A stretch of 64,000 nucleotides of DNA from Fistulifera solaris (lineage: Eukaryota): the NCBI GenBank assembly GCA_030295235.1, contig AP026131.1, positions 1,240,001-1,304,000 of the forward strand, written 5' to 3'. Below, in pieces: positions 1 to 64,000 of this stretch (position 1 is the stretch's first letter; every line of letters begins with the position of its first letter). The notes beneath the pieces are model-generated. The model saw nothing but the letters and a program-made list of their open reading frames with translations, was not told where the DNA came from and searched no databases. A program made the translations under genes and the position numbers.

Positions 1-1254
1 GTGGAGATCAAGATGGTGATCGAGCCCGATATGACAGTACCCTTCCAAATATTCCCGTTTTCGTCCAGTTCTCCAAAAATGCGTGGCAGCAGCCCATCTT
101 CTGCCATGGCATGTTGTAGTCTGGGTTGTACGAGAACCTGTACTAGAACCACCAGCGGCAATGTCAAAATTTCGCCCATAGCGGTGAGTTCACCAGCCCA
201 ATCGGCGTGATTGGCATGAAATGCAGTAGGGAACCCCGACACGGAAGATATTTCCCTCCAGTCTTGCATTCCCGTCAAAACGAGAGTCGCAATCATGTAT
301 ATACAGGTAACGAAGACAAGCGTAATGAGGATGGCCAGGGGCATGTCACGCTGCGGTCTCGTGGCTTCGCCCGCCAGGCCACAAACCTGGTCATATCCAA
401 GATAGCTATTTGGCGATACACATCCGTGAGAGTCGATAAACAGAGCATTATGTGTTGGGTTTCATACTTACCCGAAAAAAGTAGACGTGACCCCTCGCAG
501 CATTCCACTAGCACCAAACGGAAACATGGGTCTCCAGTTGGATGGTCGCACATGAAATGAGCCAACGACAATCATAAACATTACCAAACTGACTTTGATG
601 GATGTGATGATGTTGGTGGCGCGCTTGCTTTCTTTGACTCCTTTCAAAACGAGTGCAACCAACATAAGCAGTCGAAATGCAAAAGGCTAGCGGGCTGAGA
701 ATTCCTCCCACGTTGAATAAAGTTCTGAGAGACGATTCCCGGTTCGCTGGGAACGCTTCGAGAAGCCACCACGCTAGTTTATCACCCCAACTTCGGGATA
801 CCGCAGCCCCTGTCGCAATCTATTCGAGACTCAAGCAAATGGCCGCCAAGAATGCTGGCCACTCGCCGACAGCCACGAACGTATAAGAATACGCACTTCC
901 GGAAAGCGGGATGCGTGCCGAAAGCTCCGCGTAGCAGCATCCGGAAATCAAAGCGGCGATTCCGGCTACGGCCCAACTCCAAACGGCGGAAGGACCCGCG
1001 TATTCATGCGCCACGAGACCCGCCAAAACAAACAAACCTGACCCAAATCGTCCCTCCGATACCGATTGCCACCAAGTCCAACAATGACAAGTGCCTCTCG
1101 AGACCACTCTGAACTATATTATCATCGATGCTTTCTCCTAGAAAAGAAAGGGTATTGATTTGCGCGAAAAAGTACTATGTGATCTACGACGTTTGCGAAA
1201 GTCGGGTCGAAGAGCATCGCGTTCCTGGGACGTCTCCTGAATGTGATCAGTCAT
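1..1254 (-). CDS. Cationic amino-acid transporter (APC/CAT family), frameshifted, runs off the window start
   Basis: LERHLSLLDLVAIGIGGTI/GSGLFVLAG...AGPSAVWSW...CYAELSARIPLSGSAYSY, then PFGASGMLRG and QPRLQHAMAEDGLLP, spread over several minus-strand frames. Confidence 0.9.
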
Positions 1255-2727
1255 GAGGACTAATTCTGTTAATTTTCATGTAACCTTCATCGCTTCAGGT
1301 CACCAGCGAGGCGTCAGGAGCCACCGAAACAGGTGTGCTTTCTCTTGTATTATTTAGACGAAGTACCAGTACGGAGTAGTTGGAAATTAGTACCAGTAAC
1401 GAATAGCTTTTTGGATTTGGCAGCAGAACTCGTCTCAAAAGCGCATTTCACGCGTCATGACAACTCTAACCTTATCGCGTCCAGTCCTAAGCAACCTGAA
1501 AGCCTAATCAAAATCTCAACCTCGAATTTACCGATGACCTGAAAACCGCAAATGACCTCACAAAGTGTATCCTCGTACTTCCTGCTATCAGCTCAATACC
1601 AGGTAACTTTAATCTCTTGTAAAAAAGAGCGCTGAGTCTTTTAACATTTCCTAATGTCATATTTCCAATGTCTATCCCCAGACAAATGAATAATGTCCCC
1701 TTAGACTTGATCCTTAGAGCCCAATTAGAAACGGCAAGGAAAAAGGAAACCGTAACGGGTTTCGGTCAATTATTACCAGGTAATGGGGGTCGCGAGTCGC
1801 GAGTCATTGCTTTAAGGGCTAAATGGCGATTTCATACTTACGACTTTGTGACTTGTTACCTACGATGCGATACTTGCGGCTTGCGGCCTTCGTGCTTGCG
1901 GTGAGCTTGCGAAATTTGTAACTCCGCACTCGGTATTCGGCATTAAGTGATTGTCAGTCTACACTCTTGTCTGTAGAGAAGCCTGGCAAAAATCAAGAGT
2001 ACCATAAACAAAAAGTAAAACACAGCCAAACCGAAACCCGAAACCCAAACCACCGATGATATTAGGAAGATTTTTGTTCTGCTTTAATCGCGGTTCCGGA
2101 TGCCTGGTAAGATTTAGACTCCGTTCTCTTTTCATTGAACATTGAAAACGTGTAGCTACTTTGCGCTTAATCGTTGAATGTTGAATGTTGCACACTGGAC
2201 ATGGGACTTTGGGCTTGGCATTAGTAAAAAGATGCAGGCTTAAGGACTACACATTCAATTTATTCTATACTCAGAAACTATATACTATCATACCACGTGC
2301 CGGTGCGGTGGTCTGTGGTCTTTGTCTAGTCTAATTGAAGGACGCCCAACACAATATATATGTGCAGTACTTGGTAGTAGACAAGTTCTCATTTCGTTTC
2401 GCGTCTTTAATGCTGGGTGCTGGTGCTGGGCAACTGATGATGGTTGATGGTTGACGATTGACGATTGACGATTCACAAGAGACTTTATTAACTATCGAAA
2501 CTCTGTGTAGTGTGTAGTGCGTTGTGTGTTGTGCTTAGTCTTAGTCATAGTTCAAGTGCGGAAACGATCAGAAGTCTTTAGCCGCTTAACAATTATACCG
2601 CAAACGCGATTGGGTTTTGGCTAGTGATTGGGTCTTAGAAACGAAGTATCAAAAGCACATCACAAATTATTTACACCGCAGCCCAAAGACTATCACAAAC
2701 GCTGTCCATTCATTCGGATAAACAAAC

Positions 2728-3254
2728 ATGTCTACCTCATTTTCTCCTATCAGTGTTATGAAAGTCATTAATAGCTGGGAAACCGTGCGGCAAAGAACGG
2801 ATTCGACGAGCAGCTCGGCATTGATACGCTGCTCGTCCTTTTCAAGATGGACCCCGGCATCAAGAAAGTTTTTGGATTTCCTGTCGACAAGGAAGTCAAA
2901 GCGCAGGGTATGCAACGAATGGGAATTCTAATTCACGGTCTCCGAATCGTCAAGATGCTTGACGGTATTTTCTCCGTAATGGGTCCTGACGAAGACATAT
3001 TTGCCGAAATTTTGGCAGACATGGGTGAAGAACACTGCCAAATGGGGTTGTCCCCTGAGCATTTCACCCTACTATGTCGTGCCTTTTTGGAAGTAATGGA
3101 AAATATCATGGGCAACGATTGGACTTCTGACATTCGAACTGCTTGGTTTGACGTTATCCAAGTGGTAAACGTTGAGATTGCCAAGAACCTCCAAGCGAAT
3201 ATGGAAAGTGCGCCGTTGTCCTCCAGCGGAGCCGTCGCGATATCCAGCCGATGA
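2728..3254 (+). CDS. Single-domain globin, one frameshift near 2790
   Basis: A-helix VINSWETVR joins LFKMDPGIKKVFGF (CD1 Phe), ILIHGLRIV (E7 His), MGEEHCQMG (F8 His) and WTSDIRTAW. Confidence 0.85.
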
Positions 3255-3611
3255 GCGGTGGATCGCTTAGAAACGTCAGTCTATTTCATTGGATCAGTTC
3301 CGATCCCTAACTTCCCATTCTATTGAAAACAAAAACGAGAGATGCTTGCCCATCCAAATTTACGATCCTAAATAGGCACTGCGAATTAGTAGATCAAAAT
3401 AGTGGAATTCAGTTATGTTATTAGGCATCATCAAGTTGAATTTGCCGTTTCCAGCTAGCAAAGGGTATTTTTACTCGATCATTACCAATATCTCTGAGAT
3501 GAGTGGCTTGTTATTTTGGCGGGCCTTGAATGTACGCATGTGCTGTATAAACGTCATTTCCAAACTTTTGTGACGATGGTTAGCAACGCCGACAGGCGCA
3601 TGCGTGTGCTT

Positions 3612-4682
3612 TTAGCCTGCTGCGTCATCGCATGCTTCGCTGTGGATAGAACCATCGCTTTCGGTGCTACGATCACTCTCTTCCGACTCACAATGGCTCA
3701 TCACGGGTAGAGAATACAGTGCTCTTCGTCGTAATGTGAGCGTGATGGAGTCTCTAATGGGAACACTGTATTTCTCGATCATTTCAGGATGTCGTCTCAA
3801 ATAGTTCTCGGCAAGAATAATGGTTTCTTTTTTAAATCTCTCGAGCTCTGCGTTGGAGATCCATTGTCGCTGAAAGTCGTTTTTAAACTCAATTACGGTG
3901 ATTCGGGGATCGAAAAAACACGATTGCTCCCACACGATGACGGCGGATCGGATTTATTGTTACGAATGCAAACAGGATTGCTTTCTTTCCGGGAAATTGG
4001 TTGATTTTGATGAAGAGTTAATTGATTTGTTTGCGATTCGGTTAATTTCTCAAAGTTTTCATTGGCAGATGTAACGGATTGTTTGTGATAGGTGCTGTGT
4101 CGCAGTATCGACGGTAGCCTTTGCATCGGATAAGCTCCCATGAGACATGCAGCGCTTCCGTCTTCCCGATATAAACGTTTCAAAGGAGTGGGAATTGGTG
4201 GAAGGAACTCATAGCTCGGTGGTAGCTTGACGATAGGTTTGTAACGCTCTCTCGAATCATGTAAAAACTCCGGGGAGGGGAGTGAACCGGCCAAAGTCAA
4301 GTACTTTTCTAGGGCATTGTGTCGGTGAAGATAGTTGTTGGCTTGGAATGGGATTATTTTTGATCACGCCACTGAAAATCCTTCTTCGGTGGCATGGCGT
4401 TTGCTGGTCGTTTTTCTTCTCAATGGGCAGCAATAGAGATAACGATGAGTCTATCAATGGCAGAAGAGGAAAACGTGATGAACTGCCCGCCGTGTCATTT
4501 TTGTCGCGGTTTTTGAGATGATCAGATGGTGGGAGTGATGTTCCACGACGACTTGTTTTGCGTGGTGAAAGTGGAAAATGGAGTGGCATGGTTCCTCTGT
4601 TCTTTCGTTGGTAATCAGAACCATGCACTACAGCAGGATCCATTTCGGATGAATTTTCTTGCAAAGGACTCATGGCAATGAA
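3612..4682 (-). CDS. Hypothetical protein, frameshifted
   Basis: Three overlapping minus ORFs (4257-4706, 3893-4300, 3612-3935) chain together; Ser/Pro-rich N-terminal part and an ordered C-terminus (FDPRITVIEF...RRRALYSLP). Confidence 0.6.
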
Positions 4683-5179
4683 CATTTTTAGTGAGAAGTT
4701 CAACAAAATGTTGCAGATGAGTTATCATATGTCGAGAAATAAGTAATAATGAACCTGACCCAGCTGACACGTGGGCTCGCTTCGTTTTTCCTCAAATCAA
4801 TTTTGCTCTCTCAATGTTTTGATTCTGCTACGACCTGTCTTCGCTTTCGCACATCTTATCAAAGAATGATGCGTGCTATCGTCATAAATGTTTTTTGAAG
4901 TCACTCGCTGGAAGGGTGACGGCTTCGGAGGAGTTCTGCATTGGTTGCATTCTGCGAAAAAGTACTATATGTTTTAGAGTACAAGAACAGCGTGTTCGGT
5001 TTGCGAGTTCGCATTCGCGGCTCATCTTTTGTTCTTCTTCGCGTTTGTTCTCGCGTTCCTCTATTCCAAATGGTGTGCTTTTACGCTCCGACAATGTCTT
5101 CCTCGCGCGTCCGAAGAAACCCTATTTCGATTATAAAATGACGTTCCGGAATAGCGATAGTGAGGGCGATGGCTTCCAC

Positions 5180-7132
5180 CTACAATTCCTCGTCTCCTGC
5201 CCAATTTGCAAGCGGTGATGATTTCTTCTTTTGGTTTTCACGACTGAACTCTTCGCTTTCTTGTTCCGCAATCGCCTTGTTGATGATTTGAATATAGGAC
5301 TCGTACCTCGATCGAGCCGCAGCAACGCGTTCTCCCGAGTCTTGTGACGACGATGATTCTTCCAAGACGGCGGGCCAATACTTTTGCCACAATTGCATGG
5401 CACCCGTCATGGTGAATGGACATTGCAACGCGTCCACCAAGTGCTGCTCAAACTTCAAGTATTGATGCTGTTGCAACGTAACATGCGCGTACTGGTAGTG
5501 CACATCACAAAATGTGGGATCGTACTTGTGGGCTTCCGAAATGTGCAGCAAACTTTTTGTGAGATTCCACTGTTCCGGATATAAACCCGAGTATATTTTA
5601 CTAATTTCCAAGTGAGCTTTGGCAAACCGTGGACAGGTTTTTAAGCTCGAGTCGAGCAGGGACAAAGAATCCATCCATTCCAGACTGCGATTGTAAACAC
5701 GTCGGTACATGACAAGGAGAACGACCCCTATCAAAAATCGCTTTTCAATTCGACTCAAGTATGCGGATGAAGTAGAAGATCCCGTTCGTTGCAGCCACAT
5801 CCAAGCCAGCCACCCGTAACAGAGACACGTGGAAACACTCGCCGCCACGACGATTCGGTCGGATACAAAGGTCCCCACTTTGACAATGCCCGAGATGGGG
5901 AACAGTGTGGTCATCCACGCGACGTGCACCACATACCACCAAAAGAAGGTCGAAAACGGTCGGAACACAGCCACCAGACCCACGCCGCCGTACATTACCA
6001 CCACACCCAGAGGTATCCAGAGACGTGCATCGTCCCAATATACAATGGGCCGTATGCATTCGTGTCCGTATTCGTGAGAGAACCCGACCCAATCAAAATC
6101 CCACGCTTTGCCCACATGTAGCGCCACCACATAGGCATAACTCCGCACACGATCCCATCCCTTCAAAACAAAAAATGGATTTTCAGCGGGTCGGATCAGT
6201 CCATCGGGTATGGACAATGTATCGAAATAATAGCGCGCACCGTAATAAATGAAACCACTCGATAATAGAAATCCCACGCGTCGTAGTACTTGGGGCAGTA
6301 GTTGGATGCACTGCTCTCGTCGCCAATTCGTCTCGGAACCTGTGTCTTGTTGTCGCATCCGGATGTGCGTGAGGGCCGTCAGTGTGACGGCCGACGGCAC
6401 AACTTGAAACAAAAATGTTTCCGAGGACAAATATCCCATCACGACGACGAATACGAACAGCAGCCAGGACAATTGCGGATCGGACGCCGTGACACTGCAC
6501 AAGACAGCCAACAAATGACCCCGATTGGCAGCATTCGCCGTGACTTCGACGTGCGTTGGATGCAGCAGGAACAGGACTTTGACCAAGATGCGAAAGGACG
6601 GAAGTCTCACAAACCGAGATGCGAGTACGGATACCGTATCCGCCGTTGCCGCATGAATCAAAATGTTAATGAAGCGATGTGCCTCTAAATCCGGAATCCA
6701 TGCGGGTCCTTTGCCGTACCGAAAGGACAAGACCGTCAGAGGTCTCCAACTTTTGTGACTACTGGACGACTGCATCGGACGTCCCCAATAATCATTCGAA
6801 AAGATTGTGGTCCAAGTGGATTCCCCATTAACATCTTGATTGTCGGGTGACATAATATGCAATTCATCCAGAACGGGATCGCGATGTAAATTATGTCGCG
6901 ATGTCACAAAGACGGGGACGATGTAGGTCGCCCCGCCCAGTAGGTGCAGGAAAAGCCACATGATTCGGTGTTTCCATCGTCCGCTGCGTTGCATTTGTTT
7001 TCTATCAAAATCTTTTTTATATGTTAGCGTTTCAGTTTGAATTTGAAATCTGTTGATGGCGCAAACGAAAGAATAAAGAAATGCAAATAAAATAATATAA
7101 CATGATAACGTGCTCATCGCCTTGCGACGCAA
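5180..7132 (-). CDS. TMTC-family (DUF1736) protein O-mannosyltransferase-like membrane protein
   Basis: NDYWGRPMQSSSSHKSWRPLTVLSFR signature, LFLLHPTHVE, KVGTFVSDR, multiple TM segments, short TPR-like tail, C-terminal DEEL; true start may lie downstream of 7132. Confidence 0.85.
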   Translation of the reverse strand: MRRKAMSTLSCYIILFAFLYSFVCAINRFQIQTETLTYKKDFDRKQMQRSGRWKHRIMWLFLHLLGGATYIVPVFVTSRHNLHRDPVLDELHIMSPDNQDVNGESTWTTIFSNDYWGRPMQSSSSHKSWRPLTVLSFRYGKGPAWIPDLEAHRFINILIHAATADTVSVLASRFVRLPSFRILVKVLFLLHPTHVEVTANAANRGHLLAVLCSVTASDPQLSWLLFVFVVVMGYLSSETFLFQVVPSAVTLTALTHIRMRQQDTGSETNWRREQCIQLLPQVLRRVGFLLSSGFIYYGARYYFDTLSIPDGLIRPAENPFFVLKGWDRVRSYAYVVALHVGKAWDFDWVGFSHEYGHECIRPIVYWDDARLWIPLGVVVMYGGVGLVAVFRPFSTFFWWYVVHVAWMTTLFPISGIVKVGTFVSDRIVVAASVSTCLCYGWLAWMWLQRTGSSTSSAYLSRIEKRFLIGVVLLVMYRRVYNRSLEWMDSLSLLDSSLKTCPRFAKAHLEISKIYSGLYPEQWNLTKSLLHISEAHKYDPTFCDVHYQYAHVTLQQHQYLKFEQHLVDALQCPFTMTGAMQLWQKYWPAVLEESSSSQDSGERVAAARSRYESYIQIINKAIAEQESEEFSRENQKKKSSPLANWAGDEEL

Positions 7133-7616
7133 TAAAATGCATCGCTCGGTGCACGAAGCTTTACTATAATCGAAAATGTAGTCTTTAGGACGTATGAACC
7201 GGGACGGAGTGCATGTTCGATCCCGGAAAGCTTGGACGATCTTCGTTATATTCCATCATGAATCGATGCACTTCACATAAAGACACTAATTTTTGACCCA
7301 AGCACGTCTACAATTGCGAAATCCCATTAGGATGGTATAAATGCTATAAACAATGTTTGGGAAGTCATCAGCATTGTTTGCTCCATAAATGGATATTTTG
7401 TTGAAGCCGATGATGATTCGTCCAACGACTCAAATCACTGCAGTCACGGATAGATTGCATCTACTCCAGTACCGCACCGACACAAAGTAATATTTTAATT
7501 AGACATGCATTTCCCACCACTGAATAATTACGAAAGAAGCTTGTTGTTGTTAAAGAGAAAGCATCGTGTCGATTGCTCTTTTCAATTCATCCGTATTTTC
7601 ATTCCATCTTTAAAAC

Positions 7617-10572
7617 ATGAACGACGACGACACGAGCTGTGCCGAAGAAGACATTCGGGCCGCTCCGTCCCTTTACACACGCTCGACGTATTATCGACCC
7701 ACGATGAAACGCGGCAAAATTCTGAAGCAGGTCACGGAACGTTACTTGCGCGATGATTTGGGATACGGATGTTATTACAAAGATACCAGTACCGACAATC
7801 GCATCGATCGTGTCCACGGAACGCCACAGATCATTGCTTCTCTGCCAGAATTGCAACGTCTGTTGAAACCTTCGCAACCGGTCGTCGTCGTCGACACGAA
7901 TGTGTTGTTGCACCAAATGGATGTTTTGCAACAAGCTCCAATACCGAATATCGTAGTACCTCAAACCGCGCTCGAGGAGTGTCGGAATCATCGCATGGTC
8001 ATTTACGATCAAACCGTCGATTTACTGCGATCCATTCACCCCAATAGATGCACGATTTTCTTTCCGGATCCGTATCATACCGCCACGTCCGTGGAAGAGC
8101 AAGCAGGCCTTTCACCGAATGATCTCAACGATGAACGGATTCGTCGAGTGGCGGAATTTTACGGAAAATCCTTGCCGGGTGTGTCCGTCATCTTTCTGAC
8201 GGACGATGTGGCTTCGCGCGAGAAAGCCTCCTCGCGCTCCTACCAGGCCATGTCGGTACGACAGTACGTCCAAGTACTCGAACAAACCCATCCGGGATTG
8301 TCCTTATCGGATTTGGTGGCGGCACAGACTTCGGTATTGTCGTCCCATGAAGAGGACGACGAAGCTCCTTTGTTTGAGACGCATCTCGAGGCGACGGCCT
8401 TGTCACGGGGCATTCAATCGGGGAAATTGTATCGGGGTGTCTTACGTTCCTCCGATTGGAACACGGCGCATGTCACGATCCGTCGGGGAGACGAACGCGT
8501 CGCCGTCACGATCCAAGGAGATTGGGATCGGAATCGAGCGGTGGATGGAGACGTGGTGGCCATTGCGTTGCATCCGCTCACGAAATGGATTTCTTCCGCG
8601 GCAGTACTGTCATTGGTGAAGGACACACCTTCCGCAGGAATTGCGAGTGAAACCGCGGAACCCACCTTGGCGGAAATGAGCAACGTGCGCGATACCATTG
8701 CCGTAGAACAGGGCGAACTTCGTCCTACAGGAAAAGTAGTGGGGATCGTGCGCCGCAACTTTGAGAATCAAAGTGGTTCAATTTTACGAAATCATCCGGG
8801 AAGGCGGATTCCGAACAAGAAAAAATTGCGGCACAGATGGAACGTGAGAATCCGGATGGCACGGCGACGTGCGTCTTTTTCCAGTCAATAAGAAAATCCC
8901 TCCCGTCTTGCTTCGGACCACCCAACGCGATCGGCTGCTCGGACAGCGAATCGTGGTATCCTTGGATTCGTGGCCGGCCACTTCTCGTTATCCCTTGGGT
9001 CATTATGTCCGAACCATTGGACCGACCGGCGATAAAGATGTGGAAACGGAGGTTTTGTTGCAGCAGCATGATATTCCGCATGAACCCTTCCCCGCTGCTG
9101 TTCTGGCCTGTCTTCCTCCGGAAGATTACAAAATCAGTGCCGAGAATAGTCCTGGTCGTGTCGATTTGCGCCATCTGCCGGTCTTGTCCATTGATCCACC
9201 GGGTTGCAAAGACATTGATGACGCACTGCATTGCCTTGTCCTACCCAATGGTAATTATCAAGTGGGTGTCCACATTGCGGATGTAACACACTACGTCAAA
9301 CCAGGAACAGCTATGGATTTGGAAGCGGCCAACCGATCGACTTCTACCTACTTGGTCAACAAGCGATTGGATATGTTGCCGGCCCTATTGACGACCGATC
9401 TTTGCTCGCTGAAATGCAATGTTGACCGGTATGCATTCTCTGTGTTGTGGGAGGTTTCACCGGATGGGAATATTATTCAGGTTGACTTTCAAAAATCGAT
9501 TATTCATTCTATCGCAGCATTGACATATCAGCAAGCGCAGTCGTTTATCGATCAGCCAGATGATCCTGCTGATATACAGGCGTGCGCTGTCAAGAGGCTC
9601 GCCGTGTTGGCTCGCAAATTTCGGCAACGTCGTATTGACGCCGGTGCTTTGACATTAGCTTCCCCCCGAAGTCAAGTTTGTGCTGGATAGTGAATCTCTA
9701 AATCCAACGGATGTTCAGGCTTATGCTTTACTTGAGGCCAACGCACTGGTTGAGGAGTTTATGTTGCTGGCGAATGTGACTGTCGCTAAGAGAATTTTAC
9801 GACAATATCCCACGCTATCTGTTCTCCGTAGACACCCTGCTCCCAATCGCTCCATGTTTGATCCCTTGATCAGCAAAGCACAGTCGATAGGTCTCAGCAT
9901 TAATATTGAAGATTCTAAAAAGCTGGCGGATTCCTTGGATGCCGCCCAAGTGAAATCGGATCCCTACATCAACAAACTGCTCCGCATTCTCTCGACACGA
10001 TGCATGTCACCCGCCCAGTATTTTTGTTCCGGTGAATTGCGAGCCTCCGAATGGCACCACTATGGGTTGGCGGCACCGGTGTATACACACTTTACGTCGC
10101 CCATTCGTCGGTACGCCGATGTCTGTGTGCATCGTTTGTTGGCGGCCTCCATCAACGTCGCTCCACTGCCGCAGCATTTGTCGTCCAAGTCTTACCTGCA
10201 CGATCTGTGCGCCAACATGAATCGACGCCATCGTGCGGCACAATTGGCCGAAGTCGCGCCAGTGTGCAACTGCACACCTTGATTTATTTTTCGGGAGATG
10301 GCGCCAAAGAAGAAGATGCCTACGTGCTGGACGTCGACACGGACCAAGGCAGCGATCCATCGTTTACGGTCATGGTGCCGCGGTACGGTATTGAAGGCCG
10401 CGTTCGACTGGATGTTGCGGAAGCCGAGCGATTCCCGGAGGAACATCGCATTGCTTGGGTGGGTAAAACGAAGTCGTGTTCGGTCAAAGTATTCGACAAG
10501 GTGAGAGTACGATTGAGTGTTCGCGAATTACAAGGAGACCAGCGCGAACTCGCGATTGATTTTATTGAGTGA
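7617..10572 (+). CDS. DIS3: Exosome catalytic subunit DIS3/RRP44 (PIN-CSD-RNB-S1), frameshifted
   Basis: VTERYLRDDLGYG, PIN VVVDTNVLLHQMD, NRAVDGDVV, RNB SIDPPGCKDIDDALH, YTHFTSPIRRYAD, S1 VMVPRYGIEG; frame changes near 8.8, 9.67 and 10.25 kb. Confidence 0.95.
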
Positions 10573-10979
10573 GAAATGTAAAAAAGTTACATAATGGATG
10601 CGAGTATTCTGTATGCTAGAGACTTGCACTTTCGTTAGGATGATTGTTGCTAAGGTTACCAGGTAAGATGCATTCATGCGACCTTAGCGTGAACGTCAGA
10701 CCGTCGCTCGTTTTAAGTAGTAGCGCAGCGATTCCTACACGGACTTTGCTACGACGAAATATTCAAATGCGGACGAACGTTGTTGATTTTTTTGACACAC
10801 ATACGTGCGGGCGACCATGGCCACGATAGGGCGGCGGTCACCCGCTGCTCGACGGATGAATGAATAGCCGACATTTGCCTTTCGAATGATCGTTTTCTCC
10901 GTAGTAAAGACGAAAGAAAATTTGAGCTGTCTAATTGGGATCGCGTTTTGCTTTTAACAAGTTATCAACTCAACAAAAA

Positions 10980-12973
10980 ATGTCGGCGGAAGACTCCTCG
11001 TCCTCGGGGGACTCTTGCGTTGATATACAAAACAATTTAAAAGTAAACTATACTAGAGATACTGCCGGCGACGAAGATGACGGCGGCTCGACTTCATCTG
11101 ACAGCAACGATGGTGACAGCGATGATAGTGATTCCGGCAAGAGCGACGACGATAAATCTCGGGGTGAAGAGAATACTTTTATCGTAAAGAAAACGAATCA
11201 TTTGCCTTTGATGAAGTTACCGCTCGCTCGCCCGTCACCTCCAACTTTGGGCGGCCAACATCCCAATATGAGAATCAAGCTCAAACTACCTACAAAAGCC
11301 AATGCACCTTCCAGAAAAGAGGCTACCAGCGAAAGCGACGAAGATATCAAGGCGACCGTGGTGGAAAGCGATGACGAAGAAGCGGTGACAGCCGTGGTAG
11401 CCGTGGACGAATCATCGACGACTCCCAAACCCACGCCGTCTTTGAAACCCACCAAACGGCGATCGATTCATCCTACCAAACCAATTAAAATGCCTCCCTT
11501 ACAATCACCAGGACTTCTCATGATACCACCCAATCACGCGAATGGAGTCAAAGGCACGGGGTTGTCTTCCTCGATACCGTCGTATACGATCCATAAAGAT
11601 GGCTTTACGACACCGGCCTCGGTGTTTGAAGAGACCATGAAACTGGCCGGATATACCTACGAACGAAGATCGCAAGTGCCTCATCGTGGTTCCAGTGTGG
11701 AACGAGTCGTGGATGATATGTTCGACAGCAACGTCTTTTTTAGCATTACACGTTCCTCCATTGGTACCGCCCGGTCTGTTTGCTTCAGAGCATTCGGAAG
11801 TTGCCAGCGACGAGCAGGAAAGGAACCACTTGGTGCAGTCTATGATCGACGCGTTGAAACCAGTCGCAAATAGGCAACAGCCCGTCGATGAAAAGTCGTC
11901 TCGGAAACGAAAACGACCACTGTCATTTCGTGACATGATGCCGGTATCGCTGACCATAAATTATCCTCAGGATTATGTCGAAAAAGGAAAGCGTACATTC
12001 AGCAGGTTCATGAGAGAGAACGTGCTATTGTCGCGTTCCAAGAAGCGGAAGAGCTGGAGGAGTTGCCGTCGGAAATATCAGCGAAACAAAAGATCCCGCC
12101 GATCCCCATTCCACCGTCGCCACCTCGCTTATCGGAATGCACAATGGATGACAGTGACTACCAAAAACTGTTGAACGAGGATGCACATCCCCTTTACATC
12201 CCCAAGGGCAGAGAGAGATGTGTAGCGCATTTGGACGAGAAGTGTTTCCATATCACCAACGGTCGCTACTTTGGCTTGGCTTCCAACTTGATAGCGGATC
12301 CCAACTTTGTGGGTCCGAATGCACCGGGAATTGCGGGGGTGAGTGCGTCGGCCGGTGCCGGCTTGGCGACATCGACGTCTGGAACGACGGCGACTACTTT
12401 GACAGCTTCTTCCTTCCAAAATATGACGGATGAAAAGTGGAAGTCCAGCGAAAGTCACTCGACACTTCAACCAAGAAGAATGGTCCGCAGAAAGCTTCCG
12501 ACGGAACGACTGGAGCACGAAGTGTTTCCGGATCTAAGTCAATGAGCAGTGAGAATGAAGTCAAAAAAGGAAAAGAAGCTGGAGAGGGAGTCACAGATTC
12601 CACTCGTACGGAAATCATCAAAGCAGCGGTTCACGCCGCTCGCACCAATCAACACGGTCAAGCCTTCCACGCGCCCAATGGACAAAGGTTTCCGGATGTC
12701 AGTAAAGCGTTTGCCTTATATGCAGGAATCAAACCGTGTGAACGATGCAAAAACAACAAACAAGGGGTACGTTCATCTTTTCGTCTACTCTCGACGATCC
12801 TTGACTTGTACTCATAATGCTTGCCGCTCATTTTACAGCCATATTTATGCCGCTTGCGACGACAACACACGGAACCGGATTACGATGGAGGGTCCACGTC
12901 ACTCCAGCTGAAACCCTACTTTGAGGCCCCACTGGAGTCATTGCTGTCGCAACCGATGGATGAAAGCAAATAA
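10980..12973 (+). CDS. Hypothetical protein with an acidic N-terminus and a C-terminal Cys/His motif; frameshifted; intron 12767-12838
   Basis: Chained ORFs 10935-11873, 11686-12174, 12063-12545 and 12437-12817; a GT..AG splice gives KPCERCKNNKQG|PYLCRLRRQH ending at TAA 12971-12973. Confidence 0.65.
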
Positions 12974-13090
12974 TGAAAAGCGTTTGGTCCCTGTAATAGA
13001 GACGAATGTAAGATGTCTCCGACAACTATGTAACATAATATTATTACAAAATAAATGGAATAGTCTAAACAAGAATATGCTCTTCGTGCA

Positions 13091-14422
13091 TCAGTTGAAA
13101 AACCACAAATCCTTTCCTTCGGTACGTCCTATACTTCGAACATTGCATTCGAGGGCACCGTTCGTTCGATACATGGCCACACAAACGACGACGGGTAGTT
13201 GTGACAACAGTGTCATGTCGAGTTTCGATTTACCCAAATACGTCAATCTTTGTTTTTTCAACGGAGGTTCGGTTAATTCCGTTGTCGCTATCTTTATCGA
13301 TGACAACGGACGTCCCTTGTCAATACGACCCTCCCTGGAATCGTCTTGTTCACACCACGCCTGGTGCAACTGATTCCTTGTTTCAGCATTGTGTGCCAAG
13401 AGCGAAAAATGAACGATTGGAATGTTCATATAGTGCTGAATGTTTATAATTTTCTGATCATCGACATCAGCAAAACAATAGACGCGTGCTTGCAATTCCG
13501 GCGTCAAGGCCTTGTAAAAATCTTTTCCATCCCGTCCGGCACCCCAAATACAAAAGTAGGTCTGGGGATCACTGCCTACATTCCACGCTTGTCGCAAAAC
13601 GGATTGGGAAAAGGCGCCCACACGGATGCGCAACAACAATTTTCGAGGCGTTGCGGAACTCTGGGACTGACCGGGAACGTGTCGATACACGACCAAGGGT
13701 TTGCGTACTACTTTCAACAATCCATCGTGTTGAATGTGCGTATAAAAGAATCGTAAATCTTCCGCGAGACGGAGTGTTTGGGGTGTTTCAAACGTTGGAT
13801 CGACCAAGGCGGGAAGCGGATCCTCCGGTAAGGGTGCTTCAATGTAACCACCAAATTCGTGAAAACGCGATTTCCACATCATCCACGTCGGTTGTATGAT
13901 GGTGACTTCCCGAAATTGTTCGAGCCACAGCCGTTCGTCGGACAAGGAATTGGCCCATTGCGTATAATGCCACGTCGCCTCGGGTGGATCGCGGGTGAAC
14001 TGACATCCCAACAACGTTCGTGACTGTTCATCATTCGGTAATTGCATCAAGTAGTCGACCTGCTCCGCAACCCGCGTCGGCATCATACGATCATCGGCAT
14101 CGAGCCAACACAAAATGGTCTTTTGAGAAGAAGCATACATGTCCACGGCGCGATTGCGGGCGTATCCGGCCCCCCGACTCATCTCGTGACGTTCCAGATG
14201 CAACGTCGCTGAAATCATGGTATCGTTGGTTATTTCTTGCTGGAGGGACTGCAACAAGTCCCAACTGTCGTCGGTCGATCCATCATCGAAACAACACACA
14301 TGAATTTCGATATTCCATGTCGGACAAGACTGCTGCCGCAGGGCCGATTGGACTGTTTCGACAATCGTCGATGCAGCATTGTGCACCGGAATAATGATTT
14401 GGACGGCAATGGTTTCCGACAT
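13091..14422 (-). CDS. B3GNTL1: GT2 glycosyltransferase, B3GNTL1/QTGAL-like
   Basis: IIIPVHNAA, FDDGSTDDS, GAGYARNRAV, CWLDADD, EVTIIQPTW, AEDLRFFY, IWGAGRDGKDFYKAL, CFADVDDQKI, and a B3GNTL1-like C-terminus (VVVCVAMYRTNGALE...EGKDLWFFN). Confidence 0.8.
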   Translation of the reverse strand: MSETIAVQIIIPVHNAASTIVETVQSALRQQSCPTWNIEIHVCCFDDGSTDDSWDLLQSLQQEITNDTMISATLHLERHEMSRGAGYARNRAVDMYASSQKTILCWLDADDRMMPTRVAEQVDYLMQLPNDEQSRTLLGCQFTRDPPEATWHYTQWANSLSDERLWLEQFREVTIIQPTWMMWKSRFHEFGGYIEAPLPEDPLPALVDPTFETPQTLRLAEDLRFFYTHIQHDGLLKVVRKPLVVYRHVPGQSQSSATPRKLLLRIRVGAFSQSVLRQAWNVGSDPQTYFCIWGAGRDGKDFYKALTPELQARVYCFADVDDQKIINIQHYMNIPIVHFSLLAHNAETRNQLHQAWCEQDDSREGRIDKGRPLSSIKIATTELTEPPLKKQRLTYLGKSKLDMTLLSQLPVVVCVAMYRTNGALECNVRSIGRTEGKDLWFFN

Positions 14423-15878
14423 GATATAAAATAAGGACCGAAAGAAGAATAAAAGCGAAACGGAAAATGTCTCATTTTTTGGCAGACCATTTGGATCTTT
14501 TATTGCTCGCGAGCGAAGCATGAATCTAAAGAGCGAAGCGAGCGATGGGCAGACGCCGAAAGGCGTCTTTCTCAATAAAATCTCGCATTTCGTTCGCACA
14601 AAACTGCTTTTCTCAATAAATTCTTTCGTCGCGAACGACAACAAAGTAGATTTACCAATCGAATTTCGCCTCAATCGAGTTCTTCTTTTCACTACAATAC
14701 TCTTCATTTGACCATAATTAATCATGAGCAGTCACATGGCGATCGGTGATGAAAAGAGCGTCGATTTGTCTGTTTGGAGGATACGCCGACGATCGAAAAT
14801 TCATAGTCGACTGAGAAAACTTCGCCGAGAATGCCCACCGGAATCCGGTTTCCATGTTGATGTGACTTCATGGCTATGTTCAAAACTATTCTACTCCAAA
14901 TTCTAGCGTTCTCGCAAGAAAAGACTTTTTTGTGTCACAGTCCTGCTCTTCACTTTTCGCGTCAAAGTTTTCTGTCCCCTTGCGACGAATCTCCAGCTTG
15001 TCTCGAGCGACAGAACCGCTTAAGTTCAATACCCTATAACTTTCTAGTGACGAAAACTTTGTTGTAAAGTATTAATTAGCAATGCTAGTCAATTTCTCCA
15101 CTATTATATCACTTTCGGGACCAAACTGATCCGCGGCTTTGTACGCGAAATGTGTTTCACGTAATGCGGAAATGAATCCATTTGTAGACCATCCGAATGT
15201 GACTATTATCACTCACTTTTCTATTCCAGAACTAAAGGTTTTGCGGACGCCGAGATAAAGGGGGAGCAAAGCTCCTCATTCTCACAAAGATGCTGCTACT
15301 TTCTCTCCATAAAACTATTTTGAAGCGCTAACTTGTGTTTTAAGGTATTTACTAGTATTATTCCTCAATTTTACTTCCAGATTACGAGGATCTCAGATTA
15401 TGGCAATAATAGGATGATCGAAAAAGTGACTATGGATCGTCATTTTTGAAACCCGCCCGCCCGGATCGCGTACAGGCGGCTAAAAGTGGGCTTTTGGATG
15501 ACGCATTTTGATTGGCTGATTCGCTCGTTTTTGGATCGAAGCCATCTGATTGGCTGGATCCAAAAAGTGTTTTGGATGGAATGTCGCTTTGGTATGTCTT
15601 CTTTCTAAGTAAGTCCGACGACGTACGGTCCAAAAGGTCCACCAGCCATGCCACCAGCATGGTTCAACTGCACATTTTTTCAAAAAATATTTTCGTGGTG
15701 TATGTATTAGTACCGGTACGACTATTGGACATGGCATGTTTAGCGATTGATGTGAATGCAATAAAAAAGGGCGGCGCACACCTTTCATTTTTCTACTCCG
15801 TAGTCTATTAGCCACTTATTTTTTGTTGTCTAGATAATTCTTCCTATGATAAACCTGTCAAATGCACTCTAATCAATC

Positions 15879-17987
15879 ATGAGACGCCTGGGACGACCCC
15901 TTTCTCGCCTCCAACATTGGCTCATTTCGTCTCCGCCTGCCTATGTGAGGACAGTGACGACGACCGTTCCGAGGACGACGGAGAGTCTTTCGGTCAAAGT
16001 ACAGTCTCTATTGACGCAGAAAGATACCATGACTCCCTCTCAATGGCAACTGGGGGACAAAACGTTGCAATTGTTGTCGCAACAACCCGACAAGGGAGAA
16101 TTGGCGGAAGCCTTGTTGGAGCGCATGGTGTCGGAAGCTTCTCCCGAACAACCTGTCACGGTATGGTATCGATGGGTCATGCGGGCGTGGGCCTTGACGA
16201 CAACTTCTACCGACACAACAACAGAAAATCAATTACCCTATTCCGTCTTTCGGGCGCATCAATTACTCGAAAAGATGCAACAACGGCACCTTCTTCAGCA
16301 ACATGCGGCCCCCGACATTGCCGTCTACGATGCCTTCTTGTATGTCTGTGCGGCATCGCGTCCCTATTCCGCGGCCGTCGCCATATTGGCACAATCTCTC
16401 GTCCAACGGTTGGAACAGACCGGCGACCCGTATCCTTCCACCTTGTCGTACAACAATGTCTTGACCATTCTGTTGCAATCCCCCCAGTATGGTGCCGCCA
16501 GTCACGCCGAAGATTGGCTTTTGCGATTGTCGGAACACAGTGCTTCCGGTTTGGGACCCGCCCAACCCAATACCCAATCCTTCAATCGGGTCTTGCACGC
16601 GTGGAAAGCTCAGGCGCCCGATCGGGCGTACGCGATTCTGCAATTCATGAAACAACACAACAGCATAGCACCCGATGTTGTATCGTTTGCCACCGTCCTA
16701 CATGCGTATCGAGACGATCCGGAAACGGCGGAACAAGTCTTTCAAGAAGCGTTACAGTATTTTTCGCAAACGAAGATCGATTTGACGCAATGTTTGGATG
16801 CGGTCCTGATCGCGTGGGCCTATAGTCGTCGGGACGATGCAGTGGAAAAGGTGCAAGCCTTGTTGCGAAATGCGTACGATGTGCCGCAATTACATCCCAC
16901 GGCGGCCACGCATCGGATCTGTTTGCAGGCGTTTTTTCAAAACGGCGACGTCGATGCCGCGACACAGTATTTGTACGAAATGATTGCGGCGGGTCGTCCG
17001 TTGGACAGTAACGCGCCCAGTATTGTTACCACCGATGCCTTTCATGTTGTATTACAAGGTTGGTTGGACAGTGGGCGTCCCGAGGCACTGGAACAATCAC
17101 AAGAATTGTTGCAAGTCATGATGGAACTGTCACACGAACTTCCGTGTGCACCCGAAGTGAGCACGTTTGTGCGCTGCTTGCAAATGGTCTGGAACCACAA
17201 AGGATCACCCCAATCCGCTTTACAAATTTTGGAACAAGCGGAACAACGCCAAATGGTGAATTTTTACACCTACAAATGGGTGTTGCAAATTTTGGAACGG
17301 TCTCCGTCGTATGCGTTTGTGGCGTACGATGTCTTGCAGCGAGCGTTGTCGAACGTCAAAGTGGAATCCACGGCATTGCATCGTTTGACGATGGATACTT
17401 TATTGAAAAACCGATCGTTGTCCGCCATGGAATTGGCGTTGCAGTTATTGTTGCACGAGTTCCCCGATCAATCAATACGAGCTTTGGAATTGTCGTACGT
17501 GAGTGTCTTACAAGCATTCGCCCGCACGGCACGAGCGGGAGCCGTCGCGATAGAAGTGTATCAACACATTTGTCAAAATAAGCCATCCATTCGGTACAAT
17601 GCGACGATCAGGAATGCCATTCTGCAGACCATGGTACAGAGTGAGGATTATCAAATACGAGCTTGCGATGTCTTGCAAGAAATGGTGTCGGATAGCCAGG
17701 GTCCCGATCGTGCTTGCTTGGATGACTTTTTGGGGACCCTGCTGTTACGTGTCGAGGCTAGCAAAAAGAAACAAAATGTACAATCAGCATTAACGAAACG
17801 CATCATACAGCTACTGGAGTTGTTAGTCGAACAACATCGACAAAACATCATTGAGGACTGCCCTTCTCTTTCGATCTTTCGCAGGGTGTATGATCTCTGC
17901 AATTCAAAAGAAGAAGCGCAGAAGATAAAAACATGGGCACGGACCTGTTACCCTCCTGAGAGACTTGAAGAGAAAGCGAATCGATGA
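15879..17987 (+). CDS. Pentatricopeptide-repeat-like protein, probably organelle-targeted
   Basis: 702-aa ORF with recurring PPR-type units (PDIAVYDAFL, PSTLSYNNVL, PNTQSFNRVL, PDVVSFATVL) and an Arg-rich N-terminus. Confidence 0.75.
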   Translation: MRRLGRPLSRLQHWLISSPPAYVRTVTTTVPRTTESLSVKVQSLLTQKDTMTPSQWQLGDKTLQLLSQQPDKGELAEALLERMVSEASPEQPVTVWYRWVMRAWALTTTSTDTTTENQLPYSVFRAHQLLEKMQQRHLLQQHAAPDIAVYDAFLYVCAASRPYSAAVAILAQSLVQRLEQTGDPYPSTLSYNNVLTILLQSPQYGAASHAEDWLLRLSEHSASGLGPAQPNTQSFNRVLHAWKAQAPDRAYAILQFMKQHNSIAPDVVSFATVLHAYRDDPETAEQVFQEALQYFSQTKIDLTQCLDAVLIAWAYSRRDDAVEKVQALLRNAYDVPQLHPTAATHRICLQAFFQNGDVDAATQYLYEMIAAGRPLDSNAPSIVTTDAFHVVLQGWLDSGRPEALEQSQELLQVMMELSHELPCAPEVSTFVRCLQMVWNHKGSPQSALQILEQAEQRQMVNFYTYKWVLQILERSPSYAFVAYDVLQRALSNVKVESTALHRLTMDTLLKNRSLSAMELALQLLLHEFPDQSIRALELSYVSVLQAFARTARAGAVAIEVYQHICQNKPSIRYNATIRNAILQTMVQSEDYQIRACDVLQEMVSDSQGPDRACLDDFLGTLLLRVEASKKKQNVQSALTKRIIQLLELLVEQHRQNIIEDCPSLSIFRRVYDLCNSKEEAQKIKTWARTCYPPERLEEKANR

Positions 17988-18031
17988 TGGAGCCGATGAT
18001 TAAAAATAGAAAGAATAATCATAATTTACAC

Positions 18032-18664
18032 TTATCTAGAGTCCAACTTTTCTATTGTGGATTGTAACAGTTCATATAAGGCTTCCGTCGATTGAATGTG
18101 CGTTAGTTGCATCATCTGCTTTTGCAAAACACCGTGACGGTACAAAAAGAGACACGGTAGATTGTGCAACGGCCAGTTTCCTTCGATTATGGCTTGTTGA
18201 TACGGAATGAATACAAATTGCATGCCGCTGGTCGCGCGCGCTACTTCTTGAACGGCTTGTTCGATGCGACCGGTGCGTTCGGTGTCGGAGGACGTCAAAC
18301 ACACCACGACCCATTGTTGCAGGGAAGCTTCATTGACGTGTCGATGCCATTCATTGCGTTGAATATACTGCACCGAGGAGGCTTGTTGTTGTCGTTGTTG
18401 TCGATACCGTTGCATAATTTCCTCGTCATCGGAGAAAGAATCATCATCCACATCACTGGTAGTGGGATCTACAGTCACATTCGTGGCTTCCCGCAACGCC
18501 ACCAATCGCTGGGCTTCTTCCAAGGAAGCACCTTTGGCCAAAAACACTTGCGTAGGTGTCACAATGTCGCGTTGCAACAAGGCATCGTCGAATTCCGTCG
18601 TGGCGGTACTATAGGCATACGAGGGTTTGTCGGTTGCGTAATTCGTGACACCGGATCCTTCCAT
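18032..18664 (-). CDS. Phosducin-like protein (PLP2/PDCL3 type)
   Basis: TEFDDALLQRDIV, acidic linker, MQRYRQQR, thioredoxin-like C-terminal domain (VNEAS...WVVVCL...NLPCLFLYRHG). Confidence 0.85.
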   Translation of the reverse strand: MEGSGVTNYATDKPSYAYSTATTEFDDALLQRDIVTPTQVFLAKGASLEEAQRLVALREATNVTVDPTTSDVDDDSFSDDEEIMQRYRQQRQQQASSVQYIQRNEWHRHVNEASLQQWVVVCLTSSDTERTGRIEQAVQEVARATSGMQFVFIPYQQAIIEGNWPLHNLPCLFLYRHGVLQKQMMQLTHIQSTEALYELLQSTIEKLDSR

Positions 18665-18924
18665 TTCTTGTAATGGGAATAATTGAAGGAAGAAAGGAAG
18701 AATGATTGTGATAAAATAATGAATGAAAAGGATCCGTCACTTTTCCGTTGGAAAAGTCACGCGCACGGAGGATTTCGAAATATTCGTATTTCATCTACGA
18801 CAGGTCTTTATCGATGGTTCTTTTTCGATAAAAAGGATACCTGCTTTATTTCTAAGCATATGGATTTTATTTCAAGTGAAACGAATGGATATTGATTGTT
18901 TTACGGCATTTACAACTTTTGGCT

Positions 18925-20444
18925 TCGGCTTGCCGCCGCCTACGACGACCCCAGTACACTTTCTACGCAGACGATGCTTCGGCGCTCTCATGTCTCTTTT
19001 CTAGGTTTTGACAAGCGTCAACCATCCCTCGGACACCCACCTCTCACGGAAATTATCGCAGTTTGTATATTCAAAGGTTCATTAGGCGATTAGAGAACCT
19101 AAGCATCGGAGAAGCATGTTTTTCATGCAGATACACATTTGAAGGCCGCTCGCCGCTGCCTACGACGATCCCAGTACACTTTCTACGGAGACGACGCTTC
19201 GGCGCTCTCACGTTACTTTCTTTGGTCTTGACACACGTCGACCATCCCTCGGACACCTAGCTCTCACGGAAATCATCGCATTTTCAACTTATATCAAGGG
19301 TTCACTAATCGAATAGAAAACCTAAGCATGGAGAACAAAAGCATGGAGAATCAATCACAGCATCGGAGAACACAACACACGGGCAATTCTAAGCATCGAA
19401 GAAGCAGGCTATGTATGAATTAGCAAGTTTGACCTCGGCTCGCTGCCGCCTACAACGATCCCAGTACACTTTCTACGCAGACGACGCTTTGGCGCTCTCA
19501 CGTTACTTTCTTTGGTCTTGACACACGTCGACCATCCCTCGGACACCTAGCTCTCACGGAAATCATCGCATTTTCAACTTATATCAAGGGTTCACTAATC
19601 GAATAGAAAACCTAAGCATGGAGAACAAAATCATGGAGAATCAATCACAGCATCGGAGAATACAACACACGGGCAATTCTAAGCATCGAAGAAGCAGGCT
19701 ATGTATGAATTAGCAAGTTTGACCTCGGCTCGCTGCCGCCTACAACGATCCCAGTACACTTTCTACGCAGACGACGCTTCGGCGCTCTCACGTTACTTTC
19801 TTTGGTCTTGACACACGTCGACCATCCCTCGGACACCTAGCTCTCACGGAAATCATCGCATTTTCAACTTATATCAAGGGTTCACAAATCGAATGGAGAA
19901 CCTAAGCATGGAGAACAAAAGCATGGAGAATCAATCACAGCATCGGAGAACACAACACACGGGCAATTCTAAGCATCGAAGAAGCAGGCTATGTATGAAT
20001 TAGCAAGTTTGACCTCGGCTCGCTGCCGCCTACAACGATCCCAGTACACTTTCTACGCAGACGACGCTTTGGCGCTCTCACGTTACTTTCTTTGGTCTTG
20101 ACACACGTCGACCATCCCTCAGACACCTAGCTCTCACGGAAATCATCGCATTTTCAACTTATATCAAGGGTTCACTAATCGAATGGAGACCCTAAGCATG
20201 GAGAACAAAAGCATGGAGAATCAATCACAGCATCGGAGAACACAACACACGGGCAATTCTAAGCATCGAAGAAGCAGGCTATGTATGAATTAGCAAGTTT
20301 GACCTCGGCTCGCTGCCGTCTACAACGATCCCAGTACACTTTCTACGGAGACGACGCTTCGGCGCTCTCACGTTACTTTCTTTGGTCTTGACACACGTCA
20401 ACCATCCCTCGGACACCTAGCTCTCACGGAAATCATCGCATTTT
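18925..20444. repeat. Tandem array: four 290-bp units plus a partial unit, preceded by a diverged ~220-bp unit
   Basis: GATCCCAGTACACTTTCTACG recurs with period 290 (units start 19151, 19441, 19731, 20021, 20311); diverged copy at 18931. Confidence 0.95.
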
Positions 20445-21083
20445 TGACAACAAAATCGGATGTCCATTTTTGATGGGCAACCAGTCTGAATCAGTTCTAG
20501 CGGTCTACTTCGACAAGAGTAGATCCCTACAACGTGGATAGGACTTAAAATATAATTTCAAATTGTTATTGTTATGGAAAGGATCCGTCACAACGCGGTC
20601 GCCCGCACGTTGGTGCTTCGTACTATCAAAATCCGTCGAAATGTCGTTACGGTACGGTATCACAGAGACGATCGAGATCACGATCGCGACAAGTGTTGAC
20701 GGTCCTGCAAGCCAATCTAAAAGATTCGGTACGATGTAGACTTGGTTATTCTCGTCGCTGATGAATGTTGAATGTAAAGGCGGGGCATTCGGTTGTTCTT
20801 CTTGCAAACCTTTCAACGAATGGTGTGAAGTGTACCAGGTAGTGTGGTGCATTACTAACGACTGACACAGTCGTGAATCGACTTACCGTCTGTCCGACTG
20901 CGCGGAGAGAGTGACACGTGTCCGCCACTTTTGCAAGAGCGATTTTTTTCATTGCGACGAAAAACGCCACAACATCATCTTTGTCAACCTTTTGCATCAC
21001 TACGAATATCATTTCTCCGTCGGTGTTTTATTTCTTTCATTTCGGCACTCGTCTATTCCTTTTAGACACAACAATACGCAATC

Positions 21084-21796
21084 ATGATTCATCGACTCGC
21101 GTTCTCCCTACTATTTCTCGCGTCGACGGAGGCATTTTGCGTGACACCTCATCGTCACTCGAGCACCGTTTTGCGCGCCGAAAGCAATGATATTTTAAAT
21201 TCTCCCGCCTTTTTGCAACGCAAATTTGAAGTCCTACAAACGGATTTACAGAAAGCCGAAGATGCCCTCGCGGCGGCACAACAACGCCTCGAAGAAGGCA
21301 AAGCCGAATGGGGACCCCAACTGGCGGATTTGCAAACCGAGGTGCGTAGTATTCAGTAATGTGGGTGAGACAAAGACGCTTGTGCAGAAACAGTAAACTC
21401 ACATTAGCTCTATAGTACCAAAACATTCAAAAACGCATGAACGAACAAAGCAAAGGTGGAGATAGCATGGCGACGGTGCAGGTGGCCCGCAATATGCTCA
21501 ATGTCTTGGACAATTTCGATCGTGCCTTTGGTGCCGTTCAGCCATCGAATGACGAAGAATTGGCGATTGAAGCGGAATACAAGGGGACGTACCAAATGAT
21601 GTTGGACGCCTTTGCGGAAATGGGTGTCGAAGAAATTCCGACCGTCGGCGTGGAATTTGATTACCAAGTCCATCAAGCCGTTATGCAAAAACCGTCGGAC
21701 GAATATGAAGAAGGCATTGTGTGTGAAGAGTTTCAAAAAGGATTCAAATGTGGGGATAGTTTAGTCCGTGCTGCCATGGTCGCGGTGGCCGTGTAA
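21084..21796 (+). CDS. grpE: Plastid-targeted GrpE co-chaperone; intron 21342-21415
   Basis: Signal peptide plus TEA-F motif; NMLNVLDNFDRA, VGVEFDYQVHQAV, EEFQKGF..GDSLVRAAMVAVA; GT..AG intron restores the frame. Confidence 0.92.
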
Positions 21797-21942
21797 AGGA
21801 ATCGCTAGATGTTTGTAGGAAAACCACTCTCTCTAGAGAGATATGCATTGCCGTAGCTTCTTCTAAGATAACACTACTAGTAATGAAACAAACAGCACTT
21901 TGATCAAAGGGCAATCTTGCCAACCGTAAGTAAGCGGACGGC

Positions 21943-23220
21943 TTATAGAAGGAAAAATATTGAAATTCTATATGGGATACTGAAAAGATCCATTAACGAC
22001 GCATCCAAATGTTGATGCAAATACGTGATATCGTCGGCGGTCAAATTGTGTTTTCTGAGCTCAGCTGAAGCGGTTTTGGTAATGGCACGGATCCAATTGG
22101 TACCACTTCCGTGATTCTTACTTGTGTTGATTTGATATCGTAAGGGTTCACGGACGGTGGCACCCACGCAATGGGCGATTTGGGTCAAGACTTGTTTGGG
22201 TTGAAAAACCAAACTTAACAGGAAAGTGAATGAGTGAGTCATCATGACTGCAAGCCTATGGTAGTGTTGTCGACTTAAGCATAAACTTACTCTTCGTATC
22301 GAACTGTACAAGGAGAGAAAAAAAACACAAAAGTAACGATGGATACATGATCAGAAGAGACTCCTATAAGCTCTACACAAACACGCAAAAGACTTACTGA
22401 ATAAGACGGGATAATCGGCGTTCATGTATTGCAAATGATAGTCGGACCACAAATGCGCCAAACTATCGAATTCAAATTGCGACTCGGCATCGTATTTGAC
22501 CCGAACACCGAACGCACTATCGTTGGGCAAATGACGATAAAATTGACGATCCAGTTCATCGGGTACTAAATTGGGACAATGGTGCGTCCCGTGTCGCCAT
22601 TTTGCCGCGTATGGATTCGCACACATGGATTGCATCCACGCCAAAGGATCCCGAATAATGACGACCGGCAAGACGTGTTCTTTGTTGTGTTGTTCCATCT
22701 CGTGCGCGGTATGTTCCCATTTGACTTGGGCCATGCGATGTTTGCCCCATGGAACTTGCCACAATGTTTTAATGCCTTGAATATTGCGTGTGAATTGCGT
22801 ATTTAACAAATTGGTGCCCGTATTGAACAATCCAGCGACGGCCAAAATACGGTCTTTGGGATTGGGGACGTGTTGTCGAAAGGTTTCGCACTGCTCTTGA
22901 CCGTGTACGATAATGTCATCACCGTATAAATCAATGACGTGTTGCCATTTCGGAAGTTGTTGTCGTTCTTCTTCGGATAGTGAAGAAAGTGCTACGCCGG
23001 CATCTTGCAGTAACCACAGTATGCGGTCTTGGCTGTCGAGAGTCGTACTGTTGAATCTGGTAGCCCGAGATAAGCCTTTAAAATCGGCTAATCCTCGCTC
23101 TAAAACACTTTGGGGTACATCCGTACTTTGCAAAGGATCAAAAAGTTGCAACAGCGACAAAAAGGATGCGAACGATAGTAAGATGCTAATGACCGTTCCG
23201 GACCGGGCATTGCGGGGCAT
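21943..23220 (-). CDS. Type II membrane protein, sulfotransferase-like (tentative); spliced and/or frameshifted near the 3' end
   Basis: N-terminal anchor, VAGLFNTGTNLL (PSB-loop-like), WQVPWGKH, VVIIRDPLAWMQSMC; 3' end approximate. Confidence 0.6.
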
Positions 23221-23702
23221 TGGGTTTTGTCAAGTATCTGATTTTCAAGATGCCGCTGCTTTTGTTTACGTTTTCAGTCAGCTGGTTTTTAATCAAAAGA
23301 ATGATTCTTCCACAAATTACGTTAGCGTTGTCTTTGTTTCCGTTCGGTCTTCTTATAATATTCGCCATGGTGGCGTTTTCAAAAACAGGAAAAACTCACA
23401 CAAGAAAATCGCGGATAGCGTACTTGTAGTAAAGTTCGGTACCGGTAAGTTAGCTGGTAAGGTTTGACGTATACCGTAGTGGTACTCGTCTTCCAAGTTC
23501 CAAGTGAAACACTGTTGAACGGAAATACGGTACCATTGATAATCAAATCCAGTCTACTTGTTTTGGCAAGATGATCGCCCCTTGCTTTATTATTTCGCCT
23601 CCAGGTTTTTCTAAGTCATGAAAGAATGGAAAAGTAATATAATCTAAAAGCAGTCTTTCTCTCTCTCTAGTCTCCCTCCACGCCCGTCGAGCTTCTTCAC
23701 GA

Positions 23703-24769
23703 TCATGTTCTTCGCGATCCCAACGGAACTCCCCGAAAAACACCCAATCCAGGTCGTAGTTGACGCGCTAGTTTACCGAAAATTGGTGGCTTGATGGCCG
23801 ATTCCGCAATATCTCGAACATAGACAATCTTTCGACTTTTTGGATCCAATTCATAAAATGAAATTCCCTTGATGGAATCGGGAATATCCCCTAGAACAAC
23901 TTCCCACGTAAAACACGCCGAATCTTGTCCATCGTCATAGCGGAGGGGTCGAAAGGTGATGCCCGGAAAGGAAAAGTCTTGCGTGAATTCCAGTACTTGT
24001 TGGGGTCCCCGGAGAGGTTCTTCAAAATTGAAATCGTGATACACGACATTGTCACTCCAAAATCGCATCATGTAATTCTGGGCGATTTGCGGATCGGCGG
24101 CTTGCAAATCTTCAAACAAGTATTTCACCAATTCACACGCAATGGTAGGATTCTTTTCCTCGAATGGCTGAAAGGGTTTCCAGGTTTCTCCGGCCGTCAA
24201 GGCCTTTAATAAATCTTTCGTGGCATCCCCGGGTTTGTACAAGGGCTCCGGAAATTCACTCACGTATTCAATTTCCCCCTTTTCATTCAATTGCACCAAG
24301 GTCGTTCCGCGCAATCCTTCTTCTTGTGGAGTCACCCACGTCCATAAGAATCCACACGCTCGATCACCATCGGTGATTTTATCCAAACGAATTGTTCCTT
24401 TGCCTTGTTTTTGAGTTACTCGTTGAAGTAAATGTTGGATGACGGCCTGCGTCCGAACGCGTGAGACTATAGAGCCTCGATATAGAAATCCATTTCCACC
24501 CTGCGACGTACCGATTTCCCCTGCAAGGGTTGTGCCTCGAATCGATCTTCATAAACGACATTGTACGCACAAACATCACCAAACGCACGTACACCGGCTT
24601 CTGTCGAGAAACAATCGTGTTCTTCGAACAACGATTGGATTAAATCGCGGGCGCGCGACGATGCCGACAATAAGGTCCACCACGATGCACGACGGGGAGA
24701 CGGCGTTGTTGTCGGGACAAATGCCACAACGCTGCACGCGATGCCAAATAAGACAAGCAATCGTACCAT
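23703..24769 (-). CDS. Plastid-targeted protein with tandem SnoaL/NTF2-like domains, frameshifted
   Basis: Signal plus VVA-F leader; repeated module (NVVYEDRFEAQPLQG / NVVYHDFNFEEPLRG; ACGFLWTW / SACFTWEV). Confidence 0.7.
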
Positions 24770-25193
24770 CCTAAGAAAAGCGAATGTTCGTTTGAATCTT
24801 TTTTGGTATATAGGTTTCCTGCTGTGCAAATAACAATGCTGGCAACAAATGCAACAAAATCATGCCATGAGAAAGGTTTGCTACTCCGCGGTCACGCGCG
24901 TATCAAAACTCATGGTCCTACGTCATCGGCCGACAAGTGGAATGAATAATTTTTTTGGATCTGACCGGTACTCCATTGTTGCTTTAAACGCTTATAGTTG
25001 AAAACCGAATTCGACGTCGGACGATCTTTCGTGACACCCCTCTCACACCCCGCTCACATATCAACACCAACAAATAGCAAAAACGCATCTCGCTTCAATT
25101 TACTTGTTGCTTCGGAATATACAGTTCCATAACCAATAATAGGTCGAAGTATCTTCCCCATTTCTTTTCTTTCTTTTTTTCTCGACTAAAAGT

Positions 25194-27262
25194 ATGAATG
25201 CTGATTTGCAAAAGAACGCGCGCAAGCGACATTTTCGGTCGAAGCCATGACGCATTTCCTTGATGGCGGTGCTTCGAAGACGGCGCGTCGTCGAGCCCTC
25301 GAAGCCCTGATTGCGGCGGACCCCATTTTTAACAATGACGACAATCCCTATATGCATCGAACCGAACGACACGTCCGTGCCGTACAGAAATTTGTGCATT
25401 TGATACGATTGTGTCGGGCATGGGGCATTCACGGAAAAGACGGGGAAATTGTGTTGGATGACGATTTTCCGACACTACTCGCGGCCGTCGCGGATGATTT
25501 TCCCACCTCGTTGCATTGGGTCATGTTTGTTCCCAATTTGATGAGTTTATGTGATGAAGAACAACAACAAGAATGGTTACCACTGTGTCGCGATTGGAAG
25601 ATGATTGGTTGTTATGCCCAAACGGAACTCGGGCACGGCAGTAACGTGCGGGCATTAGAAACGACCGCGACCTTTCAATCCGAGTCCGAAGGAGGCATGC
25701 CCGGAGGAAGTTGGATCATTCATTCTCCCACCATAACCAGTGCCAAATTTTGGCCCGGAACCTTGGGACGGACCGCCAATCACGCCATGGTGATTGCGCG
25801 ACTCGTCGATGGACAAGGCATCGATCGGGGCATTCATAATTTCTTGGTGCCGTTGCGATCCATGGAAGATCATTCTCTGTTGAAGGGAGTCGAAACCGGA
25901 GATATTGGTCCCAAAATTGGATACAATACCATGGACAATGGTTATTGTCGGTTTGATCACGTGCAAATACCACGTCGCAACATGGCGATGCGCTTTGCGT
26001 CCGTCGATGAAACGGGTCATTACACGAAGAAACAAGTTTCGGAAGCCACGTCCAAAATTGCGTACATTACCATGATGCAAGTCCGAGCTTACATTGTCAA
26101 TGAAGCCGGCAAACATTTGGCGCAAGCCTGTACGATTGCCACACGGTATTCTGCCGTCCGTCGACAAGGTTACTCTTCGGCAGGCGAGGAACTCCCCATT
26201 TTGGAATACAAACAACAGCAGTATCGTCTCTTTTCCATGATTGCGTGCTCGTACGGTTTCTTCTTTACCGGGAAACAATTGTTGCACCACCTACAAGACA
26301 TTCAACAAAAGCTGGTTCATCATCAGTCCGTGACCAAACAAATCGTGGCGGATTTGCACGCGTCCTCGTCGGCCCTCAAATCCTTCACTACCATGATTGC
26401 CGCGAATGGCATGGAAGATTTGCGCAAAGCGTGTGGTGGACACGGATTTCTACAATCGTCAGGATTGCCGGAATTGGTGACGACTTATTTGCAGAATCCG
26501 ACCGTCGAAGGAGACAATCACATGTTGCCGCAACAAGTGTTGAAAGTTTTGTTGAAAGTCGTCCAGGCCGTGTCGGAGGGAAATGTGGCGGCGTATGCGG
26601 CCTGCGATGCGTACGATTTGGTGCCGTCCTTGCAAGTGTTGTTGAGCGGCGAGAAGGAAACATGCCCGGCTTCTTGGCACGTCGACGATTTGGACGTGCA
26701 CTATCACGCCTTTCGTCATCGCGCGGCGGCATTGTTAATTCGGGTCGCTGGTCATTTGCAAGAACACTCGGATCAAATGGAACAGGCATGGAATGATGCA
26801 CTCTTGGACATGGCCAAGGCTTCGGCGGCGTACGCACAATTCTTGTTGTTGCGGAATTTCTTGCAAGGCATTGAGAGTAGTAGTTTAGGGCCGGCCGAAA
26901 CGGCCGTTTTGAAGGATTTGTCACGATTGTTTGCATTGTACTGGATGGAACAGAATATGGGGGATTGGTTGGAAGATGGCTATTTCACAGCCGAGCATGT
27001 GCAACAGATCCGGACCGGTGTCTTGCAGCTATTGGGCAAAATCCGTCCCAATGCGGTGGCCTTGGTGGATGCTCGTGATATTTCCGATTTCCGTCTCAAG
27101 AGTGCCTTGGGACGGTACGATGGGAATGTGTATCCGGCCATTATGGAAGCGGCACGTCGGGATCCGTTGAATCAACACGACATTGGACCCGGGTATGAGC
27201 ATTTGAAGAAATTGATTGTGGATGGTGTGGGAGCGTATCGTGGGCCTACTTCTCGGTTGTAG
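25194..27262 (+). CDS. ACOX: Peroxisomal acyl-CoA oxidase; likely frameshift in the first ~10 codons
   Basis: IGCYAQTELGHGSNVRALETTA, KFWPG, GDIGPKIGY, IATRYSAVRRQ, RKACGGHG, TVEGDN, SALGRYDGNVY; C-terminal PTS1 SRL. Confidence 0.96.
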
Positions 27263-27846
27263 TGTGTCGTTATAGAAGGAATTCATTGTTACAATCGTTG
27301 GTGGATAGTCAGTGTATTCTTGTTCCCTAGTGTACGTAGTTAAAGGTGAAACTCTCTTCGCTCCCCGTCTGGATCCCTCTTCCGTACCGGGTAGTCAATG
27401 GGATGCAAGAAACCGCGGTTATTTTCGACGCAGCTACAAGGCGTACTTAGCAAATTCTGCGAAAGATTCTGTCTTGACGCTAATAGATTTCGCTGAAATG
27501 TAGGCAAAATTCAACTCATGACTGAAATGCAGTCGTAGAAAAAGTAATCTACACTATACAAGGATAGTCATGTTTAGAATATATCGCGTTACAGTAGTTT
27601 ATTGAACCGTTAGAAAAGAAACGGCACCAGGTCATTTAATAATTATTACCGGTACGAGACTCTATTCCCGAACTTCCCTCCAAGAAAGCGGCGGACGATC
27701 TTTTTGCCGCCATGGCGCTCGTTACCGAACCAAAGACGCACCGCGCAAAACCATTTGCGAGAGTGCATTTTCTATCATGGATCATTGCTGCTTTCGTCGT
27801 TCCTAAACAGTAGATGATATTTATTCGTTCATAATAGAAAAAGAGA

Positions 27847-30800
27847 ATGGCATCGATTACGAAATTAGCGATCCGTGGCGTCCGTTCGTTTAGTCCGGAG
27901 GATGAAGAACAGGTACGAACGAATTGCATCCTTGTGCTGCAATTCATCCCTTTTCGATCGTTTTATCTCACCATCTACATTAACAGGTCCTAGAATTCTT
28001 CTTTCCCGTTACCATTATTGTCGGAGCCAATGGGTGCGGAAAGTAAGTTTTGTGAATGTTTTTTTTTCAACGTGTTCCATTTGTATGTTTCTCTCAAGTT
28101 TTCTCACATTCATCCGCTCTTCCCCTTAATAGAACCACCATTATTGAAAGTCTGAAGTACGCCATTACGGGCGGTATGCCCCCGGGTGCGAATTCGGGAC
28201 GTTCGTTCGTTCACGATCCGAAAAGCATCGGTCAACAGACCGTCAAAGCGAGTGTCAAACTGCGTTTCACGAGTAAAGTGCGTCTTGTTGATGTTGTCTG
28301 ACCTGCTGTTGATGCATTTTCTCTTACGCCCTTTTTGTATAGGCCGGCCAAAGCATGGTCGTCGTGCGCTCGATGGAATTGTCGCAAAAAAGACGACATC
28401 GACGTTCCGTCAACTCGATGGAGTTCTCCGGACGCAAGATCCGAACGGGGTCCGTCGGAACATTTCGCACAAATGCACCGAATTGGATCGACAAGTTCCG
28501 CAATTGATGGGTGTCTCGAAAGCTATATTGGATTATGTTCTCTTTTGTCATCAAGAAGATTCGTCCTGGCCGTTACAAGACAGTGCTGTTCTCAAAAAAC
28601 GGTTTGATGAAATTTTTGATTCGTCGCGGTATACCAAAGCCATTGAAGTGTTGCGCAAGAAAGAAAAGTCGTATATCAGTTTAGCTAAAGACATTAAAGT
28701 TGATTTGGCCGGTCTGCAAAGTCACAAACATGCGGCACAAGGATTTCGGAATGAATTGGAGACTTTGAACGAAAATTTGGAAGAATTGGAAGATACGAAA
28801 AAGGATGCTTTGCAGAAATTGGCCGCGACCGAAGACGAAATCGCGAATTACAAGGAAAAGATTGATGTTTACGAAAAGTTGGATAATGAAATTGATGTAC
28901 GAAAGAATGAATTGTATCAAACGAAACGAAATATTCAGACGCAACGAGACTTGTTGGATGAGGATATGACCGAGACGCATACGTTGGATGAATTGCAGAC
29001 CATGCTCCGTGAATTTGATGACAATACCTCTTCGGAACGAGACCAAATCGACACACTGACACGAAAAGTGCGCGTCATTGAATCAAAAATCAGTGATCTG
29101 GAACAAGAAGAAAATCAGTTGAAGGGCGATATGGCCCTGTGGGAGGCCGAAAAGAAAGCACACGACAAACGCTTGCGTTCCCGCAATGATCAAATGGAGT
29201 CTATTGTTCATTCTCATGCGGTGGAGTTGGATGTGACCCAAACGCAATTGGAGCAGTCCTTCGTGCAGTCTCTCGCCAACAATACGATGAGCCAACGAGG
29301 TCAACAACATCTCAGTCAGGAGAGTTACATATCGGTCACGGCGGATGAAATGGGAAGCTATTTCGAAGCGATGGAAAAGAAAAGAGCAAGAACTTTCGAA
29401 ATTGCTAGCCGACCACAAGCAAAAGATCAAGGCGGATGATAGCGAATTTTATGCCACGATTGGAGCACTAAACAGTAAAATGGATATCGTCAAGAATGGT
29501 GAGTGTGGTGGGAGCGTCTCTTCCGTAATTGCGCGTAGAAAATTAATTTTTTTTATTTTCGTTGCAGATTTGGCTCGACTTGAACAGCAGAAGAAAGAAT
29601 ACCAGGATGAGTTGAATGCGATTTCACAACGGTCGACGAGTACTGGTCGGTTGCGGAAAACCGATGTAAGTCATTACTGTGTGAAAAATATCACAGATGC
29701 ATGTTTCTCACTGATGAACTATTGCTCGAAAGGTGGATGAAGCTCGAAGAAAAGCAGTTGATGCAGGTACGTCCAAATTGTTTCGTCTCTTTGTCGTGTG
29801 CTTTCAATATCAAACCAATCGGTATAATCTGTTTTAGCCAAACAACTCCAGGATGCAAACCAGGAGGCGAAAGAAGCAGATATACCTGCCAAGATTAGTA
29901 ACGAGGAGCGGAAATCTAGTCTTTTGAAGCAGCAGATCGACGATGATCGCATGGTGCTCGAGACGCTTCGTTTCTCAGCCGAAGAGCAACAAAATATTTT
30001 GATCCTCAAAGACCAGACGACAAAGGAAAAAGAAGAGCTCGATGAATCTATTCGCGAAAATGTATCCCTGTTACAAAAATTCAATCTCTCTGCTCCCACC
30101 CTCCCTTCCATCGAAGGTAGCGATAATGGTGCTGAACTGCAGAAAGTTTTGGAAAAGCTCTCTGATTCAGTTCACGAAAAGTATGACGATATCCACTCAT
30201 CGCTGATGCAAGCGACAGAGGAAGTGCTTCGCTCCCAAAAAGTGGCGTCAGAGAAGAGCGCGCTATTGACTAACCATCAACAGTCCCTTGCTTCACTAAA
30301 GTTGAAAGCTGATGGACTGAGTGGGAAAGTCGAAAGGATGAAGTATGTGTTGGGGGAAATTCGCCAGCATGAAGCAAGCATCGGAGAGGATTTCCACGGA
30401 ACCGAGGAATCACCGCGTGATGTGCTCAACTATCTAGATAAAAGAATTGACGATCTGGATCAGGAAGTGTCCGCAGACGATCGAAAAGTAGTCAAAAGTG
30501 TGATAATGCGTTTGAAGAAAATGGTAAGGTTGACGAACTGGAGGGGAGTGAAAAGACCAAGCGTCTAACCAATTTTTCTTTGACAGGCTGTTCACCAGGG
30601 TGAACATGGCGGTTACGTCGTTTGCCCTTGTTGCCAGACACATCTTCCATCAGAGGATCAGATTAAGGTCTTTCAAGACACACTTCGTTCGTTTGCGAGC
30701 CAAGATTCTCCCCTCATAGCTGAGTCGAACGATAGAAATGTTGCATTGAAACCCGTGTACGAAGGATGGAAGAAGGTTGTTGTCTCGTGCATGGATGATG

Positions 30801-32822
30801 TGCGGGACTTTCACAGAATCGATCACGACATCCGTGACCTTGAAAAGACTGCACATGGTCTCTTGGACGATTGTAACAGATTGCGCGACACGTTGAAGAA
30901 GCAAGAGGGCTATAAACTGGATTTGGAAGCTGACGATAGGGACCTTCGCGAGCTGTTTGACATGGCAAAACGATGGTGCGACGACGGAACTAAAATTGCA
31001 GAGAAACGCATGAGTATCTTTCAGAAGCAGTTGGATCTCAATACGAGTTTACCAGAAACAGGCAGGGACCTAAAGACAGTGGAACGCGATATCGCGAAGA
31101 AGAGCGAGGAGAAAGAAGAAACTGCATCTAAAATTTCGAGTCTGTTGAAAACTCAGCAAGCCATGATGAACAAGATTTCGTCACTAAGTGGACTGGTATG
31201 TCTTTCTTGAGTTAAATTATACTCATGCTGCCGTCGTTTGGTTTATTCCTCATAATATTTTTCTTTCTCTAAAGGCACAACGAATGGAGCAGCTTGCTCG
31301 TGACAAAGAGGAAAAGTTCTCAGAAGAACGAAAGAACGCAGACCGCAAGGTGGAGCTCAGCGATCTCATACGCAACATTTTAGGAGAGGAGAGAAAGGTA
31401 CGAAAATGCAGTATTTACAATGCTGGCTATTCTGCAATCGCTTCTCACATCATTCTTTAATTTTTAGCTGCAAGAGCAATTAGCGCCGCTCAAAAGCAAA
31501 GTCTCTGCCAAAGAGTCGGAACAAGGCAAGATGCGAGCATCCGGTGAACAAGAAGAAGAACGCTTGATCGAGGCGCTTGGGCTATTCAAAGCAGATCTCG
31601 CTGAACTGAAGAAGACCCAAGAAGAAATCATCAAGTACGAACTTTCCAATCCCGAGGACCAGAAACAGGAGATTGAAGCCAAGATGAAGAGAGTAGCCGA
31701 TAATATTTCTGCAAAGAGAAAAGAAGCCAACGTTGTCATTGGCGATTTGAACAAACGCAAGAGCTCTCTTCAGGACCAAGATCGCAAGAAAAAGCAACTT
31801 GTTCATAATATCACAATCATCGAGTCGACGCGGAAAGTAGCCGATTTGGAAAGGGAGAAAAGAGAGCTCGAGCGTAAAACACAAGGATTGGAGAGCATTA
31901 GTTCTCTTTTCGAAAAGCTAAATGCGGCAGAGGCTAGAAAGGCGAAAGAGCAAGAGCTGAAATTTCGAACTGAAGGTCGATGGAGTGAACTAGTGGAGCA
32001 AATTCGTACGCTCAAAGTAAGTCTTACGCACGGTACACGTTCAAATGTTCTGGTAGCTCACCATTGGTTTTGCAGAGAAAGCTGGCTTCGCCGGAGTACA
32101 AAGATATTGACGAGAGGTGCCGCAAAACAACCATCGAGCACACGACGACTCTTCTCGCAGCAGAGGATCTGAAAAAGTACTACTCGGCAATCGACAAAGT
32201 AAGTGCACATGGTACTCGTTATCCTTTGACATGCTTCTTCTGACGAGCGTGGTTATAACAGGCACTTTTGATGTTCCACGGGCTCAAGATCGCTGAGATT
32301 AACAAAATCATTCGTGAATTGTGGATGCTTACTTACAAAGGAGAAGACATAACGAACATTGAAATTGTGAGCGGCCAAGAGACGGGTTTGAAAGCTGGAA
32401 AATCGTACAATTACCGTGTCGTGATGACCAAAGGTAGCTCCGAAATGGACATGCGGGGGCGTTGCAGTGCCGGGCAGCGCGTTTTGGCCAGCATTGTCAT
32501 TCGGCTGGCCTTGGCAGAGACGTTCGGAATTTGTGTGGGAAGTTTGGCTTTGGATGAGCCTACTGTGAACTTGGATTACAAGAACAAACAGGGCCTAGCG
32601 ATAGCGTTGGCTCAGATTGTGGCTTCGAGATCGCAGCAGCGCAACTTTCAGTTGGTCTTAATTACGCACGACGAAGATTTTGTCAGCATGATGAAAACGG
32701 AGTTGTCGTCTATGACAGGTTTCTCCATGCCCGAAAAGTACTTTCAAGTACGCCGTGAAAAGGCCATTGACGGCAAGTACTACTCCAAGATTGATGCTGT
32801 AGACTGGGATGATTTGGTCTAA
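27847..32822 (+). CDS. RAD50: DNA repair protein RAD50, multi-exon
   Basis: [15 protein letters not shown], Walker A GANGCGK|TT split by an intron, [13 protein letters not shown], coiled coil with zinc hook CPCC (~30622), [31 protein letters not shown]. Confidence 0.96.
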
Positions 32823-32891
32823 TATCATTTTATAGTAAATGCATTTTGTTGCCGACCAAAACCAAGGCGAAAAGCTTGCCTATTCATATTA

Positions 32892-33603
32892 TTAGGAGAA
32901 TATACTGAAAAACGTCTTTCTTTGTGTGAGATCTTTCTTCATGCAAATGATAACAGTATCGGATTGACGGAGCGTTCCATCGGATCCGGGCAACAATGTT
33001 TTGGCCTCTGCATCGCGCCATCGCGGCTTATAGCCTAGCTTTTGATACAATCGAACCGCCGCTGGATTGCGTTCTTCCACATACAGATAGCATTCTTCAA
33101 AATCATTGTCTCTAGTGAAATCTTCAATGGCTGCCACCATTTGTTCCGCAATCCCTCGTTTTCGAAAGGACCGTCGGACGACCAAATTGCTCATGAGGGG
33201 GAGCCCGGCAGGCGATTTTCCCCCGCAACGAGTCTTCCGGTATCTTTTCGACTTCAACTCCCACACACGCGACAATGGTGTCTCCGGAATATCCCACCAA
33301 TAACGCCGAATTCGGATTGCGATTGCAATAGCGACTGTTGAATTCGGCGGTTTGGGATTGCAGCAATTGTTTTCGTTGACGTTGCGTTAGTTCCCGAGTC
33401 CCTCCACCAACTTTGTTCGTCCAGAACTCATCGACAAAGAATTGACTGATATCATCGAGTTGTTGTCGTGTGAGTGCCACAATTTCGAGATTGCGGAGGG
33501 GAAAGAGCAGTGCGCCGATGCCATGAATGGGTGCCGTAAACCAAGCGTGTGACGATGCAATGAGCCACAGGAAAGTAATGAGGCGACAAGTTCGATCGAT
33601 CAT
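32892..33603 (-). CDS. GNAT acetyltransferase with a probable plastid leader, one frameshift
   Basis: Signal plus SHA-W; PLMSNLVVRRSFRKRGIA (acetyl-CoA motif), YLYVEERNPAAVRLYQKLGY. Confidence 0.85.
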
Positions 33604-33932
33604 GAGCTTCTTTACTAGTTAAAGTAGAAAGTAAAGGTAGCGTGTGTTTTTTTAAGCCAGAAAACGTTCAGATCCGATGATGATAAGCGGCTGTCATCAA
33701 AAGTTAACTCACTTTTGTGTTTATTTACAATCAATTTGCAACAATTTTCAAGATCGAGTCACGAGTAAATGCTGGGATGCTCGCACCCGCACCGGTACTG
33801 CCACTGAGTCACTCCTTTTCGCATGCCGATGACGACGATGACAGACGACCAAATTGAGAACGCTAAAACCACAAACACATCATTCATTGTCGTCATTATT
33901 ATTTACTTTGGTGTTGGCTTTCCGTTTCGACC

Positions 33933-35416
33933 ATGAAAACCTTACTTTTCTGGGTCTTTTCTTTGGCTACTGGTGTGTATGGCTTCCGTTGCACCCCCAC
34001 CGAAACTCGTCCGAAGTGTCGTCTGTCGCTGTTTCGAAAGGAGGAGGCGATGACGGATCGGCGCAAGCTCCTTCAATCTACAGCGGCGGGTCTCCTTGCG
34101 GCCACGACGTATCCTGCTTCTTCCCATGCCGCGACTACCGACTTTTTGGTGCCCACACCGAAATTCGATCCAGACATGAATTGGCCTCTCGGAAAAGTGG
34201 CCTTTTCGTTGTTGCCCTTGCAGGGTGGTGCGCAACGCGCGACGGTCGAAACTTGCATCGTGCCCGGACAAATCTGGACGTACGATCAAATTCAAGGCAT
34301 TGTCAATGTCAATGTCCCGGTCCGACAAACGGTGATTGCTCTGCAAGGGGGTGGTTTGTGGGTGCACAATCCGGTCGCCCCGACACCGCAATTGCGGCAC
34401 ATGATGGAACAGTTAATTCAACAATACGGTCCCATTAAACACATTGTATTGGGTTCGGTGGCCGTCGAACACAAGGCGACGTTTGGAGCCTTCGCGTCGT
34501 ATTATCCGGGCGCGACGGTTTGGTTGCAACCGGGGCAATGGAGTTTCCCCGTCTCCTTGCCGATTAAATTTTTGGGAGTCCGACAACGGGGTCAACGATT
34601 GCGAGAACTACCTGTGGCCGGTCGTGGGTGACTTCGACCGCGTATGCGGCCCAAGCACAACGGAATCCGGTCCCCGAATGGAGTAGCGAAATTGAAATGG
34701 AAACATTGGGTCCATTGACCTTTCGATCGGTGGGAGCCTTTTCCGAAACGGTCTTTTATCACAAAGCCACGAAAACGTTGTTGGTGACCGATTTGGTTGG
34801 TCGTGTGTCGGATGAACCACCGGCGATTTTGCAACAGGATCCACGGGCTCTGTTGTATCATGCACGAAACAAAGCGACCGACGCGGTCGAAGATACCGCG
34901 GCGCGTCGCAAAGGATGGCGACGCATGGCATTGTTTGGACTCGTCTTTTTTCCCTCCCAAATTACCGTCTCCAGTGTGTCACAGGCATTCGCGGAAGCGA
35001 AACAAGTTCCGGCATCATTGCGCAATTTGGGAAGTGGTGCGGTTCCGTTCCAACTCTATCCATGGTCCTGGCCGGAGAATGACGTCGATCTCCAAAACTT
35101 CAATGCGTTCAAAAACAAATTGTTCTGTCCGCCCATTTTGACACAACTGATTCTGAACCGCGAAGTCGATCGAACCTTGACTTTTGTGGACCGAGTCGCG
35201 ACACGTTTTTCGGGCATGAAACGCATCATTCCGGGACATTTGGACAACAATATACCCGCCACCGCGAACGATTTTTCCAAAGCTTTTGGATCGCTGCGAA
35301 AATGCGACGCGCCACCCGGTCCTCTCAAGAATGATTTGAATTTGCTGCAATCCGTGAGCAAGGAGTTCACCAAACTTGGAATAGTGGCACCGGATGGGGT
35401 TTGTCGGGACGTATGA
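33933..35416 (+). CDS. DUF4336-like protein with a plastid leader and twin-Arg segment; frameshift near 34625
   Basis: VNVPVRQTVI, GGLWVHNPVAPT, EHKATFG, AFSETVFYHKATKTLLVTD, RIIPGHLD; leader VYG-F...TDRRKLLQSTAAG. Confidence 0.75.
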
Positions 35417-36247
35417 TGGATAGAACATGGAATCGTCGGATTCATTTGCTTGTCCTCCTCTCGGCTACATGAGGAGTCGTCTTTCGATCTGCTGGATGAT
35501 CGGTGGAGCTCACCGCAATGATTCCGATGCAACCTTCGATTCCTTATCACAACACAGCTATTTCACGCTGATAAGCACCAATTCAACACAAATGACCTTG
35601 ATGAATATTTCGCGAAGCAGGATATCTGGATGAATGTGCAGCTTGATAAGCGTGGTTTTTTTTTCTCAAGCAGCGAGGAGCGTTTCGGAACATGGCTGCT
35701 ATCGGCAGCGTTATTATGCTCGGTACCTTGCAATCATGGAAGCGTCGATGATCTTCAGATGGTTCATAAGCTTTAAAGTGAAACAGGAAGTATCTCCTCC
35801 CTTATTGCCATTTGGGATGATCGGAAACGGTTATATTGTTACGGTTTCGGATTTCTAGTCATTTACGAAGATTATGAAGCGATTCATTCATGTATTGCGG
35901 TTTTCCAAAATCGTTTGTTGACAAATATTGCGGTGCGCTTTTCTTGTCGAACTGTAGTAATATACGGAGTAATATAAAATAAAATACCTGAACCGTAGCA
36001 ACGACTCACGACGATTCATGACTACTCGATTAATGGTAAAGTTTACTCCGAATTAAGGTTCCATGCAAACACGACCCAAAGGAAGCGTGACTGACTCCTG
36101 CTATTTGATCCAACTTGAAGTTTGGCATGTACCGTTGCTGAATGTAGAGTGTGAATGTTATTGTTACTGTTTACTTCGTAACGTCTCTCACAAGGCCTGG
36201 AACTCACTATTCATTACTCCAAATTGTTGTTATTATATAGAAACAAA

Positions 36248-37477
36248 ATGAGACTTTCGTTGAGCCTTCTCTGCTGGGCCACCGCCGCCAGCACTACACA
36301 CGCCTGGATGTCGTCGTCGTCTTCCGTAACTTCGACGACCCGTCTCTTCGGCAGCGCCGCCACGGAAGAACCGGCGACGGTCCGCGGCAAAGTCGTGGAG
36401 CACGAGCACTGCCGCGCCCTGGGCGATCGTGATATTTTGGTCCGAGCCGCCCGGGGCGAACTCGTTGAACGAACACCAGTATGGATGATGCGACAAGCGG
36501 GTCGGTACATGGCAGCCTTTCGCGAATATTCTGACAAGATTCCCTTTCGAGAACGCAGTGAAACACCCGATTATGCCGTCGAATTGTCGTTACAGTGTCA
36601 TCGTGCGTACGGGATGGATGGTATTATCATGTTTAGTGATATTTTGACCCCATTGCCGACTATGGGAATCTCGTTTGATGTTGTCAAAGGCACCGGCCCC
36701 GTCATTACTACCAAAATTCGGACCGAAGACGATGTTCGTCAACTTCCTTCGTACACGTTTGACGAAAAACTTCCCTTCATTCGAGAAATTCTCCAGCGTT
36801 TGTCGGTCGAAGCCGAACAAGCCAATACGTCACTGATTGGCTTTGTTGGGGCACCCTTTACGTTAGCGGCGTATACGGTGGAAGGAAAATCGTCCAAGGA
36901 CTGTTTGACCACTAAAAAGTTACTCATGGCCGATGCGGCCGACGAAAACAAATGCATGAGTCTGTTTTTGGACAAATTGGCCAATAAGATTGGTGACTAC
37001 GCGTGTCACCAAATTGAGTGCGGTGCCCAAGTCATTCAAGTCTTTGAATCGTGGGCTCACCAATTGTCGCCACAATTGTTTGCGCAGTATGCCAAACCAG
37101 CGGCCCAACAAGCCATTCGGATCATCAAGGAGCGTCATCCGGACGTTCCCGTCATTTATTTTGCCAACGGTGGTTCATCGTATTTGGAATTGCAGCGCGA
37201 TATGGGGGCCGATATGATTGCCGTCGATTGGGCCGTGGATATGGCGACGGCGCGACACATTCTGGGTCCGGACGTTCCGATTTCGGGCAATTTGGATCCT
37301 TCCATTTTGTTTGGTACGAAAGAACAGATTGAACAAGCGGCCCGCGATTGTATTGACAAAGCGGGAGGACGAGGAAAGCATTTGTTGAATTTAGGTCATG
37401 GCGTCATGCAGGGAACTCCCGAAGAAGCGGTCAAATGGCTCGTAGATGAAGTCAAACGATACAAGGGTAAAGAATAA
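36248..37477 (+). CDS. hemE: Plastid uroporphyrinogen decarboxylase
   Basis: ERTPVWMMRQAGRY, MFSDILTPL, IGFVGAPFTLAAY, GNLDP, LLNLGHG; signal plus THA-W leader. Confidence 0.97.
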   Translation: MRLSLSLLCWATAASTTHAWMSSSSSVTSTTRLFGSAATEEPATVRGKVVEHEHCRALGDRDILVRAARGELVERTPVWMMRQAGRYMAAFREYSDKIPFRERSETPDYAVELSLQCHRAYGMDGIIMFSDILTPLPTMGISFDVVKGTGPVITTKIRTEDDVRQLPSYTFDEKLPFIREILQRLSVEAEQANTSLIGFVGAPFTLAAYTVEGKSSKDCLTTKKLLMADAADENKCMSLFLDKLANKIGDYACHQIECGAQVIQVFESWAHQLSPQLFAQYAKPAAQQAIRIIKERHPDVPVIYFANGGSSYLELQRDMGADMIAVDWAVDMATARHILGPDVPISGNLDPSILFGTKEQIEQAARDCIDKAGGRGKHLLNLGHGVMQGTPEEAVKWLVDEVKRYKGKE

Positions 37478-37831
37478 TACTTTCTTATGGCTTTGTTCTA
37501 CGTTTGTCTATCGGTGATGGCATTTGTGTCATTCTGTCCTTATGTAAGACGTTTGGCCTGGTCGGACAGGCATGAGGCATAATCAAATGCAAACAGCAAA
37601 AGTATTGGTAGACCTAGTTGGATAGCAGTACTCGAAAGTCGTCGCTGCGATCGACGTACAGGACAGTCGTCCCAATTTGAGACACGAGGGTGAGAAGATC
37701 AAGAATTCTTTTTGCGTGCAACACGCTCGAAATCGAAACTGATGTCATTGTTGCCACATAGTCAAGACAAAAATAATTCATTATAGTACTTAAAAGCAAA
37801 AAAATAGGGAACGGCGGTGTCGTTCATCGAG

Positions 37832-38604
37832 TTATGCAAAGGAAGCCGTGTCGGAAAGTCGCTTATTTTCGAGGTATTGCCCCATCAATGCACTCCCTGT
37901 GTTGAGTGTTTTTTCTAAATCGTTCTCTCGAATATTTTGTCGCTTGGATTGTTTTTGTAAATAATATTGAATCGCATCCTTGTGTTGCTCAAATTTCTTG
38001 GCTCCTCCCGTAATTTCTTTCTTCAAAACACCATTGATATAGAAGCGTGTCGTGGGTAACTTCTCAATGCCTTGGGCTTGACACAACGCTTCGTTGGCAC
38101 CCCATTCCACGGACGCAAAACGAATGTCGCCTGGGTGCAAGATTTCGCCGGTCACGGTGTTGACGACATCAGCGTGCTCGGATTTGATCTTGTCGAGACG
38201 GAGATTGAACCGGGCACACGCCTTGCACCTATTATACCGACAAGTCAGAACCAGAAGTGAATGACTCAATTCAGTAGCGCAATCAGTACTTACCAGGATG
38301 CATGATACTTGACAATGGTCAATCGATCATCCTCGGATTGAAGGAATTCCTCTAATTCTAGAGCAGATGTGATTACGCTTTCGTGCGGTGCTGTTTTGAC
38401 GGGGGGACGTATTGTTGTGGGCGGTGTCGATTGCATGGGTGGTGAGTACCATTCATTTGCTTCGTCTTCGGTATCAAATAAAGGAGTCTTTGGATGTGTT
38501 CGAGCGACACCAAATACGGCACGAGGCGATGTGGCCACGAAGGCCGTCGTGGGTGTCACGCCGATTGACACCATGAGAAGCAGTGTGGTTCTTGTCAAAT
38601 ACAT
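37832..38604 (-). CDS. Plastid thioredoxin-like protein (WCKAC); intron 38229-38293
   Basis: Signal plus TTA-F leader; splicing gives VKYHASW-CKACARF; IEKLPT cis-Pro motif. Confidence 0.85.
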
Positions 38605-39468
38605 ATTATTCGAATGTTGTCGCTTGATGGCGGAGATATAGTCGAGCTTGAGTCGATTATTTGTGCTAATGAATGAAATGAAATCGAAGAGAATAATCAA
38701 CAATCAGGATTAGAAAAAAAAAATGAAAAAGGTTCTGTTTTTGTCATCGAATTCGGTCAGAGCAAGGTTTTGTGAGAATTTTTGGAAATGATATGGGGAA
38801 GGAGAAAAGGGCAGAAGAAGATCATCGAACAATTCAGTTTCCGTTGACAATGACTTCATTACTCTTTAATCCATATCTGAATCTGCGGAAACATCCCATT
38901 TGGTTTCTGTCTGATGTAGACTGTAAACCGCCACGTGTTGCCTTGATGTCAACTACACTATATACAACAGTCGATTGACTTTCCTGTTGATTGTACTCTC
39001 CAGTCGTGTCACACTTACGGAATCTTCGCACTAGGAATTCTTTTTTTCCTCTTTTTTCTCAACCAAAATTCCTACGTCAGCGCCATTCCGTTCCGATGCT
39101 ACTTCATGGAGCTATAGAGATACTGACGTGGCATGCAAGGGAGGTACTTTACCAAAAACGTTCAACATCGCCGATCTTCCTTCCGTTTCCCTCGGATTCC
39201 ATTGGTGTCGTACAGTACCATTCCTACCTGGTCATGACGTCATTCATCGGAACGGAATAGCCGTTGCGACTGACCGTTTTTAAGTCGTGTGTCGTGTATG
39301 GAAGAGACCCGCGAGCGGAGTTTTTTTTTTGGCGCTGATGCGAAAAAAGAACACGGACGATGTTTTGCCGTGTGTATCGTGAAGACCATGGCTCGCGACC
39401 GCAGTGACATGATTCAATTCATTCGAACGTAAAATTCGACAGATATCTTTTATTTTGAATTATAGAAA

Positions 39469-40857
39469 ATGATGTTCTCTGGATTTTCCGCGGAGAAAGA
39501 GGAGGAGAAGTCGACGATGGCACCGGGGCCAGGCTTGGATACGGTGGCGGATCTGGAACGCAAACTCGCCTTATTGCGAGCTGCGGAGACGACGACGACG
39601 ACGACGACGACGAACTCTATCAACTCTTCGTCTGCGGCTCCCGCCTTTGCTTTACCAGCAGCTGAAATGAAAAAACCTAGTGGGGAAAGTAAGGACGGAA
39701 AAAGCGCCTTGTTAGTAAGTTGAAAACGAGTTTTTTTTTGAATTGGATGCAGGCTTCTTCGAGACGACTTGGAGGTCGTGTAGGAATGTAACAGTGCTTA
39801 ATGCAATGTTCCTTCACTCACGCACTATTTACAGGCACGAATTATGGCCGCACAAGAACGTGCCAAGCAGGCACAACAACCTCCCGATTTGCTTTCGGAT
39901 ACTCCGCCGGCCTTTGATCCTTCCGCCCTTCCTCCTCTGGATCAGCCTCCTGTTTTTGACGATGCCTTGTTGCCGGCGCCCGTACAGCAGGCACCTCCCG
40001 TGTTTTCCTGGGATCCTCATGCTCCCGAGCCTCTGGCGCCTCCGCCCGCTTCCGCTCCGGATCTCAATGACTTACTGGCGTTTGAAGCGCCTCTGCCGAG
40101 CCACGATTATCAAAGTAACAATAATAATAGTTCATCGAACACGGAAAGCAACGAAGATGTGATTGCGGCCATCTTGGCAATGGAAGGCATGTCGGAAGCC
40201 GATAAACAAGCTCTCATTGATGAGCAGATCAAAATCATGGCCTCGATCGAAAAGACACGGACCAACACTCGAGCCTCGGCGGCACACAGTGCCGCGGATG
40301 CCTTCGAAAGTCGTTCGTTTTCCAACAATGTACAGTCGGTCAACAATCCCAGTCGGCGCATGCATATGACAACTTTCAGTAATGCCAGTACGGCCGAAGA
40401 AGCCGCTCAACTCAAGGCGGATATGGAATTGGCGGAAGCTTTGCAAAAGGAAGAATACGAACAGGCGGAACGACAGCAGCAGTCGCGTCCCCGCGCGCGA
40501 CCCACCGCGGCACCCGCGCCAGCTCCACAGGAATCACAATCGTGGCTCGAATGGTTGGGTGTGACCAGTTCTGCGACTCCTACTGCTACCCGAAATGATG
40601 CTCCGCCGCCGTATGCGGCTCCGGGTCAAGGCGCACTTGCGAATAGTCGTGGAAGTTATGATGAGGATGAAGCGTTGTTGCGAGATCGGCCACGGGCTCG
40701 CGTGGCGCAGTCGCAGCCCCTGTTTGCTTGCGTCACCGACTCGGTGTCGACCGCGTTGACCTATGCGGTATCGCCGCCGCCGGAAGGTGTGGATTCCACC
40801 AGCTTACTGGCCATGCCCCAGGTCGGACGAAACAATGAATACGAGCGTCAGGAGTAA
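39469..40857 (+). CDS. Hypothetical Pro-rich protein with a UIM-like segment; intron 39715-39834
   Basis: GT..AG splice joins 39469-39714 in frame to the 337-aa ORF; ADMELAEALQKEE resembles a ubiquitin-interacting motif. Confidence 0.65.
39588..39612 (+). repeat. (ACG)n microsatellite encoding poly-Thr
   Basis: acgacgacg... about 8 units. Confidence 0.9.
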
Positions 40858-40935
40858 AATGACATCCTACTTTATTACTATAACTATTTGACAATGTAAA
40901 CAATCAATTTTATTTTACTAAAGTATTGCCCATTG

Positions 40936-42561
40936 TTATCCTCTTGCAACCTCTGCAATCATTTCATCAATTCGATCAAATTGATCCAAAGGACAATCGA
41001 TTTGCACGCCTTCCCCGGTCTTGGCATCTTTCACACGCAGGTCTTTGATTCTTACTTTGTTCTGTTCCATTTCGGAGGGGGCCACAAACACCATCCGCTG
41101 AGCACCTTTCTGATCGGCATATTTGAAGCTATTCGCGACCTTTTTCTTCGGTGTGGGCATCAAGTCTACCTTGGCTCCTAGTTGCGTTCTCAGCTGAGCC
41201 GCAATTTTCGCGGCCGCCCCGTACCATTCATTGTCCCACGCACAAACAACGTAATCCACTTGATTCTCTTGGAGGAAACTGGGAATTAATTGACATTCTT
41301 GCAGCAACTCCATGATGACACAGTCACCGAATCCAAAGCCGACACAGGAGAGTTGCGAACACGCGGGGCCGCCGTAGAGCTCGAGCAAGCGGTCATAGCG
41401 ACCACCTCCCATAATGGCACGCAATTCACCCCTACGATCAAAGGCTTCCCATACAATACCCGTATAATAAGCGAGTCCGCGAACGACACTGGCATCAAAT
41501 ACTAAATATTCGGCAATGCCGTAGTCATTGGCGAGTGCAAACAGCCGCTGGATGTCTTGCAGGCCCGGAGTGTCGGCCCCGACATAATTTGCCAGAGCCT
41601 CCAAGGATTCCATTTGCAACGCTTGAAGAATTTCCCGACATGATGCTTCGGGAATACCTTTTTCCATAAGCAATGCCGTAACCGCATCGTCACCAATTTT
41701 ATCCAATTTATCAATAATGACACACGTCACCGCAAACAAGTCTTCCTTACTCGAGTCTTCCGATTTCGTAATCCCGTGTTTTGCCAAGATACTTTCCAAA
41801 ACCGCCCGACTGTTGATTTTGATACCCACCAAGTCCGGTCCCACTTGAACACTTTGAAAGAAATGGCACGCCGCGGCCAGTAATTCCAATTCGGCATGCA
41901 CATGCGCGACGCCGACAATATCCATATTCCACTGATAATGCTCTCGTTTGCGTCCGCGTTGCGTCGTTTCGAACCGCCAACACTGCGGAATACTGTACCA
42001 CTTCAGCGGCAAGGCTTCCCGACACTCGCCCGTACTCAAATTGGTGCGTTGCAATACCAAGCGCGCCAACGAAGGTGTCATTTCGGGTCGCAAGGTGACC
42101 CGATGCTCTTCCGGATCCTGGAACGCGTACATTTGCGAAACGATTTCTTCCCCGGCTTTGCGTTCGTACAGTGCCGTTTGTTCCAGTACGGGAGCATCGT
42201 ATTCGAGGAACCCAAAGGCGGCGGCGGAATCGCGAAATTTCTGAAACAACCACGTCCGCAACCGCATTTCCGGAGGGTAAAAGTCACGGGTACCGGACGG
42301 AGGCTCCAAGACAATACCGGAGGACGCGGTCGCGGTTTCCGGTTCCCCTTCTTCCACCAACCGATCGAGTTCTTTTTCGATCTTTTTCATCGTCCAAACC
42401 TCCGGATCGTTGATCTGAGCGTGCCATTCCTGCAGCAATGCGGTACTTTTTGCCTTGCGGACTTTGGCGGCTTGCAATTCTTCGTCCGTGGTCGGTTTGC
42501 CTTTCAATTTCGGACCCAACAACGCCCATTCTTTCACTTGTTCGGGAGTAAATGGACTCAT
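40936..42561 (-). CDS. HARS: Histidyl-tRNA synthetase
   Basis: PPSGTRDFYP, LRPEMTPSLAR, WRFETTQRGRKREHYQWNMD, VVRGLAYYTG, GGGRYD, VGFGFGD, anticodon-binding domain. Confidence 0.97.
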   Translation of the reverse strand: MSPFTPEQVKEWALLGPKLKGKPTTDEELQAAKVRKAKSTALLQEWHAQINDPEVWTMKKIEKELDRLVEEGEPETATASSGIVLEPPSGTRDFYPPEMRLRTWLFQKFRDSAAAFGFLEYDAPVLEQTALYERKAGEEIVSQMYAFQDPEEHRVTLRPEMTPSLARLVLQRTNLSTGECREALPLKWYSIPQCWRFETTQRGRKREHYQWNMDIVGVAHVHAELELLAAACHFFQSVQVGPDLVGIKINSRAVLESILAKHGITKSEDSSKEDLFAVTCVIIDKLDKIGDDAVTALLMEKGIPEASCREILQALQMESLEALANYVGADTPGLQDIQRLFALANDYGIAEYLVFDASVVRGLAYYTGIVWEAFDRRGELRAIMGGGRYDRLLELYGGPACSQLSCVGFGFGDCVIMELLQECQLIPSFLQENQVDYVVCAWDNEWYGAAAKIAAQLRTQLGAKVDLMPTPKKKVANSFKYADQKGAQRMVFVAPSEMEQNKVRIKDLRVKDAKTGEGVQIDCPLDQFDRIDEMIAEVARG

Positions 42562-43100
42562 AATAGTGCGATAAAAGAAAGAAGTTAATTATATAGTGAA
42601 TGCTCGAAGTTAACACAGCAAATATAATAATGATGGCGGATGCAGTTTCTCGCAACGCAAAACACTCGCGTGCCGCAGCCACAAAAAAATCACACGCGTC
42701 TGTTTTGGACCGTTTTGTTTCCGTTGTTTCCGTTGTGGATAGCGGTACGATGAGCGGTCCAAAGAATGTCTCACGACCCAACTCACGATTTCCTCACTCA
42801 CGAGTGTATCGTTAACTGCAAACAAAATAATATTTGAAATGCTTCCAGCATGACAATAAATGAACGATTGTATGATGTGATCTCCGGATGTGTTGCTCTC
42901 CTTAAATGCCATTCTACATGACTCGAACACCGGCCGAGATGCGGCGAGCACGAAAGGAAACGGAAATGGACCGAAAAATAAACGGCCCTCCTCTGGAAAC
43001 GGCTCCAGGAGCGCGGTTTCCACGAGTTGAATCCAATCGCTGGATGCCAGGAGGATGAGCTCACAATTTTCATCCGAGCCAGTGTCATTTTGCAATCATC

Positions 43101-44100
43101 ATGACACCCAACAAGGTCTCTTCTCCGATGGTAAGTGTTTTGTTCACCATGAGAATCGCGCCATTTTATCGAGGATCCCAGCTCACGCTGCGATTCGTTC
43201 CTGCACTTTCAGAAAGTTACCGACCCGGCGACGGCGCTGCTCTTGAAATGCCGCGACAACGACTGGGATGAAGTCTTGCGTATTCTCCAAAAACACCCCT
43301 CGTTGGCGCTCGCGTCGATTGGCATGGACAATGCCGTCAAGACGACGGCGCTGCATCAAACCATCGTGAGCAAGGGCGATGTCGCAAAACGCACCCAGGT
43401 CATTACGACGATTCTCCAACAAACGCCGGCCGCTGCTAGGTCGCGCAACGGATACGGTTCGCTCCCCTTGCACGTGATTGCGCAGCGCAACACCAAATTG
43501 ACGGCGGTGATCAAAGAAGAACTCATGACACTGTTGGTTCATGCGAATCCGGATGCTTTGTTGGAAACCGGTGGACCGGGTGGTCGTACGCCGTTGCATG
43601 TTTGCTTTACGGATTACTTGTCGCCCGAGTTGACGCAATTGATGATAGAAAAGGGCAAGGGAGCCTGCTTCATGACGGACAAGAAAGGTTACCTTCCGGC
43701 GCATATTGCGTGCTCGCGACACTGCTCTCCTCTCAAACTACAAATGCTGTTGGATGTCAATCCGGGGGCATTGCAGCAAACGACAAAGGCGGGATACACG
43801 CTCCTGTCGCTCGCCACTTCGACCGCCACGGCAACGCATCCCAACTATCGTTTGATCGAATACTTGCAGAATGTGTTACAGCAGGCGGGTATTGTGGAGA
43901 CACCCGTTGTGGCGCCCGTTGTACCGGCAAGTCCCCCAATCTTGTCACTCGAGCTTCGGAAACGACGTGCGAAATCATCGAGTCCGGCTCGGAAACGTCA
44001 ACGCCGTGCACCGGAGGACCCGGCGAGTTTGCTGTTGCACTTTTCGCGCACGGCAGTGGACCTTCCGGAACCGGATGTCGTGATTTCGATGGATGTGTAA
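43101..44100 (+). CDS. Ankyrin-repeat-like protein; intron 43131-43212
   Basis: TALHQ, GSLPLHVIA, GRTPLHVC, GYLPAHIAC and GYTLLSLA repeats; basic NLS-like tail. Confidence 0.8.
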
Positions 44101-44178
44101 AAATGTTAAGTTGATGGATTCTATGTTATGATGTTATAATTCATTCAGTAATCTCTGCTGAACGTTCTAATTTTTCAT

Positions 44179-45780
44179 CTAGTACGTAGGCATCGATCTG
44201 AAGCATTCCCGTCGGCACGTGCGGCTTCGAGATTGGGATCTTTGAACATCTTGGAATGCACAGGTATGTTGCGAGAAATGCTTGGAAACCAGTTTTGGCT
44301 TTCGGATGGGGCTTTTCGAGGTTTTCTGCTGCTTGAGATACATAGCGATGCCCGAGAAAGATTTGCTTTTTGGTTGTTGTCTACGATCAAGGCCGTCTTC
44401 CAAATCGTGACCATTACGAGACGGACTCAGTGATATCAGTGACAACGAGTCTTGTAATGTTTGGAACGTGGCACTCCCCAATGAACCTGCTCGTTTGAAA
44501 AATCTATTGGAAGCTAAAGGGCTATCCTCAATCGGACTCTCGGGTGAGCGAAACATGTCAGCACCGGTACATGATTTGCTATGATGTATCCTCAATGCGG
44601 AGGTTCTGGACACCGGACTCGCCTCAATGAGTGACAACGAATCCTGGGCGGTTTGAATAGTTCTTCCCGATGATACACTTTTCGTGGAGGATGTGCTGGT
44701 CCTGGATTCTTTGGCGGAAGTTGGTAAAAAGGGCGTGGCTGGCTTTCGGCGTGGAGAATCACTGATCGCACGTGTCAGTTTTCGAGTTGCTCGTCCGCTA
44801 GCAGACTTCGGGGTCCTGACTTCAGAGCGTCGAGCTGATTGCCCTTTTTCGGTATTTCTTTTAGACGATCTACTAACTTTGTCGAGCGACAGCGATCGTG
44901 TGCGGCTTTGCGATGATAAGTAATTTCGTGCTGGACTATAAACGTTGGAATAAGACAATGCTTTCGTCGGTGCTTTGTCCAAAATTGGCCGAGTAGAAGG
45001 AGGATCCGTTCCCCTTTGAATGCCCGAGTTGGATCGTTTCATCTCTTTGCGTAAAACACTCCTTTGTTGTGAGCACGTTGAGCGTCCGGAGCCGTCCAAG
45101 CTACCATCTCTCCGTCCGTCGCGGCTTCTATTTCTGTGCTTTCCAGGAGACCTGGAAAGGCCACTTCTGCCGGGTTTGTTGCTGAGGAGGACTTGCTTTT
45201 CTGCCGTCACAACTCTTCGACCGAGCTTTCATCTCTTTCTCATCCCTCATGGATTTCGTGCCAGTCGACGACGAACTCCCTGTCTTGCTCTTTAGACTTC
45301 GTGTACTTCCGCTTCTTTCTCCTCTTGGTCGACGTTTGTGTGTTCTCGAGCAGCTAGTGGACCGCGTTGTCTTTTATCAGAATTCCTTCCCGAGCATGAC
45401 GGAGGACTTCGCTTCACTCCATCTAACTTCAAAGAGCCTGTGTGAGGGCTCTTTGATGACTTACTCAGTGATCTTTGGGCAGGAGTTCTCGGCGTGCGCG
45501 TGTGTTCAGTCGGGTCGGCTCCTTGTGCTTTCGTCGGCGTTGGATCTCGGTGTAATTTATGCTTTGATTGAGATAGGCGGAAGGAAGGCGATCGCATGTT
45601 CTCCGGTCGAATTGACTTTTTACTTTGTCTTGGGGAGCAGCAGGATTTACTGTCTCGAGATAGGCGAAATACGGATAGCAATGTGCTCGGTGTGCGATGT
45701 TCTCTGCTTTTCTCTCTTGCTTGATGAGAAGGTGATGCTTCATCTTTGCAATTGGCCATTTCAAAGTGCTTCAGCCACAA
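44179..45780 (-). CDS. Ser/Arg/Lys-rich low-complexity hypothetical protein, frameshifted
   Basis: Consecutive minus ORFs 45292-45780 and 44179-45210 share the same composition; repeated QTxQDSLSLI motif. Confidence 0.55.
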
Positions 45781-46848
45781 ACAGACGCTTTGGAATTTAC
45801 CTCAGTTAAATACGGAGTAACAATTTATGCTTTGCTTGCTCAACCAGGGTGAAAAGCGAAAGCAATCCAAAATCCGAAGGAAAAGCCTTTCATTTTTCAT
45901 GTTTCATGTTAGTCGTCGATCCGAAAGCGGAGAAGTTGTTGGCTTTCACATTTTTCTGTACGAATGACCCTTCATCCTTCATCTTGCGATGTCCTCATGT
46001 CCGATGTCCGCTAATGTCCTTTGTGCTTTGTGCTTCAGCTTGGCGTCATGACTAAACAATTTCATTCACAGGTGCATGTCGAACAGGTACTACGTTTGCT
46101 ATGTCAAGCCCCATTTTCAGGATTCACGTCTACGATTCTCAAGTCGTATCTTCTACAATTTTAGTATAGTCTCGACGAAGGTCTTCACGGTGGAACATTT
46201 ACAACGAATTCCTTGGCGTCCTTGAAGTTTTCAGTTGTCATTTTCATTGTTGGACATAATGTCGATGGAGCTGGATACGTTCTTTCCTTCTCTACGACCA
46301 AAATGACTAATCTGAATGACTGTTTAGAAAACGTTACTCTGAAAGCTAAATAACGGGAACAAGTGGTAGATGTCAATCAAAAATCAAAGCAAAAAGCTAA
46401 TGTGTGGTTGTAGGTCTGCACTTTATTACTCCGTAGCAGTAGTCTTTTACTCCGTCTTTATCCATTGTTGAAAACAACGATCGTAGTCTCTAGATTCAAC
46501 AAAGTTTTTGATGAATTTTTTTTAAACGGAATCAGACTCACTAGTCACTAGAGCTTTAGAGAGAGTGGCTTGATAGATGGGTGGGTGGTGGCTGGGAAAG
46601 TGGCGGGTAAAATACTACGGAGGAGTAGTCTAAGGAACTCTAGAGGTCCCATACAAAGTACATGAATGAATGAGGAAGATAAAGAGTTGATAGCGCGGCA
46701 AACTAGACTTTAAGTATCTTTAGCTCTTGAGGCACTAGAGAATACGTTCTATTTCGTTATTTTTGAAATCGTTGTATGGTGCCGAGATAATTGGCTTTTA
46801 CATTGCAACCAGTGAGATAGAAGTGCTTGAACAACGACTTTCTCTGAT

Positions 46849-46938
46849 TAATGAAAGATTAAAACGAAGTTGTTCCAATCTTTATGCGAATAGATGAGTT
46901 GCAGTCTAGACCCGCGAACGCCGAATGACGCTGCCAGC
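46849..46938 (-). repeat. Outer 90-bp remnant of element B's 3' LTR
   Basis: Matches 61275-61364 (taatgaaagatt...gacgctgccagc), then breaks off at A's TG. Confidence 0.92.
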
Positions 46939-47452
46939 TGTCAAATTATATTTAGTTCTGGTCATGAGTATTCGGGACTCCTAGTGTGTGTGGAGTGTAC
47001 TTACTGTCTTTGTGATAGTGAGTTTGTGTATCCGGTACTCATGGTATCTTTTGGGGTTCGCTTCCGCACACGTCATCGGAAGTTTGGCGCATGTGCAAGT
47101 TCTTCTCTTGACACGTCGCAGAGGTGTGCGTAGTGTGTGGTATAGTGTTCTACGTGACGTATAAGTTGGTACCAGAGCTAAGGAAGTTATGTTTAAGTCT
47201 ACGACGGCATAGTACTGGTCAAGTGTCGACGTCGACAAGATTTGGTTCAAGATCACAAGATCTTGACTTCATTTCCGCCCTCTTTTGCAGTCTCACATGA
47301 ATAACAATAGTGAATTTGGTTTGCCTCGACTTTCCTTGTTCGCTCTATTCTATTGCATCCTGTCTCTTGAAGACAAGCTTTCTTTCAGTCTCGCTTACTG
47401 TTTTGAAGATTCGTTTCGGGTGAGCTATCTGTGCGCCTCCCGGAATTTGTCA
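46939..47452 (+). repeat. 5' LTR of element A (514 bp)
   Basis: TG...CA ends, 8/9 terminal inverted repeat, near-identical to 53362-53870. Confidence 0.92.
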
Positions 47453-47466
47453 GATTAACAGTCGCA
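47453..47466 (+). other. Putative primer-binding site of A (GATTAACAGTCGCA)
   Basis: Abuts the LTR end; same 14-mer abuts B's 5' LTR; complement TGCGACTGTTAATC fits a tRNA-Asn anticodon arm. Confidence 0.85.
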
Positions 47467-47499
47467 GTTTCGCTTTCAAGTTTCGCTTTCCGTCCCGCC

Positions 47500-50400
47500 A
47501 TGGTTCTCTCTCGAGCTCAATCGCGGGCCGCTTTCAACCACGTGATGGACAATGTCCTTGGCCGTGGTGATGATTCTACTCTTAAGCAAGCGTTGGTGTC
47601 CGCGAGGGTTTCTGGACATCTACTTGCTCCTCGAAGTTCACGTCCTTTGGACATCGGAAGTCTTGAGTTTCGCGAACGGCCGGCGAAAACTTCCCAGTCG
47701 CTTCGTGGTGATAAGACTTTGTTGTATGCCTTCCTCGAGTTTGTGTCTCATCGTGGTCGTTCTGGTGACCCGATCGATGACTGGTTGGCGGTCACTGAAG
47801 ACGGGTTCAATGAGTTCCGCTTAAGCCCCGAACGCGTTTTCGATCGCAACAACCTCGAGGCCCCCGGGGTTCCTGTTCCCCCTCCTGTTGCATCCCGTGC
47901 GCGAGGGAATGTCTCCCGCAGCTCTTTTCAAGCGTGGTATTAAACGTGATCCTTCTCTCTTTCCTACTCTCAAGGACGAGAGCTTCAACGACGCCCTGGC
48001 ATCGTTCTTTTGTCAATCAGGCCCGAGCTCAAGATGTGGAAGAGGTGCTCAACGAGGATTATGCCCCTACTACTGAAGACGAAGAGAGTTGTTCGACGAA
48101 AAACAGAAGTTTCTCTACGCCGTCTTGGAGAGTAAGGTGCTTACGGACCAAGGAAAAGCCCTTATTCAGCGACTACGAAGACACTTACGGCCTTCCAAAA
48201 GGTCTATGCAGCGTTGAAGCGCCATCACCTACAGTCTACCAAGGCCCAGATGGATTCGGCAACGATTCTATCCTACATTACTTCCGTTCGTTATGGAGAA
48301 GGTCATCGTGGTGGTACTGCATCTGGATTCGTGCATGATTGGATTGAGCAAGTTCGTCGTTATGAGCGCATGTCCGGTGACCCCTTTTCCGATAAGCACA
48401 AGCGAATCCTACTTGAGAATGCTGTTAGTACTGTCGCTGAGTTCCGTCAGGTCAAAACTAGTGCTGATTTGGAGTTGACCAAGAATGGAACGGAGTTAAC
48501 TTTCGAGCAGTACTGCGCTCTCTTGATTTCCCGCTGTGTCTCAGTTGAAGAACAAGCCAAACGCAAGTCTCGCGTCGGTACTGTTAACTTCCATGAGACT
48601 TATGCTTCCGATTTCTGTGATGAGGCCGGTACTGGGGAAGTTGACCTTTCTGGTTATCTTGTGGACTCCGATGTTCTTGTTTCTGAGTGGCAAGTTAATG
48701 CTACTGACCGGCGTTCTGTTGGATTCCGTGGTTCTCCTTCAACTGGGTCTGCTCCTAGAACGCGAATGCCGCGCGAACGTTGGTTCCAGTTGAGCGATGA
48801 CGCGCGTCAAATTTGGGATTCTTTGGCGGATCGCGATAAAGCCATCATTCTTGGTTTGCTTTCCGCTCCCGGACGTGATGTCAATGGCGGAAATCGTGAC
48901 ACGCATTCCATGACTCAGACCGGTCGTCCGTCCATCCTCCCGTCGCACGGTGCAGTTTCACGACCTTGACCCTATTGCATCTCACGACTCTTCCCCTCCG
49001 GAACCTACTGAAGAGTTTCATGATGCTGCTCAAGATCCTCCAAGTGCCGTGCTTGATGGTGAGTCTACCGTGCTTGTGAATGCCGCTCGCTCTAGTTCTC
49101 ACGCTGGCCCCGCACGATATTCGTCGCCTTCTGTCTCGTTCTTCGCAGAACAATTCGAATCGTCAAATTAACACTTTGACGACGTGTCGCGTGTCCCTTC
49201 AACACGTTTTCTCCTGTGGATTCGCTACTCGATCGCTGGTGCCAACGGTGGTGTTGCCGGCTGTGACGTCCGAGTCATTCACAAGGATTTTCCCCATCGG
49301 CGTGTCAACATTCAAGGCATCGACAACCATCAGATGACCGATCTCGAACTCGGTACTGTTGGGACCGGTCATAGCTGTTTTCAACCAGTACGCGTTGTAT
49401 GGAAAAGGCCCTACCATTCACGCTTCCGGACAGTTGGAGCACTTCAAGAACGTTGTCGATGACAAGTCTATCCACGTGGGCGGGCGGCAGTGCATCGCTG
49501 ACTCTCGACGGTTACGTGATCCCTCTTCAAGTTCAACAGGGACTCGCTTCGCCTTCCTATTCGTCCGTTTACCGACGACGAATGGCGTTCTCTCCCGCAC
49601 GTCATTATGACGAGCCTTCTCGATTGGGATCCTTCTGTTCTCGATCATGCTAACGATCAAGCTGATTGGTTCGATCGCATCAGCAACACGCTCGATCTTG
49701 AAGATCCTCGTCCCCTCTTCGACGAATTCGGCGACTACCATCGCGGGGATAGTATGGACATCGAAGATCGCTTCGTTTTTGCCCACGTCGCCCTTCCTCC
49801 GATCTTTCCGGCCCTTGACGAAATCATCGAGTTATACGACGCTACGGTATTGAGCCCGCCGCTTTCCAGGCTATTGCCCGCCATTTCGAGGTCTACAACA
49901 ACGAATTTGTCGCACAAGGCCATGTTGATGACGACAACGGCGTGACTGGACCACCCGTGAAAGCCCTTCCGTCCACGCCACGTACTATTCAGCGCCAAGA
50001 CCCGGATCTAGGTCGACTTCGTCCTTACTTTGGATGGATTTCCAACGATCTGATCAAGAAGACGCTTGAAAATACCACCCAGTATGCTCGCCTTCCACTC
50101 CCTGGCAGCACCCTTCTCAAGCGCGCCTTCAAGTCTTCAAATCCGGCTCTCAATGTTCATCGCCGTTCCGAAGCCGTCGCGTGTGATATCGTCACGCCAA
50201 TACACCGGCTATTGACAATGGGTCCCAGTCTGCCGTTATCTTTGTTGGCTATGATACCATGGTTACCGATGTTTATGGTATCAAGACGGATAGCCAGTTC
50301 ATTCGGACCTTGGAAGACAATATTCGTGAACGGGGAGCTCCAACTCGTCTCCTTAGCGATCGCGCCCAAGTTTTGATCAGCAACGCGGTTCAAGACGTTC

Positions 50401-53217
50401 TTCGTACTTTCTGTATCGGCGTGGCAAAGCGAGCCCCACCAACAGCAACAAAACCCTGCCGAACGCCGTTTCCAGACGATCAAGAATACTGCCAACCGCA
50501 TCTTAGACCGTGCCGGCCACCTTCTACGTGGCTTCTTTGTCTTCAATACGTGTGCTTCCTCCTCAACCACACGTACAATCAAACTTTGAAGACTGTTCCG
50601 TTGTTGGCGTTGACGGGTTCGACTCCTGATGTTAGCGTTCTTTTGCGCTTCTACTTCTGGCAACGTGTTTTGTATTTGAAGCACGACTACGGTTTCCCTT
50701 CTGATTCTCCTGAAGGCCTTGGCACTATCGTCGGTATTTCCGAACATGTTGGGCCCGCTCTTTGCTGGAAGATTCTCACTGCTGACACCAAGCAAGTCAT
50801 TTGCCGATCTTCCGTTCGTCCGTACACTGAGGACGACCCTAATTTGCGCGCCGCTCAGGCTGCCGGGGAGATGTCTTCTACTACTTCTGCTCCTGTCATC
50901 CTGTCCCGCAAGGATTCAGTCACAGAGAAAATTTCGTTTTCTCTCAGCCCTCCGACGACGCAGCGACCGTGCCTCCTCCTCCACCGCTTCGTTGATGTCG
51001 AAGATTTGATTGGTCGAACGTTTCTGACAGATGTGGCTTCTGATGGTCAGAAACACCGAGCAAAGATTGCACGCCTCGTCGACGATTTCGATTCTTCCGT
51101 TGAACGAGTACCAGAACGAATCAAGTTTGTGTGCAAGGTTGGAGAATCCGAAGCCGAAGAAGTTTTCAGCTATGCCCAGATCATGGCATACCTAGCTCGA
51201 GACGCGGATGCCCCTGTTTGGAAGTTTAAGCACATCATTTCGCATCAAGGTCCCCTTAAAGATGGAGATCTCGACTACAAAGGTTCTTCCTACAATGTAT
51301 TGATCGGGAATGGGAGAACGGGAGATCACAGCTGAGCCTCTAAATGTTATTGCTTCCGATGACCCTGTGACCTGTGCTATTTATGCCAAGGAAAATAACC
51401 TCTTGGATGTTCCCGGTTGGAAAAGATTCAAGTCCATCGCAAAAAGACACAAGAAGTTCGTCCGGTTGGTGAACCATGCTAAGCTTCGCTCCTACAACAC
51501 GGCTCCGCGATACAAGTATGGTTTCGAAATTCCCGTGACTATGCACATGCGATGCGTCTAGACGAGCAAAACAAGAACACCAAGTGGAAGGATGCCGTTG
51601 CCTTAGAGTTGCTTCAAATTCAAGAGTACGAGACCTTCAAGGATTTAGGTCACAAGTCGGTTGGGAGGCCTCCTCAAGGTTACAAGAAAATTCAGCGTCC
51701 ACTTAGTTTTTTGACGTCAAGCACGACGGGCGTCACAAGGCTCGACTGGTGGCAGACGGACACTTAACCGATATCCCTACTGAGTCTGTCTACTCCGGCG
51801 TTGTCAGTTTACGGAGTTTCCGTCTGGTTACTTTTCTTGCCGAGCTTAATTCTCTCAAGTTCTGGGCTACCGACATCGGCAATGCCTATCTCGAGGCGTT
51901 TACCTCCGAACGCGTCTACATTGAGGCTGGACCTGAGTTCGGGGAATTGGCTGGTCATATTCTTCTTATCAGCAAGGCCCTTTACGGACTACGGTACCAG
52001 CAGCGCCGCAATGGGCCGATCGATTGGCTGACGTTATGCGCGAATTGGGTTTTCAACAATGCAAGGCCGATCCCTACATTTGGCTACTGACGCGAACGAA
52101 GATGTTTACGAGTATGTTGCGGTCTATGTTGATGATTTGGCCTTAGCGATGAAGGATCCTCAAGCGTTTGTCGACTTGCTAACGAAAGAGTACAAGTTCA
52201 AGTTGAAGGGAACCGGCCCAGTCAGTTTCCATCTCGGAATGGACTTCACTCGTGACAAGGATGGTACTCTTTGCATGTCTCCCAAGAAATACACCGAAAA
52301 GATCATCGCGAATTACGAGCGAATGTACGGGGAGTCGCCCGAAACAGAATGTCACTTCACCGTTAGAAAAGGGCGATCATCCGGAATTGGACACTTCAGA
52401 GTTTCTGGATGAGAAAGGTACTCGAGATTACCAGTCTTTGATTGGTTCGTTGCAATGGTTGATCAGTATCGGGCGCTTCGACATCATGACTGCTGTTATG
52501 ACGATGTCCGGCGTTTCGTTCTGCTCCGCAAGGGTCATTTGGATCGCGTTAAGCGGATCTTTGGATACGTTTAGAAGATGCGGAACGCCGCCATTCGCTT
52601 TCGTACAGGGGTTCCTGATTTGTCCGATCTACCTAATTTTGAGTACGATTGGTCCAAGTCGGTTTACGGTGACGTGAAAGAGGTTGTTCCCCATGATGCT
52701 CCTGGACCTCTCGGCAAGGCAGTTGTTTCTACACATTATGTCGATGCGAACTTGATGCATTGCGTGGCTACGGGGAGATCTGTGACTGGTATTCTACATT
52801 TCCTTAACCAGACGCCGATCGATTGGTATTCCAAGAAGCAAGCTACTGTCGAGACGGCTACGTATGGATCCGAGTTCGTCGCCGCAAGGACTTGTGTTGA
52901 ACAAATCATCGACATTCGAAACACACTTCGCTATTTGGGTGTTCCTATCCGAGACAAGGCTTATATGTTTGGCGATAATCAATCGGTTGTCAACAGCTGA
53001 CGCAAGTTCATGCCAAGCTTCACAAGCGTCACACGATGCTTTCCTTTCATCGAGTTCGTGAGGCAATTGCGTCTGGTATGATTGCTTTCCTTCACATCCC
53101 TGGCGACATGAACCCGGCCGATATTCTCAGTAAGCATTGGGGATACTCGCAGATCTGGCCGGCGTTTTGAAGGCTGTGTTGTTTTGGATGGGTGACACCT
53201 CGGAGATCGAAGACTAG
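47500..53217 (+). CDS. Gag-Pol polyprotein of A, heavily frameshifted in this assembly
   Basis: PR LLDRGANGG-like motif (~49230), IN (LLSDRAQ, PAERRFQTIK), chromo-like segment (~51220-51430), RT (TDIGNAYL, AVYVDDL), RH (YVDANLMH, WYSKKQATVETATYGSEF, NPADILSK). Confidence 0.9.
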
Positions 53218-53348
53218 GATTCCAAGGTGTCGAGTGATATTTGTGGTTATGTGTTGAGTGGTTTTACATGTTTATATGTCTGAGCGAGGCAAACAGGGAT
53301 GGAGTTTGGTTTGAATTGGTTTGGATTTGGATTGGAGACCGTGTCTGC

Positions 53349-53361
53349 GAGAAGACGGGAG
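53349..53361 (+). other. Polypurine tract of A
   Basis: GAGAAGACGGGAG immediately before the second LTR. Confidence 0.8.
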
Positions 53362-53870
53362 TGTCAAATTATATTTAGTTCTGGTCATGAGTATTCGGGA
53401 CTCCTAGTGTGTGTGGAGTGTACTTACTGTCTTTGTGATAGTGAGTTTGTGTATCCGGTACTCATGGTATCTTTTTGGGGTTCGCTTCCGCACATCGGAA
53501 GTTTGGCGCATGTGCAAGTTCTTCTCTTGACACGTCGCAGAGGTGTGCGTAGTGTGTGGTATAGTGTTCTACGTGACGTATAAGTTGGTACCAGAGCTAA
53601 GGAAGTTATGTTTAAGTCTACGACGGCATAGTACTGGTCAAGTGTCGACGTCGACAAGATTTGGTTCAAGATCACAAGATCTTGACTTCATTTCCGCCCT
53701 CTTTTGCAGTCTCACATGAATAACAATAGTGAATTTGGTTTGCCTCGACTTTCCTTGTTCGCTCTATTCTATTGCATCCTGTCTCTTGAAGACAAGCTTT
53801 CTTTCAGTCTCGCTTACTGTTTTGAAGATTCGTTTCGGGTGAGCTATCTGTGCGCTCCCGGAATTTGTCA
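53362..53870 (+). repeat. Second LTR of A (509 bp), also acting as 5' LTR of the tandem partial copy
   Basis: Differs from the first LTR only by three small indels that I could see; followed again by the PBS (53871-53884) and gag. Confidence 0.92.
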
Positions 53871-55135
53871 GATTAACAGTCGCAGTTTCGCTTTCAAGTT
53901 TCGCTTTCCGTCCCGCCATGGTTCTCTCTCGAGCTCAATCGCGGGCCGCTTTCAACCACGTGATGGACAATGTCCTTGGCCGTGGTGATGATTCTACTCT
54001 TAAGCAAGCGTTGGTGTCCGCGAGGGTTTCTGGACATCTACTTGCTCCTCGAGTTACGTCCTTTGGACATCGGAAGTCTTGAGTTTCGCGAACGGCCGGC
54101 GAAAACTTCCCAGTCGCTTCGTGGTGATAAGACTTTGTTGTATGCCTTCCCTCGAGTTTGTGTCTCATCGTGGTCGTTCTGGTGACCCGATCGATGACTG
54201 GTTGGCGGTCACTGAAGACGGGTTCAATGAGTTCCGCTTAAGCCCCGAACGCGTTTTCGATCGCGAACAACCTCGAGGCCCCCGGGGTTCCTGTTCCCCC
54301 TCCTGTTGCATCCCGTGCGCGAGGGAATGTCTCCCGCAGCTCTTTTCAAGCGTGGTATTAAACGTGATCCTTCTCTCTTTCCTACTCTCAAGGACGAGAG
54401 CTTCAACGACGCCCTGGCATCGTTCTTTTGTCAATCAGGCCCGAGCTCAAGATGTGGAAGAGGTGCTCAACGAGGATTATGCCCCTACTACTGAAGACGA
54501 AGAGAGTTGTTCGACGAAAAACAGAAGTTTCTCTACGCCGTCTTGGAGAGTAAGGTGCTTACGGACCAAGGAAAAGCCCTTATTCAGCGACTACGAAGAC
54601 ACTTACGACGCCCAAAAGGTCTATGCAGCGTTGAAGCGCCATCACCTACAGTCTACCAAGGCCCAGATGGATTCGGCAACGATTCTATCCTACATTACTT
54701 CCGTTCGTTATGGAGAAGGTCATCGTGGTGGTACTGCATCTGGATTCGTGCATGATTGGATTGAGCAAGTTCGCCGTTATGAGCGCATGTCCGGTGACCC
54801 CTTTTCCGATAAGCACAAGCGAATCCTACTTGAGAATGCTGTTAGTACTGTCGCTGAGTTCCGTCAGGTCAAAACTAGTGCTGATTTGGAGTTGACCAAG
54901 AATGGAACGGAGTTAACTTTCGAGCAGTACTGCGCTCTCTTGATTTCCCGCTGTGTCTCAGTTGAAGAACAAGCCAAACGCAAGTCTCAGCGTCGGTACT
55001 GTTAACTTCCATGAGACTTATGCTTCCGATTTCTGTGATGAGGCCGGTACTGGGGAAGTTGACCTTTCTGGTTATCTTGTGGACTCCGATGTTCTTGTTT
55101 CTGAGTGGCAAGTTAATGCTACTGACCGGCGTTCT
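53871..55135 (+). mobile_element. Tandem truncated second copy of A (PBS plus gag)
   Basis: Near-identical to 47453-48717; ATG at 53918; ends abruptly at ...gaccggcgttct. Confidence 0.92.
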
Positions 55136-58100
55136 TTTACCGAGGATGGGGACTCCAAGGTATCGGGCGTTTGGCGCATTTCCACGATCTGGTCAGTGGC
55201 GGTTTTTGCTGCTACAAACTCACTGCCATACGTGGCTGTCTCAACTGTCGCCTGTTTCTTCGAATACCAGTCCCATGGAGTGCGATTGAGGAAGTGCAAG
55301 ATACCCGTAACAGCCTTGCCGGTCAACATACAATGGTACAAATTGGCGTCGACATGCGTGACTGTGGTAACCGGTTTGCCGAGAGGTTCCGGGGAGATCA
55401 TCAGGCAATACTTCCCTCGACGTTACCATACACGGAGTACTCCCAATCGTATTCGACGTCCGGTAATTGGGAGAAGTCAGGTTCATCAACGAGGACTCGA
55501 ATAGAAGAGTTCCGGAATTTGGACACAAAACCGAAGATACGCTTGACTCGCTCCAAATGTCCAAAACGGGCTGTGCTCGGAAAGGATGACATTGTCATTA
55601 CTGCCGTAAAAATGTCGAACTTCCCGATTGTTACCAGCCACTGTAGTGCTCCAATAAGTGACTGGTATAGCTTAGTCTTTTCGTCCTTGAGGAACTCCGT
55701 ATCGTCCAACTCTGGGTGGTCACCTTTCTCCAGGGGAGACTGATAGAACTTGGGCGGATGACCGAAGATGCACTCAAACATCGTCACGACACGCTCAATA
55801 TAGCCGCGCTGGGAGATGTGCAGGGCCCCCTTTTTGTCCTTTTCTTCGCCCGGTTTAGTCTTCTCACGGAAGAAATTCATCCCGAGATGGAATTCCGGCG
55901 TGCCTGTACCCTTGAGTTTGAACTTATGCTCGATCTCCAACTGATTGATGATCTCTTGTGCATCCACTGCAGCAATCAGGAGGTCGTCGACATATACTGC
56001 AATATATTCCCATAGATTGCCCTTGCGACGCATCCAGATGTCAGGCTCACATTTCGATGGAGAGAAACCCATGGAGCGCAAGACGCTGGCGAACCGGTCA
56101 TGCCATCGGGCTCCAGAAGAGCGTAGTCCATACAGTGCCTTCACTATGACAAGCACATGTCCTGCAAGCTCTCCAAACTCGGGCCCGGCGATGAAATACA
56201 CCTTCTCCTTCGTGTCAGCCTCAAGGTACGCATTCCCAATGTCGGTGGACATGAGCTCGAGTTCATTCAACTCGGCGAGGAAGATTACCAAACGCACACC
56301 ACGGATGGTAACGACACCAGAGTAAACGTCCTCCAACGTTAAATCCGTTAAATGCCCATCAGCAACGAAGCGTGCTTTGTGCCGACCGTCGTGTTTTACG
56401 TCAAAGACATAATGGCAACGGATGCACTTGTACCCGTTCGAATCTCAACGGCCCCTTTCTGCCCTAGGTCACGGAACGTGGAGTAGTCAAATAGCTGGGA
56501 ATTCTCCAACACGATTGGCGTCTTTCCAATTGTTGTTACCGTTCTCCTTGTCGAGCTGAATTGCATGCTTCGAGTTTCTTGGGATTTCGAAACCGTACTT
56601 GAAACATGGTGTCGTCCGCACGCACGCAACTTTGCTTGGTTGACCATGCGATGGAAAATAGCGCCTCGCTGATGCCGGCTTTCTTGAATCGCTTCCAGCC
56701 TGGTGTATCCAGCAAGTCATTGTTGCGAGCGTAAATGGCACACTCAATGAATGCCTCGCGGGCAGCTACAGACAGCGGCTCCCAAGTGTTGGTTCCGTCT
56801 CCCCATTCGACACGAACATTCCATTTGTCGCCATCTAACGGACCTTGATGCTCAACAACCCGACGAAAGGTCCATTCAGGTTCATCAGCGGTCTCCTTGC
56901 TGATATATTCCATCAGTTGTTGGTAGTCAATCATCTTCTCGTACTTGCCGTTATTGATGGAACAGCGGAACTTGATGCGATCGGGATGTTTCTCGAATGC
57001 TTCATCAGCGTCCACAACGGCAATGATCTTGCTGCGGAAGACTTGCCCTTCGACTTGTCCGTCCTCTACATCACTCTTGTGGAGGAAGGTACGACCGGTG
57101 AGAGTAGTAGGGTCCACGATGGGTACTGCGAACTGCTTCGCATCCAGATCGGGAGTGGGGACGACCGAATCAGCATGGTGACGAACAACGTCAGCACGGC
57201 TGCGTAAGTGAGGCACCGAGTCCTCCCCACGGAGCAGAGCAGGGTCCAAAGGATCGGGGACCGCTGGAGGAGGGACCTCCCCATGAGTGGAAGCACTGGC
57301 CTCCCCATCTGAAGGCTCCCCATGAGAAAGGCCAAGGGGGGCATTACGCGATGCAGACCGAAGTCGAGAGGAGATAGCATCAGCCAGGACGTCGGCGGCA
57401 GTGGGGAATGCCTCGGGAAAGTGGGGGTCGACTCGAAGATTCGGATCAGACGGATCATCAGCGGGACGAACACCGGAGCAATGAACTGACGAGTGTCGTG
57501 GGTAAGAATGCGAAAGGTCATAGCGTTACCCACGTTGTGCTCAATACCCACAAAATACCCCAAGTTTTCAGCGATTCCGAAGGAAAAGAGTTGTCATCAA
57601 CGCGATACAAGACCCGTTGAAAGAAGTGAAACAGCAAGAAGGGGCTGATGTCAGGTGTGCTACCGTCCAAGAGCTGCATGGGAACGCCCTGGAGGCGAAG
57701 ATTGTAGGTGTGGTTGAGAACGTCACACACGTACAAGAGACACTCAAACCAGAGGTTAGCGGGGGCACCAGTGCGATCGAGAACCGTGTTGGTGACGCTT
57801 GATGTCTTGTATGCGTCGTTCAGCACGATTCTGATGCTGATAATGTGGTTCACTTTGCCACTGGGGAATGAACAGCATACGGCAAATCTGCTTGACCTTG
57901 GTGCTAGTCTCGGATTTGGCACTGTCACTGATGAGCTTGGTGGGGCCATGGAGAGCGATGACATCCATCAACGCCTTGGAGAAATCCGATTCGGAGCGAA
58001 GAGGAAACACATTGGTGACCAGTGTGTCGACACCCACAAAAAGCTGGACTTTCGTGATACCACGGCGGTGTGCGAACGTCGGCAAAGAAGGTATCCGTGG

Positions 58101-60997
58101 CAATGGCTTCTTTGCGGCGAGCAACATTGAGCGCTGGATTGGGCGATTTGTAATGCTTCTTGAGGACGGTACCCTCAGAGAGTCGCGTGAGCTGTGTGGT
58201 ATTCTCGAAGGTCTTCTGGATAACATCGGCGGGCTGGTAGGCAAACAGCGGCCGGAGCTTCTCAAAATCGGGATAGTGTCGAATGAGCAGAGGCGATGGG
58301 ACATCAACGAGGGCACGGTTGTGGTCGTAGACTTGAAGGGTGTCCCTATAGTAAGTATGGACTGCAATGGCATCGAGAGACAATTCCAAGGGTCCAATCG
58401 GCCGGAACAAGGACGATATCGGGCATGTCAGGAAGAGGATCGGGTACGAGGCGAATATACTCTAACGTATCATCGTCATGCGGTGCACCCAGAAGCTCGT
58501 GGAAAACGGTAGATCCATCAGACTCAGCAGCGGTGGTAGCCGTCGAGGAATCATCGCTCAGAGGCGAGATGTATATCGGAGCAGAGAACGGTGCGTCATC
58601 AATGCTGAGCGGCGCATGGTGGTATGCATCACTGACGTCAAGGGCAGGGAGAAGTACATGCCCATACGGCTTCAGCGAAGACGTCGCAGAGCAAGAGTGG
58701 GATCGACCATCGGTTGAACAACTTGTTGATGTTGTCGGAGTTCACCAAATTCATCGAACAAATTGTTGCCACTGGCATCACGAGCAATGGGATTCAGGTG
58801 GTCGTGGGCATCGTAGGCATCAACCTCCCCATCATATGCACGGGGGTCCCATTCATCCTCGGAAGTCATGAGTTCCTGCCGCATATCGCTGTAAGTCGTC
58901 ATTAGTGGGACGGCGTGGTGGTAGACGGACCAGCCCGTCAAGGATGGTCAAGGGTAACTTGTAGCCATGTGGCGTAATGATGCATTGACTGCCTCCAAGA
59001 CGAGTGGAACGGTCATCAACGCGACATCCATAGTGTTCCATCTGCACGGAAGAATGAACTGTGGTACCACGGCCGAGGTAAGCGTACTGCGGAAATAGTA
59101 GAAGGACAGGACCATCCGTGGAGTCGGCGATACCAGCAACAGTGCCGATGCGTACGGACGTGAGTTGATGGTTATCGAGTCCTTGGATATTGACTGTCCG
59201 ACCTGGGACGTAACTAAGAAGTTGGACATCCTCGCCACCTACCCCTCCGTTGGCTCCTCTGTCAACAAGCGATTGCATGGCGGATGCCGACACAATATTG
59301 TTGGAGACGACGTAATGATGCGTGCAGACAATACGTTCTGTAAAAGTGACCTTACGACTTTCCTTGGGGGATGCCTGAGCACGATCACCTACTCCAAGGA
59401 AGTTCTTCATTGAAGCTGGATGCGATGAGGTCTTGGACTTTGATGTCAATCCAGTGGCCGTCGAGTGGACGCCAATAGCTCCATTAGTCGTTTCATCGCT
59501 ATCGGTAGTAGCGGCGGCACCGTGAGCCTCGAGTTCGTGAACATTGGCGGCGATAGGTCGATTGATGATAACCGACTTCCCGCATCAGACAACTTGTCCC
59601 AAGCTTTTCGATCGCTGGCCGACAGAGCATTCCATTGTTCCTTTGTCAATCGCGGAGATCGGCCGGAACGACGGCTACGGGTAGCATAAACTTCATAGGC
59701 AACATCATAGTCATTGTCGCCGAGAGAATCGTCACCCGGGTTGATCTCTGAGTCAACTTCGTGCATGTAGACCTGCTGACTTTTACGAGGCGACTGAGGA
59801 TGCTGCTCGAGCTTGTAATTGTCATCATGTAATGATGCCGTGGAGTGAAGCAATTTCATGTACTGGTCGAAGCCCTGTGGGCTACCAGTCTGACTTTCAA
59901 TTTGTTCGGCATGTACAGCGACTTTGTTCAAGCATGGTATGCGGCGAACAGCGTTCTCGAAGATACTTTTCTTATGCTCGTCGGAGAAATGCTGTGAAGC
60001 CGGCACAAGCTGCTCATATTCACGGATATCTCTCTCAAGTTGAAGCAGGTACTTGTCGGTAAGAATCAGCATGAACCGAAGGATTGAGCTGCGCTGCCAT
60101 GATGGCACGATGCTTATGGCGAGCATCGATGCGTGCGTAGGTTGACGAGGTGTAGTAGGATACAAGATCTCGGAAAACCGCCTGTGCATTACCATCCGGC
60201 CGAGTGATCTGCAAGAATCTGTCGCGCTTTGTCGGTTTTGAGAACTGTGTCCCAAACTGCAATCATATAGCGTTGCTGTTCGACGAACAATTCTTTATCT
60301 TCATCACTCTCAGCAATGTATTCGGAGTTCAACACTTCAGGGCACCGTTGCGCGGCTGCCTGACGGCGAAGTAGACTCCAGCCATTCGAGCCATTGATTG
60401 TCGTTTTTGAATACCTTGAAGACAGACTGCTCGCGACGTTCACGGCGAAATGCGTCGGCCTTTGAAACATTATTGCTGGAAAACGAAGGCGACTCGGATA
60501 CTGAGCTAGCACGGCCGGGTGCCTGGTTTGCAGGAGAACTCATCAATCCCTGATCACTGAAGCGTCCTTGTTGACTGAGTCGACGAAGAAGCTGTTCATT
60601 ATCAAAACACTCCTTTAGCGTGAATTGCGACGGAAAGCTTTCCATTGTTGGGGTGTCACGCGTAGAAACAAGGAGTCATCGGCATTTGGTAACGTATAAT
60701 ATTCAGTGCTGTTCACAAAGTACTTGAATGACTGAATAGACGGTTCCAAAATAGACGGGGCGTGAAACCGTTTCCCATCTTCGGTAGTAAACTTCAATGT
60801 CTCAGCAGTGCCGTCTCTCCAATCGGCCAAAATCTGCTCAATTGTCGTGTATTTATTTTGCACCAAGGCCTGGTACATATCCGACTCCTGTTGCCAACCG
60901 AACAAGTTGATGAAGACATGATCGAACGGTGTCATGGTAGTCTCCCCCTGTTCCGGTTGGGAAGATTGAACGATTGACTCCTCGTTCGCCGTGTCAT
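55136..60997 (-). CDS. Gag-Pol polyprotein of B, frameshifted, RNase H C-terminus missing
   Basis: PR LVDRGANGG, IN (LISDSAK, QNRAERRIQDIK), chromo-like VRVEWGDGTNTWEPL, RT (TDIGNAYL, AVYVDDL), RH (HVDANLYH, WYSKKQATVETATYGSEF) cut after LGVPILGK. Confidence 0.9.
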
Positions 60998-61260
60998 CTC
61001 CAGTAACACGGGTACCAACTGTGACCCCCCGGTGGGGTCGCTGAAGAGAGGTCCGTATCCTCGTTCAAAGACATCGCAAGTTGCTATGAGTCCAAACAAG
61101 CAACTCTTCCTTTGCAAGAATGACGTGCGGACGGAAGATATGCAAACGATGTGTCTTGCAAGTGTGTTGTTATTCGCGGCTAAGCAAGCGAACGAACACA
61201 AGCGATCGGCAAGAACACACTCAATGAATCAACGATACAAGTCTTTCAGAAGATAAGACT

Positions 61261-61274
61261 TGCGACTGTTAATC
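61261..61274 (-). other. Putative primer-binding site of B (GATTAACAGTCGCA on the minus strand)
   Basis: Plus strand tgcgactgttaatc directly abuts the LTR at 61275; identical to A's PBS. Confidence 0.85.
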
Positions 61275-61675
61275 TAATGAAAGATTAAAACGAAGTTGTT
61301 CCAATCTTTATGCGAATAGATGAGTTGCAGTCTAGACCCGCGAACGCCGAATGACGCTGCCAGCGAATCAATTGACAAACAACAAGAAACGAACCACAGC
61401 TTGGTTCCGAACGATAAGGCTCTCACTATACGGGCCGGGCCAACTGGCAATAAGCTCTCTATCTCCTGCAATTGCCAAATGACAATCTCAACAGAAGAAA
61501 ACGTAACGACAAGTCGAACGCGCAATAGAAAACTCAATAATAAGACTATAAAGATTTTACTTTTTCACGAAGAATCCAAATCTCACAGACGAGACATTTG
61601 TCAACGTCAGATTTGAATGTCGCATAGGGAAGACATAAGTACCACACGGTACTCCAAGGGTCGAAGATCTCAATA
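61275..61675 (-). repeat. 5' LTR of element B (401 bp, TA...TA termini)
   Basis: Inner boundary fixed by identity with 46849 onward and by the PBS; outer boundary fixed by TSD CTGAT; imperfect terminal inverted repeat TAATGA/TATTGA. Confidence 0.85.
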
Positions 61676-61715
61676 CTGATGTTGCAAAAACACTTTGAAA
61701 AGGTGGCACAATAAG

Positions 61716-62190
61716 CTAGAAAAAATACGGCTACGCCCTGGGATGTGGGGCTTCTGAGTCACGACCGTTGACTACTTTCTACGCCATACCAAAATGCTCA
61801 CCATGACAAAATCTTAAAAATATCGCATTCGACGAGGCAGCCGCCCGCACTGCCAATCTTTTGTGTACCCTCGAGCTCCGCTCTTTTTTTTTCGAAAACT
61901 CCATCGAGGCACATCCCGGCACCATGGCCAACCTTTGCCATTGAAATACAATGTATTTTAGATTCGATTATAGACCAAATAAATTAGATATCGCTTTTTA
62001 ATATCATCAAGAGATAAAGTCCGCGTTATTTTGTCTATAATCGTGTTTAAATAAATATCGTTATTTCACGTGTTGACAGCAGCGGCGAGGGTGACAGGAT
62101 GACAGACAACGACGGAGACGAGCAACTTTTTTACAAAATGGTCGTGACTCAGAAGCCCCACATCCCAGGGCGTAGCCGTATTTTTTCTAG
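61716..62190. mobile_element. MITE, 475 bp, with 51-bp perfect TIRs
   Basis: CTAGAAAAAATACGGCTACGCCCTGGGATGTGGGGCTTCTGAGTCACGACC at 61716-61766 is inverted at 62140-62190; flanking direct repeat CAATAAG. Confidence 0.93.
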
Positions 62191-62520
62191 CAATAAGCAC
62201 CAATAGTTATCATTTTGAAGAAATAGCAAATGAAAGACTAGAGACCCCCTAGCCCCTAGCTGGGTGCGGAGTCCTCGAGAGGAATCTGGAGTTTGGAAGG
62301 TGTATAAACGTCATGAATTATCTCGTACACAATAAGGTTATACGGAATATTTCTCAACGCACGCGTGCTATACGGCAAGGTATACGGTACTTTGTATACT
62401 ACTCCGTATTACGGTATGTAAAACTTCCGCATTGCAGCACTGACCATGACAATCACTATATCCCTTGGACGCCTTTGTTCGTTCATCATTGATCAACGAT
62501 AGCTAACAAAGTTAGTAAAA

Positions 62521-64000
62521 ATGGGAAAGTCCGGCATTGGCTTTATCGAAAGTCACATCACGACGGTGCGGCACGGCGATACCTTCGAACGAACCTGCCG
62601 CTACTGCCCCGCGACGCGGAAAAGCCAGCAATTGCAAGCGCCCCGCTGGGCGGTGCACTTTATTGAATGCGCCAATTGTCCGCGGGCAGTGAAAGTGGAA
62701 GCCTATCAAAGGTATCCTGCCAGCAAGGAAGTGAAAGCGGCCGCAATTGCAGCCAACATTTTGTGCGAGACGACGGGAAAAATCATCGACCCTCATTCGC
62801 AAGATGTTGCCTTGAGCATGGTGTCTTTGAGTGCGCCGCGCATCTCGGCCGCGAGAAAAGAGAGATCACCGGCGCCCAAGAAGCAAAAGACATTAATGGA
62901 GGCCTATGATCAGAAATGTCCTCCAGCGCAAGCGGCACGCATCCGTGAAAAAGTTACGGCCTTTTTGATGGAAGCGGGCATTTCCATCAATGCCGTCGAA
63001 ACACCTTCGTTCGGTGAACTGCTGCAAGAGCTCAATCCGGACTTTGCTCCTTTGATGGTCCCGGCGCGGCAGTTGTTGCGTCAGGATTTGGTGCGCTATT
63101 CCGACCAGATTCGAGAGACCATCCAGTTGGCCATGACAAGACAGCCCGAAAAGTACACGACGCTAGGCATTGACAGTTTTGTCAATGAGAACGGGGATCA
63201 AGTGTACATCTTTACCGCCGCCAAAGGCGACAAAGTGTTGTTTGTGGATTGTGTCTACATGACCAAAGAATGGCAAAGTGAACAAGAAATCGCCCGCATC
63301 ATTCTGGCACAGCTCCGTGCCGTGGCGAATGGGCAACCGGTCGAGGCCGTCGTGGGAGGTTTCGTCTTCGATCCCACCAAAGTGGATCCAGCCGCTGGGA
63401 AAATCGTTCAAGAGGAGTTTTCCAAGTTGGTGGTTTCGGGATGCTGCACGCACGCGGCGGATCTTCTCGTGGAAGAGTTTGCCAAGATTCGCGTGATTCA
63501 GGAAACGGTGGAGGACGGTTTCTTTGTGGCCAAGTTTGTGAAAGAACACGATCGGGTCAAGATCCTGTACAAAGATCATTTGATCAAATTAGGCAAGGGA
63601 ACACCCCAGAATCCCACCGCCCACACGCGCTTCGCTTATTGCGATCATACTCTCAAGCATGTATTGGGGGAGAATTGCTGCAACATCAAAATTATGCGGA
63701 GTTTGATTTCGGATCCTGCGTGGGATGAGGTTGTCAGTACGATGGACCAAGACGAGGTATCGAAATTCGTCCGTTTGATCAAAGGAGCGGACAGTCATTC
63801 TTTCATGAAACGAGTTGATGCCGTGCAGATGCTTGCTTCGACAGTGGCTGTATTCATTGCGCATATCGAGAGACGCAGTCTTCGAGGAAGCTGGATCATT
63901 CCTCTCTTTGAGGCTTTCGAAAAGGATCTCTGGTACTGGCAAAATGAGCCTAGTGTTTCCCTCATCCTTGGGGTTGAGGCATGTGAGGCTGTCTTGACTG
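62521..64000 (+). CDS. BED-zinc-finger / hAT-like (DUF659-type) transposase or transposase-derived gene; frameshifted, runs off the window
   Basis: Manual translation: TCRYC...RWAVHFIECANCP (BED-like), GISINAVETPSFGELLQELNP, TLGIDSF, FVFDP, GCCTHAADLLVEEF (CxxH), HTRFAY; absent from the ORF track because it has no stop in the window. Confidence 0.82.
   Translation, partial: MGKSGIGFIESHITTVRHGDTFERTCRYCPATRKSQQLQAPRWAVHFIECANCPRAVKVEAYQRYPASKEVKAAAIAANILCETTGKIIDPHSQDVALSMVSLSAPRISAARKERSPAPKKQKTLMEAYDQKCPPAQAARIREKVTAFLMEAGISINAVETPSFGELLQELNPDFAPLMVPARQLLRQDLVRYSDQIRETIQLAMTRQPEKYTTLGIDSFVNENGDQVYIFTAAKGDKVLFVDCVYMTKEWQSEQEIARIILAQLRAVANGQPVEAVVGGFVFDPTKVDPAAGKIVQEEFSKLVVSGCCTHAADLLVEEFAKIRVIQETVEDGFFVAKFVKEHDRVKILYKDHLIKLGKGTPQNPTAHTRFAYCDHTLKHVLGENCCNIKIMRSLISDPAWDEVVSTMDQDEVSKFVRLIKGADSHSFMKRVDAVQMLASTVAVFIAHIERRSLRGSWIIPLFEAFEKDLWYWQNEPSVSLILGVEACEAVLT

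Follow-up and report, generated by a model that had tools for sequence, protein, structure and literature searches.

A candidate primer binding site complementary to the tRNA-Asn(GUU) anticodon arm in two diverged Copia-type retrotransposons and their metagenomic relatives

Pairing of the primer binding site (PBS) with the anticodon stem-loop of a 3'-truncated initiator tRNA-Met (iMet) is described for Drosophila copia and yeast Ty5, the experimental basis being cited in an article on rust-fungus elements (Kojima, 2024; PMC10886601). According to the same article, Copia and Helenus elements of rust fungi use the anticodon loops of Tyr, Ile, Asp, and iMet tRNAs, and two elements, Helenus-3_PGr and LTR-2_PSt, are assigned to a tRNA-Asn-GTT primer; in its supplement Helenus-3_PGr-I begins with cGATTAACAGTCGAA and LTR-2_PSt-I with caATTAACAGTCGAA, and the deposited Helenus internal sequences open with GATTAACAGTCG, the same as in the elements described here. 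A plant survey reported half-molecule tRNA primers in Ty1/copia lineages only, with the primer type being lineage-specific (1/2 tRNA-Ile in Bianca; 1/2 tRNA-Met in Osser, Bryco, and Gymco-II) (Neumann, 2019; PMC6317226), and the PBS of FunCo1, ATTAAGAGTCT, was described as complementary to an internal region of tRNA-Lys (Donnart, 2017; PMC5445492). An earlier note on the locus analyzed here was not aware of a description of its mode of priming, but these three articles provide one: priming from a non-Met anticodon arm is in print in each of them, and priming by tRNA-Asn-GTT once, in Helenus.

For the diatom Copia (CoDi) lineages, the main text of Maumus (2009; PMC2806351) contains no mention of tRNA or of a primer binding site. 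A literature search on diatom Copia PBS and on the letters of the motif returned PMC10886601 as the sole relevant article, subscription journals and Repbase Reports being outside its scope, and one supplementary file of PMC4247016 contains no Asn or GTT entries.

The locus and its two Copia-type elements

The window (the whole stretch of DNA analyzed, 64,000 nucleotides) contains exactly three matches to the 14-mer GATTAACAGTCGCA on its two strands, all of them exact (Table 1). A shuffle control allowing up to two mismatches gave a mean of 0.53 matches, with three being reached in 2 of 100 shuffles, and the chance expectation for an exact 14-mer was calculated by hand as approximately 0.0005 per 128 kb. 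The two sites on the + strand lie in 99% repeats (46939-48717 and 53362-55135) and are therefore not independent, so that elements A and B provide one independent comparison. In all three places the 14-mer is flush with the long terminal repeat (LTR) end of a Copia-type element, as the earlier note had claimed and as the exact matches and repeat ends bear out; the boundary is firm in element B, where the 90-nt repeat shared by its two LTRs stops exactly at the 14-mer. The site lacks the TGG start of a PBS for a tRNA CCA end, again in line with that note, and the sequence after the LTR holds no TGG... candidate elsewhere. In both of these diverged Copia families, the 14-mer occupies the place expected of a primer binding site. 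No tRNA genes were found in the 64-kb window.

Table 1. Features of elements A and B, with positions counted from the first letter of the window
Feature	Positions	Strand	Remarks
Candidate 5-bp target site duplication CTGAT, left of B	46844-46848		Tentative; partner at 61676-61680
Element B 3' LTR remnant, U5 end	46849-46938	-	90 nt; 100% identical to 61275-61364, direct orientation; cut by the insertion of A
Element A 5' LTR	46939-47452	+	514 nt, TGTCA...TTTGTCA; start is where the repeat begins
Element A putative PBS, GATTAACAGTCGCA	47453-47466	+	Complementary to tRNA-Asn(GUU) positions 27-40
Element A internal region	47467-53361	+	Polyprotein ATG at 47500; reading frame in many pieces as assembled
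Element A RVT_2	51707-52409	+	Pfam: 51707-52087, E 1.9e-10; 52032-52409, E 7.2e-7
Element A purine-rich tract GAGAAGACGGGAG	53349-53361	+	Polypurine tract directly before the second LTR
Element A second LTR	53362-53870	+	509 nt; 3' LTR of the complete copy, shared with the following partial copy
Second A putative PBS (53871-53884) and ~1.25 kb of second A internal region	53871-55135	+	99% repeat of 47453-48717
Element B internal region, 3'-truncated	55136-61260	-	RVT_2 at 55404-56444, E 4.2e-30; collinear with A by tblastx
Element B putative PBS, same 14-mer	61261-61274	-	Exact match
Element B 5' LTR	61275-61675	-	U5 end at 61275 firm; outer end tentative (CTGAT duplication and TATTG...CATTA termini)

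Comparison of the two elements by tblastx gives collinear segments with 35-76% amino-acid identity, highest in the reverse transcriptase (RT), and the LTRs of A and B are unalignable, with the best blastn match having an E value of 0.89; the divergent proteins and the absence of visible LTR similarity noted earlier from the letters alone are both confirmed. Apart from the 14-mer, nucleotide matches are limited to short coding stretches of approximately 80% identity. The 14-mer is the sole exact stretch shared by A and B in the 5' non-coding part, and the bases flanking it differ on either side. By these comparisons, A and B are collinear homologues belonging to different families.

The Copia-type RT domain (Pfam RVT_2) is present in both elements and occupies residues 1387-1601 of 1916 in full-length relatives. 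No Pfam domain for integrase or protease was found in A, B, or the relatives, and a profile search of solved structures for the same two enzymes returned one match only, which was spurious. Since the RT of the 1916-aa relatives lies approximately 315 aa from the C-terminus, a distance with room for RNase H only, the Copia order of domains would be implied. Among named proteins, the closest relative of the B RT comes from the diatom Fistulifera solaris (64% identity). An identification of A or B as Blackbeard, Surcouf, or PtC34 was rejected, as the primers printed for these elements match neither A nor B, their sole match in the window (at 7902, with 3 mismatches) being outside both (PMC2806351). 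A and B are Copia-type like the CoDi lineages of that article.

The LTRs of element A are direct repeats with TG...CA ends (TGTCA...TGTCA), and the pair differs by no substitutions and 3 indel events (7 gap columns), which indicates either that the A copy is young or that its LTR pair has been homogenized. The B LTR remnant is broken by A at 46938/46939; hence A inserted into the 3' LTR of B. This 90-nt remnant is all that is left of the second LTR of B, the LTR ends read TATTG...CATTA, and the region of the B polypurine tract is deleted. The CTGAT 5-mer match proposed as a target site duplication lies near an undefined LTR end and is weak when taken alone, with approximately 0.5 such matches being estimated by chance. 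The partial second copy of A breaks off at 55135, where the truncated 3' part of element B adjoins it. At this junction (55135/55136), which is a deletion or a rearrangement, the right end of A is lost and no target site duplication is readable. The layout of A (LTR, internal region, LTR, partial internal region) suggests either a tandem array together with a deletion or a mis-assembly. The polyproteins of both elements have many broken frames as assembled; single-base indels account for many of the differences between the A copies, and assembly errors may therefore lie behind some of these breaks.

Several further features were observed in the window. Just outside the 5' end of B, a 55-nt inverted repeat (61715-61769 and 62137-62191, 98%) flanks approximately 370 nt, a unit that resembles a small terminal-inverted-repeat element. 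It is followed on the + strand by a 499-aa open frame leaving the window (62503-63999; DUF659, E 5.8e-10); DUF659 accompanies relatives of hAT-type transposases. A tandem array with a period of approximately 290 nt and copies 82-96% alike by self-BLAST occupies 18918-20444. Ordinary host genes near the elements encode histidyl-tRNA synthetase (40939-42588, - strand; tRNA-synt_His, E 1.2e-33) and an ankyrin-repeat protein (43153-44097, + strand). In a protein atlas, the synthetase is classed as eukaryote-like, with no finer taxon.

The core of the motif in metagenomic relatives

A search with the B RT yielded polyproteins of approximately 1900 aa with 59-64% identity in many metagenome assemblies, and an alignment of 29 relative proteins led to 79 metagenome loci. 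Viral contigs contained no relatives, whether searched with a single RT ORF or with the 29-sequence alignment, and no tRNA genes were called by ARAGORN in the 79 loci. Positional conservation of the motif in other families had been set beforehand as a test, and it was found: 41 of the 79 loci contain the 11-nt core GATTAACAGTC on the coding strand and none contains it on the opposite strand, and in all 41 it is directly preceded by an LTR-like end (CA in 28, TA in 12, and GA in 1), typically ...TTGTCA. The 150 nt upstream of the core sites fall into 34 mutually unalignable clusters. In one locus (L187), a 4690-nt repeat ends at position 4690; one copy continues directly into the motif (4691) and the other into different DNA, which places the motif flush with the LTR end in this locus too.

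Many of the relative contigs are circular-like assemblies with one collapsed LTR, in which the motif lies 400-700 nt past the ORF end and 50-1450 nt ahead of the next ORF start. The whole interval between ORF end and ORF start is available for 24 loci, among which a hand count gave 19 with the core, one with a one-base-insertion variant (L180), and four with neither (L135, L161, L163, and L174, the last carrying a disrupted version). At positions 318-331 of L161, an LTR-like end ...ATATCA is followed by GATTAAAAGTC, which differs from the Asn site by one base and is complementary to a loop of the Lys-UUU type (CUUUUAA); this looks like a primer switch via a single substitution. Five further loci carry GATTAACAG, then TT or AT.

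The three bases that would pair with tRNA positions 27-29 vary among the core sites (GCA in 10, ACA in 9, TTG in 7, GTA in 4, TCA in 3, TCG in 3, AGA in 2, and others in 3), so that the invariant duplex comprises 11 nt, at positions 30-40. In many relatives and in element A, these three bases are followed by GTT(A/T), as in GCAGTTACG and ACAGTTTAC, a stretch having no partner in the reference tRNA-Asn. The distance from PBS to polyprotein start, which is 47 nt in element A and approximately 56 nt in L131, reaches 840-1470 nt in eight relatives (L187, at 4691-6135, L193, L127, L141, L195, L134, L173, and L162); such spacing could reflect an unusually long leader or a further ORF upstream.

The tRNA-Asn match and the candidate primers

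A scan of IMG/VR viral contigs for the 14-mer, with tRNAs called by ARAGORN, gave at least 120 loci. Among the matches listed there are 71 tRNA-Asn(GTT) genes, 66 of which carry the complement TGCGACTGTTAATC with the anticodon GTT; several tRNA-Asn genes among these listed matches come from giant-virus bins and have a G1 start and a eukaryote-like look (e.g., L068:574-647), and approximately 55 of the at least 120 loci have no tRNA called over the 14-mer among the matches listed. The anticodon occupies positions 34-36 by definition, and the 14-mer therefore pairs with positions 27-40, a span including the entire 5' strand of the anticodon stem, the 7-nt loop CUGUUAA, and U39-C40 of the 3' strand. 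The earlier note had read the complement as positions 27-40 of a tRNA-Asn with anticodon GTT and had attributed the arm to yeast tRNA-Asn; the 66 genes among the matches listed confirm this arm in real tRNA-Asn sequences. In tRNA-Asn, positions 34 (queuosine) and 37 (t6A) are modified, which could hinder pairing or copying; t6A37 is also present in initiator tRNA-Met, the primer of copia and Ty5.

We consider it about 75% probable that the 14-mer serves two diverged Ty1/copia-type elements as the binding site of their minus-strand primer and pairs with the anticodon arm (positions 27-40) of the cytosolic tRNA-Asn(GUU). The primer would be a 3'-truncated tRNA-Asn with C40 as its 3' end, and reverse transcription from C40 would copy straight into the U5 part of the LTR. 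Such a mode would be that of Drosophila copia and yeast Ty5, with tRNA-Asn in place of initiator tRNA-Met; the primer of Drosophila copia is reportedly a 39-nt fragment. The earlier proposal of priming from a tRNA-Asn half is thus supported in part, namely by the place of the site, the complementarity to positions 27-40, and the core in 41 of 79 relatives; as to its other part, we infer from the letters of the site that the primer may be a cut fragment ending at position 40, with priming starting there.

Reads from the source-organism runs X1, X3, and X4 and from the wetland metagenome X2 were aligned to the tRNA-Asn gene L068:574-647 at 80% likeness. Runs X3 and X4 yielded no matching reads on this reference at that threshold, metagenome X2 yielded 22 matching pieces that are not assignable to the host, and the matching pieces overall carry 4-8 differences from the reference. 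A 414-nt contig from X1 (depth 26) matches reference positions 21-63 (43 nt) without gaps and with 4 differing letters. Its unmatched ends supply an acceptor stem (GGACTAT/ATGGTCC), a D arm (TAGCTCAGTAGG), the 3' strand of the T-stem (CCGCC), and, downstream, a TTTTT run in keeping with a Pol III gene, and read as those of a normal tRNA of nuclear type. If the T-stem is paired in this contig, three of the four differences would fall at positions 50-52, which would leave at most one for the other 36 positions, the 17-nt arm included. The isotype of the contig is probably tRNA-Asn, and the contig is compatible with a host tRNA-Asn whose arm would be exactly complementary to the 14-mer. A second X1 contig (depth 220, with AT-rich flanks) matches reference positions 7-49 (L068:580-622) with 5 differences and is probably an organellar tRNA.

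These reads also bear on the strongest rival explanation, which is that the primer is a different RNA sharing the arm: another cytosolic tRNA one base away (e.g., a Lys-UUU tRNA with an identical stem), a tRNA of organellar origin, or tRNA-Asn that is left uncut and has its usable 3' end made otherwise. The depth-26 contig is not typed as Asn from the match alone. Its 19-nt 5' end occurs at 9 loci in viral contigs and at 0 loci in prokaryote genomes, and all nine are Met or Lys tRNAs sharing its acceptor and D region, with no Asn among them; the host contig may therefore be another isoacceptor, such as Lys-UUU, which is one base away. The depth-220 contig and the Lys-type loop apparently used in L161 point in the same direction. 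Nevertheless, the PBS exactly complements the Asn loop CUGUUAA in A, in B, and in 41 of the 79 relatives, whereas with Lys-UUU as primer the duplex would contain a mismatch at its center. Assembly of retrotransposon particles takes place in the cytoplasm, which makes an organellar primer unlikely. Taken as a whole, a primer other than a cut tRNA-Asn is an unlikely explanation.

Still less probable is that the motif is conserved as a cis-element for some other function (packaging, dimerization, or end recognition by integrase) and that its likeness to tRNA-Asn is coincidental. The invariance covers 11 nt only, and the semi-conserved GTT after the 14-mer in many relatives and in A is unpartnered in the reference tRNA, both of which would suit a cis-element. 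Against it, the motif sits exactly at the PBS place with no TGG... alternative after the LTR, the full anticodon loop of a real tRNA is matched, a one-base variant (L161) fits the loop of another tRNA, and Kojima (2024) interprets this core, in unrelated fungal elements, as a PBS for tRNA-Asn.

Self-priming of the Tf1 type has been predicted for certain Copia lineages, the TAR elements among them (PMC6317226). In this mode the transcript of the element supplies its own primer, its 5' end pairing back onto the site and then being cleaved. Such self-priming is not supported for A and B and is very improbable: the longest complement to the 14-mer within either LTR is 6 nt, an ordinary value that was equalled or exceeded in 665 of 1000 shuffles for A and in 612 of 1000 for B. 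Chance, or an assembly artifact copying the 14-mer between elements, might be suspected from the rearranged locus (A within the 3' LTR of B, a tandem partial A, and the junction at 55135/55136) and from the single-base indels between the A copies, but the sequences flanking the motif in A have nothing in common with those in B, and 41 independent metagenome contigs, drawn from many assemblies, carry the core, which excludes both.

A wider proposal goes beyond the tRNA-Asn reading of the 14-mer. It states that a large and old diatom-type Copia clade, comprising at least 34 unalignable LTR families in addition to A and B, depends on a tRNA-Asn 5' fragment ending at C40, that the 11 invariant bases are the true primer duplex, and that both stress-induced cleavage of the anticodon arm and the modification of G34 (queuosine) and A37 (t6A) set the supply of primer. 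We regard this combination as speculative and unlikely to hold in full. If it were true, bursts of retrotransposition in these algae would be tied to nutrient stress via the production of tRNA halves. If the primer is truly a cut tRNA-Asn, transformable diatoms would suit a search for the primer-making nuclease, a question shared with copia and Ty5.

Comparison with described anticodon-arm primers

Standard LTR pipelines test tRNA 3' ends only and would therefore report "no PBS" for elements of the type described here; the 11-nt core beside an LTR end offers a simple diagnostic. On the tRNA-Asn reading, the present set adds a whole clade of autonomous Copia elements, common in aquatic metagenomes and probably belonging to diatoms, to the retroelements primed from the anticodon arm rather than from the CCA end. 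Until now, reports of tRNA-Asn in such priming have concerned small non-autonomous elements of fungi only.

The Copia superfamily, a PBS that lacks TGG and abuts the LTR, and pairing with an anticodon stem-loop are common to Drosophila copia, yeast Ty5 (as described in PMC10886601), and the elements analyzed here. The tRNA differs, since copia and Ty5 use iMet, and so does the evidence, the primer of copia and Ty5 having been shown by experiment, whereas the Asn primer proposed here is read from sequence. For the Ile, Lys, Tyr, and Asp primers of other Copia lineages and the Asn primer of Helenus, the mode has likewise been deduced from sequence. Half-molecule primers in the plant survey likewise involve tRNAs other than the one proposed here, and tRNA-Asn appears in that survey as a 3'-end primer (2% of elements) and not as a half-molecule (PMC6317226). 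FunCo1 shares with A, B, and L161 the register ATTAA-anticodon-GTC, but has a loop of the Lys(CUU) type and a fungal host (PMC5445492).

The closest likeness is to Helenus, in which the same core, (G)ATTAACAGTCG, lies one or two bases past the LTR and is read as a tRNA-Asn-GTT site, and which is mobilized by Copia-type elements with 5-bp duplications (PMC10886601). According to that article, the Helenus elements are short and non-autonomous, belong to Pucciniales, and carry a tRNA-like sequence in the LTR, whereas A and B are autonomous Copia elements of approximately 7 kb from another eukaryotic lineage; the bases after the core are GAA in Helenus and GCA here. The PBS site here is common to a large clade, unlike that of the Helenus families. 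Priming of this kind is a described class of mechanism, and the PBS core has itself been published for non-autonomous elements of fungi (PMC10886601). What is new, as far as the sequences can be read, is the presence of the site in autonomous elements and across a large and diverse clade, the invariance of its 11-nt core, and an apparent natural one-base switch to a Lys-type site; the host lineage of the clade, probably diatoms, is likewise new for this type of primer binding site.
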